Shown here one piece after another: positions 1 through 64,000 of a stretch of 64,000 nucleotides of DNA (positions are counted from its first letter, which is position 1; each line of letters opens with the position of its first letter). The notes under the pieces are model-generated. The model was not told the origin of the DNA. It saw nothing but the letters and a program-made list of their open reading frames with translations, and did no database searches. The stretch lies in sequence record NC_028881.1; one strand, 5' to 3'. Made by a program: the position numbers and the translations under genes. Source of the stretch: Escherichia phage vb_EcoM-VR5.

Positions 1-810
1 AACATTGTTAATACGGTTAACAGTCACATAATCAGTGAATTGCCACATCAGGTCCATGTCATCTTGGGACAATACTACTACAGCCTTGATAGGCTTATCG
101 GATTTTTTCTTCTCGCTGAATTTAGAGTTCTTACATTTAATCGCTACTCGATTTCCATTTGGAAGCCAGGTAGGAACATCAGGTTTCAGTACAAAGCCTT
201 CAGCCGTAAATACTTTGCCTTCAACCTTTGGAATAAAATCAGTCGAGTTTGCGATAGTCAGGCCTGCATTATCCACCGCAAAATTGTAATCAGGAACCAC
301 AGAATCAAAATCATTAGGGAGCTTAATAAGGTCTTCAAAGCTACCAGTAGCCAGACATGGAGCCACCTTAAACTTGTGGATAATACAGAAAGCTTCCATC
401 AATGTATCAGTCAGAACAGATTCTGTGCCGTCGTCTTTAGTAACGCGGATATCGAACACATAAAAATCTTTATCACCATAATCCACATTCTTCTGAATAC
501 CTGAACCGGCGAACTCGCCATAAATCTGGTACGACTGATAATCAATCGATTCAATTAGATGCTGAACAGATTTAATAGAATCAGCATAATTCTTTAAAAC
601 AATTTCATAACCATAAAAGTCTTCAGCAGGAAGAATAGGGCCTGTGCGCTTAGCGCATGTGACTGCGTCACGTTCAATAATTAAACTAAAGTTCGTACCA
701 TGAATCTTCTCACGTGCTACCCACTCACCATCGGTCATACCATGGGTACGGAGTTTTTCAATGAACTTATTGTTGTAGTGGTTTTCCAGACTGCTATATT
801 TCTTGAACAT
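1..810 (-). CDS. rnlB: RNA ligase 2 (Rnl2), 5' portion; 3' end lies beyond window start
   Basis: Minus-strand frame open from ATG at 808-810 to the window edge (270 codons, hence absent from ORF track); translation [19 protein letters not shown]...EKIHGTNFS matches T4 Rnl2 including the KxHGxN adenylation motif. Confidence 0.9.
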
Positions 811-896
811 AAATCACCATAATAAATATAATTAAATAGAAGAGCTAGTAATCTTCTGTCACCAAGCCAAATGGTTTAACGGAAGGACCTAGACCC

Positions 897-922
897 ATTA
901 TAACACACCTAAATTTAAAGCA
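897..922 (-). promoter_or_regulatory. MotA-box middle promoter-like element upstream of rnlB
   Basis: Minus strand reads TGCTTTA-(13 nt)-TATAAT, matching the T4 middle promoter architecture; core repeated at 28836. Confidence 0.45.
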
Positions 923-924
923 TA

Positions 925-1149
925 TTACTTTAGACAAAAAACGCGCTTAGCGCCGACCTTTTTATTAACCAAACGTTTACGATACACTACTTTTTCTCGT
1001 GCTTTAAATTTCTCTTTGGCATTTTCAACTTCAACCCAGGCCTTACCCATTTCTTTAGCAGTACCGCCTAAGAGCTTGGCTATTTCAATAAACGTCATAC
1101 CGGATTCATGTAAAAAATGTACTTTAACCTTATCCATAATGATTCCCAT
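925..1149 (-). CDS. hypothetical small basic protein, possible helix-turn-helix
   Basis: 74-aa ORF, Lys/Arg-rich; GMTFIEIAKLLGGTAKEMGKAW resembles an HTH; GTTTAC -35-like box upstream on minus strand. Confidence 0.45.
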   Translation of the reverse strand: MGIIMDKVKVHFLHESGMTFIEIAKLLGGTAKEMGKAWVEVENAKEKFKAREKVVYRKRLVNKKVGAKRVFCLK

Positions 1150-1287
1150 GTTGAGTTAGTGAAGCTATCTTAACATGGGATTTTTAACTTGTAAACAGGA
1201 GTTTTATGCCAGATATTCTTGAACGTAAAGATTTACTTTACATACCGCTAGTACCTTAATAAATATTAAATTAATAACGGGGGATTT

Positions 1288-2589
<1,302 letters not shown>

Positions 2590-2598
2590 GGACTACAA

Positions 2599-3417
2599 AT
2601 GGCTATTACATTAAGTCCATCTTCAATAGACGTAGAATACGGTGACTCTTATACAGTCACTGCTAATATTCCAGATATTAGCCCTGGTTCATCTATTGTG
2701 TATAACTGGACTAAGAATAAAAAATTTATTAGTTCCGGAACTAATGTATTCACTGAAATAGCATCATCGGTAGAAACATTCAGTATTGCGTGCCGAATTG
2801 AAATTATATCACCTGATAAAAACACTGAATATATTTTATCGGATTCTTGCTTGGTTAATGTTAGTAAAAACATAAAAGCGGACGGTATAAATTCTCAGCT
2901 AGTTTATTCACCGGATGTTCATAAAATAGGTGACCAAGTTATTCTTTCTGTAGAATCCCACCATGTAGACCCTGGCTATATTAAAGGAGTTATTTGGAAA
3001 GATCCATCGGGTAATGTCGTGTCAATTGGTAAAGAATATACGCATAAGATTAAGACGACAGAAGATGTTGTAGATGTAAAAATAGATTTGGCTTCTGAAA
3101 ATTATGCATATTACAATAAAACACTTCAAATTGTTCTTAAAGCTATTGAAGAAGATAATTCGGAGTGTAGTGTAAGATATATTCATCCTTTAGACCACAG
3201 GGATTCAGGATACATCTGGATGGGTTGGTGGGTTATGGACGAAATTGAAAGGGCTACGGTAGAAGGATTAAATTGGAAAGCGCCGGACGGTACTGACCTG
3301 AAGTATAAGTGCGACTTGAAAACTCTTTCTATAATGCTTGACTTATATAATAATGTTGAAGTACAAGAATCAAGGAATGGTTATATTCTAAACAGGGCAG
3401 ATTTACTTCCAAAATAA
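2599..3417 (+). CDS. Hoc-like protein: Ig-like N-terminal region plus Hoc-type C-terminal capsid-binding domain
   Basis: 272 aa; C-terminus YIHPLDHRDSGYIWMGWWVMDEIE...VEVQESRNGYIL aligns with Hoc C-terminus (YVHPLPVRSTAYIWCGWWVMDAIQ...VDVQESRNGRIV) encoded at 3442-4545. Confidence 0.75.
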   Translation: MAITLSPSSIDVEYGDSYTVTANIPDISPGSSIVYNWTKNKKFISSGTNVFTEIASSVETFSIACRIEIISPDKNTEYILSDSCLVNVSKNIKADGINSQLVYSPDVHKIGDQVILSVESHHVDPGYIKGVIWKDPSGNVVSIGKEYTHKIKTTEDVVDVKIDLASENYAYYNKTLQIVLKAIEEDNSECSVRYIHPLDHRDSGYIWMGWWVMDEIERATVEGLNWKAPDGTDLKYKCDLKTLSIMLDLYNNVEVQESRNGYILNRADLLPK

Positions 3418-3420
3418 AAA

Positions 3421-3434
3421 GGGCCGCAAGGCCC
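3421..3434. terminator. GC hairpin between convergent genes, likely bidirectional terminator
   Basis: gggcc-gcaa-ggccc flanked by A-run upstream and T-run downstream. Confidence 0.6.
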
Positions 3435-3441
3435 TTTATCA

Positions 3442-4545
3442 TTAATAGACGTAATCGTATATAATACCAGCTTCCAATGCCGAACGGTGGACGATACGAC
3501 CGTTACGAGATTCCTGTACATCAACTTCCGGGTAATCACTAAGCATTTTGGCTAATACCGCCAGATGACAATAATATGGTGTATTCTCTTTAGTGGCTTT
3601 TTTCCAATCTGTACTTTCAGATGTTAATTTCTGAATGGCGTCCATAACCCACCAACCACACCAAATATACGCAGTACTACGAACAGGAAGTGGATGTACA
3701 TAAATTAAAGGACATTCTTCTGGAACAACAGGCTCTGCTTCTGCCACCGTAACAGACTTATTACCTGATTTAACTGAATTTGTAAAGCCTGTTTGCGATG
3801 CTGTAACTTCACAAGTATATGACTTCAAGCCTTCAGTGGATTCCGTTATTGCTCTTGTTGCTTCTGTTGAGTTGTCGTCCCATTTATATGCAAGAGTAGC
3901 GCCAGGAATAGCAGGGGACACAGAAGCTGTCAAATTGAATGGAACATCAACCGTCGCAGTAGACGGGCCTGAAATCTCAACAGTGAACTCAGGAAATGTA
4001 TTGTTTTCGACCGTAACAACTACTGCATCAGGATTAATAACTTGATTGTCATAATCTGCCGCAGAAACGGTAATTTGGCAAGTTAAAGAAACCGGTCCTG
4101 CAACAGTAGCGGTACGAGTAATATCTTTAGTAGTTTCACCAGTAGACCACAAATATGCTATTGTAGCTCCACCTGGTTCACCTGTTACATTAGCCGAAGC
4201 GTTATATTCCTGACCAACTTTAACAGTAGGAGTGGAAGTTGTTAATGTTGCAGTTGCAGCCATAGTCTTATTATTAACCGTGATGGTTGTTTGAGCCTCT
4301 GCCGTTTCAGGCTCTCCTTCTTCCGGCGTTGTGGTGGCAACAACTTTAATTACTTTTGAACCTGCTGGCCCAGCTGCAATATAATCCATAGTAGCAATAA
4401 CAGAATCTTGTGGAACATCATCAACGGTCCATACAAAAGATTCGGTACCAGCGACAGCGGCTCCAGCTCCAGTGGCAGTAAAATTAGTTGTTGCACCTAT
4501 AACCGCTGTAGGTGTTAAAGGGGCAATTGATACAGTATAAGCCAT
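3442..4545 (-). CDS. hoc: Hoc, highly immunogenic outer capsid protein
   Basis: 367 aa; N-terminal Ig-like repeats and C-terminal ...HPLPVRSTAYIWCGWWVMD...YPEVDVQESRNG closely match T4 Hoc. Confidence 0.9.
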   Translation of the reverse strand: MAYTVSIAPLTPTAVIGATTNFTATGAGAAVAGTESFVWTVDDVPQDSVIATMDYIAAGPAGSKVIKVVATTTPEEGEPETAEAQTTITVNNKTMAATATLTTSTPTVKVGQEYNASANVTGEPGGATIAYLWSTGETTKDITRTATVAGPVSLTCQITVSAADYDNQVINPDAVVVTVENNTFPEFTVEISGPSTATVDVPFNLTASVSPAIPGATLAYKWDDNSTEATRAITESTEGLKSYTCEVTASQTGFTNSVKSGNKSVTVAEAEPVVPEECPLIYVHPLPVRSTAYIWCGWWVMDAIQKLTSESTDWKKATKENTPYYCHLAVLAKMLSDYPEVDVQESRNGRIVHRSALEAGIIYDYVY

Positions 4546-4571
4546 AAAATCTCCAAAAGGCCCTAGTGGCC

Positions 4572-5255
4572 TTAGTTTAAACGAATAAAAGATGAGTTAC
4601 GTGTTTCACGAATAAGAATGGAACCGTCACGATTGATATAGTAAATCAAACTAAACAATGTTTGGTGTGCGCTTGCATGAGTAAAAGAAGTAGGGCGTTC
4701 TTTCCAGTCCGGGGTCTCTTTAATCCACTGGTAAATCCACCAAGGAAGAGTACAATAACCTGGGGCTTTGCCCAGCATAAGCAGATTAGGACTAAAATTT
4801 TCAGGTAATTTAAATTTAGGGTTTTCAGATTCAACAATCTTAGATACCGCTTCTTCGAACTTCTCTTCAACAAAAGGAGTTTCAACAACAGCTATTTCAA
4901 CTGTTTCTGGGATATCTTTGATTTCAATAACTTCAACAGGTTCGGCAGGGGCCGTCGGAGCGTCAAATAATAATTTAGCTTCAATTTTAGATTCTTCAAC
5001 ATTTGCCAGGTGAGCATTAGTGCCCTGAAGCTCATCGTCGGCATCGATTAAATCAGTAATAGATAAACCTTCAGTTTCAGGTATAGGTTCATCTGCTATA
5101 GCCTTAAGGGCTTCAGCGATGTCTATTACCAAGTTGTCAAAACTTTTAGTTTTCTTAAGTTTTAAACCGAACTGTTCGCCGTATTCGATTAACTTAGCTT
5201 TAGCTTCTTTTTTATCTTCGAGTGAACGAAGCTCTTCAATATATTGAGTATCCAT
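4572..5255 (-). CDS. inh: Inh-like protein (inhibitor of prohead protease), by position and size
   Basis: 227-aa acidic ORF between hoc and uvsW as in T4 (Inh 226 aa); late promoter upstream; no motif-level confirmation. Confidence 0.5.
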   Translation of the reverse strand: MDTQYIEELRSLEDKKEAKAKLIEYGEQFGLKLKKTKSFDNLVIDIAEALKAIADEPIPETEGLSITDLIDADDELQGTNAHLANVEESKIEAKLLFDAPTAPAEPVEVIEIKDIPETVEIAVVETPFVEEKFEEAVSKIVESENPKFKLPENFSPNLLMLGKAPGYCTLPWWIYQWIKETPDWKERPTSFTHASAHQTLFSLIYYINRDGSILIRETRNSSFIRLN

Positions 5256-5274
5256 AATTAGTCTCTTGTTGGTG

Positions 5275-5282
5275 TATAAATA
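5275..5282 (+). promoter_or_regulatory. late promoter TATAAATA upstream of uvsW
   Basis: Exact TATAAATA 29 nt upstream of uvsW ATG. Confidence 0.6.
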
Positions 5283-5288
5283 TAACTA

Positions 5289-5296
5289 TATTTATA
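5289..5296 (-). promoter_or_regulatory. late promoter (TATAAATA on minus strand) upstream of inh
   Basis: TATTTATA on plus strand 34 nt upstream of the inh start; divergent from the uvsW promoter. Confidence 0.5.
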
Positions 5297-5310
5297 ACTG
5301 AGAATTAGAC

Positions 5311-6807
5311 ATGCAAATTCAAGTACATTTTGATAATTTTAGTCATGTTCGTATTGAGTGTGATGAATCCACATTCTACGAACTTAGAGACTATTTCAGT
5401 TTTGAAGCTGATGGATACAAATTTAACCCTAAATATCGTTATGGTCAATGGGACGGGAGAATTCGTCTTCTAGATTATAACCGTAAACTTCCATACGGTT
5501 TAGTCCCACAAATTAAAAAATTCGCTGACCAGTTTGAATACTCTCTTTGGATAGACCCTCGTATTCTTGAACAAGAAGATATTTCTCGTGAAGATTTTGA
5601 CTCATGGGTGGCTTCCCAGGAAATTTATTCGGGTTCTACCAAGATTGAGCCTCATTGGTATCAGAGTGAAGCAGTATACAACGGCCTGACAAAACGTCGT
5701 GCAATTCTGAATTTACCTACATCTGCAGGTAAATCATTGATTCAGGCGCTCCTGAGTCGATATTACGTTGAGAACTATGAAGGTAAAATTTTAATCCTTG
5801 TCCCAACTACTGCACTCGTCGACCAGATGATTAATGACTTCATCGATTATCGCTTGTTCCCTAAATCTGCTATGCTTGGTATTCGTTCAGGTACTGCACG
5901 TGATTCAGATGCAATGATTTATGTTTCAACTTATCAGACTGCTATTAAACAACCTAAAGAATGGTTTGCCCAGTTTGGTATGTTTATGAACGATGAATGT
6001 CATTTGGCTACAGGTAAATCAATTTCTACTATTATCGAAGGCCTTACCAATTGTATGTTTAAATTTGGTTTGTCTGGTTCTTTAAAAGATGGTAAAGCTA
6101 ACCTTATGCAATACATGGGTTTGTTTGGTGATATTTTTAAACCCGTTTCCACCTCCCAATTAATGGAAGAAGGACAGGTCACTGATTTAAAAATAAACAG
6201 TATTTTCCTTCGTTACCCTGATGAATTCACCATTAAGATGAAAGGTAAAGATTACCAATCAGAAATTAAAGTCATTACTAAGGCTACTCGTCGTAATAAA
6301 TGGGTTGCTAATTTAGCTGTTAAACTCGCTAAGAAAGAAGAGAATGTATTCTTGATGTTTAAAAACATCGAGCATGGTAAAACTCTTTTTGAAATGGTTA
6401 AAGAGCAACATAAAGAAGTTTATTACGTATCAGGCGAAGTTAATACAGAAACTCGTAATGCTCTTAAGTTAATGGCTGAAAATGGTAAGGGTATTATTGT
6501 TGTGGCAAGTTATGGTGTATTTTCTACAGGTATTTCTGTTAAGAATCTCCATCACGTAATATTTGCCCATCCTGTAAAATCTAAAATTATTGTGCTGCAA
6601 ACCATCGGTCGTGTACTTCGTAAACATGCATCCAAGACCACCGCACAGGTTTGGGATATTATAGACGACATGGGCGTTAAGCCTAAATCAGCAAATGCCA
6701 AAAAGAAGTATGTTCATTTGAATTATGCATTAAAACATGCCTTAGAACGTATTCAACGTTATGCTGACGAAAAATTTAATTACGTAATGAAACAGGTGGA
6801 TTTATGA
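5311..6807 (+). CDS. uvsW: UvsW RNA-DNA/DNA-DNA helicase
   Basis: 498 aa; near-identical stretches to T4 UvsW (HWYQ..., LPTSAGKS, MNDECHLATGKSIS, VASYGVFSTGISVKNLHHV). Confidence 0.95.
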   Translation: MQIQVHFDNFSHVRIECDESTFYELRDYFSFEADGYKFNPKYRYGQWDGRIRLLDYNRKLPYGLVPQIKKFADQFEYSLWIDPRILEQEDISREDFDSWVASQEIYSGSTKIEPHWYQSEAVYNGLTKRRAILNLPTSAGKSLIQALLSRYYVENYEGKILILVPTTALVDQMINDFIDYRLFPKSAMLGIRSGTARDSDAMIYVSTYQTAIKQPKEWFAQFGMFMNDECHLATGKSISTIIEGLTNCMFKFGLSGSLKDGKANLMQYMGLFGDIFKPVSTSQLMEEGQVTDLKINSIFLRYPDEFTIKMKGKDYQSEIKVITKATRRNKWVANLAVKLAKKEENVFLMFKNIEHGKTLFEMVKEQHKEVYYVSGEVNTETRNALKLMAENGKGIIVVASYGVFSTGISVKNLHHVIFAHPVKSKIIVLQTIGRVLRKHASKTTAQVWDIIDDMGVKPKSANAKKKYVHLNYALKHALERIQRYADEKFNYVMKQVDL

Positions 6808-7031
6808 AGTCCTTTAAAGAAGTTATCTATGAAGCCTCTATCGAGAGCTTCATGTCTAAAATTAGTTCTTGCCAAACCATGGACGGTTTGGAGGAATTGG
6901 AGAAGTATTACAAAACCCGAAGTAAAGAAGCCGAACTTCGTGATTCGGATGATATCAGTGTCCGTGATGCCCTAGCAGGTAAACGATCTGAATTAGAATC
7001 TATGGATGATGACGAAGAAGAAGAGTTCTAA
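6804..7031 (+). CDS. UvsW.1-like small acidic protein
   Basis: 75-aa ORF overlapping the uvsW stop, ending in an acidic tail (DDDEEEEF); position as T4 uvsW.1. Confidence 0.6.
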   Translation: MKSFKEVIYEASIESFMSKISSCQTMDGLEELEKYYKTRSKEAELRDSDDISVRDALAGKRSELESMDDDEEEEF

Positions 7032-7041
7032 AACAAAAAAA

Positions 7042-7063
7042 GGCCCAACCTTTCGGAAGGGCC
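7042..7063. terminator. GC hairpin between convergent uvsW.1 and the uvsY-side genes
   Basis: ggcccaacc-tttcgg-aagggcc with A-run on plus strand (T-run on minus). Confidence 0.5.
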
Positions 7064-7094
7064 AATAACCATAAAAATGGCTATACACACTAGA

Positions 7095-7262
7095 CTAAAG
7101 CAATAATTGTGTTTCGTTCAGCTGTTCTTCAGTGTTTTCCGTAACAGGCATGCTTTGAACGTAATTATAACATGGACCTGGATGAACCGGACCTTTTTCT
7201 GTTTCAACAACCAATGCAGCATCGATTGGAGTTTTACAGACAACGCAAATCTTATCTGACAT
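7095..7262 (-). CDS. small Cys-containing protein (uvsY.-2 position)
   Basis: 55-aa ORF below the ORF-track cutoff, MSDKICVVCKTPIDAALVVETEKGPVHPGPCYNY...; CxxC...C suggests a zinc ribbon. Confidence 0.5.
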   Translation of the reverse strand: MSDKICVVCKTPIDAALVVETEKGPVHPGPCYNYVQSMPVTENTEEQLNETQLLL

Positions 7263-7402
7263 GATTGTCTCCTTAGTTTATCTTACATATCTATTTATTA
7301 CTCTTCATAATAGCAGCACGAGCTTTCATCTCATTAACAATTTCGGTTATTCGGTTTGCAGAGATAACCATCTCGTCGAGAATCTTACTAATATTTTTTC
7401 AT

Positions 7403-7636
7403 TTAACTTTCCTTAAAGTATCTCATACCCGTATCTATCCCCATATTGTGAGAATAGAACGCATCATCGATGTATCCTGCAAATTTACCTTTAACATAGA
7501 TAACATCTTCACCACAAGGGTGGTCAGCGCAGATACGAATATCTGCACGATTCAATTTCCATTCCTTCATCATATACTTAATTTCTTCTTCGAACTCTTC
7601 GTCTTGGTTAAACGCATCGTCGATAGAATATCGCAT
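7403..7636 (-). CDS. hypothetical protein (uvsY.-1 position)
   Basis: 77-aa ORF immediately downstream of uvsY, ATG overlapping the uvsY stop. Confidence 0.5.
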   Translation of the reverse strand: MRYSIDDAFNQDEEFEEEIKYMMKEWKLNRADIRICADHPCGEDVIYVKGKFAGYIDDAFYSHNMGIDTGMRYFKES

Positions 7637-8070
7637 TACTTGCCTGCCTCAAATTGTCTCATCTCATGCATTGTCTTAAGGTTAAAACCCCGTGCCTTAA
7701 TAGCATCTAATGCCGAACTACAAAAGTCTTGTAATAAAGCCCAATACTGGATTGATGTATCGATTTTAATTACGCTTGAATCCGCAGCCATTACGGTCTT
7801 TAATTCCGACTTCTCGTACTGGTCCATACAAACCTCATCACCAGGCTCTCCACGTCCCGTGTAGAAATCTAATCTCTTCTTAAGAGAGGTCTTTTTCTGG
7901 ATTTCTAATCGCATTATCTCTTTCTTACAATTCGTATATAGTCTTAGCCATTTGCTGTGCAGCAAAACGTTGTTCTGTACTTCATACTGTAAACGAGTCC
8001 CATCAATCTTTAAATCTTCATCTAATGCATCTTGGAACGATTCTAATTTATATTCAATCTCTTTACTCAT
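7636..8070 (-). CDS. uvsY: UvsY recombination mediator
   Basis: ORF trimmed to internal ATG (MSKEIEYKLE...), 144 aa; strong match to T4 UvsY (TRLQYE..NNV.L.SKWL, LLQDFCSSALDAIKARGF, FEAGK terminus). Confidence 0.9.
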   Translation of the reverse strand: MSKEIEYKLESFQDALDEDLKIDGTRLQYEVQNNVLLHSKWLRLYTNCKKEIMRLEIQKKTSLKKRLDFYTGRGEPGDEVCMDQYEKSELKTVMAADSSVIKIDTSIQYWALLQDFCSSALDAIKARGFNLKTMHEMRQFEAGK

Positions 8071-8101
8071 AGCATGTTTCCTGTTGAATGACCGTAGGAC
8101 C

Positions 8102-8127
8102 ATTATACACCATTTGTTTGTACAGCA
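8102..8127 (-). promoter_or_regulatory. MotA-box middle promoter-like element upstream of uvsY
   Basis: Minus strand TGCTGTA-(13 nt)-TATAAT about 30 nt upstream of the uvsY ATG. Confidence 0.45.
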
Positions 8128-8128
8128 A

Positions 8129-8518
8129 TTAACCACTCTGTGAGAGCTGGATTCTAATTTGCTCTAATGTGTCCGGGTCGTCAACAATACTAAACTGGAC
8201 TGTTACTATAATAGAGTTGTCATCATAAACAGGGGTTACACCTACAGCAAGAGCAGAAATTCTGGGTTCGAAGTTCCGCACGGCGGAAACTATATTACGC
8301 TTAATGGTATCTGTTATTAATGGGGTAATATTCTCAAACAACTGATTGCTAATATCACATCCAAATTCAGGCATAAAAGGGCGAGAACCTTTACGAGTAG
8401 TAATAATGCCTAACAAACTATTTTTTACTGCACGGGACCCTGTAGCTTTAGCGACGTCTCTATTCCAAGACGTCCTCATTTCGGGGTCCAAATCTGAATA
8501 CATTTTATTGATATTCAT
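8129..8518 (-). CDS. 25: baseplate wedge subunit gp25
   Basis: 129 aa; matches T4 gp25 (LLGIITTRKGSRPF.PEFGCD, VRN.EPRI..LAV.V.PVYDD). Confidence 0.9.
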   Translation of the reverse strand: MNINKMYSDLDPEMRTSWNRDVAKATGSRAVKNSLLGIITTRKGSRPFMPEFGCDISNQLFENITPLITDTIKRNIVSAVRNFEPRISALAVGVTPVYDDNSIIVTVQFSIVDDPDTLEQIRIQLSQSG

Positions 8519-9141
8519 TACATCACCTTAAAGAACTCTTTAAGTCCCTCAATAACGTGGACGGTGTGCTCACCACATTCACAAGAAATAGGTATAGCCA
8601 AAATAGGCTTAGGGGCGACTAGAGCGTCATAAACTTCTTTTATATCTTTTTCTGTTATCACAGAATAAAGGTCATCTAGTTCCGCATCACTTAAATCGGA
8701 AAGAAGAAGCTTTTCGCCTGCAGAAGTTAAAATATAATCGATACACCCTGCGACCATCATAGCTCTATTTTTGTCTTCAAAGAGTTTAGGATATCTGAAC
8801 ACAATTTTAAAGTTACCAAAGTCCTTAATAACATCAGGCTCTTTACCTAATGTAGCGCGAGTTAATGTCATAGGGACAACCTGTGAGCGACCACAACTAC
8901 AAACCCACTCACGTTCTATATTCACTTCAGCTAATGAATGGGCCCACAGGTTTATCACCAGGAGATCAGATTCTTGCTTGTTTAAATCACGAGCATCTGT
9001 GCAATTCAAAATGAGTTCATTGATAAAGGACTCTATTCTGTCTTCTAATTTAGCTTGGAGCAAGTCCTTATACTCTCTGAGGGTAAATGCTCTGCATTTT
9101 ATAGTCTTGTTTTTAATTTTTACATCAAAAGTATAATTCAT
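8518..9141 (-). CDS. 26: baseplate hub subunit gp26
   Basis: 207-aa ORF in the T4 gp26 position between 25 and the divergent 51; size matches. Confidence 0.7.
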   Translation of the reverse strand: MNYTFDVKIKNKTIKCRAFTLREYKDLLQAKLEDRIESFINELILNCTDARDLNKQESDLLVINLWAHSLAEVNIEREWVCSCGRSQVVPMTLTRATLGKEPDVIKDFGNFKIVFRYPKLFEDKNRAMMVAGCIDYILTSAGEKLLLSDLSDAELDDLYSVITEKDIKEVYDALVAPKPILAIPISCECGEHTVHVIEGLKEFFKVM

Positions 9142-9158
9142 TGTCTTCTCCTTTAAGC

Positions 9159-9170
9159 TTATTTATAAAT
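9159..9170. promoter_or_regulatory. overlapping divergent late promoters (TATTTATAAATA)
   Basis: Contains TATAAATA on plus strand (for gene 51) and its reverse complement (for gene 26) in the 26/51 divergent intergenic region. Confidence 0.55.
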
Positions 9171-9191
9171 ACATCAATAAGAGGATACCTT

Positions 9192-9944
9192 ATGGCTAAT
9201 ATAGTACGTTGCGAAATGCCTGATGGAGTCCACCGATTTAAACCTTTTACCGTAGCTGATTATCGTGATTTTATTTTGATTCGAAATGATATGAATAACA
9301 AATCACCTGAAGAGCAAAAACAAATTTTAGATGAGTTACTAGAAGAATATTTCGGTGAGTACCCTATGTCATGGCGACCATACATGTTTATTGAACTGTA
9401 TACGTCATCTCTCGGCAAGACCAAAATTCCTATCCGTTACACTTGCAGTAAGTGTGAAAAAGATAGACAAGTTTTATTTAATTTGAAGCAGACTAAGTTA
9501 GATAACCCTACAATTGAAGTGGCTGGCTTGAAACTGACCTTCAAATTCCCTGAAATAGAATATCATGATAAATCTGAATTGATTTTGAATACCCTCCAAA
9601 CCGTAGAAGATGAAAACGGGGTTTATAATTGGGTAGACCTTTCTGAAGAGGACCAGTTAGCTGTAATAGATGCTATAGACTTATCTACTTTAGAGGATAT
9701 AGTCAAACAAACCAGCCCTATTCATTTCGAACTCAAGTATGGATGCTGTAATCGTAGAACAATTACGTATACCGATATTTTAGAAGTGTTTAAGCTTATA
9801 GTCAATCCGGATGAGATATTTTTATTTTACCAAATAAACCATTTACTGGTAAAGAACAATTATTCGTTAGAAAGCATTATGCAGATGATTCCAATCGAAC
9901 GCGGTATTGCTTTGTCTTTGGTTGAAAAGGACCTTAAGAAATGA
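9192..9944 (+). CDS. 51: baseplate hub assembly catalyst gp51
   Basis: ORF trimmed to ATG at 9192 ([12 protein letters not shown]...) preceded by AGGAT; 250 aa; position and size as T4 gp51. Confidence 0.7.
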
Positions 9945-11110
9945 GTTCAAAAACTATGCAGCGTGAAGGCTTTCCTAATATTAGTATACGCCTTTACGAA
10001 GATTATGACGCCTGGTTAGAGCATCGTTTTGTTGAACTAGGCGCGACATTTACTACCCTAACAATGCGAGACGGGCTTTACGGTAGTAATGAAGGATTGC
10101 TCCAGTTTTATGATGCAAAAAACCTTCATACCAAAATGGATGGTGAACAGATTATCCAAGTTTCCGTTAAGAACGCCAACTCAGAACGTACCCAATCAAG
10201 AATTTATGGAACCAAGCATTTTGCCGTAGGAGTGGATTCTAAGGGCGATAATATCATAACAATACAACTCGCCCCGATCCACTTTTTAGAAAATCTTAAA
10301 TTCGGACGTATGTTTTTCCCTAGTGTTCAAGAAACATTAACTGAAATGATTGGGGTTATTTACCAGGACCGACCGCTTCTTGCCCCACCACTGAACGGGA
10401 TAAACGTTTATGTTCCTAATGTCCCGTGGTGTGATTCTATGGATAGATATATGGAGTTTGTACGAGAAGTCGGTATGGCCGTTGAATCTGATAAATTTGT
10501 ATTTGTTTGGGAAGATATAGATGGTATTTCTATTATGGACTACGAATTTATGGTTAATCAAGAGCCGATCAATTTTGTAGTAGGTGAGCCTCGTTTAATA
10601 GGACAGTATGTCCAAGATATGGACACTCCTATTGCATTTGATTTTGAGTGGCTAACTAAAGCTAACCAACATAGCCGAAAACCATACGAAAACGCCACAG
10701 TATACGCCCATTCGTTCTTAGATAAAAACGCTACACGAATTACTTTTGGAGACGGGCAAAACAGTATATTAGTTTCTCGTTCCGGTGGATATTCTGATTA
10801 TACATATCGAAACGGATTTGAAGAAGCCGATAGATTAGTTACTATGGCCCAGTATGATGGATATGCTCATTGCAAGGTATACGGGAACTTTGAATTAACC
10901 CCAGGTGATAAGATTAATTTCTATGACCCTAAAAACCAATTCCAGTACGATTTTTATGTAGACGAAGTTATTCATGAAGTGAGTAACAATACATCAATTA
11001 CAAACCTTTATATGTTTACCAATGGTAAGCCTATTAAGATTGAAGAACCACCGAAGGTTAAAAATGAACTTAAAACTGATACTCCCGATCAAGAAAATAA
11101 CGCTGGGTGA
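9941..11110 (+). CDS. 27: baseplate hub subunit gp27
   Basis: 389-aa ORF, overlaps the gp51 stop; position and size as T4 gp27 (391 aa). Confidence 0.8.
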
Positions 11111-11585
11111 TAAAGAGATTTCTATTCCTAAATTAGGTCTTAAACACCAGAAATTGGTTAAAGATGAAAAGGACCCTTATAAAGCTCTTCATATATTAAT
11201 GGATTCCATTTATAAGGGTTTAACTGCAGCAGAAACTGATTTTGCTGCACTCCATCTTTTAGAATTCAACGGACGGCTAAAAGAAAAAGTAACCAAAGAC
11301 GGGTTTACATATAATCTAAATGACCTTTATATCTGTCAACGTCTTGAATTCCAATTCCAAGGTAAAACGTTTAAATTTAAATCACACAATCCATTCCAAA
11401 CATTTGGTCCTGTTGATAGTGTACTACAATCTCTTTATCTTGGTGATGATGTACCAGATTTTCTGGATATGCCTGCCTTTGTTGCGACATGGGCCGACGA
11501 TATAACTTCTACTGTAGCTATCCCTGGTCCTAATGGTCCTATTAAAGGATTGCTTAAAATCATGGATATCTTAAATGAAGAATGA
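11064..11585 (+). CDS. 28: baseplate hub distal subunit gp28
   Basis: ORF trimmed to ATG at 11064 ([11 protein letters not shown]...), 173 aa, overlapping the gp27 3' end as in T4. Confidence 0.7.
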
Positions 11586-13311
11586 ATCTAATCAGAATAG
11601 TTTTCGTCGCAATAAACTGATTGAAGAAATGGCTCCTCAGCGTCGTGCTGAGGCGCTAGCCCAAACTCAGAACGACGAATTAGGGAATATAACAGAAGCT
11701 TTATCAGAAACCCAGGCGACGTCTGAATTGCTCTCTGAAGTTGTTGAAACAAAGTCTAATCAGATTATTAGTTCTGTAGACCGAGTAGATAAAAGTGTCC
11801 AAGATGTTGTCGCCGGAACAGAATTAACAGCTGAAGCTATATCAGAACAGACCCAACAATCTAAAGCTCTTTCAGACGCATTAAACGAAAAGATTAATAA
11901 GCTTTCTAATATGTTGGAGGCTAAATTTTCTGGTATTTCTATACCTCCAGAAGGGAGCTCGCTAAAGGTTATTGAGGACTCTATTCCAGAAGAACCTAAG
12001 GCCGAAACTCCTAAAGTCCCGGCAGTTATTGAAGATATTCTCCCGCCGGAAGATAATAAACCTGATGCTGAATTTGTACCAGAGCCTCCTAAAAATTCGG
12101 ATGAAGGTGGAGAAGGTGGTAAGAGTTCTCTTTCTGATAAAATTGAAGCCCTTACAAAAATAACCGAAAAAGGATTTAAAGCTTCTGTAAGCGTAGCCGA
12201 TAGAATTTCAGGTATGCTTTTTAAGTATACCATTACTGCTGCCGCTGAAGCAGCTAAACTGGCCGCTGGTCTGGTCCTTTTAATATTTGGTATAGATGCC
12301 ATTAGAGTTTACTTCCAATATTTTATGAAGCAATTTGAAGCCGGTTGGAAAGAATTTAATGAAAAGTTTAAAGAGTGGGGACCCGTACTTGAAGGATTAA
12401 TGACTTGGGCCAAGAATGCTGAAGCCATGTTTAGTGAAGGAAATTGGCTAGGCCTGGCTGAAGCTATTATTCGTGGTATGGTTAATCTTACTAAAAATAT
12501 GGCACAACTTTTAATGCTTGGTATTTCTAAGTTGATTTCAGCTATTTTAAGTAAAATACCTGGTATGGGTGATTTAGCTGAAAATGTAGAGGCGTCCGCT
12601 TTAATGTCGTATCAACAAAATACAGGAGCCACTTTAGATGACGAAGACCAAACTAAAGTAGCCAAGTACCATGATAGACGTTCAGCAGAGGCTTTAGAAA
12701 CAGCCGAGAAAATGAATAAGAAGTATAAAGATAAACCTGAGCTTATAAACCAGGCAGAGAAATACGGTAACCTTACCAAAGAACAAGCTGACCAGTTACG
12801 TGCAGGTGGTATTGACACAAGCTTCCGCGATCTCCCTGAAGAAGAACGTTTGGACTATTTCAAGAAACGTGATAAAGCCCAGGCTGATATTATTCGTTTA
12901 ACCCAAACCGCTGATAATATAATGAAGCCTGATTCTAAAGATATCGAAAACGCTAAGGCATTTAAAGCGGATATCGAGAAACAATTAGCCGACCCTATTA
13001 TGGCTAAAGGTGGAGCACCCAAAGACCTTAATATTCAGCAATTACTTGATAAGATGAATAACTCTTTAGAGAAATTTAATGATGCTGAAAAGCCTAAACC
13101 TGCTTCTGTAGCTGAAGCCCCTGAAACAGCTCAAGCTAAAAAGGTTGACGAGCAAATGAGAGCAAAGGAAAATGCTAAATATAGTCAGCAAGCTCCAACT
13201 CAAATAAATCAGCAAACGAATATCAAGAAAACGAGTAAGACTAGTTATAATTTACCACCACAGTCTTCTACTCCTGCCCCTGGTATGCGTCAAGCTACTA
13301 AAGTTAATTAG
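11575..13311 (+). CDS. 29: baseplate hub subunit / tail length determinator gp29
   Basis: 578-aa ORF with coiled-coil-rich and hydrophobic central segments; position and size as T4 gp29. Confidence 0.8.
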   Translation: MKNESNQNSFRRNKLIEEMAPQRRAEALAQTQNDELGNITEALSETQATSELLSEVVETKSNQIISSVDRVDKSVQDVVAGTELTAEAISEQTQQSKALSDALNEKINKLSNMLEAKFSGISIPPEGSSLKVIEDSIPEEPKAETPKVPAVIEDILPPEDNKPDAEFVPEPPKNSDEGGEGGKSSLSDKIEALTKITEKGFKASVSVADRISGMLFKYTITAAAEAAKLAAGLVLLIFGIDAIRVYFQYFMKQFEAGWKEFNEKFKEWGPVLEGLMTWAKNAEAMFSEGNWLGLAEAIIRGMVNLTKNMAQLLMLGISKLISAILSKIPGMGDLAENVEASALMSYQQNTGATLDDEDQTKVAKYHDRRSAEALETAEKMNKKYKDKPELINQAEKYGNLTKEQADQLRAGGIDTSFRDLPEEERLDYFKKRDKAQADIIRLTQTADNIMKPDSKDIENAKAFKADIEKQLADPIMAKGGAPKDLNIQQLLDKMNNSLEKFNDAEKPKPASVAEAPETAQAKKVDEQMRAKENAKYSQQAPTQINQQTNIKKTSKTSYNLPPQSSTPAPGMRQATKVN

Positions 13312-13313
13312 GA

Positions 13314-14408
13314 TTGATAATGAAAGTAAAAGAAATTGACATTGACGTAGCCTCCTTATTTAAAGGAGGTTCAAAAACCTCCGCGGGACAATCTAAAGCT
13401 AAACCGGTCCAAACTACGGTAACAGCCCAGTATCCAGCAGAGAGGGCTTCCGGTAATGATACTTCTACAGATATGGTACTAAACGATTTATATAAAAATG
13501 GTTTACTTTTTACAGCATATAATTTTAGCTCTCGTGTATCACCCGATTTGCGTAATGACCGTTCGAGCCAAATGACTAAAAAGTTTTCAAAAGCCGCTAA
13601 TAAACTTACCGGTAATACTGGTGGGTTCAGTGCGGTTAAAAACTTGTTTAGTAGCAACTCTAAAGGAGTAAAATTTGATAGCCAGGCTTTAGCAAACATT
13701 TTACTCCCACGTTCCAAGTCTGATGTGGATTCGGTCACCCATAAATTTAATGATGTAGGCGAATCATTAATTACTAAAGGCGGTGGTACTGCTACAGGTA
13801 TTTTGAGTAACGTTGCTAGTACGGCGGTATTTGGTGCATTGGAATCTGTAACTAATGGGGTAATGGCTGATTCAGGAGAACAGATATATACCACAGCTCG
13901 TAGTATGTACGCAGGACCTGATAACCGTACTAAAGTATTTACTTGGGAAATGACCCCTAGAAATGCTCAGGACCTTATCCAGATTATCAAAATATACGAA
14001 ATCTTTAATTATTATTCTTATGGCGAAACAGGCAACTCCGCCTTCGCAGGTGAATTAAAAGAGAAGATTGACACATGGTACAGGTCTACATTTAAAAAAG
14101 AAGCTATTGATAACTTTGATGGTAAGCTATTAGGAGAAGGTATTACAAGTTTCCTTTCCAATGTTATTGTAGTAAGTAACCCAACCATTTGGTATATTCG
14201 AAACTTTGGCGATACAAGTTCATATGACGGGCGCGAAGATATTTTTGGGCCGTGTCAAATCCAGAGTATACGATTTGACAAAACTCCCGATGGGCATTTT
14301 AATGGTTTGGCTATTGCTCCTAACTTACCATCTACATTTAGTTTAGAAGTTACTTTCCGTGAAATCATTACTTTGAACCGTGGCTCACTTTATACGGAAG
14401 GATTCTAA
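13314..14408 (+). CDS. 48: baseplate tail tube cap gp48
   Basis: 364-aa ORF, identical length to T4 gp48, between 29 and 54. Confidence 0.8.
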   Translation: MIMKVKEIDIDVASLFKGGSKTSAGQSKAKPVQTTVTAQYPAERASGNDTSTDMVLNDLYKNGLLFTAYNFSSRVSPDLRNDRSSQMTKKFSKAANKLTGNTGGFSAVKNLFSSNSKGVKFDSQALANILLPRSKSDVDSVTHKFNDVGESLITKGGGTATGILSNVASTAVFGALESVTNGVMADSGEQIYTTARSMYAGPDNRTKVFTWEMTPRNAQDLIQIIKIYEIFNYYSYGETGNSAFAGELKEKIDTWYRSTFKKEAIDNFDGKLLGEGITSFLSNVIVVSNPTIWYIRNFGDTSSYDGREDIFGPCQIQSIRFDKTPDGHFNGLAIAPNLPSTFSLEVTFREIITLNRGSLYTEGF

Positions 14409-15361
14409 TGTATACTTTACAAGAATTTCAGAATCAGGCAATTAATATTGACCTACAAAGGAATAACCTGTTTAGCGTAGTATTTGCTACAGTTCCTTCT
14501 TCTAAATCCCAAGCGCTCCTCGACCAGTTCGGTGGAGCTTTATTTAACAACATCCCTTTAAATACAGATTTGTTGGGTATTACACAAGGAGAGTTGACTC
14601 AAGGTGTTACGACATTAGTGACAGCGGGCACTCAGAAGTTGATTCGTAAGTCAGGCATAAGTAAATATCTGATTGGTGCTATGTCATCCAGGGTTGTGCA
14701 GAGTTTACTAGGTGAGTTTGAAGTCGGGACTTATCTTATGGATTTTTTCAATATGGCTTATCCTACTGCAGGGCTTTTAGTCCATGCAGTTAAAATCCCG
14801 GATAACACGTTGAATTATGAAATGGACCTTAACCATAACTCTCCTAATATAAAAATCACCGGAAGAGAATATTCCCCATTAGTATTAAGCTTCCGTATGG
14901 ATTCTGAAGCTGCTAACTATCGTGCTTTTAATGATTGGGTCAATAGTGTCCAAGACCCTATTACGCAGCTAAGAGCATTACCTGAAGATGTTGAAGCTGA
15001 CATCCAAGTTAACCTTCATTCTCGTAATGGATTGCCGCATACGGTAGTAATGCTTAATGGATGCGTTCCTGTTAGTGTTTCATCACCGGAATTATCCTAC
15101 GACGGTGATAACCAAATTGCTTCGTTTGATGTTACATTTGCTTATAGAAGTATACAGACAGGTGCAGTTGGTAAACAAGCTGCTTACGAATGGTTGGAAG
15201 ATAAAGTCCTTAAAGGTGTAGCGGGTCTAAGTGAGAGTAACTCATTAAGTTCTTCTGTAGCTAAATTGAGTAGACTTTCAGGAGCTTCTAGTGGATTGAC
15301 TGGATTGGTTAATACATTTGGCGGGCGTGCTATCAATAACGGAATATCAAGGTTGTTATAA
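14408..15361 (+). CDS. 54: baseplate tail tube initiator gp54
   Basis: 317-aa ORF following gp48 with overlapping stop/start; size as T4 gp54. Confidence 0.8.
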   Translation: MYTLQEFQNQAINIDLQRNNLFSVVFATVPSSKSQALLDQFGGALFNNIPLNTDLLGITQGELTQGVTTLVTAGTQKLIRKSGISKYLIGAMSSRVVQSLLGEFEVGTYLMDFFNMAYPTAGLLVHAVKIPDNTLNYEMDLNHNSPNIKITGREYSPLVLSFRMDSEAANYRAFNDWVNSVQDPITQLRALPEDVEADIQVNLHSRNGLPHTVVMLNGCVPVSVSSPELSYDGDNQIASFDVTFAYRSIQTGAVGKQAAYEWLEDKVLKGVAGLSESNSLSSSVAKLSRLSGASSGLTGLVNTFGGRAINNGISRLL

Positions 15362-15368
15362 CAAAAAA

Positions 15369-15386
15369 GGAGAGCGTATGCTCTCC
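15369..15386. terminator. hairpin between convergent gp54 and the alt-side genes
   Basis: ggagagc-gtat-gctctcc preceded by A-run and followed by T-rich sequence. Confidence 0.6.
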
Positions 15387-15395
15387 TTTAGGGGT

Positions 15396-15686
15396 TTACT
15401 TACGGAACGAAATGAAACCTGCTGCAGTCATTAAGGGTTGCTTTTTAACAAATACAGTAACTGAAATAGGAGCTTCGGATTCAAGCTGACCTGTCACTAC
15501 ACCATTAAAGATGTTTTCGGTTTGCTCAGGTTGTGAAAAATTTTCAACCGGGCGTAAGTCGAACTGCTTGTCTTCACCGAAAACACGACGTAATTCATTA
15601 CCTACTGCACTGTCGAACTCTTCAGAAGCCGGGATAACGTTTTCAACTACCAGTTCTTGACCATTAAAGCGGAATGATGATTTCAT
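15396..15686 (-). CDS. hypothetical protein downstream of alt
   Basis: 96-aa ORF with GAGGAG RBS and an early-promoter cassette upstream. Confidence 0.55.
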   Translation of the reverse strand: MKSSFRFNGQELVVENVIPASEEFDSAVGNELRRVFGEDKQFDLRPVENFSQPEQTENIFNGVVTGQLESEAPISVTVFVKKQPLMTAAGFISFRK

Positions 15687-15714
15687 AATGTTCTCCTCAT
15701 GTTTGTGTAAGGTA

Positions 15715-15744
15715 ATAGTACCACATCCTTGTGGTGTTGTAAAC
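15715..15744 (-). promoter_or_regulatory. early promoter / PeSL-like cassette
   Basis: Minus strand GTTTAC-(18 nt)-TACTAT with inverted repeat; leader identical to the one upstream of alc (32257-32313). Confidence 0.55.
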
Positions 15745-15746
15745 TG

Positions 15747-17795
15747 TTATCTGAATTTTTCCGGAAGGGCATTGATATCAGTCAATGCACACAGGATTTT
15801 ATCAACTTCGTTATCTGAAGCTTCTTTAGATTCTGTAAGGAACCCAGAGAAAGATAATGTTTTGTTTACTGGTTCCAACTTACCGGATTCCAAGAACAAA
15901 TCACCGTCGTAAACTACTTCGCTTTCGGCGACGATACGGTCCAGGTCCATTACTTCACACTCTAACAAGAAACGGTTAAAGGATTTAGACAGGCTAGCCG
16001 TAGTGGTCTTGTTAACTCGCAGTGTAGTACCACGTGGCAACAGAACTTCAGCCTCTTCAGGGTATTCAGACAAACTACCTGGCATAATAACCTTAATCTT
16101 CTCAATACCACGAATAACAAATGAGATATCAATCTTAGAATTACCTTCGGTTTTCAGTGCATTAGTTACTGTCTGGTTAGCATCTTGTGAACGCCAATCA
16201 TCAGAGAATGCATGACCATCAGTATAAGTAGACGAGAAGTCATCTAATGTGATACCCATACCATTGCCGGACATTTGTCCAGGAACGTTACTAAAAATGT
16301 TAGGCTTCAACGAAGTAGAAACATAGTTACGGAAGTAGAATGTACGGCCTGTAATATTGCGACGAAGAGTATTAGAATCACCACCCTGACCACGATAAAC
16401 CGTAGTACCCTTAGGCAAAGTTACACCTTTAGAGAACGCGCTATCAAGTTTCTCAATTTCACCTTCAACAAACTTAATGGAAGTATCCTCATCAGGAGTA
16501 CCAAGCAAGAACGTGTTAATATCATAGAACGAGTTCATACAATATTCTGATACAGCCTGTTTTTCTTCCTTGGTAAGGTCTGCTTCTGGTTCAACGTTCT
16601 GGGCCACTTCATACGAATTGGTAAAAACATCATCAATCATCTGAGTAATAATAGCCATAGGACGTTGAAGAGCCTGGGCCTTAACATCTACATCTACCGA
16701 AGAACCTGCAGTAATTTCACGAACAATTCTTTGCATGATTTCGTACGAGTTTGTAGTATCAAGATTTTTAAATTCTTCAGCCATCAATCTAACGATGTCA
16801 GAAGGGTAATTTCTGGTACGTAGCTTACCTTTAGCTTCGGATAATGCATCCATTAAAGAAGATACTTGAGGTGATAAACCGGAACTAGACGAAATATTAA
16901 TATAAGCCAATTCAGATTGGGTTTTCTTAGCAAAGGTCTTCATAGAGGCTTCAAATGATTCGAATTCTTTAGATTTCTTACCATCTGATTTATATAAAGG
17001 AACTTCGTCATCATACTTAGCAAAGATTTTAGCAGTCTCTGCATCGGCCTCAATATTTTCAGGAGTAACTGCGTATTGAGCCGCAATAGTAGCACGAACG
17101 TTTAATTTAGTACGAGAGATAACAGCCTTATCGGTACGCTTTTCTTCAACCTGCGCTACAGAAGCTACAACGGCTTCAACCTTACTTACGGCTTGGCCAG
17201 TTTTCTTGGAAACATAAACTTCGCCAACTTTAGAATCAACTTTAGTATAAAGGTCAGCATCAATTTCCGGCATGCCTTTGATGTCTTCGATATTCGCACC
17301 ACGACGTACTAAAAGAACGTAAGTATGTTTACCGCTGAACTGGAACATATCATTAACAACTTTAAACTTACCACCTGTACGAGCCATGGCCAAACGAGCC
17401 AATACACGTTGTACAGTAGGACCCTTACCTTTCATTTTCTTAGTAGGGAAACGGAACAGAACTGCATCCATTTTAAGTTTATTTACTTGTTCATATACCG
17501 TATCGAAAATAGTATTCAATGCACCAAGTGGGTCAGAACCAAGTCCACCTTTGAGTTCAGCCGGGGCACCTTTGCTTGACAAACTCATTAGAATAACATG
17601 AACATATTTGTCACCTGGCTTAACCATTTTAACTGCGTCTCCTTGAGACGCATAAGATACCATACGAGCCACAAGGTTATCATTACCTGGTGCTTGGATA
17701 GAGAAAATCTGTGGGATACCGGAACCTGGTTTAAGATTTGTTACTGGATAGTTTTTAGCTGAATCACTATCAAAAACTTCGTTTAAATTTTCCAT
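15747..17795 (-). CDS. alt: Alt-type ADP-ribosyltransferase (paralog A)
   Basis: 682 aa (same as T4 Alt); C-terminal ART motifs present (YRGQ arginine, VSTSL, EAE); N-terminal LNE motif resembling prohead-protease processing sites. Confidence 0.85.
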   Translation of the reverse strand: MENLNEVFDSDSAKNYPVTNLKPGSGIPQIFSIQAPGNDNLVARMVSYASQGDAVKMVKPGDKYVHVILMSLSSKGAPAELKGGLGSDPLGALNTIFDTVYEQVNKLKMDAVLFRFPTKKMKGKGPTVQRVLARLAMARTGGKFKVVNDMFQFSGKHTYVLLVRRGANIEDIKGMPEIDADLYTKVDSKVGEVYVSKKTGQAVSKVEAVVASVAQVEEKRTDKAVISRTKLNVRATIAAQYAVTPENIEADAETAKIFAKYDDEVPLYKSDGKKSKEFESFEASMKTFAKKTQSELAYINISSSSGLSPQVSSLMDALSEAKGKLRTRNYPSDIVRLMAEEFKNLDTTNSYEIMQRIVREITAGSSVDVDVKAQALQRPMAIITQMIDDVFTNSYEVAQNVEPEADLTKEEKQAVSEYCMNSFYDINTFLLGTPDEDTSIKFVEGEIEKLDSAFSKGVTLPKGTTVYRGQGGDSNTLRRNITGRTFYFRNYVSTSLKPNIFSNVPGQMSGNGMGITLDDFSSTYTDGHAFSDDWRSQDANQTVTNALKTEGNSKIDISFVIRGIEKIKVIMPGSLSEYPEEAEVLLPRGTTLRVNKTTTASLSKSFNRFLLECEVMDLDRIVAESEVVYDGDLFLESGKLEPVNKTLSFSGFLTESKEASDNEVDKILCALTDINALPEKFR

Positions 17796-17798
17796 TAT

Positions 17799-19853
17799 TT
17801 ACCCTTGGATGAATTTTTCTGGCATATCATTAAGATTCATACATGATGCTAAAAGAGGTAGTACATCAAACTTAGTTGATTTTACAAATGAGTCAAAAGA
17901 TACAGGGTTTTCGGTAGTATCGAAATCATCTTGATACACAACCAATTCACCGGTTTCCATTAACATGTTTCCATCATATACTACTGACTCTTGAAGCTCA
18001 TCTGATGTCATAACTTCGGCTTGAACTAATTTATTATTAGTTTTAGAAGTACCGTCGTTATAAGAAGCATCTGTTATTTTATTAATTTTGAGCATTAACC
18101 CACGTGGAAGAATAATTTCCATTTCGTTAGAAGGAGCAAGACCTGCACCAGGGAACACCACGTTTATTTTGTGAGCACCTGAAATAGCCCAACCGATACC
18201 AACTTGGTCGTCATTAGACTTAACAAGTCCTTCATCCGATTTGTCTATGGAAACATCTAAACGGACTTCATCAGGCAGAGTACCTACTGAAGCATCTGTC
18301 ATCCAAGTACCAAAAATATTAGGATATAAAGATGTAGATACAAAGTTTCTGAAATAGAATACCTTGTTTTTAACCATTGCTTCGTAAATAGGTGGAATCA
18401 TTTTCTGGGAACGATACAGTGTAATTCCTTCTGGTAATCTATCACCATTTTTAAAAGCATCATCTAAGTTATCAATAGCTTTTTCGATTTCCGGGCCAGT
18501 CAAAATACTAGAACGAACTTCTGGATTGTATATACCTAAAAGTGCATTGTTCATATCTTCATAACCGGAACCAACATACTCACGGATACCACGTTTTTGT
18601 GCTGGAGTATACTGGGTTTCATCTCGGTTATCAACAATAGAGAACATTGTCCAACCGGCAGCCAATGCAAATCCACGAATTTCTTTTTTAATGACCTTAG
18701 TCTTAGCGACGTTCCAAGAGCTTTCAGACAATTCCATGGCTACAGTATAATCTAAATTAGAATGTTTAGCAAAGAATTTTCCTAACCAGGCACCTTTATA
18801 TTCTTCAAGAACTTCGTTTAGTACTGAAGCAAAACTGCTTAATGCATCCATAGACGTTATAGGCTTACCGTGGATTTTTTGGAATGCACGAACTTTAACA
18901 TCATGGTCGACTTCTTTTATTTTGCTTTTAGTTACTATTCCGCTATCGGCAAAGGCATCACCAACACCATTTATATTTGTAACTGTATTAAGAACACTTT
19001 CTAAAGAAAACGATGCGGTAGAAATAGTAGATAATTCGTTAGATTGTGGAATAAGTGGCGCGGTAGCAGGTTTACTTAATTCGGATGCAGAAGCTTCAAA
19101 TTTGGTAAACATAGGTGTTTCAAAACGCGCTGATTCTAAGGATTGCGACATAGCAATAGCACGTCGTGAAATCTTGGTCTTAGTAATAACGGTTTTATCT
19201 GTACGGCGTTCTTCAACCTTAGCAATACTACCTGCAATAGCGGTTTCTTTAGTAACCTGTACACCTTCTTTTTTGCTTACATAAACATCACCAACATCAG
19301 AATCAACTTTAGTATAAAGTTCAGCATTAATTTCTGGAATACCTTTGATGTCTTCAATATTAGCTTGTTTACGGACAACTAAAATATAAGTATGCTTGCC
19401 AGTGAATTCATACATGGCAGGAACTACTTTAAAACGGCCACCAGTTTTCTGTGCAACTAAACGTTGAATAAGGCGCTGTACGATAGGACCTTGTCCTTTC
19501 ATTTTCTTAGTAGGAAAACGGAACATAACCGCGTCCATACGAAGTTTTTTAACTTGCTCGTATACTACATCAAAAATGGTATTAATAGCATCAATAGGAG
19601 TTGCTCCTAAGCCACCTTTTAATTCGGCAGGGGCGCCTTTGGCTGACAGACTCATTAAAATAACGTGAGCATATTTGTCGCCTAATTTAACTTGTTTGAT
19701 AGCATCACCTTCAGATGAATATGACACCATACGTGCTACCAATTGAGACTCAACGCCGCCAATCTTCCAAATCTGTGGTACTTTAAGTTTCGGGTTCAAG
19801 TTTACAGTAGGTAATGTACCTTCAGACTCGAACACTTCATTTAATTGGGTCAT
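17799..19853 (-). CDS. Alt-type ADP-ribosyltransferase (paralog B)
   Basis: 684 aa; N-terminal 230 aa highly similar to paralog A, central region divergent, ART motifs retained (YRSQ, VSTSL, EME). Confidence 0.8.
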   Translation of the reverse strand: MTQLNEVFESEGTLPTVNLNPKLKVPQIWKIGGVESQLVARMVSYSSEGDAIKQVKLGDKYAHVILMSLSAKGAPAELKGGLGATPIDAINTIFDVVYEQVKKLRMDAVMFRFPTKKMKGQGPIVQRLIQRLVAQKTGGRFKVVPAMYEFTGKHTYILVVRKQANIEDIKGIPEINAELYTKVDSDVGDVYVSKKEGVQVTKETAIAGSIAKVEERRTDKTVITKTKISRRAIAMSQSLESARFETPMFTKFEASASELSKPATAPLIPQSNELSTISTASFSLESVLNTVTNINGVGDAFADSGIVTKSKIKEVDHDVKVRAFQKIHGKPITSMDALSSFASVLNEVLEEYKGAWLGKFFAKHSNLDYTVAMELSESSWNVAKTKVIKKEIRGFALAAGWTMFSIVDNRDETQYTPAQKRGIREYVGSGYEDMNNALLGIYNPEVRSSILTGPEIEKAIDNLDDAFKNGDRLPEGITLYRSQKMIPPIYEAMVKNKVFYFRNFVSTSLYPNIFGTWMTDASVGTLPDEVRLDVSIDKSDEGLVKSNDDQVGIGWAISGAHKINVVFPGAGLAPSNEMEIILPRGLMLKINKITDASYNDGTSKTNNKLVQAEVMTSDELQESVVYDGNMLMETGELVVYQDDFDTTENPVSFDSFVKSTKFDVLPLLASCMNLNDMPEKFIQG

Positions 19854-19889
19854 AATAATTCCTCTCTAATAACCTTATTTATGCCATAA

Positions 19890-19903
19890 AGGGCCCGAAG
19901 GCC
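19890..19903 (-). terminator. GC tetraloop hairpin upstream of Alt paralog B
   Basis: gggcc-cgaa-ggccc (UUCG loop in minus-strand RNA) followed by T-rich tract on minus strand. Confidence 0.5.
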
Positions 19904-19907
19904 CATA

Positions 19908-20114
19908 TCAGTATAGTGGAACAATAGGGACTAAAGTTCGATATAGCTCGAAATTATATCCTTTTTCATATTTTGATAACTTTCCTGCAAATACTTCAAA
20001 CTCATCACGCGAGTTGAAATCAAGGATAGTCGTTGTTACAGAGGTAGAAACTTCACCAGAGCCGTTACCACCTTGACGTTGTGCAATAATAACTAATTCT
20101 AAATAAGCTTTCAT
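19908..20114 (-). CDS. hypothetical protein downstream of DNA ligase
   Basis: ORF trimmed to internal ATG (MKAYLELVII...) so that it abuts rather than overlaps the ligase stop; 68 aa. Confidence 0.5.
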   Translation of the reverse strand: MKAYLELVIIAQRQGGNGSGEVSTSVTTTILDFNSRDEFEVFAGKLSKYEKGYNFELYRTLVPIVPLY

Positions 20115-20115
20115 A

Positions 20116-21639
20116 TTAAAGTCCTGTCTGAGACCAATCACCAAATACGTCTTCAAACGTATCAGCTTCTGTTTTATCAAATCGCCAACCTTTAATGATT
20201 GGAAGGAAAATACCTACAGTATCAGTACGTCCTTTAGAATGAACCCAACCATTGCATTCACAATCAGCAATACGTCCAATCAACTTACCTTCACGTGCTT
20301 GTTTCATAAGAAGTTCACGGTCTAAATCAGGACGGTCTTCCAATGGAATCAACACCTTTTTACCTGATTTATCTTTCTTATGGGTAGTATCTTTAAAGCC
20401 GGAACCACAGTCACTTGTAATTCGACGACAACGTGATACTAACTCGACACCACCAAGTTTGTTAGGGTCTTTAGAGTGTTCATAATAACCTACTACTTCT
20501 AAAGCGATATCGATTACTTCTTTGAACTTGATAAGATTCTTAGAACGGCGGTTTTCCCAGTAGGAGTCCATGTTCTTAAGGATAATACCTTCCAGACCTT
20601 GGTCGACGTATTTTTTATAAACGACTTTAGCTTCAGCCAAATTGTTAACCCATTGGTTTTCAATAGCTTCAACACGTGTTGTACCATGCAATACGACATT
20701 ATGAGCAACCATAAGTTCTAAGGCAGTAAAGCGTACATCATACTTATCGCCTTTAATTTTACCTTCAGAATACACTACATCTAACGGAACGTAATCCCAC
20801 GCCTGTAATACCATGCCAGCAGCTTCAGTAGCAGAAATAGTTCCTTGAAGAGCTTTGTTAGCCAAGCCGTTTGATGTAGAACGATCGGCGACGGTTTGGA
20901 ATTCCTTTGCCTTACTTAATTCAGGGACTTCTTCATCAAACATGCTAAACAAGTCATTGGATGTTTTAGGTTCAACCTTAGGGGTATGGTAAACTAATTC
21001 ACCATCAATCATAACACCATTAGGATGACGTTTACGAGCTTCTTCAGTCATCACCATTAATTCGGCTGCCAAAAGATTAAGTCCTTGGTATTCATTACCA
21101 CCACGGGTAAGGAATGTAACACCCGAATCACGTACTTCAGCAAAGCAACGGGCCCCATCAGCTTTTAATTGAGCAAATGCGGGCCATTTAATATTTTTCT
21201 TAATCAGAGCTTCATCATAAGAACTAGCCAACATCTGAGGTTGTTCAGGGATTAAACCTTTCCAAACCTTGTTGGCAATAGAAATCGATGCACCACATTC
21301 AAGGTCCCGCATCATTACTCGACGTAAAACCTCAGCATCCGGACCCTTGGCATCAGCAATAATTTGGGCAAGTTCTTCAATAGCCGCATTACCTGTAATC
21401 TTACGGGTGGCTAGTGTGAACTCAGCGAAATCAAGAAGGTCTTCAAGTGTAATCATACCAAAGGATTGAGACGTAAATCCAGGTTCTGGCCACTTTTTAA
21501 TACCGTAGTTTAATCGACGCGTATAAGCCATACGATAAACACGTTTAAGAAGCTCATTATCCTTTTCACGAGCAATAATAGCTTCTTTAGCTTTAGTAGA
21601 ATCAATAGCAGCAATTTCGTTTAAAATATCTAAAATCAT
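20116..21639 (-). CDS. 30: ATP-dependent DNA ligase gp30
   Basis: 507 aa; extensive identity to T4 DNA ligase including AQLKADGARCF (KxDG adenylation motif) and FLPI...DKT..TFEDVFGD..TGL C-terminus. Confidence 0.95.
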   Translation of the reverse strand: MILDILNEIAAIDSTKAKEAIIAREKDNELLKRVYRMAYTRRLNYGIKKWPEPGFTSQSFGMITLEDLLDFAEFTLATRKITGNAAIEELAQIIADAKGPDAEVLRRVMMRDLECGASISIANKVWKGLIPEQPQMLASSYDEALIKKNIKWPAFAQLKADGARCFAEVRDSGVTFLTRGGNEYQGLNLLAAELMVMTEEARKRHPNGVMIDGELVYHTPKVEPKTSNDLFSMFDEEVPELSKAKEFQTVADRSTSNGLANKALQGTISATEAAGMVLQAWDYVPLDVVYSEGKIKGDKYDVRFTALELMVAHNVVLHGTTRVEAIENQWVNNLAEAKVVYKKYVDQGLEGIILKNMDSYWENRRSKNLIKFKEVIDIALEVVGYYEHSKDPNKLGGVELVSRCRRITSDCGSGFKDTTHKKDKSGKKVLIPLEDRPDLDRELLMKQAREGKLIGRIADCECNGWVHSKGRTDTVGIFLPIIKGWRFDKTEADTFEDVFGDWSQTGL

Positions 21640-21923
21640 TTTACCGTCCTTACAGTTTGTGTACTTCTATTATAAGCTACTTCATCTAAAAGCTCATTTA
21701 AAGTTTTGTGGTACGATATAATACGCTTATCTTTAATATCGTATTCAGTAACATACATAAATCCACGCCGAACACATTGGATAAAGATATCTTCATCTTT
21801 GGCTTGGAAATATACAGGGTTCAATCGAAGGAATTGTCTAAGGTTTCCATAATCATGGGATTTAGGGGTTCCATCAGTAATAGTATGAACAACAAACATA
21901 TTAACCTCGAGCAACCCATTCAA
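21636..21923 (-). CDS. hypothetical protein
   Basis: 95-aa ORF in the 30.x position, ATG-overlap coupled to the ligase gene. Confidence 0.5.
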   Translation of the reverse strand: MNGLLEVNMFVVHTITDGTPKSHDYGNLRQFLRLNPVYFQAKDEDIFIQCVRRGFMYVTEYDIKDKRIISYHKTLNELLDEVAYNRSTQTVRTVK

Positions 21924-22539
21924 CAGCCGTATTATTACGAAGAGATTCGATAGCTGCTATATCGTCCCACGAATTAACCTTTACTGCTAAATTAGGTTTA
22001 AAGTCACGTTCACCACGGGCTAACCAATAAACTTGGATATCCATAAGAACATTAGATGCAGCATCACAGTGGTGAGCCAAATCATCGACATAAAACTTAA
22101 TACGCTTACCATATGTATTTTTAGCTCTTACGAACAGGTCTTCTTTTGATTCTGAATGGCCACACATCAGAATCTCCTTGAATGCACCAGGGAACAAAGC
22201 ATTCAAATTGAATTGTCTATTCAGCAGGGCATCAATTGAGTCGCCTAGCGCAGTCACGGCTACAAAATCGAAGTCTTTTTTGAGCTTGTTGATGTGTTTT
22301 AATGCGTCCATATAAGGAGACAGATAACGAATGAAATCTGACTGATTGTATTTCTCGATTAAACGAGCGCCTAATTCGTTGTCACAATTAAACAGCTCAC
22401 CTGGAGATAAGAAACGTTCGTCCTGAATCATATTCAAAATATGTTCTAAAGGCAAATTATATTTCTGAGCGAAATAAGGCAAGCCGGACTGCCAACTTAA
22501 ACATACTCCATCGATATCTGTTAAGATAACTGGTTTCAT
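21901..22539 (-). CDS. HAD-superfamily hydrolase-like protein
   Basis: 212 aa; N-terminal LTDIDGV matches HAD motif I (DxDG[TV]); later FYVDDLAHH consistent with the metal-binding motif. Confidence 0.55.
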   Translation of the reverse strand: MKPVILTDIDGVCLSWQSGLPYFAQKYNLPLEHILNMIQDERFLSPGELFNCDNELGARLIEKYNQSDFIRYLSPYMDALKHINKLKKDFDFVAVTALGDSIDALLNRQFNLNALFPGAFKEILMCGHSESKEDLFVRAKNTYGKRIKFYVDDLAHHCDAASNVLMDIQVYWLARGERDFKPNLAVKVNSWDDIAAIESLRNNTAVEWVARG

Positions 22540-23003
22540 AATAAATCTCTCAATTTGTTTAGGATGTCGATAAACTCTTTTTCAGTTAGTATTGTATCAC
22601 ATTCTGTAAGGTGGCTTGCCATAGAATGCTTTAAAACTTTACCTTTTGTAGCTTGTAAGGCGTCACGGAATCCTTTGTTTTGGAGCGCTGCTTCAAAATA
22701 TGCACTTGTATACAACTCTTTCCATGCTGCAGAGTATCTTGAAAAGGGAATTCCAAGCCAGAAAAGCGTCCCACGGTCCACAGCTCTTGCATAAGCTCTT
22801 CCAGTTTGTTGTGCGACCAGTCCGGACATCCCAAATATACGTTTTTGTTGTTCATAATTTCTCACCTTGCACCCTTGGAGGAAGCCTTCAAGACCTCCAA
22901 ACTGGATACCATCCATAACAAAAGGCCATTTGGCAAAGTTACTTAATGCACATGATGGCCACGGGAAATTGCTTCTGATTTCTAACTCAGACATCTTTGA
23001 CAC
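22536..23003 (-). CDS. YbiA/NADAR-like domain protein
   Basis: 155 aa; LSNFAKWPFVMDGIQFGGLEGFLQGCK resembles the conserved SNF..WP...DG core of the YbiA (NADAR) family. Confidence 0.5.
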   Translation of the reverse strand: MSKMSELEIRSNFPWPSCALSNFAKWPFVMDGIQFGGLEGFLQGCKVRNYEQQKRIFGMSGLVAQQTGRAYARAVDRGTLFWLGIPFSRYSAAWKELYTSAYFEAALQNKGFRDALQATKGKVLKHSMASHLTECDTILTEKEFIDILNKLRDLL

Positions 23004-23199
23004 TTATAATATCGATATCACACCAATGGCCATAACCTGGTAGACGGTCTTCAACAGATAAACCGCTGACATATTTGAGCATCGTTGTTTTCATTATAAC
23101 AGGTTCAATATCTTGACCGCCTGGGCGAACATCAGTCACACGATAAGTCACTTCGACCATTTCAGTACCTAACAATTTCTGAATCAGTTTCTTAAACAT
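22987..23199 (-). CDS. hypothetical protein
   Basis: 70-aa ORF in the packed minus-strand early cluster. Confidence 0.4.
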   Translation of the reverse strand: MFKKLIQKLLGTEMVEVTYRVTDVRPGGQDIEPVIMKTTMLKYVSGLSVEDRLPGYGHWCDIDIISVKDV

Positions 23200-23200
23200 A

Positions 23201-23395
23201 TTATCCTCGCTTTAAATATTTGATTACAGACAATTCTTGTCCCATGCGTACGTCTTCAGTTCCGTCAACCCACAGGACTGCATAGGCTTCTTTAATTACT
23301 TTACCGTTAATTTTAAAAGCAGGTAAAACCTTTGAAATCATTCCAGGAATACCTATGCCTTTTAACTGGACTGTTTGTGATAAAAATAATTTCAT
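23201..23395 (-). CDS. hypothetical protein
   Basis: 64-aa ORF preceded by the shared TGAGG junction sequence. Confidence 0.45.
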   Translation of the reverse strand: MKLFLSQTVQLKGIGIPGMISKVLPAFKINGKVIKEAYAVLWVDGTEDVRMGQELSVIKYLKRG

Positions 23396-23402
23396 GTTAG
23401 CC

Positions 23403-23705
23403 TCAATATTTCATTTGGAAGCAACGTGGCTCGTCACATTCAATAAAGAACTTACAGTCTGCAGCAGAAATAATGATTCGCTCATCTTGACGGGCATCTG
23501 TTTTGATAGATTTCATATCATAAGACACGTTATCATCTGGTATATAGATTTTATACACGTCGCCATTATGGGCGAAATCAACACGGAACAGCTCTAGACC
23601 TATTAAATCAGTCACAAGACTGTTTATAGCGTAGAACTCATCAAGCTGACTAGTAGGCAAACAATACCATTTACCTTCAGTAAACTCTAACATAATTAAC
23701 CTCAA
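23403..23705 (-). CDS. hypothetical protein with C-terminal FQMKY
   Basis: 100-aa ORF; its last codons plus stop plus SD are near-identical at DNA level to the 3' end of the upstream gene. Confidence 0.5.
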   Translation of the reverse strand: MRLIMLEFTEGKWYCLPTSQLDEFYAINSLVTDLIGLELFRVDFAHNGDVYKIYIPDDNVSYDMKSIKTDARQDERIIISAADCKFFIECDEPRCFQMKY

Positions 23706-23989
23706 TATTTCATTTGGAAGCCGTATGGCTTAACGTCACCGCCATCCATATTTGATGTATTAATTTCGCTGGCATCAACCATGGAAATATCAACATCATT
23801 GCGCAGTTTAACGATTGCTAGAGTATCGCGACCATTTACAGTGCGGAATTCTAGTGGACAAACTACATCAACATAGTTCTTAATGGAATCGCGTGTTGGT
23901 TCACACCCAGCAGGAACATTAGGGCCTTTTTTAGAGAAAACAACTTCACAGAAATTTTTACGAGTATCGAAATAAGTGGTCATAAACAT
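23702..23989 (-). CDS. hypothetical protein with C-terminal FQMKY
   Basis: 95-aa ORF; shares only the 3' terminal cassette with 23403-23705. Confidence 0.5.
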   Translation of the reverse strand: MFMTTYFDTRKNFCEVVFSKKGPNVPAGCEPTRDSIKNYVDVVCPLEFRTVNGRDTLAIVKLRNDVDISMVDASEINTSNMDGGDVKPYGFQMKY

Positions 23990-24003
23990 AATATTTTCCT
24001 CAA

Positions 24004-24019
24004 GGAGGCCGAAGCCTCC
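24004..24019 (-). terminator. GC tetraloop hairpin
   Basis: ggaggc-cgaa-gcctcc; identical 16-mer recurs at 62994-63009. Confidence 0.45.
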
Positions 24020-24027
24020 ATTTAAGA

Positions 24028-24393
24028 TTAGATATCAAACTCGTTAAGAACTACATCAAAGATTGCTTCAAGATGTTCAGGTTTAGCTCGGTTACTCAGA
24101 ATATGTCGAATCCAAGTTTTAACTAAGAGTTTACGATTATCACCGTTCCAACAAGGATGAGTGCCTAAATCGCGTTCACGGAAATCATCATCTAGAGCGA
24201 TTTTAAAGTTGGAACCTTCCTTAGTGATTGAAAGAGTGATACCGTTTTCAAATCGCATATAAACGTAGTTAGGAGTCATGCACTGCTCGATTTCACATAC
24301 TGAACCGTTTTCATGTTTCCACAGGCAAATAACTTCAGAAGAACCAGCGATACCATTAGAAACATATTTACGTTCGAAGTTGATGTAGTTCAT
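24028..24393 (-). CDS. hypothetical protein
   Basis: 121-aa ORF with upstream early-promoter cassette. Confidence 0.5.
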   Translation of the reverse strand: MNYINFERKYVSNGIAGSSEVICLWKHENGSVCEIEQCMTPNYVYMRFENGITLSITKEGSNFKIALDDDFRERDLGTHPCWNGDNRKLLVKTWIRHILSNRAKPEHLEAIFDVVLNEFDI

Positions 24394-24437
24394 TTTATTA
24401 TCCTTTGGTTTGTTTTCGTATTATTTGGTACAGGTCT

Positions 24438-24466
24438 ATAATAACACAACCTGTACCAAAGTAAAA
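24438..24466 (-). promoter_or_regulatory. early promoter / PeSL-like cassette
   Basis: Minus strand TTTTAC-(17 nt)-TATTAT embedded in inverted repeat ggtacagg...cctgtacc; 5' flank shared with the cassette at 24834. Confidence 0.5.
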
Positions 24467-24469
24467 CAT

Positions 24470-24802
24470 TTATTTCACAACATTCCAATTTTTCATATCA
24501 AGTTTACCAACTTTTTTCATCTGAGTAATCAGACGTTCGGCACGCTCACGAGCAGTAACATAATAGAATTCACCGATTTTGTTTTCTTCAATACGACCTG
24601 TAATTACAGTTTTCAGTTCGTAAATCCAACCTGTAAAGAAGTTGTGAAGCTCAATAGTAAAGGTGAAATCAGTACCCATACCTTCAGTGGTTTCAACTTC
24701 AATAATATCACCTTCAACTGCTGTCAGGACCCACATGGTTTCTTGATATTCACCGTTGAAACATTTAGCTTTAACAGATGCATTCAGGTTTACAGTTTTC
24801 AT
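24470..24802 (-). CDS. hypothetical protein
   Basis: 110-aa ORF, first gene after the terminator-proximal promoter cassette. Confidence 0.5.
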   Translation of the reverse strand: MKTVNLNASVKAKCFNGEYQETMWVLTAVEGDIIEVETTEGMGTDFTFTIELHNFFTGWIYELKTVITGRIEENKIGEFYYVTARERAERLITQMKKVGKLDMKNWNVVK

Positions 24803-24833
24803 TTTATTCTCCAGTTTGTTTTCGTATTATTTG

Positions 24834-24862
24834 GTACATGTCTATAGTATCATGCCTACCGG
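24834..24862 (-). promoter_or_regulatory. early promoter / PeSL-like cassette
   Basis: Minus strand GTGTAC-(17 nt)-TACTAT overlapping ctatagtatcatg core. Confidence 0.5.
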
Positions 24863-24901
24863 AGATGTACACCCTTTTTTTAAAGATTTAGAAACAAAAA
24901 T

Positions 24902-24919
24902 GGGACTCCGAAGAGTCCC
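24902..24919 (-). terminator. intrinsic terminator hairpin
   Basis: gggactc-cgaa-gagtccc followed on the minus strand by a T-rich tract. Confidence 0.6.
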
Positions 24920-24924
24920 ATAAC

Positions 24925-25086
24925 TTATGCAATCACTTTACCGAAGCAAGCAGCATCTGCACGCAATACTGCACGAGCACGAGCTTGAAGCTTATCAACT
25001 ACCTGATTGATACGCTTGTTGGACGCACGCTTGTAACCAGCGCGTTTAGAGGTCCCGTCAACTACTTTAACTTCTTTCTTAGCCAT
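24925..25086 (-). CDS. small highly basic protein
   Basis: 53-aa ORF (MAKKEVKVVDGTSKRAGYKRASNKRINQVV...), below the ORF-track cutoff; Lys/Arg-rich; terminator immediately downstream. Confidence 0.4.
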   Translation of the reverse strand: MAKKEVKVVDGTSKRAGYKRASNKRINQVVDKLQARARAVLRADAACFGKVIA

Positions 25087-25481
25087 TATAAAATCTCTTT
25101 AAATGAAAATGCAGGACTTATTGGCATTGCCTGCGCAAGCCCTCAAGGGGAACATAGGTTTTGGATATTTAACGACAGGATAACCATAAACCTCGTCATC
25201 ATACTTATAGCTCTTATCTGTTGCACACCGTTAGCTTAAAGGTTCCGGGTTCGATTTCTCGAGGATAAGATATATACTGATGGGTATATAGGCCTTGAGG
25301 CGTACTCCCGATTGGCCATCACCTCGGGGTAGCATGCACTTGCCGCTATAAAATAACATTCAAGAGGTACACCGTAAAACTGCCGGGGTCTTAAAACTAT
25401 AATGATTCTCAAATCATTAATCAGACAGTTCGACGGCTCCTCGATTTTCTAGCCGCACTAAGGTAGCGAATCACCTAAAAC
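25087..25481. other. ORF-free intergenic island with multiple predicted helices (candidate structured RNA or decayed gene)
   Basis: About 390 bp without a credible ORF in an otherwise tightly packed cluster; nested inverted repeats (cctcaagg 25141 / ccttgagg 25293; tcttatc 25213 / gataaga 25264; tatatac 25271 / gtatata 25284). Confidence 0.3.
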
Positions 25482-25730
25482 TTATTTAAGGGTAATAACA
25501 AAATGACGTACTGCTTTACGAGCTGCAGAAGCCAAAGGCTTAGCAAATTTCAGTTCATCTTTAGCTTCCAGCTCAGAAGCCAGGGCAGCCTGTACCGGGT
25601 TCAGATGTTTGAAATAACGCAGGATTTCCAGTGCTTCGGCTTCAACATCAATAGATGCGCCATAGTTTTCGTGACCGTTGTTCCAAGCGTTGCGTTGCAG
25701 TTCAAGAGCGTGATTCAGATGTTTGTTCAT
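25482..25730 (-). CDS. rIII: rIII lysis-inhibition accessory protein
   Basis: 82-aa ORF, same length as T4 rIII, directly downstream of gene 31. Confidence 0.65.
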   Translation of the reverse strand: MNKHLNHALELQRNAWNNGHENYGASIDVEAEALEILRYFKHLNPVQAALASELEAKDELKFAKPLASAARKAVRHFVITLK

Positions 25731-25876
25731 TTTAGTTTCTCAATTCGAGATAAAGATTGGTGGACACGTTCTTCTGAATTTCACTTCCTTTCGGCAAGTC
25801 TCTCAGTTGTAGTCCACCGCTTAGAATTGTTCGGTTAACTTATTATTCCGACACCCAATTCATATTATTATTTATA

Positions 25877-26200
25877 TCACTTATAAAGACACGGAATAGC
25901 TTTATAGTGACAAGTAACGAATTTCTGTTTAATTTCTTTAGGCTGTTTAATACCTAATGCAACTAATGGATGAGGCACGTTAGCAATCTTACCGACAGGA
26001 AGTGGGGTCAAATCACCTACTTCACAAAAATCTTCAGGGACATCAGGTCCTACAGAATAAACTTCACAGAGTTCAGGGATTTCACCTTGATGAAGTTTGC
26101 CAATAACGATACCTGATGCAGTAGTTTCTTCATCACCAGCTTGTTTTGGTTCGGAAACGAGAATAATATATTCTCCGACCGCTTTAATAGGAAGTTCCAT
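25877..26200 (-). CDS. 31: co-chaperonin gp31 (GroES analogue)
   Basis: 107 aa; strong match to T4 gp31 ([59 protein letters not shown]). Confidence 0.9.
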
Positions 26201-26231
26201 ATTTAATCCATGTTGTTTTGTTGATAAGATA

Positions 26232-26256
26232 ATATTATCACATTATTCTTAAAGCA
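26232..26256 (-). promoter_or_regulatory. MotA-box middle promoter-like element upstream of gene 31
   Basis: Minus strand TGCTTTA-(12 nt)-TAATAT; overlaps palindrome gataatattatc. Confidence 0.5.
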
Positions 26257-26258
26257 TA

Positions 26259-26558
26259 TTACATGACAAGCAGAGTTTCAGTCTGGAGCCCATTAACAGA
26301 AACCAGTTTATCGAAACGGAACGAGCGCCATTCGTTGAGCTTAGTATCAAATACCCTGATATAGCTAACAGGTTCTTTACTAGCTTCCGGCCTAGGGGCC
26401 TGGATTTCTTTATATGGGAGCAGGTCCAGGTCGCGAGTACAAGTCATACGACGGACACTGCCATCTGCTTTTTCAAACAGAACTTCATGAAAGCCGACAG
26501 ACAAGATAGTCTTGACTTTTTCACGAAGACGGATAGTTTCTTGTTCAGTTAAAATCAT
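26259..26558 (-). CDS. hypothetical protein (31.x position)
   Basis: 99-aa ORF. Confidence 0.5.
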   Translation of the reverse strand: MILTEQETIRLREKVKTILSVGFHEVLFEKADGSVRRMTCTRDLDLLPYKEIQAPRPEASKEPVSYIRVFDTKLNEWRSFRFDKLVSVNGLQTETLLVM

Positions 26559-26560
26559 AA

Positions 26561-26794
26561 TTATTCCAAGACAGTTTTAATAGTGGTTGCATTACGCTCT
26601 TTTAGAGCCCTTAATAGGTTATGGCAATTATCAAGAATAGGCACCGTTTTATATTTCATGTCGGCATAAACCCACTCAGATTTATAGTACGATTTCCACC
26701 GAGAGAAAAAGTACTTTTTGTATTCTACTGAAAAGGCTACTAAGCTTTCGCCTTTTGAGTTCAGACCTGAAAACTTAACTATTCGAAATTTCAT
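26561..26794 (-). CDS. hypothetical protein (31.x position)
   Basis: 77-aa ORF. Confidence 0.45.
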   Translation of the reverse strand: MKFRIVKFSGLNSKGESLVAFSVEYKKYFFSRWKSYYKSEWVYADMKYKTVPILDNCHNLLRALKERNATTIKTVLE

Positions 26795-27339
26795 TATTCA
26801 CCACAATAGTTTTGAATTGATTCCCAGTTCAGAGAACGGAGACCTGTACGGTTATACTGGATAACTTCAATCCCTGATTCACGGAGGATATCATCCCATC
26901 CTTCAGGATTTCGGTCATAGAGTTCAGCATAAACCAATGTTTTAATTCCGGACTGCGCAATAGACTTAGCACAATCTGCACACGGAGATAATGTCACGTA
27001 CATCGTAGCTCCGTCAATAGAACTTCCGGTACGGGCCGCAAACAAAATAGCGTTCAGTTCGGCGTGGATTTCATTTTTAGATGACCATGCGGCATGAGCC
27101 ATACGATGTTCTTTAAGAAGAATTGATTTATGCGACATTCGTGCCGTGTCATACACAACCCGAGTCCAGTCTTGTTCAGCCGCATGGTCACAACAGTTAA
27201 CACCACCGGAAGGCGAACCATTATACCCTGTAGAAATAATACGGCCATTCTTTTCGATAACTGCACCCACTTTCCATGAACAACATTTTGATTCTTGAGA
27301 AATCAGATATGCAATCTGAAGGTATGTGCTTGCTTTCAT
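26794..27339 (-). CDS. cd: dCMP deaminase
   Basis: 181 aa; cytidine/dCMP deaminase zinc motifs HAELNAILFAA and PCADC present. Confidence 0.85.
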   Translation of the reverse strand: MKASTYLQIAYLISQESKCCSWKVGAVIEKNGRIISTGYNGSPSGGVNCCDHAAEQDWTRVVYDTARMSHKSILLKEHRMAHAAWSSKNEIHAELNAILFAARTGSSIDGATMYVTLSPCADCAKSIAQSGIKTLVYAELYDRNPEGWDDILRESGIEVIQYNRTGLRSLNWESIQNYCGE

Positions 27340-27677
27340 TACATCACCATGATATAGGCAGATTTATCAGTTTCAACACGATATAATTCATGTCGCAATT
27401 TCGTGATTGATTTAACACGTGAGGTTAATATACCATAACCATCTTTAAAGCGTTTTTTCTTATCAAAGAATACCACGCCTGCTAATGAATTACCGATTTC
27501 AACTGGTAACATAGTCAACAACACGCCATCATAATCAGCTGGGCTAATGCTTTTAAACAAAGTATCATTCATCAACAAAGCCCGGATAAGTTGTATAGCA
27601 CCATCAGAGAGACCGCGATGGTCTCCATCCTTGTCTTCCTGTAATGCAGTGGTAATAGCTTCTACTAAACTAATCAT
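27339..27677 (-). CDS. hypothetical protein
   Basis: 112-aa ORF, start/stop coupled to neighbours. Confidence 0.5.
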   Translation of the reverse strand: MISLVEAITTALQEDKDGDHRGLSDGAIQLIRALLMNDTLFKSISPADYDGVLLTMLPVEIGNSLAGVVFFDKKKRFKDGYGILTSRVKSITKLRHELYRVETDKSAYIMVM

Positions 27678-27907
27678 TGAATGTACACTCGCTGAGCTTC
27701 GACCAAACCATCAGAACCGAGTTTCAACTGGGTAATCTGGTCGCCATCTTTAGGATTAACAATAACTAGTACTGCACGTGGTGATTCCTGGATTACACGC
27801 AGAGTCGCATCCGGAAAACGTACAGAAACCTTATTAATCAGGGCCTGAGCAAATTCTTTAACTTTAACGTGAAACTGCTCTACAGTAATAGGTTGTTCGC
27901 TCAGCAT
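27674..27907 (-). CDS. hypothetical protein
   Basis: 77-aa ORF. Confidence 0.45.
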   Translation of the reverse strand: MLSEQPITVEQFHVKVKEFAQALINKVSVRFPDATLRVIQESPRAVLVIVNPKDGDQITQLKLGSDGLVEAQRVYIQ

Positions 27908-28461
27908 CAGATAGTCTCCAACTTAAGTTGTCTTGTAGTGGTAGCTTGGGTAACGTCGCCTTTGACGATATAACACACTTGTTGGAACGAATTAATCAAA
28001 AGCTCCTCGGCTTGTCGATCAGCTTGTTCCTTTGTGTTATGGCGAGAATGAACTGTAATCTTACCATTTTTAACTACAAGCACTTTCCAGTCGGCAGTAG
28101 TTTTTACAGGTTTAGGCTCATCATTTTCAGGAATACTCACTGATGCCAATGGACGTACCACTTCAATAAAGCATTCAAATTCATGGCCAAAAAAGCCTGC
28201 TGAATTAAAAAGAATACTATTTGAATCATCAGGATTACCGGTGATTTTACTCAGGTCAACAAACATCATCTCATCATGTACACGAATTCGGCTTACACTT
28301 TCGCGACCATTATGATAATCAATTTCAACTTCAAATGGATTCATACCTACATACTTGGCAAAAGCAGTGTTAAGCCTGTAAGCACCGTTATTAGTGAATT
28401 TATTTTTATAATGCTCGCTTATAAATTTGTAAAACTTACGTTCTTCAAAGAACTTACCCAT
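27907..28461 (-). CDS. hypothetical protein
   Basis: 184-aa ORF with promoter cassette upstream. Confidence 0.5.
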   Translation of the reverse strand: MGKFFEERKFYKFISEHYKNKFTNNGAYRLNTAFAKYVGMNPFEVEIDYHNGRESVSRIRVHDEMMFVDLSKITGNPDDSNSILFNSAGFFGHEFECFIEVVRPLASVSIPENDEPKPVKTTADWKVLVVKNGKITVHSRHNTKEQADRQAEELLINSFQQVCYIVKGDVTQATTTRQLKLETI

Positions 28462-28489
28462 TTCGATTTCCTCATGTGTTGGTAGGACT

Positions 28490-28519
28490 ACTATACCACA
28501 GTCCTACCATGGTGTAAAC
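28490..28519 (-). promoter_or_regulatory. early promoter / PeSL-like cassette
   Basis: Minus strand GTTTAC at 28514-28519 and TATAGT-like -10 within inverted repeat ggtaggact...agtcctacc. Confidence 0.45.
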
Positions 28520-28521
28520 AC

Positions 28522-28800
28522 TTAAATTGCTTCGACAACTACCGTTTGTTTCTGGAAGTCCATTTTGCATGAAATAGCCAAAATATGGTCATCAATTTTA
28601 AATGGAACAATTGCAAATGCTGCACCTGGTGTGAGTTGAACAGTGATTGCATCAACTGCATCCGGGAACATGATTTCCAGAATAGCAGACAAACGACCAT
28701 GCACTTTTAGTTCAGTCGACACGTCTAGGCTTTCGTATAGATAATCAGATACAATCTGACTAAAAACTACTTTAACAATTTCAGAATATGTAGGAAACAT
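28522..28800 (-). CDS. hypothetical protein
   Basis: 92-aa ORF. Confidence 0.5.
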   Translation of the reverse strand: MFPTYSEIVKVVFSQIVSDYLYESLDVSTELKVHGRLSAILEIMFPDAVDAITVQLTPGAAFAIVPFKIDDHILAISCKMDFQKQTVVVEAI

Positions 28801-28846
28801 TTCTTTTCTCGCTCAGTTATTGGGGTTATTCAAAGGACCTAGACCC

Positions 28847-28871
28847 ATTATAACATAAAAGTTTTAAAGCA
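28847..28871 (-). promoter_or_regulatory. MotA-box middle promoter-like element
   Basis: Minus strand TGCTTTA-(12 nt)-TATAAT; 22-nt core aggacctagacccattataaca identical to 884-905. Confidence 0.5.
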
Positions 28872-29087
28872 TTAATGAACGGTATGCACCTTGACATTAA
28901 CGATAAATCGGTCGATGACTTCAGTCAGCGGAACGAATTCAACATAGTACTCGCCTTTATAACGTTCGTTCAAATCGTTACGCAGTGCAGCCAGGTTATT
29001 GATAAGAGCAGGAGACATATTCTGCCCTACCAGTTTCTGAAGCTCTTTATAAGCTTCTTCTTCAACTTCATGATGTTTATTATACAT
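28872..29087 (-). CDS. hypothetical protein
   Basis: ORF 28872-29162 trimmed to internal ATG (MYNKHHEVEEE...) giving the usual ATG/stop overlap with the upstream gene; 71 aa. Confidence 0.4.
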   Translation of the reverse strand: MYNKHHEVEEEAYKELQKLVGQNMSPALINNLAALRNDLNERYKGEYYVEFVPLTEVIDRFIVNVKVHTVH

Positions 29088-29276
29088 AATGTTCTTCCAA
29101 GAAGGCAAGGAGTTCAGGTGCGGATTTAAAAATACCACCATCCACCTTGTCTTCATTATCATAGTCCATTACATCCAGGCCAATACGTCCATCAGTTAAA
29201 GGCCATACGCCGAAGTAAAAGCATTTACGTTTTTCAATTTCTTCGATTGTACGAAAAATCTTTTCGATGTTATTCA

Positions 29277-29277
<1 letters not shown>
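29080..29277 (-). CDS. hypothetical protein
   Basis: 65-aa ORF directly downstream of pseT. Confidence 0.45.
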
Positions 29278-30477
<1,200 letters not shown>

Positions 30478-30481
<4 letters not shown>

Positions 30482-30996
30482 ACACCAAGCTCCTTATAAA
30501 GTTCTTCGCGACAGGTTTTAAGGATTTTACCAGTTTCATAAGCTGTGCTTTCAGAAACATCACCAAGTGCAGCGGCAGCTTGCATTTGGCCGTGGCGTTT
30601 AGCTGCGTATTCAAAACTTTTTACTAGCTCACGAATACGTTCTTTTTCATTGTACTCTTCAATGAATTCAGGGTATTCCCAAACCGGGCGCATCATACGA
30701 TACCACTGTTGGATGGTAATATAATTACTTCCATTCAAATTAATAATCTGTGAAGGCTCAATAGACCCTGGAGCATAAAAAGTTACCTGTCTTACTACAT
30801 CAATACCGTCTACAATAGCCCAAGCAAAATCGAAAGTTGCCTTCTTTTCAATCGGCGTGCTTGCACAGGACCCTAGTTTAAGGAGCTTTTGTAATACAGG
30901 AGATTTAATACTTGAAATGTATTCAGGCTTAGCCACAAAACTGTTATCACGTAATGTCATAATAATTTCCTCAATTTTTATAATCCGTAGGAGCAT
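30478..30996 (-). CDS. hypothetical protein (start uncertain: M1 or M13)
   Basis: 172-aa ORF; alternative ATG 12 codons downstream. Confidence 0.5.
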
Positions 30997-31127
30997 TATA
31001 CTCTGCTCCCAAGAGTTTGTAAACTACTTTCCAAAAAGACCGTGCATACACATGCTGAACACAATTCCGAAACAAAAGAATGCGGCGCCAAATCTAACAG
31101 CATCCCAACCACAAACACATGTCTCGA

Positions 31128-31418
31128 TCATTTACACCTCTCCTCTTTTAACCCAGAACGATAATAACATAACATAGATTTCTGGTCTTGTACATATCTT
31201 TTTACATCGTTTAACCAAATGCGATGTTCTTGGGAGTCTTCGAATGGCATTCCAACCCAAGCCTTACCATCGATTACCTTGACCTGCCATTTAACCGAAT
31301 GTTTGGTAATAGATTGTGGCCATGAAGGGTGTAGTTGTTGCTTAGGCGCCACAGGAATATCCTGAGCACACCCGACTAATAAGCCAATAGATAACATTAC
31401 TGCAGACAATTTAATCAT
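31128..31418 (-). CDS. outer-membrane spanin lipoprotein (o-spanin)
   Basis: 96 aa; signal peptide ending in lipobox LVGC; immediately downstream of the i-spanin, as the T4 pseT.2/pseT.3 pair. Confidence 0.7.
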   Translation of the reverse strand: MIKLSAVMLSIGLLVGCAQDIPVAPKQQLHPSWPQSITKHSVKWQVKVIDGKAWVGMPFEDSQEHRIWLNDVKRYVQDQKSMLCYYRSGLKEERCK

Positions 31419-31768
31419 TCTGTGATGCTCCTGAAGTCTTTGGCAAAGGAATCGAAGGAGTTGTTGATTTGTTTTTCGACCAATCCTGGCTTACTTGCCA
31501 CCACGTGCGCCTTCTTCGAATCTTTACGGAGCTTTTCATTTTCTACCTTAATTTTATCCATTCGGGCGTTCATTTCAGTAGTACGGAATTCAATATCAGC
31601 GTATTGGCCATGAAGGTCTTCTAAAGCTTCAGCGTTCTGTTTAGCTGTTTGCTGGGTTGTTTTCAGTTCTTCAGTTAGGGTATCAATACGGCTTGATTGA
31701 TACGAAATAAGACCGTAAGCACCTACTACAATGGCTCCGGCTAAAAGGTAAATACTTAATTTAGACAT
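31415..31768 (-). CDS. inner-membrane spanin (i-spanin)
   Basis: 117 aa; N-terminal TM segment (IYLLAGAIVVGAYGLI) followed by a charged coiled-coil-like region. Confidence 0.7.
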   Translation of the reverse strand: MSKLSIYLLAGAIVVGAYGLISYQSSRIDTLTEELKTTQQTAKQNAEALEDLHGQYADIEFRTTEMNARMDKIKVENEKLRKDSKKAHVVASKPGLVEKQINNSFDSFAKDFRSITE

Positions 31769-32256
31769 TTTGTAATAATCTCGATGATGTCATCACGTGA
31801 CAGGGAATTAATAAGAACCGTTTTAGGATTTTCACACTGAATTTTGTATGTTTCAAACATCACACACAATTCTTCAGAGGTATGGTAAGGACTTGAAATA
31901 CCGAGGCGATTAGTTTTATCACCCAGTGGGTCGCAAATCAAATAGAAAGTGATGCCATCGATTTTAACATTAGGTTGACTGATATTAATGAACACGTTGG
32001 CATCATATTTGGAAAGGTTGTTCTGAAGGAATTCGACCATAGCATTAACAGCTTCCGGCATGGCTTCACGTTTCTCTTCAGTATAACGAGTAGAATATTC
32101 TTTTTGTTTAATTTTCTTTTTAGCATTACGAGCCATCGTAACACGAAGGTCGGTGAGGTAACCAACTGCACGAGAACCTTTAAAAACTTGGATACCGTCA
32201 GTTGAGTCACCATAAGCCTTAACAATCATTTCGTTAGTGATAAGTTGCATGTTCAT
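31756..32256 (-). CDS. alc: Alc-like transcription termination factor, by position and size
   Basis: ORF trimmed to ATG at 32254-32256 (MNMQLITNEM...), placed 7 nt after GAGGAG and downstream of the promoter; 166 aa vs T4 Alc 167 aa. Confidence 0.6.
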   Translation of the reverse strand: MNMQLITNEMIVKAYGDSTDGIQVFKGSRAVGYLTDLRVTMARNAKKKIKQKEYSTRYTEEKREAMPEAVNAMVEFLQNNLSKYDANVFINISQPNVKIDGITFYLICDPLGDKTNRLGISSPYHTSEELCVMFETYKIQCENPKTVLINSLSRDDIIEIITKCLN

Positions 32257-32284
32257 AATGTTCTCCTCATGTTTGTGTAAGGTC

Positions 32285-32313
32285 ATACTATCACATCATG
32301 AGGAGATGTAAAC
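32285..32313 (-). promoter_or_regulatory. early promoter / PeSL-like cassette
   Basis: Minus strand GTTTAC-(17 nt)-TAGTAT with inverted repeat cctcatg...catgagg; same leader as 15687-15744. Confidence 0.55.
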
Positions 32314-33461
32314 TACTCTACCACAATTTCTTTCAAATATTTTTCAGGGATTTGAGCCTTATGATTTTTCAAGAACACAGAGTTAATCTGGTCCATGACT
32401 GTATCATAATTAATACCGCCTACGTACGCCTGCATAAGAATAGAGAACAAACCTGGGAAGTCTTTGAGGATTAACTGTCCGGTAACAGCATAGTCCTTAC
32501 GGTCGCGTCCCTTGAGTTGAGAATAAGCCGCTTCTAACAAGGCTAAAGATTGTTCTAAGTAGTCTAAATGGATACGTTCAAACGCATTGATTTTCTCGAT
32601 GGCAAATGAATCCGTACTGAACAACCCTCGGAGGTCATCAGTTCCACCAGCCACTACAACTTCAAACAAACGTTCGTTATTGTTAATGGAATCCTTAGTA
32701 TGATGCAGTGCACTATACCAAGCAGTTTTGAGTTTAAAGAACGTGCCATCTTTAAGCACAAAGATAAAGCCTTCAATACCCTCTTGTTTACGGATATCGC
32801 CAACAAAATCGCCTTCAGAGAGTTTGTAGCTTTTAACCAAATGCTTACGCAGAGCACCATCTTTAAACAGTTCAGCGTAAGGGATATACTCGCCTGTTTC
32901 GTTATTACGGACGTTCAGTAAGATAAGGTTTGTTTCTTGGTAAGCCAGCACAATACGGTTAGTAGGAGCGACGTACTCAAGGTTGCATGTATATCCTGCT
33001 TTAGTAATTTCTTCTAAACGGGCCGCGAAGGCTTCGTTTTCAGGGAGACGAAGGAAACGTAAAGAATCATACACCATCGACGAATGGATGGAGCCTTTAG
33101 ATTTAACAGAAAGATACTGCCGGTCCATGAAGGTAGAAATCAAGGAACCATCTTCCTTAGCCATAACCAAGTCAATATTTTCTGGCGATAAATCCAGACC
33201 AATGGTCATAGGGTTTTCATCGAGATTAAAGAACTTTTGCATAGGACGAGCCGCAATACGTACAGGACCTTGTTCGTCCATTTCAAACATGATGCCTCTG
33301 CATTCCAGGGCATCGTCCTCCAACCAATCAGAGTATGAGGCATAGTTATAACTAAAGATGCGATAATTGACTCCTAGCGCACTCTGGAAGTCTTTAAAGA
33401 AGAACTTAGATTTAGTTGAGTTTTTAACCAAAGTCATCAAGTTATTATATAATTCAATCAT
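32313..33461 (-). CDS. rnlA: RNA ligase 1
   Basis: 382 aa; matches T4 Rnl1 (YRIFSYNYASYSDWL, ALECRGIMFEMD, KFFNL.ENP, VAPTNRIVLAYQE..IILLNVR.NETGEYI). Confidence 0.9.
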   Translation of the reverse strand: MIELYNNLMTLVKNSTKSKFFFKDFQSALGVNYRIFSYNYASYSDWLEDDALECRGIMFEMDEQGPVRIAARPMQKFFNLDENPMTIGLDLSPENIDLVMAKEDGSLISTFMDRQYLSVKSKGSIHSSMVYDSLRFLRLPENEAFAARLEEITKAGYTCNLEYVAPTNRIVLAYQETNLILLNVRNNETGEYIPYAELFKDGALRKHLVKSYKLSEGDFVGDIRKQEGIEGFIFVLKDGTFFKLKTAWYSALHHTKDSINNNERLFEVVVAGGTDDLRGLFSTDSFAIEKINAFERIHLDYLEQSLALLEAAYSQLKGRDRKDYAVTGQLILKDFPGLFSILMQAYVGGINYDTVMDQINSVFLKNHKAQIPEKYLKEIVVE

Positions 33462-33871
33462 TGCTTTATCCTATGTTGGGTATTCCAAGGTGGATTAAAT
33501 TTCTTTATGAACATTGGCTCTTCAAGAGACATGGTCTCAACTGACATAGTTCCAAGTTCGTTAGTCATTGACAGATTAAAGCACTGCCGTGCATAGAACT
33601 CTACCTTTTTACCCGCCATTAATGCTTCATGAATCAGAATGGACTTAGTCGAATCCGACGTTTGGTCCTTACGATTAATAGCCGTACGATAGTAGTTAAT
33701 ACGCTTACGAAGATTTTTAGTCTTCCCGATGTAGACTAGTATATCATCAACAGCTATAGCATATATGACATTTTGTTTATTTGGAACCGTGATAGGGGCT
33801 ATAGTAGCATCTGTTTGGAGCTCTAGTGTAACGTACTTGATAAAGCTAAATTCATCTGCGATTTCTTTCAT
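33458..33871 (-). CDS. denA: endonuclease II (GIY-YIG family)
   Basis: ORF trimmed to ATG at 33869-33871 (MKEIADEFSFIKY...), 137 aa; near-identical to T4 EndoII incl. NVIYAIA..D.LVYIGKTKNLRKRINYYRTAINRKD. Confidence 0.9.
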   Translation of the reverse strand: MKEIADEFSFIKYVTLELQTDATIAPITVPNKQNVIYAIAVDDILVYIGKTKNLRKRINYYRTAINRKDQTSDSTKSILIHEALMAGKKVEFYARQCFNLSMTNELGTMSVETMSLEEPMFIKKFNPPWNTQHRIKQ

Positions 33872-33879
33872 AGCAATAA

Positions 33880-33893
33880 GGGGCCGAAGCCCC
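33880..33893 (-). terminator. GC tetraloop hairpin between nrdB and denA
   Basis: ggggc-cgaa-gcccc. Confidence 0.45.
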
Positions 33894-33898
33894 ATTCC

Positions 33899-35107
33899 TT
33901 AAAAATATTTCTTGTATGATGCCATTACTTTTTCATCGACATCATTATCAATTTGTGCTACTAAGTAAGAACTGATTTCCACTTCCTGAGGAGCTGCCTG
34001 TACTGCATCAGAGTTCAGATATTCACGAATCCAAGGGTAAGGATGTCGAGTAGGGGCATCAGTAATTGGACACGGTAATCCACACTGCTTCATACGCGAA
34101 ACAGTCAAGTAATCGACAAAAGCACCCATGTTCTGGGTATTTAATCCTGGGCAGGTACCATCTTTGAATAGGTGAGCGGCCCATTCTTTTTCTTGTCGGT
34201 TAACTTCCATGAAAATATCAACTGCTTCTTGTTCAAGCTCTTGAGCAATTTTAACCCATTCATCACCGTCGGTACCAAGTTGGAGTTGACGAATAATGTA
34301 TTGGGTACCCTTAAGGTGAAGCTGTTCATCACGTGCGATGAACTTCATAATCTTGGCATTACCTTCCATGATTTCCATATTCTTGTGGAAGTTAAAGGTG
34401 CATGCGAAAGATACGTAAAAACGAATAGCTTCCAATGCATTGATTACGTGGAGGCAGAGATAAAGAGATTTCATCAATGCTCGTTTAGCAATAGCTTCTT
34501 GTTTGATAGCTCGTTCCAAACGTTGGTCCGCTTCGGGAGTTTCTTTAGCTAGTTCAATAAAAGCAATTTGGTTTTGCCATTGACGTGTTTTCTCAAGAAC
34601 ATCATCATAATAACGACCGATAGATTCGGCGCGTTTCATAATTGCATCATCTAACAGAATTTCATCAAATACCTTAGATGGGTCTGTATAGAGGTTACGC
34701 ATGATATGGGTATACGAACGAGAGTGGATAGTTTCACTAAAGGTCCATGTAGCAACCCATGTATCAAGGCTGGGGTCTGAAATCAATGCTTGGAGTGCAG
34801 CAGACGGTGCACGACCCTGAATACTATCCAGAAGCGATTGGTACTTCAGGTTATTAGTAAAAATATTTTGCTGGAATTGCGGAAGCTTATTAAACTGAGC
34901 GGCATCCATCATCAAGTTAACTTCTTCTGGGCGCCAGAAAAAACTCAACTGCTTTTCACAAAGCTCTTCGAATACTTTATGACGCTGGATATCGTAACGA
35001 GCAATACCCAATCCTGAACCAAAGAACATCGGTTCGACTAAAACATCAACTGGGGTGGTATTAAAAACTGTAGACATATTATTCTCATTTGTTAGTGACT
35101 CATCCAT
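33899..35107 (-). CDS. nrdB: ribonucleotide reductase small subunit
   Basis: 402-aa uninterrupted ORF in the T4 nrdB position (T4 NrdB about 388 aa); no intron-sized interruption. Confidence 0.85.
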   Translation of the reverse strand: MDESLTNENNMSTVFNTTPVDVLVEPMFFGSGLGIARYDIQRHKVFEELCEKQLSFFWRPEEVNLMMDAAQFNKLPQFQQNIFTNNLKYQSLLDSIQGRAPSAALQALISDPSLDTWVATWTFSETIHSRSYTHIMRNLYTDPSKVFDEILLDDAIMKRAESIGRYYDDVLEKTRQWQNQIAFIELAKETPEADQRLERAIKQEAIAKRALMKSLYLCLHVINALEAIRFYVSFACTFNFHKNMEIMEGNAKIMKFIARDEQLHLKGTQYIIRQLQLGTDGDEWVKIAQELEQEAVDIFMEVNRQEKEWAAHLFKDGTCPGLNTQNMGAFVDYLTVSRMKQCGLPCPITDAPTRHPYPWIREYLNSDAVQAAPQEVEISSYLVAQIDNDVDEKVMASYKKYF

Positions 35108-35130
35108 GAGTCAATTATAATCAGATTTTC

Positions 35131-37386
35131 TTAAAGCTTACATGCTGCGCAATCATCGGCTTTAGGAGTTTCGATTTCGTAATCGTCAGTACCAGAGCCA
35201 TCACGGGTATTATGATAATAGAGGTTTTTTCCGCCATAATACCAGAAGTACATCAAGTCGTCAAGCATTACCGACATAGGAACTTTTCCTTTTGGAAAAA
35301 TCTGTGGGTCGTAATATGTATTAGCTGACGCAGATTGGCATACCCATTTCAACATAATCGCTACCTGAGTCAGATAAGGTTTATTACCTTTCTTAACCAG
35401 GGTCCAAGCGTAATCATACAATCCTTGGTTATGTTCTACATTAGGAACTACCTGACGGAAGTTACCTTCTTTAGATTCTTTAATACTTACTGGGCCACGC
35501 GGAGGTTCGATACCGTTGGTAGAGTTTGAAACCTGGCTGCTTGACTCACATGGCATGAGTGCTGATAATGTGCTATTACGGATGCCATGTGCAGATAAGT
35601 CTTCCCGCAACTGCGACCAGTCACAAACGTATTTTGGAGCTGCGATTTGGTCAATCTTTTTATTGTACCAGTCGATAGGAAGCTCGCCTCGAGACCATTT
35701 AGTGTCTGAATAATACTCGCAAGGTCCTTTTTCTTTGGCGAGCTTGATTGATGCTCGGATAAGGCCATACTGTAATCTCTCAAATAATTCATGGGTTAAA
35801 TCATTAGCATCTTCATAAGAAGCAAAGTTGCTTGCCAACCAAGCGGCATAGTTCGTAACACCGACACCCAGGTTACGGCGCTTCTTAGCCTTCAGAGCTT
35901 CAGGAACAGGATAGCTTTGATAATCTAATAGGTTATCCAGTGCTCGCACTTGTACTTCAGCGAGTTCGTTAATCTTGTCTTGGTCTTGCCAATCAAAGTT
36001 ATCCAATACGAATGCAGACAGAGTACATAACCCGATTTCAGCTTCAGGGCTATTTACGTCATTAGTCGGGATTGCAATTTCACAACACAAGTTGCTCTGA
36101 CGAATAGGAGCACGTTCACGAATAAATGGGGTGAAGTTGTTAGTGTTATCTACGAACTGAGGATAAATTCGAGCTGTTCCTGAACGTTCAGTCATGAACA
36201 ATTCGAAGAGGTCACGTGCTTTAATACGTTTCTTACGAATACTAGGGTCTTTTTCAGCCGCTTCATACAATTCGCGGAAACGGTCTTGGTCTTCAAAATA
36301 AGAATAATAAAGCTCACCGCTCATTTCATGAGGACTGAATAACGTGATGTAATCATTTTTACCGAAACGTTCCATCATAAGGTCGTTCAACTGGATTCCG
36401 TAGTCCATATGACGAATACGGTTCTCATCAACGCCTTTGTTGTTTTTCAGAACGAGCAGATTTTCAACTTCCAAATGCCAAATAGGATAATAAGCAGTAG
36501 CAGCGCCGCCACGGATTCCACCTTGTGAACATGATTTAACTGCAGTCTGGAAATGCTTCCAGAATGGAATAACACCGGTATGTTTGACTTCACCCATACC
36601 AATACGAGAACCTTCAGCACGAATCATACCAACGTTGATACCAATACCTGCACGTTTAGAAATATACTCGATTATTGAGTTAGCAGTTTTATTAATTGAT
36701 TTCAGCGAGTCACCTGCTTCAATAACAACGCAAGAACTAAACTGACGGGTCGGGGTACGAGCACCAGCCATAATAGGAGTAGGCAATGAAATCTGACGGG
36801 TGCTAACAGCATCATAAAAACGAATAATATGTGCTAAACGATTACCCGGTTCTTCTTGGTGAAGAGCCATACCAATACACATGATAGAGAATTGAGGGGT
36901 TTCGTAGATTTTACCTGTAGTCTTATCTTTAACCAAGTATTTCTCTTTCAGCTGCATCGCACCAGCGTAGGTCAATTCGAAATCACGCTCATGCTTAATA
37001 TGCGATTCTAAAAAAGTAATCTCTTCTGCAGAATATCGAGACAACAATTCAGGGTCATATTTGCCTTCGTTAACGCAATAGGAAATATGGTCAATAAAAC
37101 TACGAGGTTCAAACTGACCGTAAACTTCTTTACGCAGGGCAAACATCAATTCCTTTGCAGCTACATACTGGTAATCAGGTTCTTCAACCGAAATAAGGTT
37201 GGCTGCAACTTTTACAGTAAGATTCTGGATATCTTTGGTGGTCATACCATCACGAAGATGTGGTTTAATTTCTTCGTATAATTCGTAGGGATCGATTTGG
37301 GTTCCTTCACATCCCCAAGTCAAAACTTTAATAATTTTTTGTGAGTCAAAATCTTGGGATACACCACTACTCTTTTGTACTTGCAT
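35131..37386 (-). CDS. nrdA: ribonucleotide reductase large subunit
   Basis: 751 aa (T4 NrdA 754 aa); class I RNR large-subunit size and position upstream of nrdB. Confidence 0.9.
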   Translation of the reverse strand: MQVQKSSGVSQDFDSQKIIKVLTWGCEGTQIDPYELYEEIKPHLRDGMTTKDIQNLTVKVAANLISVEEPDYQYVAAKELMFALRKEVYGQFEPRSFIDHISYCVNEGKYDPELLSRYSAEEITFLESHIKHERDFELTYAGAMQLKEKYLVKDKTTGKIYETPQFSIMCIGMALHQEEPGNRLAHIIRFYDAVSTRQISLPTPIMAGARTPTRQFSSCVVIEAGDSLKSINKTANSIIEYISKRAGIGINVGMIRAEGSRIGMGEVKHTGVIPFWKHFQTAVKSCSQGGIRGGAATAYYPIWHLEVENLLVLKNNKGVDENRIRHMDYGIQLNDLMMERFGKNDYITLFSPHEMSGELYYSYFEDQDRFRELYEAAEKDPSIRKKRIKARDLFELFMTERSGTARIYPQFVDNTNNFTPFIRERAPIRQSNLCCEIAIPTNDVNSPEAEIGLCTLSAFVLDNFDWQDQDKINELAEVQVRALDNLLDYQSYPVPEALKAKKRRNLGVGVTNYAAWLASNFASYEDANDLTHELFERLQYGLIRASIKLAKEKGPCEYYSDTKWSRGELPIDWYNKKIDQIAAPKYVCDWSQLREDLSAHGIRNSTLSALMPCESSSQVSNSTNGIEPPRGPVSIKESKEGNFRQVVPNVEHNQGLYDYAWTLVKKGNKPYLTQVAIMLKWVCQSASANTYYDPQIFPKGKVPMSVMLDDLMYFWYYGGKNLYYHNTRDGSGTDDYEIETPKADDCAACKL

Positions 37387-37416
37387 AATTTCCTCAATAT
37401 GTTAGGTTCTACATCT

Positions 37417-37441
37417 ATAATAACATAGAACCTGTTAAGCA
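37417..37441 (-). promoter_or_regulatory. MotA-box middle promoter-like element upstream of nrdA
   Basis: Minus strand TGCTTAA-(12 nt)-TATTAT overlapping inverted repeat ggttctac...tagaacc. Confidence 0.45.
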
Positions 37442-37514
37442 TGGACTGATATTTATAGAATGAAATTCAGCCCAATCATAATAATCAAAAATAAGGTACC
37501 TATGATTTGAATTT

Positions 37515-39290
<1,776 letters not shown>

Positions 39291-39291
<1 letters not shown>

Positions 39292-39482
39292 TATAATTTC
39301 CTCAAATATTTTTTAACCATGTAATATTGAAATTCAAACATTCTGGAATCAATTACCCAAATCTGACGTTCAGGACACTCATTCAAACGCACCGCAGAAC
39401 ACCCAAAAGAAAGGAACGAATACTGTTTCTTTTCTGTTTCGGAAAGGCCCGTTCTTAAAAAGCGGAAAAATAAATCATGCAT
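39291..39482 (-). CDS. hypothetical protein
   Basis: ORF 39291-39614 trimmed to internal ATG (MHDLFFRF...) giving an ATGCATGA start/stop overlap with the upstream gene; 63 aa. Confidence 0.4.
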
Positions 39483-39723
39483 TTTTATTTGCCTTAACGA
39501 TTTTCCAATCAGCTTTGAACTGGTCGACATCCGAGTGATAAATCCAGAATCCGGATGATATACCGTCTTCGTAAAGAGGGCAACCGTCACATTCATCTTT
39601 CCAACCCATATCACACAAAGCTTGTTCAGCTTTTTCTAGAGCTTCCGGGTTGTTACCTTGGATTGTGAAGTACCATTTGCCTTTAACTTCAGAATCGTTG
39701 ATTGATTCACGTTGTAATTTCAT
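39475..39723 (-). CDS. hypothetical protein
   Basis: 82-aa ORF directly downstream of a promoter cassette. Confidence 0.5.
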   Translation of the reverse strand: MKLQRESINDSEVKGKWYFTIQGNNPEALEKAEQALCDMGWKDECDGCPLYEDGISSGFWIYHSDVDQFKADWKIVKANKNA

Positions 39724-39749
39724 TTTATTCTCCTCAAGTTGATAAGGCT

Positions 39750-39779
39750 ATAGTATCACTACCATAGCCTGGTGTAAAC
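39750..39779 (-). promoter_or_regulatory. early promoter / PeSL-like cassette
   Basis: Minus strand GTTTAC-(18 nt)-TACTAT; variant core ggctatagtatc. Confidence 0.5.
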
Positions 39780-39781
39780 AT

Positions 39782-40009
39782 TTATTTTTGAATTAAGCCC
39801 ATATAAAATTCAGCATCTTCAGCATGCATACCATCACAATACTCGTCAGCCATAAAACGAGTCAGGTCTTCAAGAGGGCCTTGGATTTCAATTTGGATAC
39901 TAAAGAATTGAGTATCTTTGATGTAAGCCATACTCAAAGAAGGATAACGATTACGGATAACTTCGTAAGTGTATTCAAAATCAACGATATCAATATTAAC
40001 ATTAGCCAT
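39782..40009 (-). CDS. hypothetical protein
   Basis: 75-aa acidic ORF flanked on both sides by promoter cassettes. Confidence 0.5.
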
Positions 40010-40038
40010 TTTATTTTCCTCATGTAGTTGATAGGTCT

Positions 40039-40067
40039 ATAGTATCATGTTTAAAGATATTGTAAAC
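40039..40067 (-). promoter_or_regulatory. early promoter / PeSL-like cassette
   Basis: Minus strand GTTTAC-(17 nt)-TACTAT within gataggtctatagtatcatg core. Confidence 0.55.
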
Positions 40068-40071
40068 TACT

Positions 40072-40341
40072 TTATGAAATTTTATCGAGCCATTTACCAA
40101 GTTTAATCATTTCTTTGGTGGCCTTTTCCATACTTCTGAACTTAACTAATAAAGGATAAGTATCTACACCCATAACTAAAGTGGTTACAAGACTATGCTC
40201 ACCTACAAGCCATAGAGAATACGTTTGAATATCAAGTCCGTAATTTCGGTCTTTATGAACACGTACACCCATCACTTCAAACTGTTTACTGGCTTTTTCT
40301 ACTGCATCCAGGAAATCATCTTTAGTCATATTAAATTCCAA
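40072..40341 (-). CDS. hypothetical protein
   Basis: 89-aa ORF. Confidence 0.5.
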   Translation of the reverse strand: MEFNMTKDDFLDAVEKASKQFEVMGVRVHKDRNYGLDIQTYSLWLVGEHSLVTTLVMGVDTYPLLVKFRSMEKATKEMIKLGKWLDKIS

Positions 40342-40696
40342 AGGTAGCTTTAATCAGGGCAATGACTTCAGCCGCATTTTTATGATTTACCTGCACATGA
40401 ATGGTTTGCGTGTCAACAACAGGAGCATCTTCATCAACTTCCAGGAAGTGACGGAATTCACCTTCAGCGAGTTCAAAGTACTCATCAGCATCATCCATAC
40501 TATCCAGGATGGTGCCATCTTTCATTTCAACTTTTTCGACAAAATAATCGCCATCAATATAGCACATATCCAGGACTTTGAAGGAACTGCCATGCTGTTC
40601 CATCAGCTTGACCATGCGCGAATTATCATCTGGACAGTCGGCGATGAAACGTTTTTTAGCAGCAGGGTCTAATACGTAAGTTTTACCAGTTTCCAT
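40331..40696 (-). CDS. hypothetical acidic protein
   Basis: 121-aa ORF, Asp/Glu-rich. Confidence 0.5.
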   Translation of the reverse strand: METGKTYVLDPAAKKRFIADCPDDNSRMVKLMEQHGSSFKVLDMCYIDGDYFVEKVEMKDGTILDSMDDADEYFELAEGEFRHFLEVDEDAPVVDTQTIHVQVNHKNAAEVIALIKATFGI

Positions 40697-40724
40697 TTTT
40701 ATTTCCTCATGTTTTGATAGGTCT

Positions 40725-40753
40725 ATAGTATCATGTTCCTAGAGGGTGTAAAC
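40725..40753 (-). promoter_or_regulatory. early promoter / PeSL-like cassette
   Basis: Minus strand GTTTAC-(17 nt)-TACTAT within gataggtctatagtatcatg core. Confidence 0.55.
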
Positions 40754-40805
40754 CATTAAATGCCAAAAAGGGAAGACCGAAGTCTTCCCATTATAAATCA
40801 ATAAC

Positions 40806-41717
40806 TTATAGACCAGCTAACAGGTCGTCCAGACCATCGTCATCAGAAGGACTTACTGACGGCTCAGGAGTAGTGGAACGAGCTGGGGTAGACGGTTTAG
40901 AATCATATGCATCAAGGTCTGCACTGAATGCGTCTAGGTCATCACCGATCTTATCAGCGGCAGCAGAAGCTTTAGCGGCAGCACCACCAAGAGCAGCTGT
41001 ACCAACAACTTTCTTAAACTTGGCTTCATTAGTTTCAAAGGATTTGAATTCGAGCAGTTTAGAAAGGTCGTGCATTTCTTCCATCAATTTAGCTTGGTAA
41101 GCTTCGTCATTGATGTTAGGAATTTCGGACTGGTTCATGAACTTGGAATCATCATAGTTCTTGAAGTCGCCAACTTTCTTAGATTTCAGTACGAAGTTCG
41201 CGCCATCAAACGGACAGGTAACATCAATTGGCGTTTCACCAATATCAGTGTCAACTTCAACCATCTGGTTGATTTTATCCATGATTTTCTGACCGAAACG
41301 GAATTTAAACACTTTACCTTCGTTAGCAGGCACTGCACTATCCTTAATAACAAGGATGTTAGCCCAGAAGGAAGTTTTACGTTTCATCAGTTTGTATTCA
41401 GCGTTATTAGTATTAAAGCTGTCGTTCTGGTTCATGTATTTACATACAGGACATGAATCGAAATCACCGTGAGTAGACGTACATGATTCAATATACCATT
41501 GACCATTTTTCTTAAAGCCATGATTAACAAGCTTAACAAATGGTGATGGATTAGCTTCGTCTTTCGAAGGAAGGAATCTAATAACTGCGGTCCCTACGCC
41601 ATTGTCGTCTTTCAATTTCCACTCTGATTTATCGTCGGAAGAGAAAGAACTACCGCCTTTAAGGGCATTAAGCTGAGCGGCAAGTTGAGAAGGATCGCGA
41701 CGTTTAAACATAGACAT
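40806..41717 (-). CDS. 32: single-stranded DNA-binding protein gp32
   Basis: 303 aa; matches T4 gp32 ([33 protein letters not shown] zinc site, TSYWANILV, VTCP..GANFVLK, acidic DLDDLL tail). Confidence 0.95.
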
Positions 41718-41815
41718 ATTATTTACCTTATTTGATATATTTAATTATTAACAGTTGGTGTTATCACATTTACCTTGATAACTAGGTTTTGTTGATGAAG
41801 TAATTATATACTACT
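41718..41815 (-). promoter_or_regulatory. gene 32 5' leader; candidate autoregulatory translational operator
   Basis: A/U-rich unstructured tract (ttaataattaaatatatcaaataaggtaaataat) directly 5' of the ATG, as in the T4 gene 32 operator. Confidence 0.4.
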
Positions 41816-42445
41816 TCATGTTAAGCATTTTAATTTAATAAACTCAGGGTCTTCATTAGGAATCCATCCTTTATTAAATTGCTTAATCATACTTTTAGCT
41901 GTTGTTTCGCTAACAGAAATACCGGAACCTATAAGACGGCGCCAGCCACACGTTCTTCCTTGTGAATTTATTATAATATATTTATTATAAGCAATATCAC
42001 TAAGCTTCCAATCATTAGGATTTGCTCTAGAAGTTTTCCAAGGGCGATAATCAGGTTGATTCATGTAATTAGAAGCTTTCATATTAGCTCTAACTTCAGG
42101 GCGTTTAGCCGGATGGGTATGTCCGAAGACTCCAAATCCTCCGCCAGCATAAACCAAATTAAAATAATCATCGTTATCTCTAGCTTGAACTTTCAATTGT
42201 TCAGAACGTTCAATATTGATAACAATATCAAATGGCGTTATAGCCAAAATTTCGACAATAGGCTTTTCTTCTTCAATGGCTCTTTTAAATCTAGGCTGTT
42301 CGCAAGAAGTCCAGTACTCTTTACCTTTACAATCAAACATTACACCATTTTCAAAAGTACAATTAGTTTTAGAACCTATATATAAAAATGGTTTAATGTT
42401 ATTACTTTGCCTCTTAGGCCATAGCATTTTATATACTATATTCAA
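41816..42445 (-). CDS. putative homing endonuclease (SegG position; weak GIY-YIG-like N-terminus)
   Basis: 209-aa basic ORF between 59 and 32; N-terminus IVYKM...(11 aa)...LYIGSKT loosely fits GIY...YIG spacing. Confidence 0.45.
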   Translation of the reverse strand: MNIVYKMLWPKRQSNNIKPFLYIGSKTNCTFENGVMFDCKGKEYWTSCEQPRFKRAIEEEKPIVEILAITPFDIVINIERSEQLKVQARDNDDYFNLVYAGGGFGVFGHTHPAKRPEVRANMKASNYMNQPDYRPWKTSRANPNDWKLSDIAYNKYIIINSQGRTCGWRRLIGSGISVSETTAKSMIKQFNKGWIPNEDPEFIKLKCLT

Positions 42446-43095
42446 AATTTACAACCCTTAATTGTTTCAATGAACAATTTACGAGCTTCTAAATTATCGA
42501 TTATAAGAATTTTCTTATAAGCATTTAATTTAGTTGAATACTTAGACCAAACCAAGTCGTTGGTTTGGTCATCATGTTTATTTATTATGTCCATAAATGA
42601 ATCAAGCAAAATAAACGTTTCGAACGAAATAACATTCGATTGAAGGAGCTTAAAAATATAGCTCGAGTTAACTTTTTTATTATAATCAAAAATTTCAGAA
42701 AGCGCTTGAACTTCCACTTTCTTACTGAAATAATAGATGTTTTTGATATCATCCTCAAAAACTTGTTTTATTCTTTTAAGCCTACCAATATATTCTCGGT
42801 AAAAGACTAAGGCGTCAGCATCACTGATGTCGCCAATCCATGCGTCTTGGTTAGCCACCAAGTTACTCATGAAGATAAGAGCAAGCTCTTTCAAAGTGTA
42901 TTTATCACTCAATTTCTCAAAGAAATATTTGTCACGACGTTTTTGGTAAGCCGTATCAGAGATTCGCATGACCCAGTTATATTTTATAACGTCGTATTTG
43001 GCATTGAAGTGATGTTTGAGCATTAAGTATAATGAATATACGCTCTTACCATTCACCATACGATTATTGTTTGGTGGCATGCGAATCTTAATCAT
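42442..43095 (-). CDS. 59: helicase loader gp59
   Basis: 217 aa, same length as T4 gp59 with long identical runs (KYDVIKYNW, AYQKRRDKYFF, LALIF.SNLVANQDAWIGDISDADALVFYREYIGRLK, SSYIFKLLQSN.ISFETFILLDSF). Confidence 0.95.
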   Translation of the reverse strand: MIKIRMPPNNNRMVNGKSVYSLYLMLKHHFNAKYDVIKYNWVMRISDTAYQKRRDKYFFEKLSDKYTLKELALIFMSNLVANQDAWIGDISDADALVFYREYIGRLKRIKQVFEDDIKNIYYFSKKVEVQALSEIFDYNKKVNSSYIFKLLQSNVISFETFILLDSFMDIINKHDDQTNDLVWSKYSTKLNAYKKILIIDNLEARKLFIETIKGCKF

Positions 43096-43394
43096 AACAA
43101 GAAATCCAGAGTATTAGTTTTTTGCGTTCGTGCCATTGAAGGACGAAGCAAGTTATCATCAATGGCTTCGTTCATAATTTTATCAATAATTCCTGCAGGC
43201 AAATAACGAGCAAAGTTACCTTCAGGGATGCTGTTCTCTTCCAACCATGCAGTAGCCGCTTCGAGATAGCTACATCCTTCAGACTCAACAAAGGCCTCAA
43301 TATCAAGACCATTTTGTTGCTTGTTCACCAATACATGGACCGGTTCGGAAGCGGTATTAACCGCTCCATCAAAATCATTCAAAGATTGTGTCAT
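43092..43394 (-). CDS. 33: late transcription accessory protein gp33, by position
   Basis: 100-aa acidic ORF between dsbA and 59 (T4 gp33 112 aa). Confidence 0.6.
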   Translation of the reverse strand: MTQSLNDFDGAVNTASEPVHVLVNKQQNGLDIEAFVESEGCSYLEAATAWLEENSIPEGNFARYLPAGIIDKIMNEAIDDNLLRPSMARTQKTNTLDFLL

Positions 43395-43644
43395 ACAGTT
43401 CTACCACTTCAGTTTTCTCATCTTCGAAACGTTCACGAGTACCTTTATGATACAGAGAGAACAGTTGATTAAACATTTTACCATCGACACCAAGTTCGGT
43501 CTTGGCACGATCTTTGATATCTTTAATTTCATCGCCGTATGCTTCCATTTTTAATTTAGTATCGGAAGCGGTTTTAATCAACTGGGCCAGGGTATTACCA
43601 TGTTCTTCTTGATTGAATTCAACTTTCACTTTTTCTTTAGCCAT
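43375..43644 (-). CDS. dsbA: dsDNA-binding protein DsbA
   Basis: ORF trimmed to fourth ATG (MAKEKVKVEF...), 89 aa = T4 DsbA length; matches T4 (ELGVDGKMFN.L..LYHK, EVVELYDT.F). Confidence 0.8.
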   Translation of the reverse strand: MAKEKVKVEFNQEEHGNTLAQLIKTASDTKLKMEAYGDEIKDIKDRAKTELGVDGKMFNQLFSLYHKGTRERFEDEKTEVVELYDTIFE

Positions 43645-43654
43645 TATATTCACC

Positions 43655-44602
43655 TTAATAGAAATCAGCTACTGTAGCGGTTAGTTTAGACAAACCTGAT
43701 TTAACGAAATAAGGATAAACTTTAGATTTCGAAGGTTTGATGTAGTTATTATATCTTTCAGTAATTAAAGCAACAATATCATCTGGGATAAAGTCCATAT
43801 CAATTAAGATTTGGTTTTCGCAGAAACGTTCATATTGTTCTTCAGTAAGAAGTGTTTTAATTATATCATGGTCGTAATAATTCAGAGCAATTGCTTCAAG
43901 TTCTTTAGCACGAGTACTTGGAGTACGTTCGCCTTCAACCATGGTCAACCAATAATCACCGCGAACTTTAATACTTGCGACGTTATCCTTGCGGTCGCCT
44001 TTAACAACTTTAGTTACACAATCAAGCAACGAGTCACCGGATTTAGTTTTGACGAATTTTTTCTGCATTGGTGACCATTGTTTTACCCCAGGGAATTTAT
44101 GAAGTTGGGTAAAGTCACCGTCAGAAGAACCAATCATTACAGGGTGACCTAAAGCAGTGAGGATTCGAGTCAAAACAGCAATATGGTCATCAGCCTCGAT
44201 TGTATCGATATTCATAACAATATAAGGCATGTTTTGTTCTAGTTCATCCACAATAATATGCATTGCAGTAAATAGACCTTCCCAATCAAATGGCGATTCA
44301 TCACGTGCCTTAGCACGGTTTTTCTTATAATAAGAAGAATAACGACGTCGCCAATACCCTGATTTAGAGTTATCAACGCAAACGATTAATTGGTTGTAAC
44401 CTTGTTTTTTAAAGTCTTTAATATTTTTCTTAATTGAGTTCAGCACGAGGTGCCGAAGCATTGCTGTAGTTACTTTAGGAAATCCAGCGTTTTCACCGAA
44501 TTCTTGGAAGGCCGCAGCCATAATGATTTGGCTAAAGTCTAACAATAAAAATCCGTCTTTTTGTCGTTCTTCTTCAGGAAGTAAAAAATCTAAATCGTTC
44601 AT
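43655..44602 (-). CDS. rnh: RNase H (5'-3' exonuclease / flap endonuclease)
   Basis: ORF trimmed to ATG at 44600-44602 (MNDLDFLLP...) with GAGG RBS; 315 aa; matches T4 RNase H (GYWRR, YYKKNR.KAR.ES, YIVM.ID..EADDHIAVL, SSDGDFTQLHK.P.VKQWSPM). Confidence 0.9.
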   Translation of the reverse strand: MNDLDFLLPEEERQKDGFLLLDFSQIIMAAAFQEFGENAGFPKVTTAMLRHLVLNSIKKNIKDFKKQGYNQLIVCVDNSKSGYWRRRYSSYYKKNRAKARDESPFDWEGLFTAMHIIVDELEQNMPYIVMNIDTIEADDHIAVLTRILTALGHPVMIGSSDGDFTQLHKFPGVKQWSPMQKKFVKTKSGDSLLDCVTKVVKGDRKDNVASIKVRGDYWLTMVEGERTPSTRAKELEAIALNYYDHDIIKTLLTEEQYERFCENQILIDMDFIPDDIVALITERYNNYIKPSKSKVYPYFVKSGLSKLTATVADFY

Positions 44603-44669
44603 ATGAACCTCTGTCCAATTAGTGTAGGAGTTCATTATATCATGGCCCTAGAAGAAGTAAACACTTTGC

Positions 44670-44677
44670 TATAAATA
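44670..44677 (+). promoter_or_regulatory. late promoter TATAAATA upstream of gene 34
   Basis: Exact TATAAATA 32 nt upstream of the gp34 ATG. Confidence 0.6.
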
Positions 44678-44709
44678 GTTCTATACCCTGAAAACGAAAA
44701 GGAAATAAA

Positions 44710-47700
44710 ATGGCTGATATTTTAAAACCTGCATTCCGTGCTACATCCGGACTCGATGCTGCGGGCGAGAAAGTTATCAATGTTGCCAAAGCCGATTACA
44801 ATGTACTAGATGATGGCGTCAACGTTGAATTCTTTATAGATGAGAACACCATCCAGGCGTACGACGAGACGCGCGGATATAAGAAAGGGTTTGCAGTAAT
44901 CCATGACCAACGTATTTGGGTTGCTCAACGTGATATTGATGCCCCTGCTGGAACTTTTGTACCTGGTTATTGGACTGCCACTCGTACCGACCCTAAGTGG
45001 ATTACTGTGGCATCTCCTACGCGCCAGTTGGCTTCCGGTGAATATATTGCTGTTGATTCAGCTGCAAGCTTTACTACATTTACGTTACCTCCGAATCCTA
45101 CAGATGGTGATACCGTCGTAATAAAAGATATTGGTGGACGTGTAGGTTATAATGAAATAAAGGTCCAATCTAGTTCTGCTCCGGGTGGTGGTAACCAGAA
45201 AATTGTTCGATTTGGCAATCAGTTCGCTGAAACCCTAATTACGAAACCTTTTTCTTATAACATGATTATCTTTGCCAACCGTTTATGGCATTTCTGGGAA
45301 GCAGGTAACGAAGAACGCGGTGTTCGTGTAGAACCTAACACGGCCCAGTTCCAGGCCCAAGCAGGTGATAATGTTCTCCGTCGTTATACTTCAGGTGCGG
45401 TAATTAAGTTTACTCTTCCTAAGTATGCGAACCAAGGTGATATGATTAAAACCGTTGATATCGATGGCCTTGGAAGTAAGTTCCATTTAATCGTTGAAAC
45501 ATTCGATGCTTCGTCTGCTTTAGGTAAACAAGGTCAGCATAGCATGGAATTCCGTACCTCTGGTGATGGATTCTTCGTTTATAACTCTACAGAAAAATTA
45601 TGGTATGTTTGGGATGGTGATCGTCAAACTCGTCTGCGTGTTATTCGTGATGACGTAGAACTATTGGCTAACGAAAGTATTATTGTTTTTGGTCCTAATA
45701 ACACGACTCCTCAGACAATTAATATTACATTACCTACTGGTGTAGCCCAAGGTGATACGGTTAAAATTGCTCTGAACTATCTTCGTAAAGCGCAGACGGT
45801 AAATATTAAAGCTGCTGTAGGAGATAAGATTGCTTCTTCTGTTCAATTGCTCCAGTTCCCTAAACGTTCAGAATATCCACCTGATACTGAATGGGTGTTA
45901 AATGATGTACTAACCTTCAATGGTAATTTGAGCTATACCCCGGTTATTGAACTGAGTTATATCGAAGACATCACTACAGGTGGAAAATATTGGGTTGTTG
46001 CTCAGAACGTTCCTACTGTAGAGCGTGTAGATTCTAAGGACGATTTAACTCGTGCTCGTCTTGGTGTTATTGCCCTTGCGTCTCAGACCCAGGCAAACGT
46101 AGACCATGAAAATAACCCTGAAAAAGAATTGGCTATTACTCCACAGACTTTGGCCAACCGTGTAGCGACTGAATCACGTCGTGGTATTGCTCGTATTGCT
46201 ACAACGACTCAGGTGAACCAAGACACAACTTTCGCTTTCCAGGATGATTTGATTATTTCTCCTAAGAAATTAAACGAACGTACTGCAACCGAAACCCGTC
46301 GTGGTGTAGCTGAAATTGCTACGCAACAGGAAACTGATTCAGGTGTTGACGATACCACCATTATCACTCCTAAGAAGCTACAAGAGCGCCAGGGCTCTGA
46401 AAGTCTTTCAGGTATTGTAAAATATACTTCTACGGTAGGCACTACTCCTGCGACTGCTAGGGACACTGTAGGTACTAACGTTTATAATAAGAACGTAAAT
46501 AACCTTGTTATTTCTCCTAAAGCTTTAGACCAATATAAAGCTACTCAAGCTCAACAAGGTACGGTATATCTTTCTAATCAATCTGAAGTTAATACAGGAC
46601 AATCCGCGAGTGGATTCTCTAACAGCGCTGTTTCTCCGGAAACATTACATGCTCGTGTGGCTCTTGATACTCGTACTGGGTTAATTGAAATTGCTACGCA
46701 AGCAGAGACTGATGCCGGAACAGATTATACTCGTGCGGTAACGCCTAAGACGTTAAATGATAGGAAAGCTACGGAAGGACTAACTGGTATTGCTAGAATT
46801 GCAACACAGGTAGAATTTGATGCAGGTACGTTAGATAATGTTATTTCAACTCCGTTGAAAGTTAAAACTCGTTTTAATGATACTGCTAGAACTTCTGTCT
46901 CAGCAGCCAGTGGTTTGGTTGAATCAGGAACCTTATGGAACCATTATACACTAGATATCCGTGAAGCAAATGAGACTCAACGTGGTACTGCTCGCCTGGC
47001 AACCCAGACCGAAGTCAATGTTGGCACTGATGACAAAACCATCATCACTCCTTTGAAATTGCATTCTAAAAAATCTACCGAAAGTTCTGAAGGTATTATT
47101 CGTGTTGCAACGAATGCTGAAACCACCGCAGGAACTTCTAAAGTTCTAGCTATAAGTCCTTCTGGTTTAAAATATGTAGTACAGACCGAAACCACTTGGG
47201 AATCCACCGCCCTTCGTCGTGGATTTGTTAAATTGACTGAAGGCGCTTTGACTTACTCAGGAAATAAAGTTACTGGTTCTGGTGTTAAATTTAACCCAGG
47301 TACAGGCCTTTATGAGAATGATGATGACATTCTGGGTGCAGCGAACTACCCTAAAACGGGTTATGCTGTTTCATCTTACGAGATGAATAAAACTTTACAG
47401 AACTTTTTACCTATAAATGCTACGGCAGTGAACTCCGAGAAATTGGATGGCCTGGATTCACTTCAGTTCATTCGTAGGGACGTCGATCAAACGGTTAATG
47501 GTTCTTTAACCCTAACCAAACAATTGAATCTAGCGGCCCCTCTGGTGTCTTCTAGTACCGCTACATTTACAGATGTTACGGCTACGAATTCCACCTTCGG
47601 TACAGTGTACGTTGTTAATGGAACCAACAAGTGGAAAATCACTGCTCCTTCCACCGGAACGACAATGACTATTGGCGATACGACTAACGTATTGACATTA

Positions 47701-48678
47701 AACACCGCCTCGGGTAATGTTGCTGTATTGAACAACCTTAGTGCCGGAAACGATGTTCAAGCCAAAAATAATTACGTTCTAAACGGTCGTACTATTGCTA
47801 CCACGACGGGTGAAGTTTCTGGTGCTACATTATCTTTAGGCGATAATTCGCAGAATTTGGTGCTCAAAACTCTTGATGCTGGTAATATCATAGCAAATGG
47901 TGGCGGTGCATTTAAAGTCCTGACCGAGAAAAACGCTGTTGAGATTGTTGATAGAAACTTTGTTAATCAGGCCGGTGATACAATGTCTGGTGTGCTCCGT
48001 GTGAATGCTCCGGTCCGTGTATTCGGTACTAAGCCTACATTAGCATCACAGGTTCCTACTGCAGAAACTGTCGGCTTCTGGTCTGTTGATATCAATGATG
48101 AACTGACTTATAGTAAGTTCCCTGGTTATTGGACTATGAAAACCAAACGCCAAGTTAATATTGACACGACTCAAACTAAACCTACCGGCGTTTCTGATGA
48201 AGTGTGGAATGCTTCCGGTTGGTTAACGGAAACTGGTGCCTTTAGTTCTCCGGCCATCAGATATCGTAATGAAGACGGTAGTTTTGGCGATGAAGTTCTT
48301 GGTACGACTGGACAGAAATTACGTGGTACTTGGTTTGATTATTCTGTTCGTGATAAGGAAGTTAAATATCCAGGTACATTAACCCAGTTTGGTAATACTC
48401 TGGATTCATGTTATCAGGATTGGGTGTGTTATCCTACAGGACTGAATGGTGGTACTATCCGTTATACCCGCACCTGGCAGAAAAATAAAAGCGCATGGAC
48501 TACGTTCTCAATGGTCTATACGGCAGATAACCCTCCTTCTGCAGAAGACGTTGGCGCACTACCGGCAGATAACGCTACGATGGGTAATATTACAATCCTT
48601 GATTGGTTACGTATTGGTAACGTTCGTGTTATTCCCGACCCAGTCACTAAATCCGTTAAGTTTGAGTGGATTGAATAA
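44710..48678 (+). CDS. 34: long tail fibre proximal subunit gp34
   Basis: 1322 aa; long identical runs to T4 gp34 (ASSVQLLQFPKRSEYPP, YWVV.QNVPTVERVDS, TRARLGVIALA, TETRRGVAEIATQQET, C-terminal SDNATMGN.TI.D.LRIGNVR..PDPV.K.VKFEW). Confidence 0.95.
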   Translation: MADILKPAFRATSGLDAAGEKVINVAKADYNVLDDGVNVEFFIDENTIQAYDETRGYKKGFAVIHDQRIWVAQRDIDAPAGTFVPGYWTATRTDPKWITVASPTRQLASGEYIAVDSAASFTTFTLPPNPTDGDTVVIKDIGGRVGYNEIKVQSSSAPGGGNQKIVRFGNQFAETLITKPFSYNMIIFANRLWHFWEAGNEERGVRVEPNTAQFQAQAGDNVLRRYTSGAVIKFTLPKYANQGDMIKTVDIDGLGSKFHLIVETFDASSALGKQGQHSMEFRTSGDGFFVYNSTEKLWYVWDGDRQTRLRVIRDDVELLANESIIVFGPNNTTPQTINITLPTGVAQGDTVKIALNYLRKAQTVNIKAAVGDKIASSVQLLQFPKRSEYPPDTEWVLNDVLTFNGNLSYTPVIELSYIEDITTGGKYWVVAQNVPTVERVDSKDDLTRARLGVIALASQTQANVDHENNPEKELAITPQTLANRVATESRRGIARIATTTQVNQDTTFAFQDDLIISPKKLNERTATETRRGVAEIATQQETDSGVDDTTIITPKKLQERQGSESLSGIVKYTSTVGTTPATARDTVGTNVYNKNVNNLVISPKALDQYKATQAQQGTVYLSNQSEVNTGQSASGFSNSAVSPETLHARVALDTRTGLIEIATQAETDAGTDYTRAVTPKTLNDRKATEGLTGIARIATQVEFDAGTLDNVISTPLKVKTRFNDTARTSVSAASGLVESGTLWNHYTLDIREANETQRGTARLATQTEVNVGTDDKTIITPLKLHSKKSTESSEGIIRVATNAETTAGTSKVLAISPSGLKYVVQTETTWESTALRRGFVKLTEGALTYSGNKVTGSGVKFNPGTGLYENDDDILGAANYPKTGYAVSSYEMNKTLQNFLPINATAVNSEKLDGLDSLQFIRRDVDQTVNGSLTLTKQLNLAAPLVSSSTATFTDVTATNSTFGTVYVVNGTNKWKITAPSTGTTMTIGDTTNVLTLNTASGNVAVLNNLSAGNDVQAKNNYVLNGRTIATTTGEVSGATLSLGDNSQNLVLKTLDAGNIIANGGGAFKVLTEKNAVEIVDRNFVNQAGDTMSGVLRVNAPVRVFGTKPTLASQVPTAETVGFWSVDINDELTYSKFPGYWTMKTKRQVNIDTTQTKPTGVSDEVWNASGWLTETGAFSSPAIRYRNEDGSFGDEVLGTTGQKLRGTWFDYSVRDKEVKYPGTLTQFGNTLDSCYQDWVCYPTGLNGGTIRYTRTWQKNKSAWTTFSMVYTADNPPSAEDVGALPADNATMGNITILDWLRIGNVRVIPDPVTKSVKFEWIE

Positions 48679-48686
48679 GAGGTATT

Positions 48687-49811
48687 ATGGAAAGATTTAT
48701 GGCAGAATTTGGACAAGGATATGTCCAGGTTCCTACATTATCTGAAAACAATGCTGTAAGGTATAAACTTAGTATAGCTGGTAGTTGTACTAAGTCTACC
48801 AAAAAAGCATATGTTAAATTTCAAGATGGGGACTTTGGTCCCCAGAATTTTCAAAATGGATTAAATCTTATAGAAATAGATGTTAGTGCTGAACCTAAAA
48901 TAGTAGCTAACAAAACATATAGTTTTACAAAAGATTTTGATGTTATATCTGAAGCTTTTATAACGTATATAACTTCAATACCGGCAAACAGAATAGTTTG
49001 TTTAGTATCTTCAGGCAGATTAAATGCTTCACAGAAGCTTATTGACTGGTTCCACGCCGCAGGAAGTACTGCATTTCCATCTAAATGGTTAATAGACCGA
49101 TTTGAACCGTCTTATTCCGCCTTTTATGTTTCTGGTAGAAATACAATAGTAATGGAACACGTCCTTTATAATGACGGAGTGTTTGTTGAAGATGTTTCTA
49201 CCCCATTAGAAGTTGTTTTTGACGATATCAGTGATGTTGGTGGTACCGGATATCCTATAAGAATAGTAGAAGATGAAAGTACTTATCTAAGTAATGGAGG
49301 GGAGGAAATAAAACGGTTCCCTACGGAGTCTCCTACTACCCCTTGTGCTGATTATAATATGAAGCCTGGAGAGTTCTTTTATCTTAAATTCCAAATGATG
49401 CGCGACCAGGAATTAAAAGATTTAGCAGGGACTTCTCAAATGTCTGTTAGATTTTTTGATTCTAATAGTGCTTTGACGGGTACTGTAAATATGGAAATCC
49501 CGACTAATTTCCCTGCCGGGTCTTGGATGACTTTTGAGCGAGTAATTGAAGTTCCTGCTAATACAGAAACATTTACATTATACGCAAGAAAAACGGTGGC
49601 AAATGGAGTTGGTGGTGTGCGTAATGTGATGTTTGGGGAAGTATCTGAGCCAGAATCACAGCCTAAGTCAGCCGAATTTGGTGTAAATGGTATTCGTATG
49701 AATTTTGGTACTGAAACTGAGAATATGGGTACTACTATAGCCCAGTTATATGATAAAACCGGTAAGAAACCTGGACAGGTCTGGGTTGCTGAATTTAGAG
49801 AAAAATATTAA
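48687..49811 (+). CDS. 35: long tail fibre hinge connector gp35
   Basis: 374 aa; N-terminus MERFMAEFGQGYVQVP..SE.N.VRYK.SIAGSC and PAEFGVNGIR match T4 gp35. Confidence 0.9.
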   Translation: MERFMAEFGQGYVQVPTLSENNAVRYKLSIAGSCTKSTKKAYVKFQDGDFGPQNFQNGLNLIEIDVSAEPKIVANKTYSFTKDFDVISEAFITYITSIPANRIVCLVSSGRLNASQKLIDWFHAAGSTAFPSKWLIDRFEPSYSAFYVSGRNTIVMEHVLYNDGVFVEDVSTPLEVVFDDISDVGGTGYPIRIVEDESTYLSNGGEEIKRFPTESPTTPCADYNMKPGEFFYLKFQMMRDQELKDLAGTSQMSVRFFDSNSALTGTVNMEIPTNFPAGSWMTFERVIEVPANTETFTLYARKTVANGVGGVRNVMFGEVSEPESQPKSAEFGVNGIRMNFGTETENMGTTIAQLYDKTGKKPGQVWVAEFREKY

Positions 49812-49832
49812 GGAACCTTCGGGTTCCTTTTT
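49812..49832 (+). terminator. intrinsic terminator after gene 35
   Basis: ggaacc-ttcg-ggttcc hairpin followed by TTTTT. Confidence 0.7.
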
Positions 49833-49886
49833 CGTTTTCTACAGCCATAAATATATAAAAGGCTATAACTCCCAAAGGAAACTCAA

Positions 49887-50534
49887 ATGGCAGATTTAAA
49901 ATTAGGTTCTACAGCAGGAGGTTCAGTATTATGGCACCAAGGTAATTTTCCCTTGACGCCTGTATCAAATGACCTTCTTTACAAAACATATAAAGTTTAC
50001 ACCGAATATAATAAACCTCAAGCTACTGATAACGACTTTGTTTCAAAAGCTAATGGCGGTAATTATCAGAACAACGTGTATTTTGAAAAAGGTTTAACCT
50101 TTAATGATACTAACGGATATGGTATTAAATTAGGAGCAAGAGCCGGCGGAGCCCCGTTCACTGCTTCTTTCCGTATTAAAGGTGCTTTTGGATATGAAAC
50201 GGAAAACGGTACTCCGTTTATAATATTTGACCCAAGTACAGCAGTAGGTGCTAAACGCCTTACAGTAATGGGTGATTCATTATTCCGTCAGGTATACGAT
50301 GAATCAGGTCGCGTATTCAGCCCTGGCAACACCCCTACTAAAGCCCAAGTTGGATTGTCATTAGTAGATAATGCAAAACAGGTCCAAATAAATAATACTA
50401 ATATGCAAACAATGACTGGGGTACTTTCTGCTCCTAACTTCATTTCATTAAATCCGGCCTCTGACGCAGGACATGTTCCGCGTTTTGACCAGATTGTTAT
50501 TAAAGATTCTATCCAAGATTTTGGTTATTATTAA
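49887..50534 (+). CDS. 36: long tail fibre distal connector gp36
   Basis: 215 aa; MADLK.GST.GGSV.WHQGNFPL, NDFVSKANGG, C-terminal VKDS.QD.GYY match T4 gp36. Confidence 0.9.
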   Translation: MADLKLGSTAGGSVLWHQGNFPLTPVSNDLLYKTYKVYTEYNKPQATDNDFVSKANGGNYQNNVYFEKGLTFNDTNGYGIKLGARAGGAPFTASFRIKGAFGYETENGTPFIIFDPSTAVGAKRLTVMGDSLFRQVYDESGRVFSPGNTPTKAQVGLSLVDNAKQVQINNTNMQTMTGVLSAPNFISLNPASDAGHVPRFDQIVIKDSIQDFGYY

Positions 50535-50542
50535 GAGGCATT

Positions 50543-53500
50543 ATGGCTACTTTAAAACAGATACAATTTAAAAGAAGTAAAGTAGCTGGTGTACGTCCTA
50601 CGCCAGCACAGTTGGCTGAAGGTGAGCTGGCTATTAACTTAAAGGACCGTTTACTTTTTACTAAAGACGACTCTGGCGCTATCATCGACCTTGGCTTTGC
50701 TAAGGGCGGTAATATTGATGGTAATGTTATTCACAAAGGTAATTATAACCAAACCGGTAATTATACTTTAAATGGTACCTTTACTCAGACAGGTAATTAT
50801 ACGACAACCGGAAGTGTAACGGCCAACGGTGATGTTACAGCGAAATCTCGTCTAATGACAGATAATGGTGAAGTTCTTGTACGGGGTGCAGGAACCGCCC
50901 ACGTTCGATTCCAGGATTTGGCTGATGCGCGTGAAAGAGGCATAATTTATTCACAATCACGCCCAGGAAATACCAAGCAAATCTTGAACGTTCGTGTCCA
51001 GGATTATACTAATTCAACATCTAATATTTTTGCATTCAATGGTGACGGTTTATTTTATGCTCCATCTATTTCCGGTGGAACATCGATAAAATCTCCGGTA
51101 ATTTATACTAATACCGTTGATACCGGTAATAAATCAGCTCTTGATTATGATATATCTTCATTGGCAAATAATAATTCTAACACAGATAAAAATAATTTGC
51201 GCGTTGTACGTACTGATGCAACCGCCGCAATGCTCCATGAAATTTGTGAAAATAACGGTATCAGTTGGTATTCTGGTTCAACCCCTACTGATTATATATT
51301 ATCTTTTGCTTATTCGGGTGGTTTTCAAGCAGGCCATTCGATTGCAGTAGGTATGGAATCAGGGCCTATGACATATTCAGCCTTAGGTAAAGGTTCTATT
51401 GCTTTAGGTGATAATGATACCGGCTTAAAATGGCATCAAGATGGATATTTTCATACAGTAAACAACGGCACTAGAACTTTCATCTACGGTCCAGAAGAAA
51501 CCGCTAGCCTTAGAAAAATGGTTATAGGTTATTCTGTAAATGGTACTGATTTAACTACGCCGCCGACAGAAAACTATGCGCTTGGTACCGTTGTTACTTA
51601 TCATGATAATAACGCCTTCGGTGATGGACAAACTCTTTTAGGATATTATCAAGGTGGAGCATACCACCACTATTTTCGTGGTAAAGGCACTACAAACATT
51701 AACACCGCGGGTGGTTTGTTAGTTACTCCAGGCAATATCGACGTGATTGGCGGTTTAATTAATATCGACGGTCGCAGTAATGCTTCAACCTTACTGTTTA
51801 GTAGCTATACTTCTGGTCAAAGCTCTGTCGATAATATGAATATACGCGTTTGGGGCGATACTTTTGCTACTGTAGGTGGTACTCGCAAAAACGTAATGGA
51901 AATATCTGATGCCACTAGCTGGATGCACTATATTCAACGAACTACAGCAGGTAAAGTCGAATCTTATTTAAACGGCGCGATGAACATCGTCGAAGGATTG
52001 TCTGTCGGTCAAGATGCATCCTTAAAACGCAATCTGTACGTTTCCAATGAAATTAAAGTTCGCGGTTCTAGTGGACTTCGTATTTGGAACGATAAGTATG
52101 GTGTTATTTTCCGAAATTCAGAAGACCAGCTGCATATTATCCCAACCAATATTAATGCCGGCGAAAGTGGCGGATTAGGCCCATTACGCCCATTAAGTAT
52201 TACGTTAGACACGGGCCGGGTTAAAATCCCTAACTTAGAAGCAGACCAGGTTTATTTTAGGGGTAATGGTGCATTGGAATTCCCTAATAGTAACGGTGCA
52301 TCTTATGCCAACCAGAACACGACTAAAGCTCTGTTGTATCAAACGCTCGATGCTGCAACTCAAGCATTTTATCCTATTACTAAGCAGAAAAATATCGATT
52401 CGAATGTAACTGTTACTCAAGGTATGGACCGCGCTACGAGCGAATACCGAATTGTTGCTCAAGGTGATTTGCTTGGTGATGGTGATGCTACAGGATTAAA
52501 ATACTGGCGCTTTACTAAAGAAGGTAACTTCATAACTCAGAACCACTTATATGCCGGTACAGCCTTCTTGGACACTGAAGGTAACATTTCTGGTTCTATC
52601 TGGAACAAATACTCTGGCGCCACTAACCTTGATGCAGCGGTGAATACCCGTGTCGGTAAAAGCGGTGATACAATGACCGGAAAATTGACTATTGAGGCTC
52701 CGGGTGATGCATTAGTATTAAGAACAACCACAGGTAATAGCTCGCATATCCGTTCTGATGTAAATGGTACGGGCAACTGGTACGTTGGTAAAGGTGGCGA
52801 TGATAACGGGATAGCCCTTTATAGTTATGCTACCAATTCTGGTATGTACATCACTAATAGCGGCGCTTTCAACGTAGAACTTTCCGGCTCCGGCTTAGCA
52901 ATGCAGATGAATTATTATCGCATGTATGTTAATGGTCGCCAATGGGTTGCTTCACAGGGTCATGGTTATGGAAACCAATGGCAAACCGAAGCTCCTTATT
53001 TCGTTGACTTTGGCGAGGCTGTTCCTAAAGATAGTTATATGCCGATTATCAAAGGAAGAAGCACTCTAATTACCGATGGATATTCTACTAAAGCAGACTT
53101 CGGTATTATTCGAAGCGCTGGAGCATCTACATGGGGTTCTGCTGTTATTCGTGTGGGTTCTGCTGAAAGCGGTGATGCAAGTCATCCTAATGCTATATAC
53201 GTTTTTGGCGCCGACGGCACCTTAACCGCTCCCAATGCTGTGAATGCCGCATCTAGAATGGGTGTCGGTACATCATGTTCATTACCAAATGCTTCTATTG
53301 CTATTGGCGATAACGATACAGGTCTTTCCACTAGAGGTGATGGTAGTCTAGGCGCGTATGCTAATGCTCAGAGTGTATTTTTCTGGGAAGCGGGTGGTAT
53401 TACGACCGAGCAAAACAAATTCTTAAACGTTAACGCAGGGATGTATGTTCGTGATAACATTGATGTTAACGACGTTTATATCCGTTCTGATATTCGTTGT

Positions 53501-53803
53501 AAGTCAGAAATTAAGCTTATTGAGAACGCTCAAGAGAAATCTAAACTCTTAGGCGGCTATACTTATCTGCTTAAAAACTCTGTTACAGACGAAGTTAAAC
53601 CATCTGCAGGTTTAATTGCTCAGGAAGTTCAAGAAGTATTGCCTGAACTTGTTTCTGAAGATAAAGAGACCGGACTGCTTCGTTTGAACTATAACGGTAT
53701 TATTGGTTTAAATACAGCTACTATCAACGAGCATACAGATGAAATCAAGGAATTGAAATCTGAAATTGCTGAGTTGAAAGCATTAATTAAATCATTATTA
53801 TAA
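50543..53803 (+). CDS. 37: long tail fibre distal subunit gp37 with C-terminal intramolecular-chaperone (peptidase S74-like) domain
   Basis: 1086 aa; N-terminus [17 protein letters not shown]...[30 protein letters not shown] as T4 gp37; C-terminal 110 aa [12 protein letters not shown]...LLGGYTY.LK...[15 protein letters not shown] has the SD.R.K / GxIAQEV pattern of autoproteolytic chaperone domains. Confidence 0.85.
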
Positions 53804-53807
53804 GAAA

Positions 53808-53821
53808 GGGCCTTCGGGCCC
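53808..53821 (+). other. GC tetraloop hairpin between genes 37 and 38
   Basis: gggcc-ttcg-ggccc with no T-run after it; sits just 5' of the gp38 GGAGG RBS. Confidence 0.4.
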
Positions 53822-53832
53822 TGGAGGTTTAT

Positions 53833-54612
53833 ATGGCAGTAGTAGGAATTCCTGGTTGGATTGGAACTTCAGCGGTTGCTGAAACGGGCCAGCGTTGGAT
53901 GTCCGCAGCCTCTAGAGAATTACGTCTAGGGAACCCGTCTTGGATGTCCCAATTCGCGGGCCGCTCAAGAGAAATTATTCACACACTTGGAGCAGACCAT
54001 AACTTTAATGGTCAATGGTTCCGTGACCGTTGTTTTGAAGCCGGCGGTGCTCCTATAGTGTTTAATATCACAGGCAACTTGGTATCATATACTAAAGATG
54101 TTCCATTGTTCTTTATGTACGGTGATACCCCTAACGAATATGTTACTTTGAATATTCATGGCAACGTTCATATGTGGGGCCGAGGTGGTAATGGTAGCGT
54201 AAATGGAAGCCCAGGCACTAATGGTGGCGACGTAATCCAGAATGATATTGGTGGACGACTTCGCATTTGGAATTACGGTGTGATAGCCTCCGGCGGCGGC
54301 GGCGGTGGTGCAGTATCATTACAGAATAGTTGGGCTGCAAATGCTACAGCAGGTGGCGGCGGCGGACGACCATTTGGTCTCGGCGGTGGTGGCGTTAATT
54401 GGCCCGGCGGCAATGCTAGTTATGATGGTCCAGGTGGTGGTGGTAATACAAGTCAATTTGGCGGTGGTAATGGAGGTGATGCAGGTGGCGCTGGAGGCGA
54501 CGGATGGGGTAATCACTTATCTAGATCTGGGGGTGGTGCTCCTGGTAGAGCAGTATTCGGAAGTTCACCGACATGGGGTGCTACAGGCGCAATCTACGGC
54601 TCCTGGATATAA
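53833..54612 (+). CDS. 38: T2-type receptor-recognising tail fibre adhesin gp38 with glycine-rich motifs
   Basis: 259 aa; N-terminal [11 protein letters not shown]...RWMS...[22 protein letters not shown] block followed by several poly-Gly tracts (GGGGGG, GGGGG, GGGG) separated by short variable segments. Confidence 0.8.
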
Positions 54613-54628
54613 TACGAAAGTATTAAAT

Positions 54629-54636
54629 TATAAATA
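54629..54636 (+). promoter_or_regulatory. late promoter TATAAATA upstream of holin gene t
   Basis: Exact TATAAATA 18 nt upstream of the t ATG. Confidence 0.6.
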
Positions 54637-54654
54637 TCTTTAAAGGAGAAAAGT

Positions 54655-55308
54655 ATGGAACCAAAAGTAGGATTTTCATTAACAGACCTACTTTTTGGAC
54701 TTCTTGATAGAATTTTTAAAGATACTACTTCCGGGAAAGTAGTTTTTTCCCGGGTCCTAGTCGTAATATTATTGTTCTTTATGACATTGATTTGGTATAA
54801 AGGCGAGTATATTCTAAACTTTTATAAAGAGACTACTTATGCCTCTTATACTGAAATGATTAGACAAGACCAGGACAATAGATTTAAAATTGCGGCTATC
54901 GAGCAGCTCCGAATAGTGCATTCTTCTTCAGGCGCAGACTTCACAGCAGTATATTCTTTTAGACCTACCAACATGAATTATTTTGTGGATATGGTGGCTT
55001 ATGAGGGTAAATTACCGGAAACGGTAGACGCAAAAAATACGGGAGGGTTTCCGATTGACAAAACGTCAGTAGAGTATATGGCGGGAGTTAACGGGAACTA
55101 TTTTGAATCATCTACTGAATCAGTGTTTCTCCCTACAAAAGAGAAAACTTATTTCACTTATATGTTTTCGTGCCCGTTTTTTAATTTGGATAACATCTAT
55201 GCCGGTTCGATATCATTATACTGGTATGACATCAAACCGGATTTAGGATTTCCTAGACTTTCGTCTATGTGTGGTCAGGCCGGGAGGACATTAGGTCGAA
55301 CTCGTTAA
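54655..55308 (+). CDS. t: holin T
   Basis: 217 aa (T4 T 218 aa); matches T4 holin (LFG.LDR.FKD...GKV, SRV.VVILLF, SAVYSFRP.N.NYFVD..AYEGKLP, YM.SCP.FNLDNIYAG.I..YWY). Confidence 0.9.
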   Translation: MEPKVGFSLTDLLFGLLDRIFKDTTSGKVVFSRVLVVILLFFMTLIWYKGEYILNFYKETTYASYTEMIRQDQDNRFKIAAIEQLRIVHSSSGADFTAVYSFRPTNMNYFVDMVAYEGKLPETVDAKNTGGFPIDKTSVEYMAGVNGNYFESSTESVFLPTKEKTYFTYMFSCPFFNLDNIYAGSISLYWYDIKPDLGFPRLSSMCGQAGRTLGRTR

Positions 55309-55580
55309 AAATTGGAGGTATACATCATTAAGTAACGGTGTATATCTTCATACCCTTCATTAAATTGCTCAATAAGAGTATCACGTTCATCTTCAGTTAA
55401 AGACTTAAAGAGTTTATTAAAAGATAGACCATTAAGTTCCTTTCCATGTTCATTACGAATACCTAGCTCGTTCAAAAAGGCAATAAACTCATCACGACGT
55501 TGCATGATGTCTTCACAATCCGTTTTAATTAAAATAGAAACAATAGTAGCAATTTCAGAAACGATTTCAATTTTAGTCAT
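55305..55580 (-). CDS. asiA: anti-sigma70 protein AsiA
   Basis: 91 aa; matches T4 AsiA (A.IVSILIK...EDI...R..FIAFLNE.G, L.QNSF.K, LT.ED...LIE.FNEG.E...RYL.MYT). Confidence 0.85.
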   Translation of the reverse strand: MTKIEIVSEIATIVSILIKTDCEDIMQRRDEFIAFLNELGIRNEHGKELNGLSFNKLFKSLTEDERDTLIEQFNEGYEDIHRYLMMYTSNF

Positions 55581-55629
55581 TTTAATTTACTCAAGTATTC
55601 AATAGGACGTTCATTTATTCAGTAAGAAT

Positions 55630-55659
55630 ATTGTAACACTATTCTTCTGGGTTGTACAC
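55630..55659 (-). promoter_or_regulatory. early promoter upstream of asiA
   Basis: Minus strand GTGTAC-(18 nt)-TACAAT with inverted repeat aagaata...tattctt. Confidence 0.45.
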
Positions 55660-55904
55660 ATGATTTTTCATCCGTACAACATATTCCTGGTATATCTCTT
55701 CTACTGGTTCCTGGAACTTAAAATCAGCTCCCAGGAATTCCTCAAAGCACTCCTGCTCACGTGTACGTTGACCGGTAACAGTATTCTCTAAGTTATGACT
55801 CATAGCCTTTACCCTTATGTTTCTGTTTACGCTTAGACTCTTTAAAGTTTTTCTTCTTGTCCTTATGGACAGATGCCTTATTGAAATCGTGCTTAGCTAC
55901 TAGA

Positions 55905-56102
55905 TTATTCATAATGTGCAATTACCTCTCTTAAACATCCACCTGTAAGACTGAAACGCTTGGCTACCCCACACTCAATGATATGTTCTGAAAGCATATT
56001 CATATCAGTATAACCCAGCTCGACGATGAAGTATTTTATAGTTTCCTTATCACGAGAATTTAAACTATTGAAATACTCTGATTTTGAATTAAGAGTCTTC
56101 AT
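55905..56102 (-). CDS. hypothetical protein (arn region)
   Basis: 65-aa ORF. Confidence 0.45.
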   Translation of the reverse strand: MKTLNSKSEYFNSLNSRDKETIKYFIVELGYTDMNMLSEHIIECGVAKRFSLTGGCLREVIAHYE

Positions 56103-56364
56103 GTAATTTCCTTAATTGATATTCTAAAGAGCTAATAATTTCTTTATTAGTTGCTATATACATATCACGTAGGAATGGCTTAAGGCCTTCCATATTCCCA
56201 TGAATGGTCTTAGAACTAATATTCTTTATATATTCATGGTCTAAAGCGTCCCATGCCGGTTGGTTGACATAAGTACCCCAGTTATCTTCCATCATAGCAT
56301 TCAGGCGTTTGATATGATTAATGTGGGCTTCAATAGCATCAATCTGGAGTTGTTTAAGATTCAT
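56089..56364 (-). CDS. hypothetical protein (arn region)
   Basis: 91-aa ORF. Confidence 0.5.
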   Translation of the reverse strand: MNLKQLQIDAIEAHINHIKRLNAMMEDNWGTYVNQPAWDALDHEYIKNISSKTIHGNMEGLKPFLRDMYIATNKEIISSLEYQLRKLHEDS

Positions 56365-56861
56365 TAGTAAAGGTCCTCAGAGTAAAGTTCTTTTTCACTA
56401 CCACCGCGTTCAATACGTACTTGATTAGCATAAGTCGCAATAATCATTGCTTCTTCACGTGTCCAGTAATTGCTGTACTGGTCAATGAATCCTTGATTAT
56501 CACCACAAACATGGTCTGACACAAGTTTATCACTTACCTGGTCAAGAACTTCGGCCATATCTTTAGAATAATGGCGAGCACCTGGAATAACAAGTGTTCC
56601 GCCGTCCTTCAGTTTAAAACGGTTGGCTGCGCATACAATCCTGCGCTGATATTTTTCATTGTTATTCCAATGTGCAATCTGCCAACAGATTTCTGGGACT
56701 TCATTCAAAACATCTTGTTCCGAATATTCGGTGTAGTCACCATAGGCCTGTAATTTAGCAGCAAGACTTTCAGGGGTCTCACGAGAAAGAGCTTTATCCA
56801 ATAAGGCCATACGGTCTTTAAAGGATAATTCTTTACCTTTTAATGGATTCATTTGAACCAT
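56364..56861 (-). CDS. hypothetical protein
   Basis: 165-aa ORF, ATG-overlap coupled to neighbours. Confidence 0.5.
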
Positions 56862-57178
56862 CCTTTAACACGTTGCCAGAGGCTTTTCTGTTGAGCTTTA
56901 TTGACACCAATCGAGCGAATAACCGGTTGTGATTCCTGGTATTCTTTATAGTCTGCCATATATACTTCATAAGCCGCTGGAACAAAGGTGCTGATAGCAG
57001 CCATAAAGTTTTTACGGATTCCCATAGAGGCTTCAGAACCACCACGGATGATTAAATATTTACCTGCTTTAACCTTGACGATAGTTCCAAGATAAGCACC
57101 GTGATACCAAATGTCCCAACCTTCTTGAGTAGGTTCTGCACAACGACGAAGTTCATTAACAATATTCAGCTTGTTCAT
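56849..57178 (-). CDS. hypothetical protein
   Basis: 109-aa ORF directly downstream of motA. Confidence 0.5.
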
Positions 57179-57196
57179 AATAATTTCCTCAGTCAG

Positions 57197-57829
57197 TTAA
57201 ATTGCGTTAGTTACGGTTTTGATAACTTCAGATGATACGTTTTGGAAGTCAATATAAGTATTCTTACCACCAGTCTTAATCTTAACATCAAGGTTCAAGG
57301 ATGTAAACACTTGTTTTTCTTTATCAGTCATATTATAACCGAAGATGCGCATCATTCCATCACGGCGAACTTCAATTTGACGAATACCGTTGGTACGTTT
57401 TGCGAATCGAACTTCAAGATTACTACGGTTTTCAGCGATTTCACGAATCTCAATACGTTCTTCTAACAAAGCTTTGACTTCATCAGCCAGTGCCACCATT
57501 TCAGGAGTAACACCACGTGAACTGCGTGTTTTACGTTTTTCCAACATCTCTGGGGCATTTTCAGAAGCGAACAAATCAGCAGCTTTTTGAACAAGGTCCA
57601 TTGCTTCACCTGTAGCTACTAAACCATCACCTGATTTTTCGATGAATCCTTTCTTAATCAATACACCAATGTTAGAGTTAACTACCGCAGCACTAAATTG
57701 CTCACTCAGGGCTTCACGGACTTCGCCTGAAGTGATAAAGTTATGCTTGATGATATGTACTAAGATCGAAGCAGTTTTTTCATTCAGGGCGTCTTCAGAA
57801 GCTTTGATGATATAAGTAATTTTAGACAT
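57197..57829 (-). CDS. motA: middle-transcription activator MotA
   Basis: 210 aa; matches T4 MotA (MSK.TYIIKAS.D.LNEKTA.IL, AEVRE, VVNSNIGVLIKKG..EKSGDGL..TGEA, EKRTNGIR, MRIFGY.M). Confidence 0.9.
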   Translation of the reverse strand: MSKITYIIKASEDALNEKTASILVHIIKHNFITSGEVREALSEQFSAAVVNSNIGVLIKKGFIEKSGDGLVATGEAMDLVQKAADLFASENAPEMLEKRKTRSSRGVTPEMVALADEVKALLEERIEIREIAENRSNLEVRFAKRTNGIRQIEVRRDGMMRIFGYNMTDKEKQVFTSLNLDVKIKTGGKNTYIDFQNVSSEVIKTVTNAI

Positions 57830-57863
57830 TTTAATCTCCGATAACCATTTATTTGATAGGTCT

Positions 57864-57892
57864 ATAGTATCATGTTTAAAGCATAAGTAAAC
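57864..57892 (-). promoter_or_regulatory. early promoter / PeSL-like cassette upstream of motA
   Basis: Minus strand GTTTAC-(17 nt)-TACTAT; 40-nt block identical to the cassette at 58188. Confidence 0.6.
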
Positions 57893-57933
57893 TTTATTTT
57901 GAGCTCTTTTTCAAGAGCCCTGGTAAAAATTAC

Positions 57934-58167
57934 TTAGATTGATAGGTCTTTAATCTTGGCTATTAAAACAGCTTTTCCTTCACGAAGTTTTTCCAGTTCA
58001 CGACCATTAGGGCCGCGAACTACTAAGGAATTTATCTCTACTTCCATCCAATTTAGTTTTTCAACTAGTTCTTTACGTTTAGCATTCATGCCGGGTTTAA
58101 CTTTACCGAAACGGATGGTAGCGTTTTGGGTATTTTTCATCTTATTCATTTTGTATCTCCATTTCAC
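57934..58167 (-). CDS. hypothetical basic protein (motA.1 position)
   Basis: 77-aa ORF between two identical promoter cassettes. Confidence 0.5.
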   Translation of the reverse strand: MKWRYKMNKMKNTQNATIRFGKVKPGMNAKRKELVEKLNWMEVEINSLVVRGPNGRELEKLREGKAVLIAKIKDLSI

Positions 58168-58187
58168 TCTGTTGTTTTGATAGGTCT

Positions 58188-58216
58188 ATAGTATCATGTT
58201 TAAAGCATAAGTAAAC
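58188..58216 (-). promoter_or_regulatory. early promoter / PeSL-like cassette
   Basis: Minus strand GTTTAC-(17 nt)-TACTAT; tttgataggtctatagtatcatgtttaaagcataagtaaac identical to 57853-57892. Confidence 0.6.
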
Positions 58217-58240
58217 ACTTTTTGCACTAAACCCAAAAAA

Positions 58241-58256
58241 GGAACCCTAAGGTTCC
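58241..58256. terminator. hairpin with flanking A/T runs, likely bidirectional terminator downstream of gene 52
   Basis: aaaaaa-ggaacc-ctaa-ggttcc-ttacttttt. Confidence 0.55.
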
Positions 58257-58357
58257 TTACTTTTTAAAGTGAGCTGCTATTAAACCTATAGCTAGACCTG
58301 TTGCCAGGCCTAGAATAACGGCAAAGATGCAGAGTAACAAGAACTCTACTCCGAAGC

Positions 58358-59737
58358 TCATAGAGCCTCCAAATCTTTAGCATACTCAGTTACAACATCA
58401 GTGGTTTTCCAGTATTGGTGCTCTTCTTTTTTAGCCTTGGCTTCCAAAGCCAGTTTCTTGGCTTCGTCAGATGTGATGTGGAAAATATTCATTGCCACTA
58501 GTTTGTCAGCGTATTCACCATAGACTTTATTACTAGCCAATTCCTCAGTTAAAACTTTGCGAGTTTTACCTTGGATAACTACTACACCATCAATAACATC
58601 TTTAATGAATGTGGCTTTAGCCAGTGCCAGTTTAAATGCCTGTTCGGTTTCGATGATTTTACCATCAATACGTTTTTGTACAAAGGTCTTACGGACCTCA
58701 ACGAAATCACGAATCAGTTCAACTGCATCTTCGTAAACCTTGAGCTTACCTTTCTCATTAATAACTGTCAAGTTTTGTGAACGACGTTCGATTAACCCGA
58801 AGTCCTTCATAATTTTTTCGTGCTTCTTATTTTCTTCAGTAGGTAATTCGTATTCTTTACGAATTTTTACCTTGAAGCCGAAACCATTCTCATCACAGTC
58901 GTCATCATACGTGATATAGCCCTTATCTTCTAGAGGGTCCAGCACCTTAGCCACGTATGTTTCACGGTCGTATTTGTATGGGATTTCTGTGATATGCATT
59001 TGGGTTCGGGATGTGAACTTATACGTACCACGTAGTTCATAACTTCCAGGTTCAATCTCAATCACGTCTCCGCGGAATTCCGGGTAAGCCACTTTAGGCT
59101 TAGTTACGCGTTTTTCTTGAAGAACCTGCAATACAGCTTTCTTAACAGAATCAAAACTATGAGGAAGAATATTAGTTGCATAACCAGTTGCAATACCGGA
59201 AATACCATTAAGAAGAACAGTAGGAATAATAGGCAGATAAAAAGCTGGTGGCTTATGTTCGACGTCCGCATGAACCGGCGCATATTCTGTATCCTTATAA
59301 ACCTTTGCGAAATTAGTTCCAATCCGCGCGAAAATATAACGAGATGCCGCAGCCTTTTGAACTAAACGAGAACCGAAGTTACCTTGACCATCTAACAATG
59401 GGAAGTTATTGTTCCATGTGTTGGCCATCAAAGCCCCAGCTTCCTGGGCAGAGCCTTCACCGTGGTGGTATCCAAGGTCGGCTACACCACCTGCAATAGA
59501 AGCCAGTTTGTGGAATTTTTCTTTATTACCACGGGCCATATCAAGACATCGAGCAACTACAAAACGTTGTACAGGTTTAAAGCCATCAATCATATTTGGA
59601 ATGGCGCGGTTTTCGACAGTATACATTGCGTAAGCCAGCGCTTCATTGTCGATAATGCTTTTTAAGTCACGACGAGTAAAAGCATCATCGTAAACATCTA
59701 AGGCTTGTTTAAAAAGAGTATCAATTACATCAGCCAT
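58358..59737 (-). CDS. 52: DNA topoisomerase II medium subunit gp52
   Basis: 459 aa; GyrA-like N-terminal region (NRAIPNMIDGFKPVQRFV, active-site Tyr region) in the T4 gene 52 position. Confidence 0.85.
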   Translation of the reverse strand: MADVIDTLFKQALDVYDDAFTRRDLKSIIDNEALAYAMYTVENRAIPNMIDGFKPVQRFVVARCLDMARGNKEKFHKLASIAGGVADLGYHHGEGSAQEAGALMANTWNNNFPLLDGQGNFGSRLVQKAAASRYIFARIGTNFAKVYKDTEYAPVHADVEHKPPAFYLPIIPTVLLNGISGIATGYATNILPHSFDSVKKAVLQVLQEKRVTKPKVAYPEFRGDVIEIEPGSYELRGTYKFTSRTQMHITEIPYKYDRETYVAKVLDPLEDKGYITYDDDCDENGFGFKVKIRKEYELPTEENKKHEKIMKDFGLIERRSQNLTVINEKGKLKVYEDAVELIRDFVEVRKTFVQKRIDGKIIETEQAFKLALAKATFIKDVIDGVVVIQGKTRKVLTEELASNKVYGEYADKLVAMNIFHITSDEAKKLALEAKAKKEEHQYWKTTDVVTEYAKDLEAL

Positions 59738-59741
59738 AATT

Positions 59742-59882
59742 TTACCATACTAGTGAATGAATAACCATAATAACATCGGAAATAAAAAGCACAACTTGGA
59801 TAAGCCCGAATATTACTCCATAATACAGTGCTACCAATAAAGCAGCAAGGGCTAACGAGTAGCCCAGGATTTGTTTAATCAT
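59742..59882 (-). CDS. small hydrophobic membrane protein
   Basis: 46-aa ORF (MIKQILGYSLALAALLVALYYGVIFGLIQVVLF...), one predicted TM span; below ORF-track cutoff. Confidence 0.4.
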   Translation of the reverse strand: MIKQILGYSLALAALLVALYYGVIFGLIQVVLFISDVIMVIHSLVW

Positions 59883-60043
59883 TTCTTGACCAATGCTTCC
59901 AGAAATTTAACGATTGCATCAATTACGAACCAAGTGCAAATAAATCCAACAGCGAAAGGACCTGGAACCCACACACCAGCAGCAAAAAGGGATACCCACA
60001 CAATAACAATCACGAGCCAGATAAAAGTATAAATCGGTTGCAT
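59879..60043 (-). CDS. small hydrophobic membrane protein
   Basis: 54-aa ORF (MQPIYTFIWLVIVIVWVSLFAAGVWVPGPFAVGFIC...), ATGA-overlap coupled to the downstream ORF. Confidence 0.4.
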   Translation of the reverse strand: MQPIYTFIWLVIVIVWVSLFAAGVWVPGPFAVGFICTWFVIDAIVKFLEALVKK

Positions 60044-60050
60044 AATTTCC

Positions 60051-60230
60051 TCACTTAATAAAACCTACCAAACCGCAAATACGTTCAAAACTAATGAAAG
60101 CTACACACCACGCTATCACAGTACCAACATTATCATTCAATGGTAAATCCAGTGACATAAAGGTCGCCAGGCCGATTAATACAGTTAAAGCCATAATAAT
60201 CAGGTGGCCCATTAAAAAGAAATTTTTCAT
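60051..60230 (-). CDS. small hydrophobic membrane protein
   Basis: 59-aa ORF (MKNFFLMGHLIIMALTVLIGLATFMSLDLPL...), abuts ndd stop. Confidence 0.4.
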   Translation of the reverse strand: MKNFFLMGHLIIMALTVLIGLATFMSLDLPLNDNVGTVIAWCVAFISFERICGLVGFIK

Positions 60231-60231
60231 A

Positions 60232-60681
60232 TTAATAGCTCTGTAGGATGAATTTAAAGTTATCAGCCAACATACGGTTCATTTCTTCCAGCGTCTGGAG
60301 GTCTGAACTATGATTACGAGTGAAAGCCATTGCAATTTGGCCTTTACCAAAACCTGTAGTCAGAGGTTTCATTTTAGAAGCCGGTACATAAAGAACTTCA
60401 TACAGAACATTGTTAGTTTTCATGGTACGGTTGGCTTGAGAACGAGCTGAACGAATATTCTTAAGAACACCATCCAGACCTTGTCCTGAGCGCTGGTTAC
60501 CTACATAGAAGCGAGCAGCTACGATACGGTTTTCACCAACACCTTTAACAAAGAAATAGAAGCCTGGTTGGGCTGCCGTTTCTTTAGAAGGCCGGCCAAT
60601 TTTGTATTCGCCATTCATAACGTAAGCAACGGTAGTAGCACCAGCGGACAGAACGTTACGGCGAGTCATATAAGTAGTCAT
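60232..60681 (-). CDS. ndd: nucleoid disruption protein Ndd
   Basis: 149 aa; C-terminal half near-identical to T4 Ndd ([56 protein letters not shown]). Confidence 0.9.
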
Positions 60682-60730
60682 ATCAATTTCCTCAGTAGAT
60701 TAATGTTTTGTTATCCAGTCAACGAGAACC

Positions 60731-60759
60731 ATTATAACATGATTCTCGAGGTTGTAAAC
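60731..60759 (-). promoter_or_regulatory. early promoter upstream of ndd
   Basis: Minus strand GTTTAC-(17 nt)-TATAAT overlapping inverted repeat cgagaa...ttctcg. Confidence 0.6.
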
Positions 60760-61100
60760 TATTTTTGTAGCTGTTCTAAAATAAATCCAGACGTATAATA
60801 AGTAGCATTATAAACCTTATTAAGAGGGTTCAAAGCACGTCCGTAGGTATCACGCAATTCTTTGATGACGTTTTCATAACTTACATAGAAAGCGCTGCGA
60901 TAGTCGGGGTCCATGCTCATACGGAATTTGATGAATCGATAGAAGCCTGTTTCAGGGTCTTGAATGAAAACAAAATCAGAACTCATCACAGTTTTTAGTT
61001 GTAACCCTGGAATCTGTCCTTGATTACATAACGATGCGTCTTGAAGGCTGAGCTGTTTAAAGAACATCACCTTAGAGTTACCAAAAAAGACTTTAGACAT
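60759..61100 (-). CDS. hypothetical protein (ndd.x position)
   Basis: 113-aa ORF. Confidence 0.5.
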   Translation of the reverse strand: MSKVFFGNSKVMFFKQLSLQDASLCNQGQIPGLQLKTVMSSDFVFIQDPETGFYRFIKFRMSMDPDYRSAFYVSYENVIKELRDTYGRALNPLNKVYNATYYTSGFILEQLQK

Positions 61101-61114
61101 AATATTTTCCTCAA

Positions 61115-61408
61115 TTATTCAGGGTCTACAGCGCCATCCCATGGGTCAACTTCTTCAGATGATTCCATAAGTTCATCAACTGTAAAGCACTCGGTATTAT
61201 TTTCAATAGCAAAACGTTTTTGATAAAAAGGATAATCCAAACAATTTTCAGTACGTACAGGACGTTCACTAGAATCCATCAGAGGAGAAATACGAATCAG
61301 CTGCTGACCGTTACTAAGAACAAATTTCTCACCAACTTCAACGTCTTTAAAAAGTTTCATAATGTTATCCTCAGAAGAAATAGTTAAAGTATACACGTAC
61401 ATGGTCAA
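61115..61408 (-). CDS. hypothetical acidic protein
   Basis: 97-aa ORF. Confidence 0.5.
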   Translation of the reverse strand: MTMYVYTLTISSEDNIMKLFKDVEVGEKFVLSNGQQLIRISPLMDSSERPVRTENCLDYPFYQKRFAIENNTECFTVDELMESSEEVDPWDGAVDPE

Positions 61409-61513
61409 TCATAAAAGCGATTGGGAAAATGCATAATACCATAAACAGAATAAACATGTTCCAAATAGCTTTAAGTAACTTTTTCATAATCATCTCCATT
61501 AGTTGATAGGTCT

Positions 61514-61542
61514 ATAGTATCATGTCTAATGGAGATGTAAAC
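61514..61542 (-). promoter_or_regulatory. early promoter / PeSL-like cassette
   Basis: Minus strand GTTTAC-(17 nt)-TACTAT with inverted repeat catctccatt...aatggagatg. Confidence 0.55.
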
Positions 61543-61632
61543 TGTTTTATGCAAGTTTTAACAACAATAAACTGAAGCATACACAAATAATTGGAATACA
61601 CAACATCCAGATAAGGCACCACATTTTGCTGC

Positions 61633-61938
61633 TCAAAATATCACCTCTTTGATTTCAATCAATCCATCAGACAATGCGGTGCGGAGGTCATAAAGAATAT
61701 CTATACCATCAATATTGTCCAGCTTACCATCAATAAGCTTTTTTAAATCACGCTTTGAGGCAACTAGTGGGCGAAGAAATTTACAATCAGAAAGAGATAA
61801 CTCTGTAGTAACATCATCACCATCACCTGACGCATCATACATAGCGGCAACAACCATACCTGTAACTTTGTGTTTGGCGTAGTATAATTTAATATCCATT
61901 TTGTTTTCCTCTCGTAGTTGATAGGAAGATAGTAACAC
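61633..61938 (-). CDS. hypothetical protein
   Basis: 101-aa ORF downstream of a promoter cassette. Confidence 0.5.
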   Translation of the reverse strand: MLLSSYQLREENKMDIKLYYAKHKVTGMVVAAMYDASGDGDDVTTELSLSDCKFLRPLVASKRDLKKLIDGKLDNIDGIDILYDLRTALSDGLIEIKEVIF

Positions 61939-61957
61939 CGTCCTTGGTGTATGTAAA
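61928..61957 (-). promoter_or_regulatory. early promoter / PeSL-like cassette (diverged copy)
   Basis: Minus strand GTTTAC-(18 nt)-TACTAT; core gataggaagatagtaac. Confidence 0.45.
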
Positions 61958-61973
61958 CTGATTTATGAAAAAA

Positions 61974-62531
61974 TTATAAGGCGAGATACCAGCCGTTGTA
62001 ATTACTCTTACGGACTAGCTTTTTGATGGATTCTCTGTCACCGGAGAACTTAGGAGTGAACAGGACGTCGCCTGCCTCATTTACCGAAGTGTCGAATATG
62101 ATTATACAGTCTGCAACTTTGTGATTCAAGAGCGGGCCCAGGTTAATCCCTGTTCCATAAGGGAAGTCACCGGAGTATCCTGTAGTGCAGGAAATCCACT
62201 TAGAATCAGATTGGTGGGTCTTAACCTCTACACGTAGTCCACAATACATAGGATGAGCTAAAACATCCCAGGCATAGGTATAAGGGTCGTCATGGTCTTC
62301 CAGGCCACTGTTGACGTATCCGTTCAACCAATCAGCAACCATGTACTCCGCGTACGTTGCGATGACACACCGATTCAATACCTCTTTCTTATCTTGGGAC
62401 GGGTCTTGACTTAAAGAATACAATACTGTATCCTTAATCTTAACCTTCATTTCGCCTGTCAAATCAGTTGTCTTCAGGGTAAATGTCGGCATCTTCGACA
62501 GTCGGACTAGTCCCGGATTTGACGGATTCAT
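61974..62531 (-). CDS. denB: possible endonuclease IV (DenB), by position and size; start uncertain
   Basis: ORF 61974-62594 trimmed to ATG at 62529-62531 giving 185 aa (T4 DenB 185 aa); lies between the ndd cluster and rIIB as in T4; no motif confirmation. Confidence 0.4.
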   Translation of the reverse strand: MNPSNPGLVRLSKMPTFTLKTTDLTGEMKVKIKDTVLYSLSQDPSQDKKEVLNRCVIATYAEYMVADWLNGYVNSGLEDHDDPYTYAWDVLAHPMYCGLRVEVKTHQSDSKWISCTTGYSGDFPYGTGINLGPLLNHKVADCIIIFDTSVNEAGDVLFTPKFSGDRESIKKLVRKSNYNGWYLAL

Positions 62532-62781
62532 AATCACCACCAATATACAATTCTTCGACGTGAACATTACCAAAATAGATACGAGAGTTTTCACTCAATT
62601 TACTGTGGTCTAATTTTTTAAGGTTTTCAACTGAATCGAAAATCACATCTGTTGCAAAAAGATGGCCTGTAGCTTTATCAGATTTGATTACATCTACGCA
62701 ATAAACCTTATCGACCACATGATTACCTTGGAGATAACTATCTTTGATATCTTCGTCGCCGACGTTCATGTAATTAATCAT
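62464..62781 (-). CDS. hypothetical acidic protein
   Basis: 105-aa ORF; 3' end overlaps the DenB candidate. Confidence 0.45.
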   Translation of the reverse strand: MINYMNVGDEDIKDSYLQGNHVVDKVYCVDVIKSDKATGHLFATDVIFDSVENLKKLDHSKLSENSRIYFGNVHVEELYIGGDYESVKSGTSPTVEDADIYPEDN

Positions 62782-62783
62782 TT

Positions 62784-62981
62784 TTACTCACCGAAATAAG
62801 AAATACGAACCTCTAAACAATGAGCGTATGCACCCATCGCATCCAGTTGTGCAATCAGTAACCCTTGTTGACGGATATCAAGAGTTTCAAAAACACCACC
62901 TTTAATAAACTCTTCAAGAGCATTAATTTTCAAGACCAATTGGTCATATTCTTCGATTACACGTGCTTGAAAACCTAACAT
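62784..62981 (-). CDS. hypothetical protein
   Basis: 65-aa ORF directly downstream of rIIB. Confidence 0.45.
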   Translation of the reverse strand: MLGFQARVIEEYDQLVLKINALEEFIKGGVFETLDIRQQGLLIAQLDAMGAYAHCLEVRISYFGE

Positions 62982-62993
62982 AATTCCTCATTA

Positions 62994-63009
62994 GGAGGCC
63001 GAAGCCTCC
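62994..63009 (-). terminator. GC tetraloop hairpin downstream of rIIB
   Basis: ggaggc-cgaa-gcctcc, identical to the hairpin at 24004-24019. Confidence 0.45.
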
Positions 63010-63019
63010 ATTTATTGAT

Positions 63020-63988
63020 TTAGTATTTGTATTCGTTTGCGAACTGTTCAGTGACGTCTTCCAGAACTTCATAATAACATACACGCATTTTAGCATCACC
63101 ATAATCAACTGGGATACTAACAACATCACGTGGGTTAACTTTACACGAAACCACTTTACAGCTTGAGCTACCAAAGTGGCCGATATAACTACGAGAGCAA
63201 ACGTGTAGACCGCGTGAACAAGTTACTTCGTCGTCATCATTAACACGCGAACGTGGCATTTTAACGGGTTTGCCTGGTGAGTTATCAAACGTACCAGTGC
63301 GACAGTCGGTGTAATCAGCGTTAACTACTTTCCATGTGATAAAGTGGCCGTCTTCAGTGATTTTGATATCGTTCGCTACAAGGAAGTCGAACAGGCGTTG
63401 TACAGCTTTTTCACTTGGGTTTTCTAACAGGTTCTCAAGGAACGGCAGGTAGAATTCGAAGTCTTCGCCGTTTTCCATTGAAGCAATAATACGGTCAATA
63501 AGACCGGAACGGAGTTCTATACCTTGATAAACCAGACGGCCACCTTCAATACGAACGTTACCTTTAACGAAAGCCTTAACAGCTTCTTTAATAGAAATCA
63601 GTTTAATCGCATCATCAAAACGGGATTCTTTAAGAGCCTGCACGATGGTATCAAAGTGTTTGTTCTTATTAGTGGTATTCCATACTGTACGACCTTCAGT
63701 GATGGATACAAATTTAGAACTCGCGTTCCAAATAATTTCGGGACGAGAGCCGCCAATGGTAACTTCAACCGGAACAACTCTCGGCTCATTAGGAACTGTT
63801 ACGGTAATATTTCCGGTAATAACCACTTGTGAACGTTTAGCTTCTTCAGAATTTTTCAGGACTTTACGGACGGTATCAACTGAAACACTATACCACTCAG
63901 CCAGTTCTTGCTGAGTATAATTACCTGTGGCATAAAGGTCAACGATATCGGTTTGTTCGGATTTAGACAAACATTTAATATTGTACAT
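63020..63988 (-). CDS. rIIB: rIIB membrane-associated rapid-lysis protein
   Basis: 322 aa; long identical runs to T4 rIIB (MYNIKCL.K.EQ, GNYTQQELA.W, IELRSGL.DRI, FEFY.PFLENLLENPS.KAV.RLFDFLVANDI.ITEDG, TCSRGLHVCS.SYI.HFGSS). Confidence 0.9.
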   Translation of the reverse strand: MYNIKCLSKSEQTDIVDLYATGNYTQQELAEWYSVSVDTVRKVLKNSEEAKRSQVVITGNITVTVPNEPRVVPVEVTIGGSRPEIIWNASSKFVSITEGRTVWNTTNKNKHFDTIVQALKESRFDDAIKLISIKEAVKAFVKGNVRIEGGRLVYQGIELRSGLIDRIIASMENGEDFEFYLPFLENLLENPSEKAVQRLFDFLVANDIKITEDGHFITWKVVNADYTDCRTGTFDNSPGKPVKMPRSRVNDDDEVTCSRGLHVCSRSYIGHFGSSSCKVVSCKVNPRDVVSIPVDYGDAKMRVCYYEVLEDVTEQFANEYKY

Positions 63989-64000
63989 AATATTTCCTAA

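Follow-up and report, generated by a model that had tools for sequence, protein, structure and literature searches.

Between the stop codon of rIII and the start codon of gene 30.9, Escherichia phage vb_EcoM-VR5 has a gap of 395 bp (25087-25481), which raises the question of what is kept in an interval that no gene seems to occupy. The gap is part of a 64,000-nt stretch of DNA (NC_028881.1), analysed here in full and called the window, which belongs to a T4-like (Dhakavirus-type) phage with its local genes on the minus strand; positions 24900-25750 are ~95-96% identical to Dhakavirus phages CLB_P2, NC-G, JS10 and JS98 over 96% of the length. The T4 counterpart of the gap has only 244 bp. An initial annotation considered the gap an ORF-free island in a tightly packed cluster, and proposed that three pairs of complementary segments within it reflected a folded RNA, with a regulatory leader or a decayed gene as other options. 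The absence of a credible ORF was confirmed; the ORFs of at least 25 aa present in the 395 bp encode 26-84 aa. The description of the cluster as tightly packed is only partly true, since there are other intergenic gaps of 76-146 bp nearby (24394-24469, 24803-24924 and 25731-25876).

The genes and features of the region are collected in Table 1. The annotation of rIII is also present at the JS10, JS98 and T4 counterparts of this locus. Downstream of 30.9, the terminator is strong, with a 9-bp stem, a UUCG loop and a U-run, and it lies within what appears to be a single transcription unit heading toward gene 30. Upstream, the 146-bp gap between gene 31 and rIII (25731-25876) is a second ORF-free stretch, and it contains a late-promoter motif, TATAAATA, at 25869-25876 on the minus strand.

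Table 1. Features of the rIII-30.9 region, in the 5′ to 3′ order of the minus strand, and of a second ORF-free region; positions are those of the window unless a locus (L) is named
Feature	Position	Strand	Remarks
cd	26794-27339	-	further upstream of the gap
gene 31	25877-26200	-	further upstream of the gap
rIII, lysis-inhibition accessory protein, 82 aa	25482-25730	-	upstream neighbour; PHROG 1457, E = 1e-42
rIII-side spacer	25352-25481	-	common to T4; 85-93% identical to T4 and ATK47
conserved promoter-like motif GATTCGCTACCTTAGTGCGGCTAGAAAAT	25444-25472	-	once in the window
GGAG (RegB-type site by consensus)	25438-25441	-	
AU-rich hairpin followed by a U-run	25390-25419	-	
TTTACG-N17-TATTTT, promoter-like	25353-25383	-	stops about 7 nt short of P2
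structured RNA domain, 147 nt	25205-25351	-	first to last base of P1; sole copy in the window
P1, 5′ strand UUAUAGC	25345-25351	-	pairs with GCUAUAA 25205-25211; closes the domain
P2-P3 arm	25291-25344	-	covariation
P2	25342-25344 with 25291-25293	-	C-G to U-A in phage fHe-Yen9-01
conserved 8/6-nt internal loop	AAGUGCAU 25334-25341, CUCAAG 25294-25299	-	
P3	25322-25333 with 25300-25315	-	main helix; 9/10 pairs compensatory
P3 loop UGAUGG	25316-25321	-	kissing contact with P4 loop CCAUCA 25278-25283
P4 hairpin	25271-25290	-	stem 25284-25290 with 25271-25277, loop 25278-25283; covariation
P5 domain	25212-25270	-	P5 enclosing P6 and P7
P5	25264-25270 with 25212-25218	-	5/7 pairs compensatory
P6, loop GAAA	25259-25262 with 25251-25254	-	4/4 pairs compensatory
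P7	25246-25250 with 25225-25230	-	2/5 pairs compensatory
P7 15-nt loop GAACCUUUAAGCUAA	25231-25245	-	invariant or nearly so
junction GCAACA	25219-25224	-	invariant or nearly so
30.9-side spacer	25087-25204	-	common to T4; 78-81% identical to T4 and ATK47, counted with 30.9
conserved motif GGTTATCCTGTCGTTAAATAT	25165-25185	-	once in the window
hairpin GUUCCCCUUGAGGGCUUG	25136-25153	-	once in the window
hairpin GCAGG...CCUGC	25111-25134	-	
gene 30.9, 53 aa, basic, no assigned function	24925-25086	-	downstream neighbour; PHROG 1427, E = 6.5e-26
intrinsic terminator	24900-24921	-	directly 3′ of 30.9; terminator scan
second region	L009 1105-1452	-	
second region	L089 1198-1446		
second region	L086 1372-1600		
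second region	L087 1369-1572		
second region	L088 1300-1570		

Does the gap contain a folded RNA? Taken as a whole, the island folds no better than chance when dinucleotide shuffles are used as the background (z = -1.29 for the minus strand and -0.88 for the plus strand), and the proposal of a folded RNA does not hold for the entire 395 bp. By contrast, it is strongly supported for the central 147 nt, on the minus strand. Single-sequence folding of this core alone is only modestly better than that of shuffled sequences (z = -1.97), and its centroid fold gives the same helices that are described below. As the z scores of both the island and the core are weak, the evidence for the structure is comparative rather than thermodynamic.

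For this comparison, copies of the element were gathered from GenBank phages, IMG/VR and metagenomes, and a covariance model was built from a hand-curated, seven-helix alignment of 24 sequences. In this alignment, 95.9% of the cells at paired positions are paired and there are 22 compensatory pairs, while in controls in which the 3′ partner was slid by 1-3 columns pairing drops to 27-43%. The covariance model finds a single match in the window (25198-25356, 189.7 bits, E about 1e-38) and also recovered divergent copies from Yersinia phage fHe-Yen9-01, EcS1, JC221 and the Slopekvirus phages K41P2 and phiEap-3. With 28 distinct homologues, the paired cells amount to 97.1%, compensatory changes are found in 33 of the 45 pairs, every helix has at least one double change, and the covariation score is 0.402, compared with 0.046-0.070 in the slid-register controls. 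None of 500 shuffles of the 28-copy alignment reached the observed values; given that the sequences are related, this control overstates significance, and the slid registers together with the independent compensatory solutions are the stronger evidence. The initial annotation had made the folded RNA depend on a structure conserved in relatives, and such a structure was found. Very probably, the centre of the gap is a true structured RNA whose family has not been catalogued before, and the comparisons demonstrate purifying selection on a complex, P1-closed RNA.

Two of the three complementary pairs noticed originally are part of this structure and are backed by covariation, namely 25213/25264, which is P5, and 25271/25284, which is P4. 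The third, 25141/25293, has no comparative support: 25291-25293 belongs to P2, and 25140-25150 is a small hairpin of its own, with no co-variation between its sequence and the 25293 side. There is an 8-nt complementarity between both segments in the window, yet no co-variation was observed in EcL8g, EcS1, JC221 or locus L011.

The helices P1, P2, P4 and P5 abut without any linker nucleotide and form a four-way junction, and P5 opens to a three-way junction with P6 and P7. All seven pairs of P1 have changed on both sides across lineages (for instance, UAAAC/GUUUA, CAUAC/GUAUG and AGAUUAG/CUAAUUU are found), and P4 is paired in 98% of the cells, with four of its seven pairs being compensatory. 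The 3′ domain of ~45 nt, comprising P7, its 15-nt loop and GCAACA, is almost invariant across phage genera. In fact, CTGTTGCACACCGTTAGC is identical in the first six copies that were aligned, and the most divergent copies, recovered later, differ from it at 1-2 positions; in the whole RNA, about 35 unpaired nucleotides are invariant. A GNRA tetraloop on P6 was also considered as a conserved tertiary element and was rejected, as the loop is mostly GAAA and elsewhere UAAA, UAAU, GUAA or longer.

A scan for co-variation among the unpaired columns singled out the loops of P3 and P4 (L3 and L4). These loops are perfectly complementary in every lineage, through six different sequence solutions (CGAUGG/CCAUCG, UGAUGG/CCAUCA, CUAUGG/CCAUAG, CAAUGA/UCAUUG, UUGUAUU/AAUACAA and UGCAUU/AAUGCA); within a lineage they can form 6-7 Watson-Crick pairs, whereas mismatched combinations of the variants only give 2-5. 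Four of the six L3-L4 pairs are compensatory and 96.8% of the cells are paired. The geometry of the contact appears to fit intramolecular pairing: in the model that we favour, P2 and P4 would stack to form 10 bp, beside the 12-bp P3, which would be folded back through the internal loop.

The strand of the RNA can be deduced from the exceptions to Watson-Crick pairing. The pairs of the alignment include 44 G·U cells but not a single A·C cell, which shows that the functional strand is the minus one, the sense strand of rIII and 30.9. Supporting this assignment, RNAalifold yielded -35.6 kcal/mol and 20 compensatory pairs for the minus strand, versus -28.2 kcal/mol and 15 pairs for the plus strand. 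The plus strand had been considered at first for the T-loop-like sequence GGTTCGATT, and was ruled out by the G·U/A·C count and the energy; this tRNA look-alike is on the strand opposite to the RNA and is part of helices P6 and P7, and ARAGORN detected no tRNA or tmRNA genes in the window. The same asymmetry bears on the idea that the repeats arose by chance or act at the DNA level (as a recombination hot spot, an origin or a cruciform), with no RNA function. Such an idea could draw on the shuffle-like folding of the whole island, on an “ori type 2 repeat” annotated nearby in one record and on the mosaic of shuffled modules that makes up the region, but a double-stranded DNA function could not produce a bias of G·U over A·C, and the drop in pairing in slid registers also speaks against this idea; we find it scarcely credible.

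A protein-coding origin fares no better. Two minus-strand ORFs, of 42 and 58 aa, overlap the centre of the RNA, and several deposited genomes annotate a “1,4-alpha-glucan branching enzyme” or hypothetical proteins of 34-58 aa over the homologous stretch (e.g., in CLB_P2 and TNG87, in records H25, H39, H56 and H61, and at L001 1830-2006 and L005 1521-1625). These facts might speak for an unannotated small protein gene or for a decayed one. However, neither ORF has a PHROG match, no frame is open in all the copies, their differences in length are not multiples of three, and the variable sites show no 3-nt periodicity, being distributed 8/7/7 over the codon phases. Additionally, the substitutions are double changes that preserve base pairs. 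The frameshifted coding remnant whose detection would have spoken against an RNA was not found, the decayed gene suggested originally can practically be discarded together with any small protein gene, and the protein annotations over the RNA are very probably spurious.

Is the RNA already known under another name? Covariance models of the Rfam type, a search recommended in the initial annotation, matched no catalogued family on the element: the 4227 models of Rfam 15 gave no matches in the whole window at the gathering threshold, the 951-nt region searched at E <= 10 produced only a chance-level match to wcaG outside the element (in the 25731-25876 gap, 14.8 bits, E = 6.2), and three homologous loci searched at E <= 1 gave nothing on the element. 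Complementarity between the RNA and the rest of the 64 kb is at chance level (at most 11 nt), and we found no report in the literature on the sequence of this RNA or on an RNA motif at rIII of T4-like phages.

The RNA is present in about 430 genomes of T4-like phages, T4 itself being without it. BLAST searches with the 146-nt core retrieved 409 phage records, with a single copy each and 84-99% identity, from phages of Escherichia, Shigella, Klebsiella, Enterobacter, Citrobacter, Salmonella, Yersinia, Serratia, Edwardsiella and Erwinia; for comparison, rIII is found in 1122 records. In 42 other loci, the covariance model likewise detected a single copy each. The identity of the element to the window copy is 81-99% in most lineages, compared with 66-94% for rIII and 70-98% for 30.9. 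For instance, in Klebsiella phage TNG87 the segment 25211-25345 has 94.8% identity, while rIII has 71% and 30.9 has 77%. In EcS1 (70%) and fHe-Yen9-01 (64%), the element is no better conserved than the flanking genes. Among distant phages that carry rIII (Acinetobacter, Providencia), there is either no room for the element or no match to the covariance model. An origin in the host, or mimicry of a host RNA, was also considered and rejected: 5,426 E. coli genomes gave no BLAST match, 72,556 plasmids gave only two short matches at chance level and 185,579 genomes of bacterial species gave no pattern match. Across the phage, E. coli, plasmid and bacterial searches, the RNA was detected in phage or phage-like metagenome contigs alone.

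The genomes without the RNA define its limits. It is absent from T4, LZ, ATK47 and five close relatives from IMG/VR whose rIII is 94-95% identical. T4 and ATK47 align with both flanks of the gap and are without ~25203-25355, and at the two genomic sites described here (from the T4 and RB43 comparisons) the break-points between presence and absence coincide with the outer ends of P1. The comparisons show that the RNA has been gained or lost as a whole unit bounded by P1. In ATK47, the sequence is kept up to the 5′ half of P1 and is followed by 43 unrelated nucleotides (L003 1317-1361), which suggests that loss, rather than gain, took place there; the site looks like the scar of a replacement or a deletion. 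The fragment of the 5′ edge that ATK47 (a Mosigvirus) retains is ..GAATGTATTTTATAC, and its 43 nt contain ACCAACCACG, a sequence also found beside the element in phage EcL8g.

The position of the RNA is fixed with respect to neither neighbour. From the stop codon of rIII to P1 there are between 5 nt (Moon/Merlin-type phages) and 131 nt, and from P1 to the ATG of 30.9 there are 82-177 nt with differing sequence modules between them. Moreover, the RNA lies away from rIII altogether in JC221 and in 19 records of Slopekvirus or related phages. At this second site the order is uvsY, uvsY.-2, a small ORF and then the RNA on their strand, with the convergent uvsW.1 opposite. The RNA starts about 30 nt after the stop codon of the small ORF in K41P2, and in JC221 the last clearly annotated upstream gene (uvsY.-1-like) ends about 290 nt from it; RB43 and Lw1 have the same uvsY locus without the RNA, with break-points at P1. 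The RNA occupies two unrelated genomic sites; at either of them it closely follows a coding region and is always in the sense orientation.

These two contexts weigh on the possibility of a riboswitch or another leader controlling 30.9 and the genes after it, which is the role that the initial annotation had contemplated. A conserved, P1-closed, aptamer-like domain upstream of 30.9 in more than 400 genomes would be compatible with this role, as would the promoter-like motif directly upstream and the hairpin directly downstream of the element in Jiaodavirus-type phages. However, the variable distance to 30.9 and the different modules in it leave no conserved expression platform, there is neither a terminator nor an alternative structure sequestering the RBS, no riboswitch of Rfam matches, and the 20 genomes of the Slopekvirus/JC221 type have no downstream gene on the same strand. 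Control of 30.9 by this RNA is consequently very unlikely.

The upstream side offers a different possibility, that of a cis-acting element in the 3′ UTR or between cistrons, which would protect or insulate the rIII or uvsY mRNA or mark a processing boundary in it, with no function in trans. Its location on the sense strand shortly after rIII or, in K41P2, after the small ORF agrees with this proposal, and so do the GGAG (RegB-type site) and the small hairpins around the RNA. Nevertheless, a simple hairpin would suffice for such tasks, which the 45-nt domain, the four-way junction and the kissing loop exceed; the upstream gene differs between the two contexts, and T4 expresses rIII without the RNA. 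We consider a purely cis-acting role quite unlikely.

On the rIII side of the RNA, a promoter-like module of the form GGTGAnTCGCTACC..AGTGC..TAGAAAAT is conserved, and closer to the element the sequence TTTACG-N17-TATTTT matches the consensus of T4-type early promoters, TTTACW-N17-TAYWAT (PMC4122927); T4 is without its -10 part. If it were real and active, transcription would start near the boundary between P1 and P2, omitting the 5′ strand of P1, and, were it real, the Mot-box-like motif that directly precedes the element in Klebsiella phages would have the same consequence. As they omit the 5′ strand of P1, these motifs are a poor fit to a simple dedicated gene. There are no annotated promoters for this gap in the records of T4, LZ and ATK47, and the ATK47 record only has the 10-bp “ori type 2 repeat” there. 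A duplication of the 3′ end of rIII just upstream of the element was also considered and rejected, as no significant similarity to the end of rIII in the window itself was observed; this upstream sequence has an unproven resemblance to Moon-type phages. The 30.9-side spacer also holds the Shine-Dalgarno region of 30.9. No covariation was found in the stems of either spacer, and the flanks might contain promoters of 30.9, sites for RegB or RNase E and a weak terminator of rIII.

The small modules around the element, namely the promoter-like motif and a GUACCCnnnnGGG hairpin, change their order between genera. Those at 25444-25472 and 25136-25153 accompany the RNA in both genomic contexts, in different orders, and JS10 and CLB_P2, the closest relatives of the window, are without the former. 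At the second site there is another conserved ORF-free region, in the gap between uvsY and uvsW.1, which was found in 168 records with 84-88% identity, among them JC221, Slopekvirus, RB43, Lw1 and many phages of Cronobacter, Klebsiella and Enterobacter. It has the GUACCCnnnnGGG hairpin at its start, a core of ~90 nt (GGCGUACyCuUUUGCGCCGUCCGAU..UUCGGCGGGGUGAUUG..) and a strong intrinsic terminator at its end; five aligned sequences show a few compensatory pairs in the core, and this region may be another sRNA gene.

To bring these observations together, we propose that the island is bipartite, with flanks of ordinary T4-type spacer and a centre encoding an RNA of about 150 nt that is self-contained and compactly folded. 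The RNA would be transcribed by read-through from the promoters that serve the upstream gene. Co-transcription with this gene is suggested by the strand, by the distance of 5 nt from the stop codon in several genera and by the early, middle and late promoters that T4 rIII is stated to have (PMC9409239). The RNA would then act as an independent module instead of controlling 30.9; the invariant nucleotides in its single-stranded segments and junctions would probably be presented to a partner (a protein, an RNA or a small molecule), and this putative partner would be conserved across Enterobacterales hosts or T4-like phages. As T4 and some very close relatives are without the RNA, its function should be accessory rather than essential, and the two unrelated contexts, the absence of a fixed spacing and its dispensability in T4 point to a self-contained accessory module. 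The whole statement, that of an uncatalogued structured RNA acting as an independent accessory noncoding module, is in our opinion reasonably probable.

Complexity of this kind is usual in ribozymes, aptamers and RNAs that bind specific proteins, and the first of these deserves separate consideration. A self-cleaving or catalytic RNA could process the rIII-30.9 or uvsY transcript and separate the fates of the upstream and downstream messages. Ribozyme cores typically have multi-helix junctions, loop-loop contacts and invariant unpaired nucleotides, of which this RNA has some 35. The RNA would, moreover, be embedded between genes in long sense transcripts; it has no terminator of its own, and in Moon-type phages a stop codon precedes it by only 5 nt. 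Small ribozymes in phage genomes are similarly patchy in their distribution, and this RNA is dispensable. However, no ribozyme of Rfam matched even at E <= 10, the size of about 150 nt exceeds that of most small self-cleaving RNAs, the sequences do not reveal a site of cleavage, and P1 joins both ends of the molecule, so that the fold is explained without cleavage. A processing ribozyme therefore seems unlikely to us. A more tentative possibility is that the RNA inaugurates a new functional class among T4-type phages, either as a novel ribozyme or as a decoy or aptamer that would bind a factor of the host or the phage; an accessory role in anti-defence or host takeover would then be a candidate, and would fit the patchy, cassette-like distribution. 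The presence and absence of the RNA among near-identical phages provide natural deletion mutants for its study, and many of its carriers are phages of Klebsiella, E. coli, Enterobacter and Shigella such as those employed in therapy work.

Among known RNAs, the aptamers of the purine-riboswitch type also have side-by-side helices with loop-loop pairing, closure by P1 and highly conserved junction nucleotides. The likeness (P1, a junction and two arms with pairing loops) is architectural only: the new RNA has a four-way instead of a three-way junction, is twice the size, has an extra three-way sub-domain, occupies two genomic sites without an expression platform and has no match in Rfam. In the self-cleaving hairpin and twister-sister ribozymes, a four-way junction joins arms that touch each other through tertiary contacts, and neighbouring arms have conserved internal loops. 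The four-way junction, the internal loop and the inter-arm contact are alike in the new RNA, but there is no similarity in sequence or by covariance model, and the contact is a kissing loop of 6-7 Watson-Crick pairs. The pRNA of phage phi29 has a helical junction and two complementary loops that co-vary, whose pairing between molecules builds a ring. It resembles the new RNA as a phage-encoded noncoding molecule with a junction and co-varying loop complementarity, and, by analogy, L3 and L4 might pair between molecules to give a multimer; the new RNA differs from pRNA in having no Rfam match, and packaging of the T4 type is not known to involve an RNA.

T4-like phages have noncoding elements of their own with which this RNA may be compared. 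PeSL and PmSL are mobile regulatory cassettes, short noncoding modules found at the break-points of the modular shuffling of these genomes (PMC2839356, PMC4122927), and PeSLs combine a sigma-70-like early promoter with a terminator stem-loop, in many copies per genome (PMC4122927). The spacer around the new RNA is likewise a mosaic of small modules whose order varies by genus. However, the RNA itself cannot be considered a PeSL cassette, as it has seven helices and one copy in 64 kb, and scans detected no promoter or terminator inside the element. The closest parallel in T4 is provided by rnaC and rnaD, noncoding and structured RNAs of 119-139 nt that are derived from longer transcripts and have no known role (PMC3014915). 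They are, like the new RNA, structured noncoding RNAs encoded by a T4-type phage, but both are located within the tRNA cluster, and rnaC has a tRNA-like T-arm at its end. Homology was ruled out with the covariance model, whose best hit in the tRNA/rnaC/rnaD region of T4, with filters off, had 5.6 bits (E = 1.1). Finally, T4 carries rnaC and rnaD and yet is without the new RNA. Few viruses have been studied as thoroughly as T4 and its relatives. The new RNA was probably overlooked because T4 is without it and because annotators leave the gap empty or call spurious small ORFs in it; in about 430 phage records of GenBank, a noncoding-RNA feature should replace these hypothetical proteins.

Follow-up and report, generated by a model that had tools for sequence, protein, structure and literature searches.

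A T4 PseT.3/PseT.2-family gene pair, almost certainly a two-component spanin, in a Dhakavirus-type T4-like coliphage

The region at positions 31128-31768 of the window (the whole 64,000-nucleotide stretch of phage DNA that was analysed) almost certainly encodes the two-component spanin of a T4-like coliphage (Dhakavirus, JS98/IME08-type). The preliminary description had read the two genes located here as an i-spanin and an o-spanin, and this reading was borne out by the PHROG families, the alignments with T4 proteins, the synteny, the lipobox and every other feature open to testing: the i-spanin and the o-spanin show all testable hallmarks of a two-component spanin of the T4 PseT.3/PseT.2 family, and no observation speaks against it. 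The pair is already known and already annotated in a well-studied phage group, and nothing new is present. The 117-aa and 96-aa open reading frames described earlier were recovered with identical coordinates on the minus strand, which that description had left unstated, and the overlapping stop and start codons reported for them correspond to an ATGA at 31415-31418:

31415..31768, minus strand: i-spanin gene, pseT.3 ortholog, 117 aa plus stop (ORF call, PHROG 739)
31128..31418, minus strand: o-spanin gene, pseT.2 ortholog, 96 aa plus stop (ORF call, PHROG 812)
31415..31418, minus strand: ATGA stop/start overlap joining the i-spanin and o-spanin genes (read from the sequence)
31428..31432, minus strand: AGGAG Shine-Dalgarno sequence of the o-spanin gene, 9 nt 5' of the ATG and within the 3' end of the i-spanin gene

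Both proteins matched PHROG families annotated as 'Rz-like spanin' over nearly their whole length, the i-spanin PHROG 739 (E = 2.1e-35) and the o-spanin PHROG 812 (E = 1.1e-42), and weaker PHROG matches (E = 4e-7 and 4e-5) linked the coiled-coil region of the i-spanin to other Rz-like families. Alignment with T4 PseT.3 and PseT.2 (sequences taken from the T4 RefSeq record), which had been proposed as a check, covered the full length of both proteins and gave 42% identity for the i-spanin (E = 4e-26; 117 vs 117 aa) and 68% identity for the o-spanin (E = 3e-49; 96 aa vs 99 aa in T4). Relatives of the o-spanin were found by tblastn in 1587 phage records and relatives of the i-spanin in 1064. Since the PHROG E-values (2e-35 and 1e-42) and these tblastn matches show homology, chance ORFs were excluded. 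Among precomputed Pfam assignments, PF26831 was present on all 22 o-spanin homologs, and PF10828 was assigned to the two nearest homologs of the i-spanin. A scan against a local copy of Pfam-A, which probably predates or lacks these two families, left the o-spanin without a match and, for the i-spanin, returned nothing beyond coiled-coil families below threshold (DUF3450, ATG16); neither protein matched the Pfam families of Rz or Rz1 at E <= 0.01. NCBIfam yielded nothing above threshold for the two proteins, the matches being sub-threshold and of coiled-coil type only, and the PDB sequence search returned only chance-level matches for both (fibronectin, Slc8a3; E about 1), and therefore no relative with a solved structure. 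In one related phage, Shigella phage Sf25, the o-spanin gene call is 150 aa long, with an upstream start that is probably wrong.

The arrangement of the two genes is highly conserved. Fourteen related loci were compared, comprising the window, T4, IME08 and eleven contigs from IMG/VR. In every one the i-spanin gene is followed directly by the o-spanin gene on the same strand, and in all 14, T4 among them, the genes show the -4 overlap, that is, a 4-nt ATGA in which the i-spanin stop codon meets the o-spanin start codon. The i-spanin and o-spanin genes are translationally coupled via this ATGA.

The neighbourhood of the pair also corresponds to that of T4. With T4 proteins as tblastn queries on the window, denA, rnlA and alc were located directly upstream of the pair and pseT downstream of it, all on its strand, giving the gene order rnlA-alc-pseT.3-pseT.2-...-pseT that is found in T4 and IME08. 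The pair thus lies between alc and pseT, the position that characterizes the PseT.3/PseT.2 family, and Pfam supported the Alc, PseT and RnlA assignments. The same mapping placed cd, gene 31, rIII, gene 32, gene 34, holin t, asiA, motA and rIIB in T4 order. The pair had been described as lying upstream of alc, which holds in plus-strand numbering but not in the direction of transcription, in which it is downstream of alc. The neighbouring gene and the other lysis genes of the window are:

31756..32256, minus strand: alc, inhibitor of host transcription (PF17527, E = 4.5e-40; T4 Alc aligns from 32256)
54655..55308, plus strand: holin t, with which the spanins act in lysis (54% identical to the T4 holin, E = 6e-82)
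25482..25730, minus strand: rIII, lysis inhibition (88% identity to T4)

The 3' end of alc overlaps the start of the i-spanin gene by 13 nt, and holin t is 23 kb from the spanin pair. With the spanins, the lysis gene set in the window (holin t, rIII, spanins) is complete, and the pair confirms that the window derives from a Dhakavirus-type T4-like phage. Several other observations were made in these surroundings. The mechanically called alc ORF comprises 176 aa with a start at 32286, and an early-type promoter (32313..32285) overlaps that first ATG; a GAGGAG Shine-Dalgarno sequence precedes the ATG at 32256, and the true extent of alc is probably 31756..32256 (166 aa), in agreement with the IME08 annotation. 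The window lacks an equivalent of T4 pseT.1. The corresponding place (30182-31127, minus strand) is taken by a 131-nt gap, which contains an early-type promoter, and by two unrelated ORFs, one at 30478..30996 (minus strand; phrog_4482, function unknown), which probably starts at M13 (30960) after a GAGG Shine-Dalgarno sequence and is unannotated in the IME08 RefSeq record, and one at 30182..30481 (minus strand; 99 aa, phrog_2364). For T4 gp34, a weak third tblastn piece (residues 958-1101; 51812-52228, plus strand; 34% identity) was found about 3 kb past the end of the gp34 match, suggesting that a downstream tail-fibre gene has a repeat or domain in common with it.

The 117-aa protein had been described as an N-terminally anchored coiled-coil protein. 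Its parts are:

31703..31759, minus strand: N-terminal transmembrane anchor, i-spanin residues 4-22 (Kyte-Doolittle)
31493..31699, minus strand: periplasmic helix alpha1, of coiled-coil type, i-spanin residues 24-92 (heptads, AlphaFold2)
31421..31489, minus strand: helix alpha2, i-spanin residues 94-116, after the K93-P94-G95 break (AlphaFold2)

The anchor was confirmed: the best 19-residue Kyte-Doolittle window covers residues 4-22 (mean 1.95), and a hydrophobic N-terminus was present in 14/14 related loci. A lysine (K3) precedes the transmembrane domain (TMD) and the 15 residues after it carry a net negative charge, and these flanking charges would fit an N-in/C-out topology. The coiled-coil label proved accurate, with clear heptad periodicity in the first periplasmic helix only: within residues 24-86, 67% of the heptad a/d positions are hydrophobic, compared with 13% of the other positions (shuffle p = 0.001). 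In the AlphaFold2 model, built with 20 homologs (mean pLDDT 85), the protein consists of two helices, 3-92 and 94-116, the first of which is unbroken (pLDDT about 90), with the helix break at K93-P94-G95. The i-spanin thus corresponds to its class, in which one TMD at the N-terminus is combined with a periplasmic domain that is mostly helical and of coiled-coil type. In the homolog alignment, variation is free in the TMD and in the greater part of alpha1, whereas the most conserved block, residues 76-111, runs from the last part of alpha1 over the Pro-Gly break into alpha2, with K93, P94, L96, V97, E98, K99, Q100, I101, N102, S104 and F105 invariant; alpha2 is the putative contact region for the o-spanin. 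Cysteines are absent from the i-spanin, both in the window and in 14/14 related loci.

The 96-aa protein, which begins with MIKLSAVMLSIGLLVGC, had been described as a lipoprotein with the lipobox LVGC. It contains the following segments:

31368..31418, minus strand: lipoprotein signal peptide, o-spanin residues 1-16, with lipobox LVGC and Cys17 (PS00013-type match)
31134..31169, minus strand: C-terminal segment with Cys84 and Cys95, corresponding to T4 PseT.2 C87 and C98 (T4 alignment)

The PROSITE PS00013-type match consists of the lipobox L14-V15-G16-C17, K3 in the n-region, an uncharged and hydrophobic signal core and Ala at +2. In a scan of all 157 ATG-ORFs of the window with a length of 50 aa or more, the o-spanin was the sole match to the lipoprotein pattern, and the match is therefore not sequence background. 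Cys17 was invariant and G16 nearly so among 22 o-spanin homologs, and a lipobox with Cys17 and without Asp at +2 was found in 14/14 related loci. At the level of the pattern, the o-spanin thus carries the signal peptidase II (SPII) signal without Asp at +2 that its class calls for, and the cleavable lipoprotein signal, the absence of which would have spoken against the earlier description, is present. The mature protein contains two periplasmic cysteines suited to homotypic disulfides, C84 and C95, which were invariant in the 22 cluster representatives, and two cysteines near the C-terminus were found in 13/14 related loci. Identity among the 22 representatives ranged from 53 to 96%, which indicates that the o-spanin is probably under purifying selection. 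The structure model of the o-spanin (strand-strand-helix-strand) has low confidence (mean pLDDT 55) and agrees with the published beta-alpha-beta secondary structure of PseT.2 (PMC6139136). The most conserved blocks of the two proteins, i-spanin residues 76-111 and o-spanin residues 44-95, would fit an interface of the complex. The o-spanin contains 5 Pro in 79 residues and is not proline-rich. A unimolecular spanin of the T1 gp11 type was rejected as a candidate: the C-terminus of the o-spanin shows no hydrophobic segment, and it is the other protein that carries the membrane anchor.

Spanin function has been shown experimentally for the T4 orthologs only, and the window pair is known from its sequence. 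A lambda RzamRz1am lysogen regains lysis when supplied with T4 pseT.3 and pseT.2 (Kongari 2018, PMC6139136). The exchange C87S or C98S in PseT.2 abolishes lysis, both cysteines being needed in T4, and the disulfide-linked PseT.2 dimer is seen only when PseT.3 is present (PMC6139136). By orthology with the T4 pair, topology, lipidation, complex formation and fusion may be envisaged for the window pair as follows. Signal peptidase II would cleave the o-spanin before Cys17, which would be lipidated, and the Lol system would take the protein to the outer membrane because the +2 residue is Ala, not Asp. There the o-spanin would bind the C-terminal part of the i-spanin in the inner membrane, the two together bridging the periplasm across the meshes of the peptidoglycan. 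As reported for T4, C84 and C95 would first form a disulfide within one molecule and would then isomerise to two disulfides between o-spanin molecules. The complexes would accumulate harmlessly, inert while caged by peptidoglycan, until holin T triggers, the endolysin is released and the wall is degraded, upon which the spanins could move laterally and change shape. The freed spanins would then fuse the inner and outer membranes, and the last barrier to progeny release would be gone; membrane fusion is the current view of the action of lambda Rz/Rz1 (PMC5295617).

Two sites resembling T4 early promoters flank the block formed by alc and the spanin genes:

32285..32313, minus strand: T4-early-type promoter-like site, GTTTACA-N16(TG)-TAGTAT, upstream of alc in the 56-nt rnlA-alc gap
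30995..31024, minus strand: second early-type site, GTTTACA-N17-TATAAT, strong, in the 131-nt gap after the o-spanin gene

The motif upstream of alc was also found in T4 and IME08, likewise between rnlA and alc. Across the window, GTTTAC-N15-18-TANNNT occurred 20 times compared with 4.0 expected, and 17/20 matches were on the minus strand; many copies of the early-type motif have a TG-extended -10 element (e.g. 57864, 58188, 61514, 40725). The late-promoter motif TATAAATA was absent from the vicinity of the pair, the nearest copy on the coding strand being at 37450-37457. This motif was found directly before holin t (54629-54636) and, on the rIII strand, before rIII (25869-25876); its 8 occurrences in the window, compared with 7.2 expected, are at chance level. 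No convincing intrinsic terminator was found after the o-spanin gene (the 106-nt downstream fold had z = 0.01, and the consensus scan was at chance level). Judged from motifs only, the alc-pseT.3-pseT.2 unit seems to be transcribed from an early-type promoter and not as part of a late lysis cassette.

This apparent co-transcription with alc, together with the early-type promoter and the lack of a late motif within about 5.7 kb upstream, is the reason for considering that the spanins are installed early, so that complexes would already be in place in the envelope during the very first minutes of infection and could serve a further purpose before lysis, such as linking the two membranes while lysis is inhibited or acting on superinfecting phage. 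We regard such a dual role as very unlikely; if true, the fast-diverging TMD and alpha1 and the frozen interface of alpha2 and o-spanin would reflect that role. Early-type transcription units far from the holin are also where exclusion functions tend to sit, and small phage lipoproteins are known in exclusion and receptor-masking roles, so that the lipoprotein and its membrane partner might, like the lipoproteins T5 Llp or phi80/N15 Cor, exclude superinfecting phage or mask receptors rather than take part in lysis. The likelihood of this is close to nil, as the genes are clearly orthologous to T4 PseT.3/PseT.2, a pair that replaces lambda Rz/Rz1 in lysis, and as a TMD/coiled-coil protein encoded directly before a lipoprotein, together with conserved periplasmic cysteines, is the hallmark of a spanin.

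A lytic function of the pair could also be questioned on the basis of one relative, vB_EcoM_005 (IMG/VR, locus L014), in which the o-spanin has lost its last 33 codons, including both essential cysteines, as would be the case if this lineage kept the pair as a conserved remnant whose function is decaying or dispensable and disrupted the outer membrane in some other way. Set against this, both ORFs of the window are intact with every family-invariant residue present, 13/14 related loci are intact, and the 53-96% identity of the o-spanin among the 22 representatives indicates purifying selection; we consider a remnant highly improbable, and a functional two-component spanin remains the preferred reading. 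In vB_EcoM_005 itself, at L014 2501-2740 (equivalent to window 31083-31232), about 51 bp of unrelated sequence stand in place of about 150 bp, leaving an o-spanin of 63 aa without the two C-terminal cysteines. Either the assembly is in error or the isolate is naturally defective in its spanin and, if the sequence is real, the spanin pair would be dispensable under laboratory propagation.

The practical value of the assignment lies in annotation hygiene, as wrong labels can be corrected by transfer from T4. In OM386655.1 (vB_EcoM_ESCO10), positions 125445-126345, the closest relative of window 31000-31900, four genes are labelled 'thioredoxin', an evident annotation error, and in many GenBank relatives the spanins are labelled 'hypothetical protein' or 'putative membrane protein'.

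Compared with known spanins, the pair shows weak similarity, in the coiled-coil region, to the two-component spanin LysB/LysC of P2 (TIGR03495 phage_LysB, E = 6e-4); membership in the P2 LysB family was rejected (20 bits vs a curated NCBIfam cut-off of 92.75), and the P2 genes have the 'overlapped' architecture, unlike the window pair. Lambda Rz/Rz1, as is expected of the window pair too, combines an inner-membrane coiled-coil protein with an outer-membrane lipoprotein and has disulfide-linked homodimers. In lambda, however, Rz1 is embedded in Rz (+1 frame), whereas the window genes are separate and lie outside any late holin-endolysin cassette. The window o-spanin is larger than Rz1, predicted to be structured and not rich in proline, and the cysteines are in the o-spanin only (both are required in T4). 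Membership in the Rz/Rz1 sequence family was rejected on the grounds of no Pfam match, genes that are not embedded and an o-spanin that is not proline-rich; the window pair would work like lambda Rz/Rz1 without belonging to the Rz/Rz1 family.

The T4 pair, which has the 'separated' architecture, away from holin and endolysin (PMC6139136), is like the window pair in protein lengths (117 vs 117 aa; 96 aa in the window vs 99 aa in T4), gene order and ATGA overlap, in its neighbours (alc upstream, pseT downstream, rnlA and denA beyond), in the lipobox LVGC with Cys17, in the two C-terminal cysteines of the o-spanin with none in the i-spanin, and in the alpha1/alpha2 layout of the i-spanin. Relative to PseT.3, the TMD and alpha1 have diverged (42% identity overall) while residues 76-111 are nearly unchanged, and relative to PseT.2, the linker of the window o-spanin is 3 residues shorter and the +2 residue of the lipobox is Ala instead of Ser. 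Closest of all are the Dhakavirus phages (JS98, IME08, JS10, vB_EcoM_IME281, ESCO10), in which the block is 91-96% identical to the window at the nucleotide level (96% in vB_EcoM_ESCO10, 91-93% in the JS98/IME08 group). Their spanin proteins are 91-97% identical to those of the window and differ by a few point substitutions only, and the Dhakavirus RefSeq records name the genes pseT.3/pseT.2 'Rz-like spanin'.

Follow-up and report, generated by a model that had tools for sequence, protein, structure and literature searches.

Which of the two proteins at the distal end of the VR5 long tail fiber recognizes the host? The phage, vB_EcoM-VR5, is a T4-like coliphage of the genus Dhakavirus, and we addressed the question in a 64,000-nucleotide stretch of its genome (NC_028881.1; hereafter the window). 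Open reading frames combined with Pfam and PHROG profile matches gave the gene order 34-35-36-37-38-t, which is canonical, and the gp37 and gp38 reading frames lie exactly where the first-pass annotation had placed them (Table 1). That annotation had proposed a T2-type module. We are highly confident that this is a T2/S16-type receptor-recognition module, working through a gp37 that cleaves itself and a gp38 that caps it. Judged from the sequence, gp38 rather than gp37 is most likely the adhesin, and gp37 its precursor partner.

Table 1. Features of the VR5 tail fiber locus, with positions counted from the first letter of the window.
Feature	Position	Strand	Basis
TATAAATA, putative late promoter, T4-type consensus	44670-44677	+	Exact match, 33 nt upstream of gene 34
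Gene 34, long tail fiber proximal subunit, 1322 aa	44710-48678	+	ORF
Gene 35, proximal hinge connector, 374 aa	48687-49811	+	phrog_1154, E = 1.4e-156
Gene 36, distal hinge connector, 215 aa	49887-50534	+	phrog_1425, E = 2e-58
Gene 37, whole ORF, 1086 aa	50543-53803	+	ORF
gp37 predicted mature part, residues 1-981, 105.0 kDa	50543-53485	+	phrog_1699, E = 0; Pfam Gp34_trimer, gp37_trimer
DVYIR, residues 977-981, last β-strand of mature gp37, predicted gp38 docking surface	53471-53485	+	
gp37 C-terminal intramolecular chaperone/Peptidase_S74, residues 982-1086 plus stop, 11.6 kDa	53486-53803	+	Pfam PF13884
SDIRCK, residues 982-987, predicted catalytic Ser982/Lys987 dyad (spacing +5) and oxyanion Arg985	53486-53503	+	
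GLIAQEV motif of the S74 domain, residues 1023-1029	53609-53629	+	Motif position
GGGCCTTCGGGCCC hairpin with UUCG loop, 37-38 gap	53808-53821	+	Single-sequence z = -1.3
Gene 38, whole ORF, 259 aa	53833-54612	+	ORF
gp38 N-terminal attachment domain, residues 1-42, predicted Trp prongs W9, W22, W37	53833-53958	+	Pfam Gp38_N
gp38 adhesin body, residues 47-259 plus stop, β-helix and polyglycine (GRM/HVS) receptor-binding domain	53971-54612	+	Pfam GP38
Glycine-rich motifs alternating with hypervariable segments, residues 116-240, predicted receptor-contact end	54178-54552	+	
HVS3 loop region, gp38 residues 197-222, including Q208 and G199, G203, N205, A220	54421-54498	+	Alignments
TATAAATA, putative late promoter upstream of t	54629-54636	+	Exact match
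Gene t, holin, 217 aa, downstream flank	54655-55308	+	Pfam Phage_holin_T, E = 2.2e-65

The genes from 34 to 38 are likely to form one late transcription unit starting at the TATAAATA site before gene 34, and no further exact copy lies between that promoter and the one at 54629. Eight copies were found across the window where 7.2 would be expected, which is no enrichment over chance, so the late-promoter assignment is one of position. We retained just the two sites before gene 34 and before t as positional evidence. Genes 37 and 38 are separated by 29 nt, and a Shine-Dalgarno sequence (GGAGG, 53823-53827) directly follows the GGGCCTTCGGGCCC hairpin in this gap. A hairpin occupies the same place in all seven phages compared, with weak statistical support. 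RNAalifold returned only four consensus pairs for it, with no double compensatory change, since the aligned hairpins are not in register with one another.

The evidence on gp37 is concentrated at its C-terminus. An identity profile against relatives shows the shaft to be a mosaic, and residues 913-981 are homologous to the tip of S16 gp37. The first-pass annotation had pointed to SD.R.K and GxIAQEV patterns in a terminal domain of roughly 110 residues. Both are present, as SDIRCK and GLIAQEV, and the size was accurate, the domain being 105 residues long (982-1086). The S74 profile search that it proposed gave a significant match of residues 982-1037 to Peptidase_S74 (PF13884; E = 4e-12; score 46.7 bits, where the curated Pfam cut-off is 22 bits) that covers profile positions 1-57 of 58. 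The domain forms the extreme C-terminus of the 1086-residue protein, and what lies upstream matches fiber families and the trimeric S16 gp37 tip. Residues 1001-1050 are 100% identical to those of phages UGJNEcP3 and AlbertHofmann.

Conservation is strict around the predicted cleavage site. The S, D, R and K of SDIRCK are invariant across the seven phages, as are the G, A and Q of GLIAQEV, and the preceding VYIR is kept in 7/7, so that VYIRSD.R.K reads the same throughout, T2 included. A Ser-Lys dyad assisted by an Arg has been described as the mechanism of the endosialidase and MYRF chaperone domains (in the MYRF paper); searching the literature for the numbered endosialidase residues (Ser911/Lys916) gave no hit. 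For the fPS phages, the literature gives DVYIR itself as the strand on which gp38 docks. Crystal structure 6F45 contains an S16 gp37 fragment (chain A) to which residues 913-1085 align (E = 1e-33), and the S16 cleavage site, DLNVS^SDRRIKK, which was determined experimentally, falls opposite DVYIR^SDIRCK in VR5. VR5 gp37 is thus very probably cut, with R981^S982 as the predicted site, which would free a fragment of 105 residues and 11.6 kDa.

A literature search on the VR5 fiber or its receptor turned up nothing beyond citations of the 2010 paper on its isolation, and the accessible literature contains no direct proteomic data on VR5. This leaves some room for an S74 domain that is never cleaved or released and stays at the fiber tip, uncapped by gp38. 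We consider such an arrangement very improbable. The predicted catalytic residues (Ser, Lys, Arg) are strictly conserved, as is the docking strand before them; S16 gp37, a homolog, is cut at the corresponding site; and for T2/T6-type phages the literature reports proteolysis of gp37 followed by capping with gp38. Moreover, an intact gp38 with its attachment domain is encoded directly downstream of the chaperone-bearing gp37 and its DVYIR.

The partner protein has the parts that a capping adhesin would need. As the first-pass annotation had claimed, gp38 opens with a conserved attachment block, matched by Gp38_N (PF21721) over residues 1-42 (E = 6.4e-21, 74.5 bits, cut-off 25). The three Trp residues W9, W22 and W37 are the only ones in residues 1-45, are invariant in the alignments of relatives and align with Trp residues of the S16 adhesin; their docking role as prongs is described in the literature. 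The glycine-rich C-terminal part matches GP38 (PF05268; E = 1.8e-81, 273.6 bits, cut-off 25), and gp38 also matches phrog_2056 "host specificity" (E = 3.5e-109) and the adhesin family phrog_1121. The glycine-rich motifs noted in the first-pass annotation are also real: residues 116-240 are 39% Gly, and gp38 contains six runs of at least three Gly. S16 and PP01 have matching Gly runs in the alignment, and variation is concentrated between the motifs, an architecture of glycine-rich motifs (GRM) and hypervariable segments (HVS) that is described in the literature on gp38 adhesins.

A single-sequence AlphaFold2 model of gp38 reached a mean pLDDT of only 32 and a pTM of 0.18. The fold is nevertheless settled by sequence homology to two crystal structures, since the whole of gp38 can be aligned to the S16 adhesin (6F45_D, E = 2.4e-50), as in the comparison with T2/S16-type adhesins proposed by the first-pass annotation, and also to the PP01 receptor-binding domain (9V85, E = 1.9e-75). 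For S16, T2, PP01 and RB51/RB68, gp38 has been shown to cap the gp37 trimer in the virion as a monomer and to determine receptor specificity.

In T4 the C-terminus of gp37 binds the receptor, and gp38 is an assembly chaperone absent from the virion. Several deposited relatives of VR5 invite the same reading by labeling their gp38 homologs "distal long tail fiber assembly catalyst" or "chaperone", but these labels are inherited from T4 nomenclature. Domain content refutes a T4-type arrangement for VR5 at the sequence level, and we give it practically no credence. VR5 gp38 belongs to PF05268, PF21721 and phrog_2056, not to the Tfa-type phrog_105, and is homologous over its full length to crystallized adhesins. 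VR5 gp37 has no HxH motif and no Pfam match to the Collar domain, in keeping with the contrast to the His-box tip of T4 that the first-pass annotation had drawn. Phage ESCO10, of the same genus, served as a positive control and is the T4-type counterexample: its gp37, which lacks an S74 domain, carries eight HxH motifs together with a Collar domain, and its gp38 is a Tfa-type protein of 180 residues that matches phrog_105 "tail fiber assembly". With a significant S74 match in gp37 and an attachment domain in gp38, the T2-type reading of VR5 is supported.

The T4-type module of ESCO10 sits in the same slot as the VR5 module, between gene 36 and t. The 5′ part of gene 34 is 92.7% identical in the two phages up to about position 47254, where similarity ends; it resumes at 54624, and the TATAAATA site before t coincides with this right-hand boundary of the exchanged module. 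Over roughly the first 50 residues, the gp37 proteins of the two phages share 70% identity, and gene t is 97-100% identical. The pair represents a clean exchange of a whole module within a genus, about 7.4 kb of T2-type against T4-type sequence between backbones that are 93-100% identical. Whole fiber-module exchange as a phenomenon has been described for decades.

The domain architecture, the conservation of catalytic and docking residues and the homology to solved structures and typed relatives are direct observations. From the homology we infer cleavage, 3:1 capping and the presence of gp38 in the VR5 virion, along with the receptor. On the T2/S16 model, gp37 would be made as a 116.6-kDa precursor whose last 105 residues act as an S74 intramolecular chaperone (IMC), nucleating trimerization of the β-helical shaft. 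Once the trimer has folded, the Ser982-Lys987 dyad would cut the Arg981/Ser982 bond, with Arg985 stabilizing the oxyanion. Departure of the 11.6-kDa chaperone would expose a flat tip of three DVYIR strands. One gp38 monomer (26 kDa) could then dock, its N-terminal three-helix bundle placing W9, W22 and W37 in three equivalent hydrophobic pockets of the gp37 tip. At the far end of gp38, the glycine-rich motifs would build a polyglycine-II sandwich, and the hypervariable loops projecting from it would bind an outer-membrane porin, most probably OmpF; the LPS core probably matters too.

OmpF is likely to be the receptor: identity and the switch residue point to it, but HVS3 differs close by. VR5 gp38 is 87-95% identical to adhesins whose OmpF dependence is experimental (Bas47 95%, fPS-2 91%, FL33 90%, RB51 87%), and clustering at 90% places it with RB51 and FL31. 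In the literature, the receptor is OmpF for Bas47 (with complementation), FL33 and RB51, and OmpF plus LPS core for fPS-2. Q208 of VR5 corresponds to Q206 of RB51, the OmpF/OmpW switch position, and the Gln is kept. In the clade that VR5 gp38 shares with RB51, Q206L in HVS3 alone switches specificity from OmpF to OmpW, and among T2-like adhesins one or two HVS changes are enough to alter it.

VR5 gp38 differs from all of the typed OmpF binders (three to four) at 11 positions, mostly in hypervariable segments, and its HVS loops are identical to none of theirs. Within HVS3, the differing residues are G199, G203, N205 and A220. UGJNEcP3 shares all four and ABTNLsp5 the first three, and this HVS3 sub-allele of Dhakavirus phages is the reason for considering a T2-type module that targets another porin (OmpW or a different one) or particular OmpF alleles, for example those of Salmonella. 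N205 lies three residues from Q208, at which the equivalent substitution converts OmpF specificity to OmpW by itself; SV76 and T2 use different receptors with single HVS residue differences; and ABTNLsp5, with most of the sub-allele, was isolated on Salmonella. Set against this are the 87-95% identity shared overall with OmpF binders of three genera, the Gln at the switch position, as in every OmpF binder, and the fact that gp38 phylogeny generally predicts the receptor. We rate another porin or a restricted set of alleles as unlikely. Since the sub-allele differs from typed binders no more than three residues from the switch, it could itself specify a different porin or OmpF allele range, such as Salmonella OmpF, a suggestion we likewise regard as unlikely. 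OmpF remains the probable receptor. VR5 was described as a low-temperature phage, and one might speculate that the adhesin contributes to that plating behavior.

The arrangement of the VR5 fiber tip is already known and is not new. Identical proteins are deposited in GenBank for VR5, gp37 under the name "long tail fiber distal subunit" and gp38 under "tail fiber adhesin", the latter also as "receptor-recognizing protein gp38", and the T2-type arrangement is the predominant form among T4-type phages (Trojet 2011). The value of the analysis is practical rather than conceptual. Fiber-tip typing matters for host-range prediction and for phage engineering by gp38 swaps, and several GenBank relatives still mislabel a T2-type gp38 as an "assembly catalyst".

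One of the closest known counterparts is the gp37-gp38 tip of S16 (PDB 6F45; Dunne et al. 2018), in which, as predicted for VR5, the gp37 tip is followed by an auto-cleaved IMC. Its gp38 likewise combines an N-terminal bundle with three Trp residues, a β-helix and a polyglycine-II sandwich. The two differ in the docking strand (DLNVS in S16, DVYIR in VR5) and in the length of the IMC (113 versus 105 residues). Their HVS loops are unrelated, and S16 binds Salmonella OmpC, whereas OmpF is the likely receptor for VR5.

T2, the archetype of the class, has the same Pfam architecture as VR5 (S74 on gp37, GP38 and Gp38_N on gp38), the same gene order leading into t and an identical VYIRSDIR.K junction. 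Identity is nonetheless only 52% for gp38 and 36% for gp37, T2 gp37 is longer (1341 residues versus 1086), and the T2 receptors are FadL/OmpF. Bas47 (AlbertHofmann), RB51, FL31/33/34 and the Yersinia phages fPS-2/fPS-90 have an OmpF-dependent gp38 with Gln at the switch position, as VR5 does. They belong to Mosigvirus or Tequatrovirus rather than Dhakavirus, and their gp37 shafts are only 50-58% identical to that of VR5.

The Peptidase_S74 domains of the K1F endosialidase and of MYRF share with VR5 a C-terminal Ser-x4-Lys dyad and an Arg, and they fold a trimeric β-helix before excising themselves. There the new C-terminus is simply the end of the spike, whereas in VR5 it is predicted to become the docking platform for a separate adhesin.

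The first-pass annotation read genes 37 and 38 of VR5 as a T2-type receptor recognition module, and the domain content of the two products supports this reading: gp37, the distal subunit of the long tail fiber, carries a Peptidase_S74 domain, gp38 matches both GP38 and Gp38_N, and T2 has the same combination. Both S74-pattern motifs that had been pointed out in gp37 are present (SDIRCK, residues 982–987; GLIAQEV, residues 1023–1029). A profile search for the proposed domain was positive for Pfam Peptidase_S74 (E = 4e-12), with residues 982–1037 covering profile positions 1–57 of 58 and scoring 46.7 bits (curated cut-off, 22 bits). A search of the PDB aligned residues 913–1085 with the gp37 fragment of phage S16 (6F45_A, E = 1.1e-33).

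Salem et al. (PMC7917993) report that S16 gp37 cleaves itself at DLNVS^SDRRIKK, which frees a 113-residue intramolecular chaperone (IMC), and they aligned DVYIR^SDGRLKI of the fPS phages to this site; DVYIR is the docking strand for gp38 in those phages. The aligned junction in VR5 reads DVYIR981^S982DIRCK. When gp37 from the window was aligned with its counterparts in UGJNEcP3, AlbertHofmann (Bas47), fPS-2, FL33, ABTNLsp5 and T2, V-Y-I-R-S-D-x-R-x-K was invariant in all seven phages, and the shaft just upstream was highly variable. In the S74 family, the catalytic dyad pairs a Ser with a Lys at position +5, an Arg stabilizes the oxyanion, and these residues acquire the right geometry only after trimerization (PMC3742443). 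The predicted equivalents in VR5 are S982 and K987, with R985 at the oxyanion. Architecture and residue conservation are direct observations for both gp37 and gp38. Cleavage of VR5 gp37 is expected by homology, and would convert a 116.6-kDa precursor to a 105.0-kDa mature protein (residues 1–981) and an 11.6-kDa IMC (residues 982–1086).

The attachment block claimed for gp38 is a Gp38_N domain (PF21721, residues 1–42, E = 6.4e-21), and the adhesin body that follows belongs to family GP38 (PF05268, residues 47–259, E = 1.8e-81). In PDB searches, the S16 adhesin (6F45_D, E = 2.4e-50) aligned with the whole of gp38, and the receptor-binding domain of PP01 gp38 (9V85, E = 1.9e-75) with its residues 40–258. 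The N-terminus of gp38, which would dock on gp37, has exactly three Trp residues (W9, W22 and W37), all invariant among the comparators and aligned with Trp residues of S16. The expected glycine-rich motifs were also found: residues 116–240 are 39% Gly, and conserved Gly runs alternate with variable loops (hypervariable segments, HVSs), the layout of the polyglycine-II sandwich described for S16. By homology, gp38 would cap gp37 (one gp38 to three gp37) and bind the receptor.

Because its close relatives are OmpF-typed and it has Gln at a known switch position, OmpF is probably the receptor of VR5 gp38. AlbertHofmann gp38 (95% identity) belongs to a phage with complemented ompF dependence, that of fPS-2 (91%) is typed to OmpF and the LPS core, and those of FL33 (90%) and RB51 (87%) are typed to OmpF; clustering at 90% groups RB51 and FL31 gp38 with the window protein. 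A 2026 preprint found Q206L in HVS3 of RB51 gp38 to be necessary and sufficient for a switch from OmpF to OmpW, and the aligned residue in VR5 is Q208. Specificity is known to change with single HVS substitutions. Eleven positions in VR5 gp38 are unlike every typed OmpF binder (T87, N111, S122, S126, A169, G199, G203, N205, A220, T247 and A253); most fall within HVSs, and N205 precedes Q208, at the switch position, by three residues. UGJNEcP3 has all four HVS3 variants (G199, G203, N205 and A220), and ABTNLsp5, which was isolated on Salmonella, has the first three.

Genes 34 to t follow the canonical T-even late-gene order, with genes 37 and 38 exactly where the first-pass annotation had placed them. 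The minus-strand ORFs downstream of t are arranged as in the annotations of AlbertHofmann, fPS-2 and T2, and are ordinary T-even synteny. The borderline match in gp35 is presumably the "GG domain" common to phage gp35 and FAM3/ILEI proteins.

Coordinates of features at the fiber locus of VR5
Feature	Position	Strand	Product	Remarks
Gene 34	44710–48678
Gene 35	48687–49811			phrog_1154
gp35 residues 57–130	48855–49076			Pfam ILEI (PF15711), 26.9 bits, cut-off 27
Gene 36	49887–50534			phrog_1425
Gene 37	50543–53803	+	1086 aa	phrog_1699, E = 0
GDNDTGL, first copy	51407–51427			gp37 residues 289–295
GDNDTGL, second copy	53306–53326			gp37 residues 922–928
Hairpin	53808–53821			GGGCC-UUCG-GGCCC
Shine-Dalgarno	53823–53827			GGAGG
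Gene 38	53833–54612	+	259 aa	phrog_2056, "tail fiber protein; host specificity"
Gene t	54655–55308		holin	Pfam Phage_holin_T, E = 2e-65
ORF at asiA (anti-sigma factor) position	55305–55580	−	91 aa
ORF at motA position	57197–57829	−	210 aa

The stop codon of gene 37 and the start codon of gene 38 are 29 nt apart, and a hairpin occupies this gap, with the Shine-Dalgarno sequence directly 3' of it. Because a GC hairpin recurs in this gap in all seven phages compared with differing stems (fPS-2, GGGGCTTTGCCCC; FL33, GGGGGAAATGCCCCC; T2, AGAGGGCTTCGGCCCTCT), a conserved structural role is suggested, for example in stabilizing or processing the mRNA or in controlling translation of gene 38. The hairpin has weak statistical support (z = −1.3), and no double compensatory changes were found in the seven-phage alignment, which is misregistered.

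Within the phage collection, the Dhakavirus ESCO10 is the closest relative by backbone (95% identity over 24 kb). Identity to ESCO10 is 92.7% up to ~47254, inside gene 34, and 93–100% again from 54624, with the right breakpoint at the t late promoter; between them it is only 69%, or the sequences are unalignable. Since similarity is lost only between high-identity flanks, a block of ~7.4 kb has been exchanged (~47255–54623, against 4082–11398 of the ESCO10 locus), reaching beyond genes 37 and 38 to include the 3' third of gene 34 and genes 35 and 36. Within it, gp37 is itself mosaic. Its best full-length relative is ABTNLsp5 (83–84% identity); relative to UGJNEcP3 and AlbertHofmann, the shaft (~550–950) is only 22–60% identical and IMC residues 1001–1050 are 100% identical. 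The stretch 51200–51400 (residues ~220–285) is a local hypervariable patch, with no nucleotide similarity detectable in any of seven comparator phages and only 48–52% protein identity to ABTNLsp5. The heptapeptide GDNDTGL, a repeated structural motif of gp37, occurs twice in the context SIA(L/I)GDNDTGL and also in the S16 gp37 tip; homologous recombination between fiber segments could plausibly take place there.

The T2-type assignment is correct but already known, given that Trojet et al. described this arrangement as the predominant one in T4-type phages, and given the annotation of these exact proteins from the 170,473-bp genome of vB_EcoM-VR5 (species Dhakavirus vr5). Exact-sequence look-up returned "long tail fiber distal subunit" for gp37 (AIZ02037.1/YP_009205944.1) and "tail fiber adhesin" or "Receptor-recognizing protein gp38" for gp38 (AIZ02038.1/YP_009205945.1). 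Our literature search found no paper on VR5's own fiber tip or receptor. In many GenBank records of close relatives, the adhesin-type gp38 still bears the T4-derived label "distal long tail fiber assembly catalyst/chaperone".

The predicted contrast with the His-box tip of T4 held, as gp37 from the window has no HxH motif. The gp37 that ESCO10 encodes in the same slot (1182 aa) lacks S74 and has a Collar domain, together with eight HxH motifs within its last ~180 residues; ESCO10 gp38, of 180 aa, matches phrog_105 ("tail fiber assembly") and not the adhesin families. The Pfam architecture of gp37 and gp38 in VR5 is instead the same as that of the archetype, T2.
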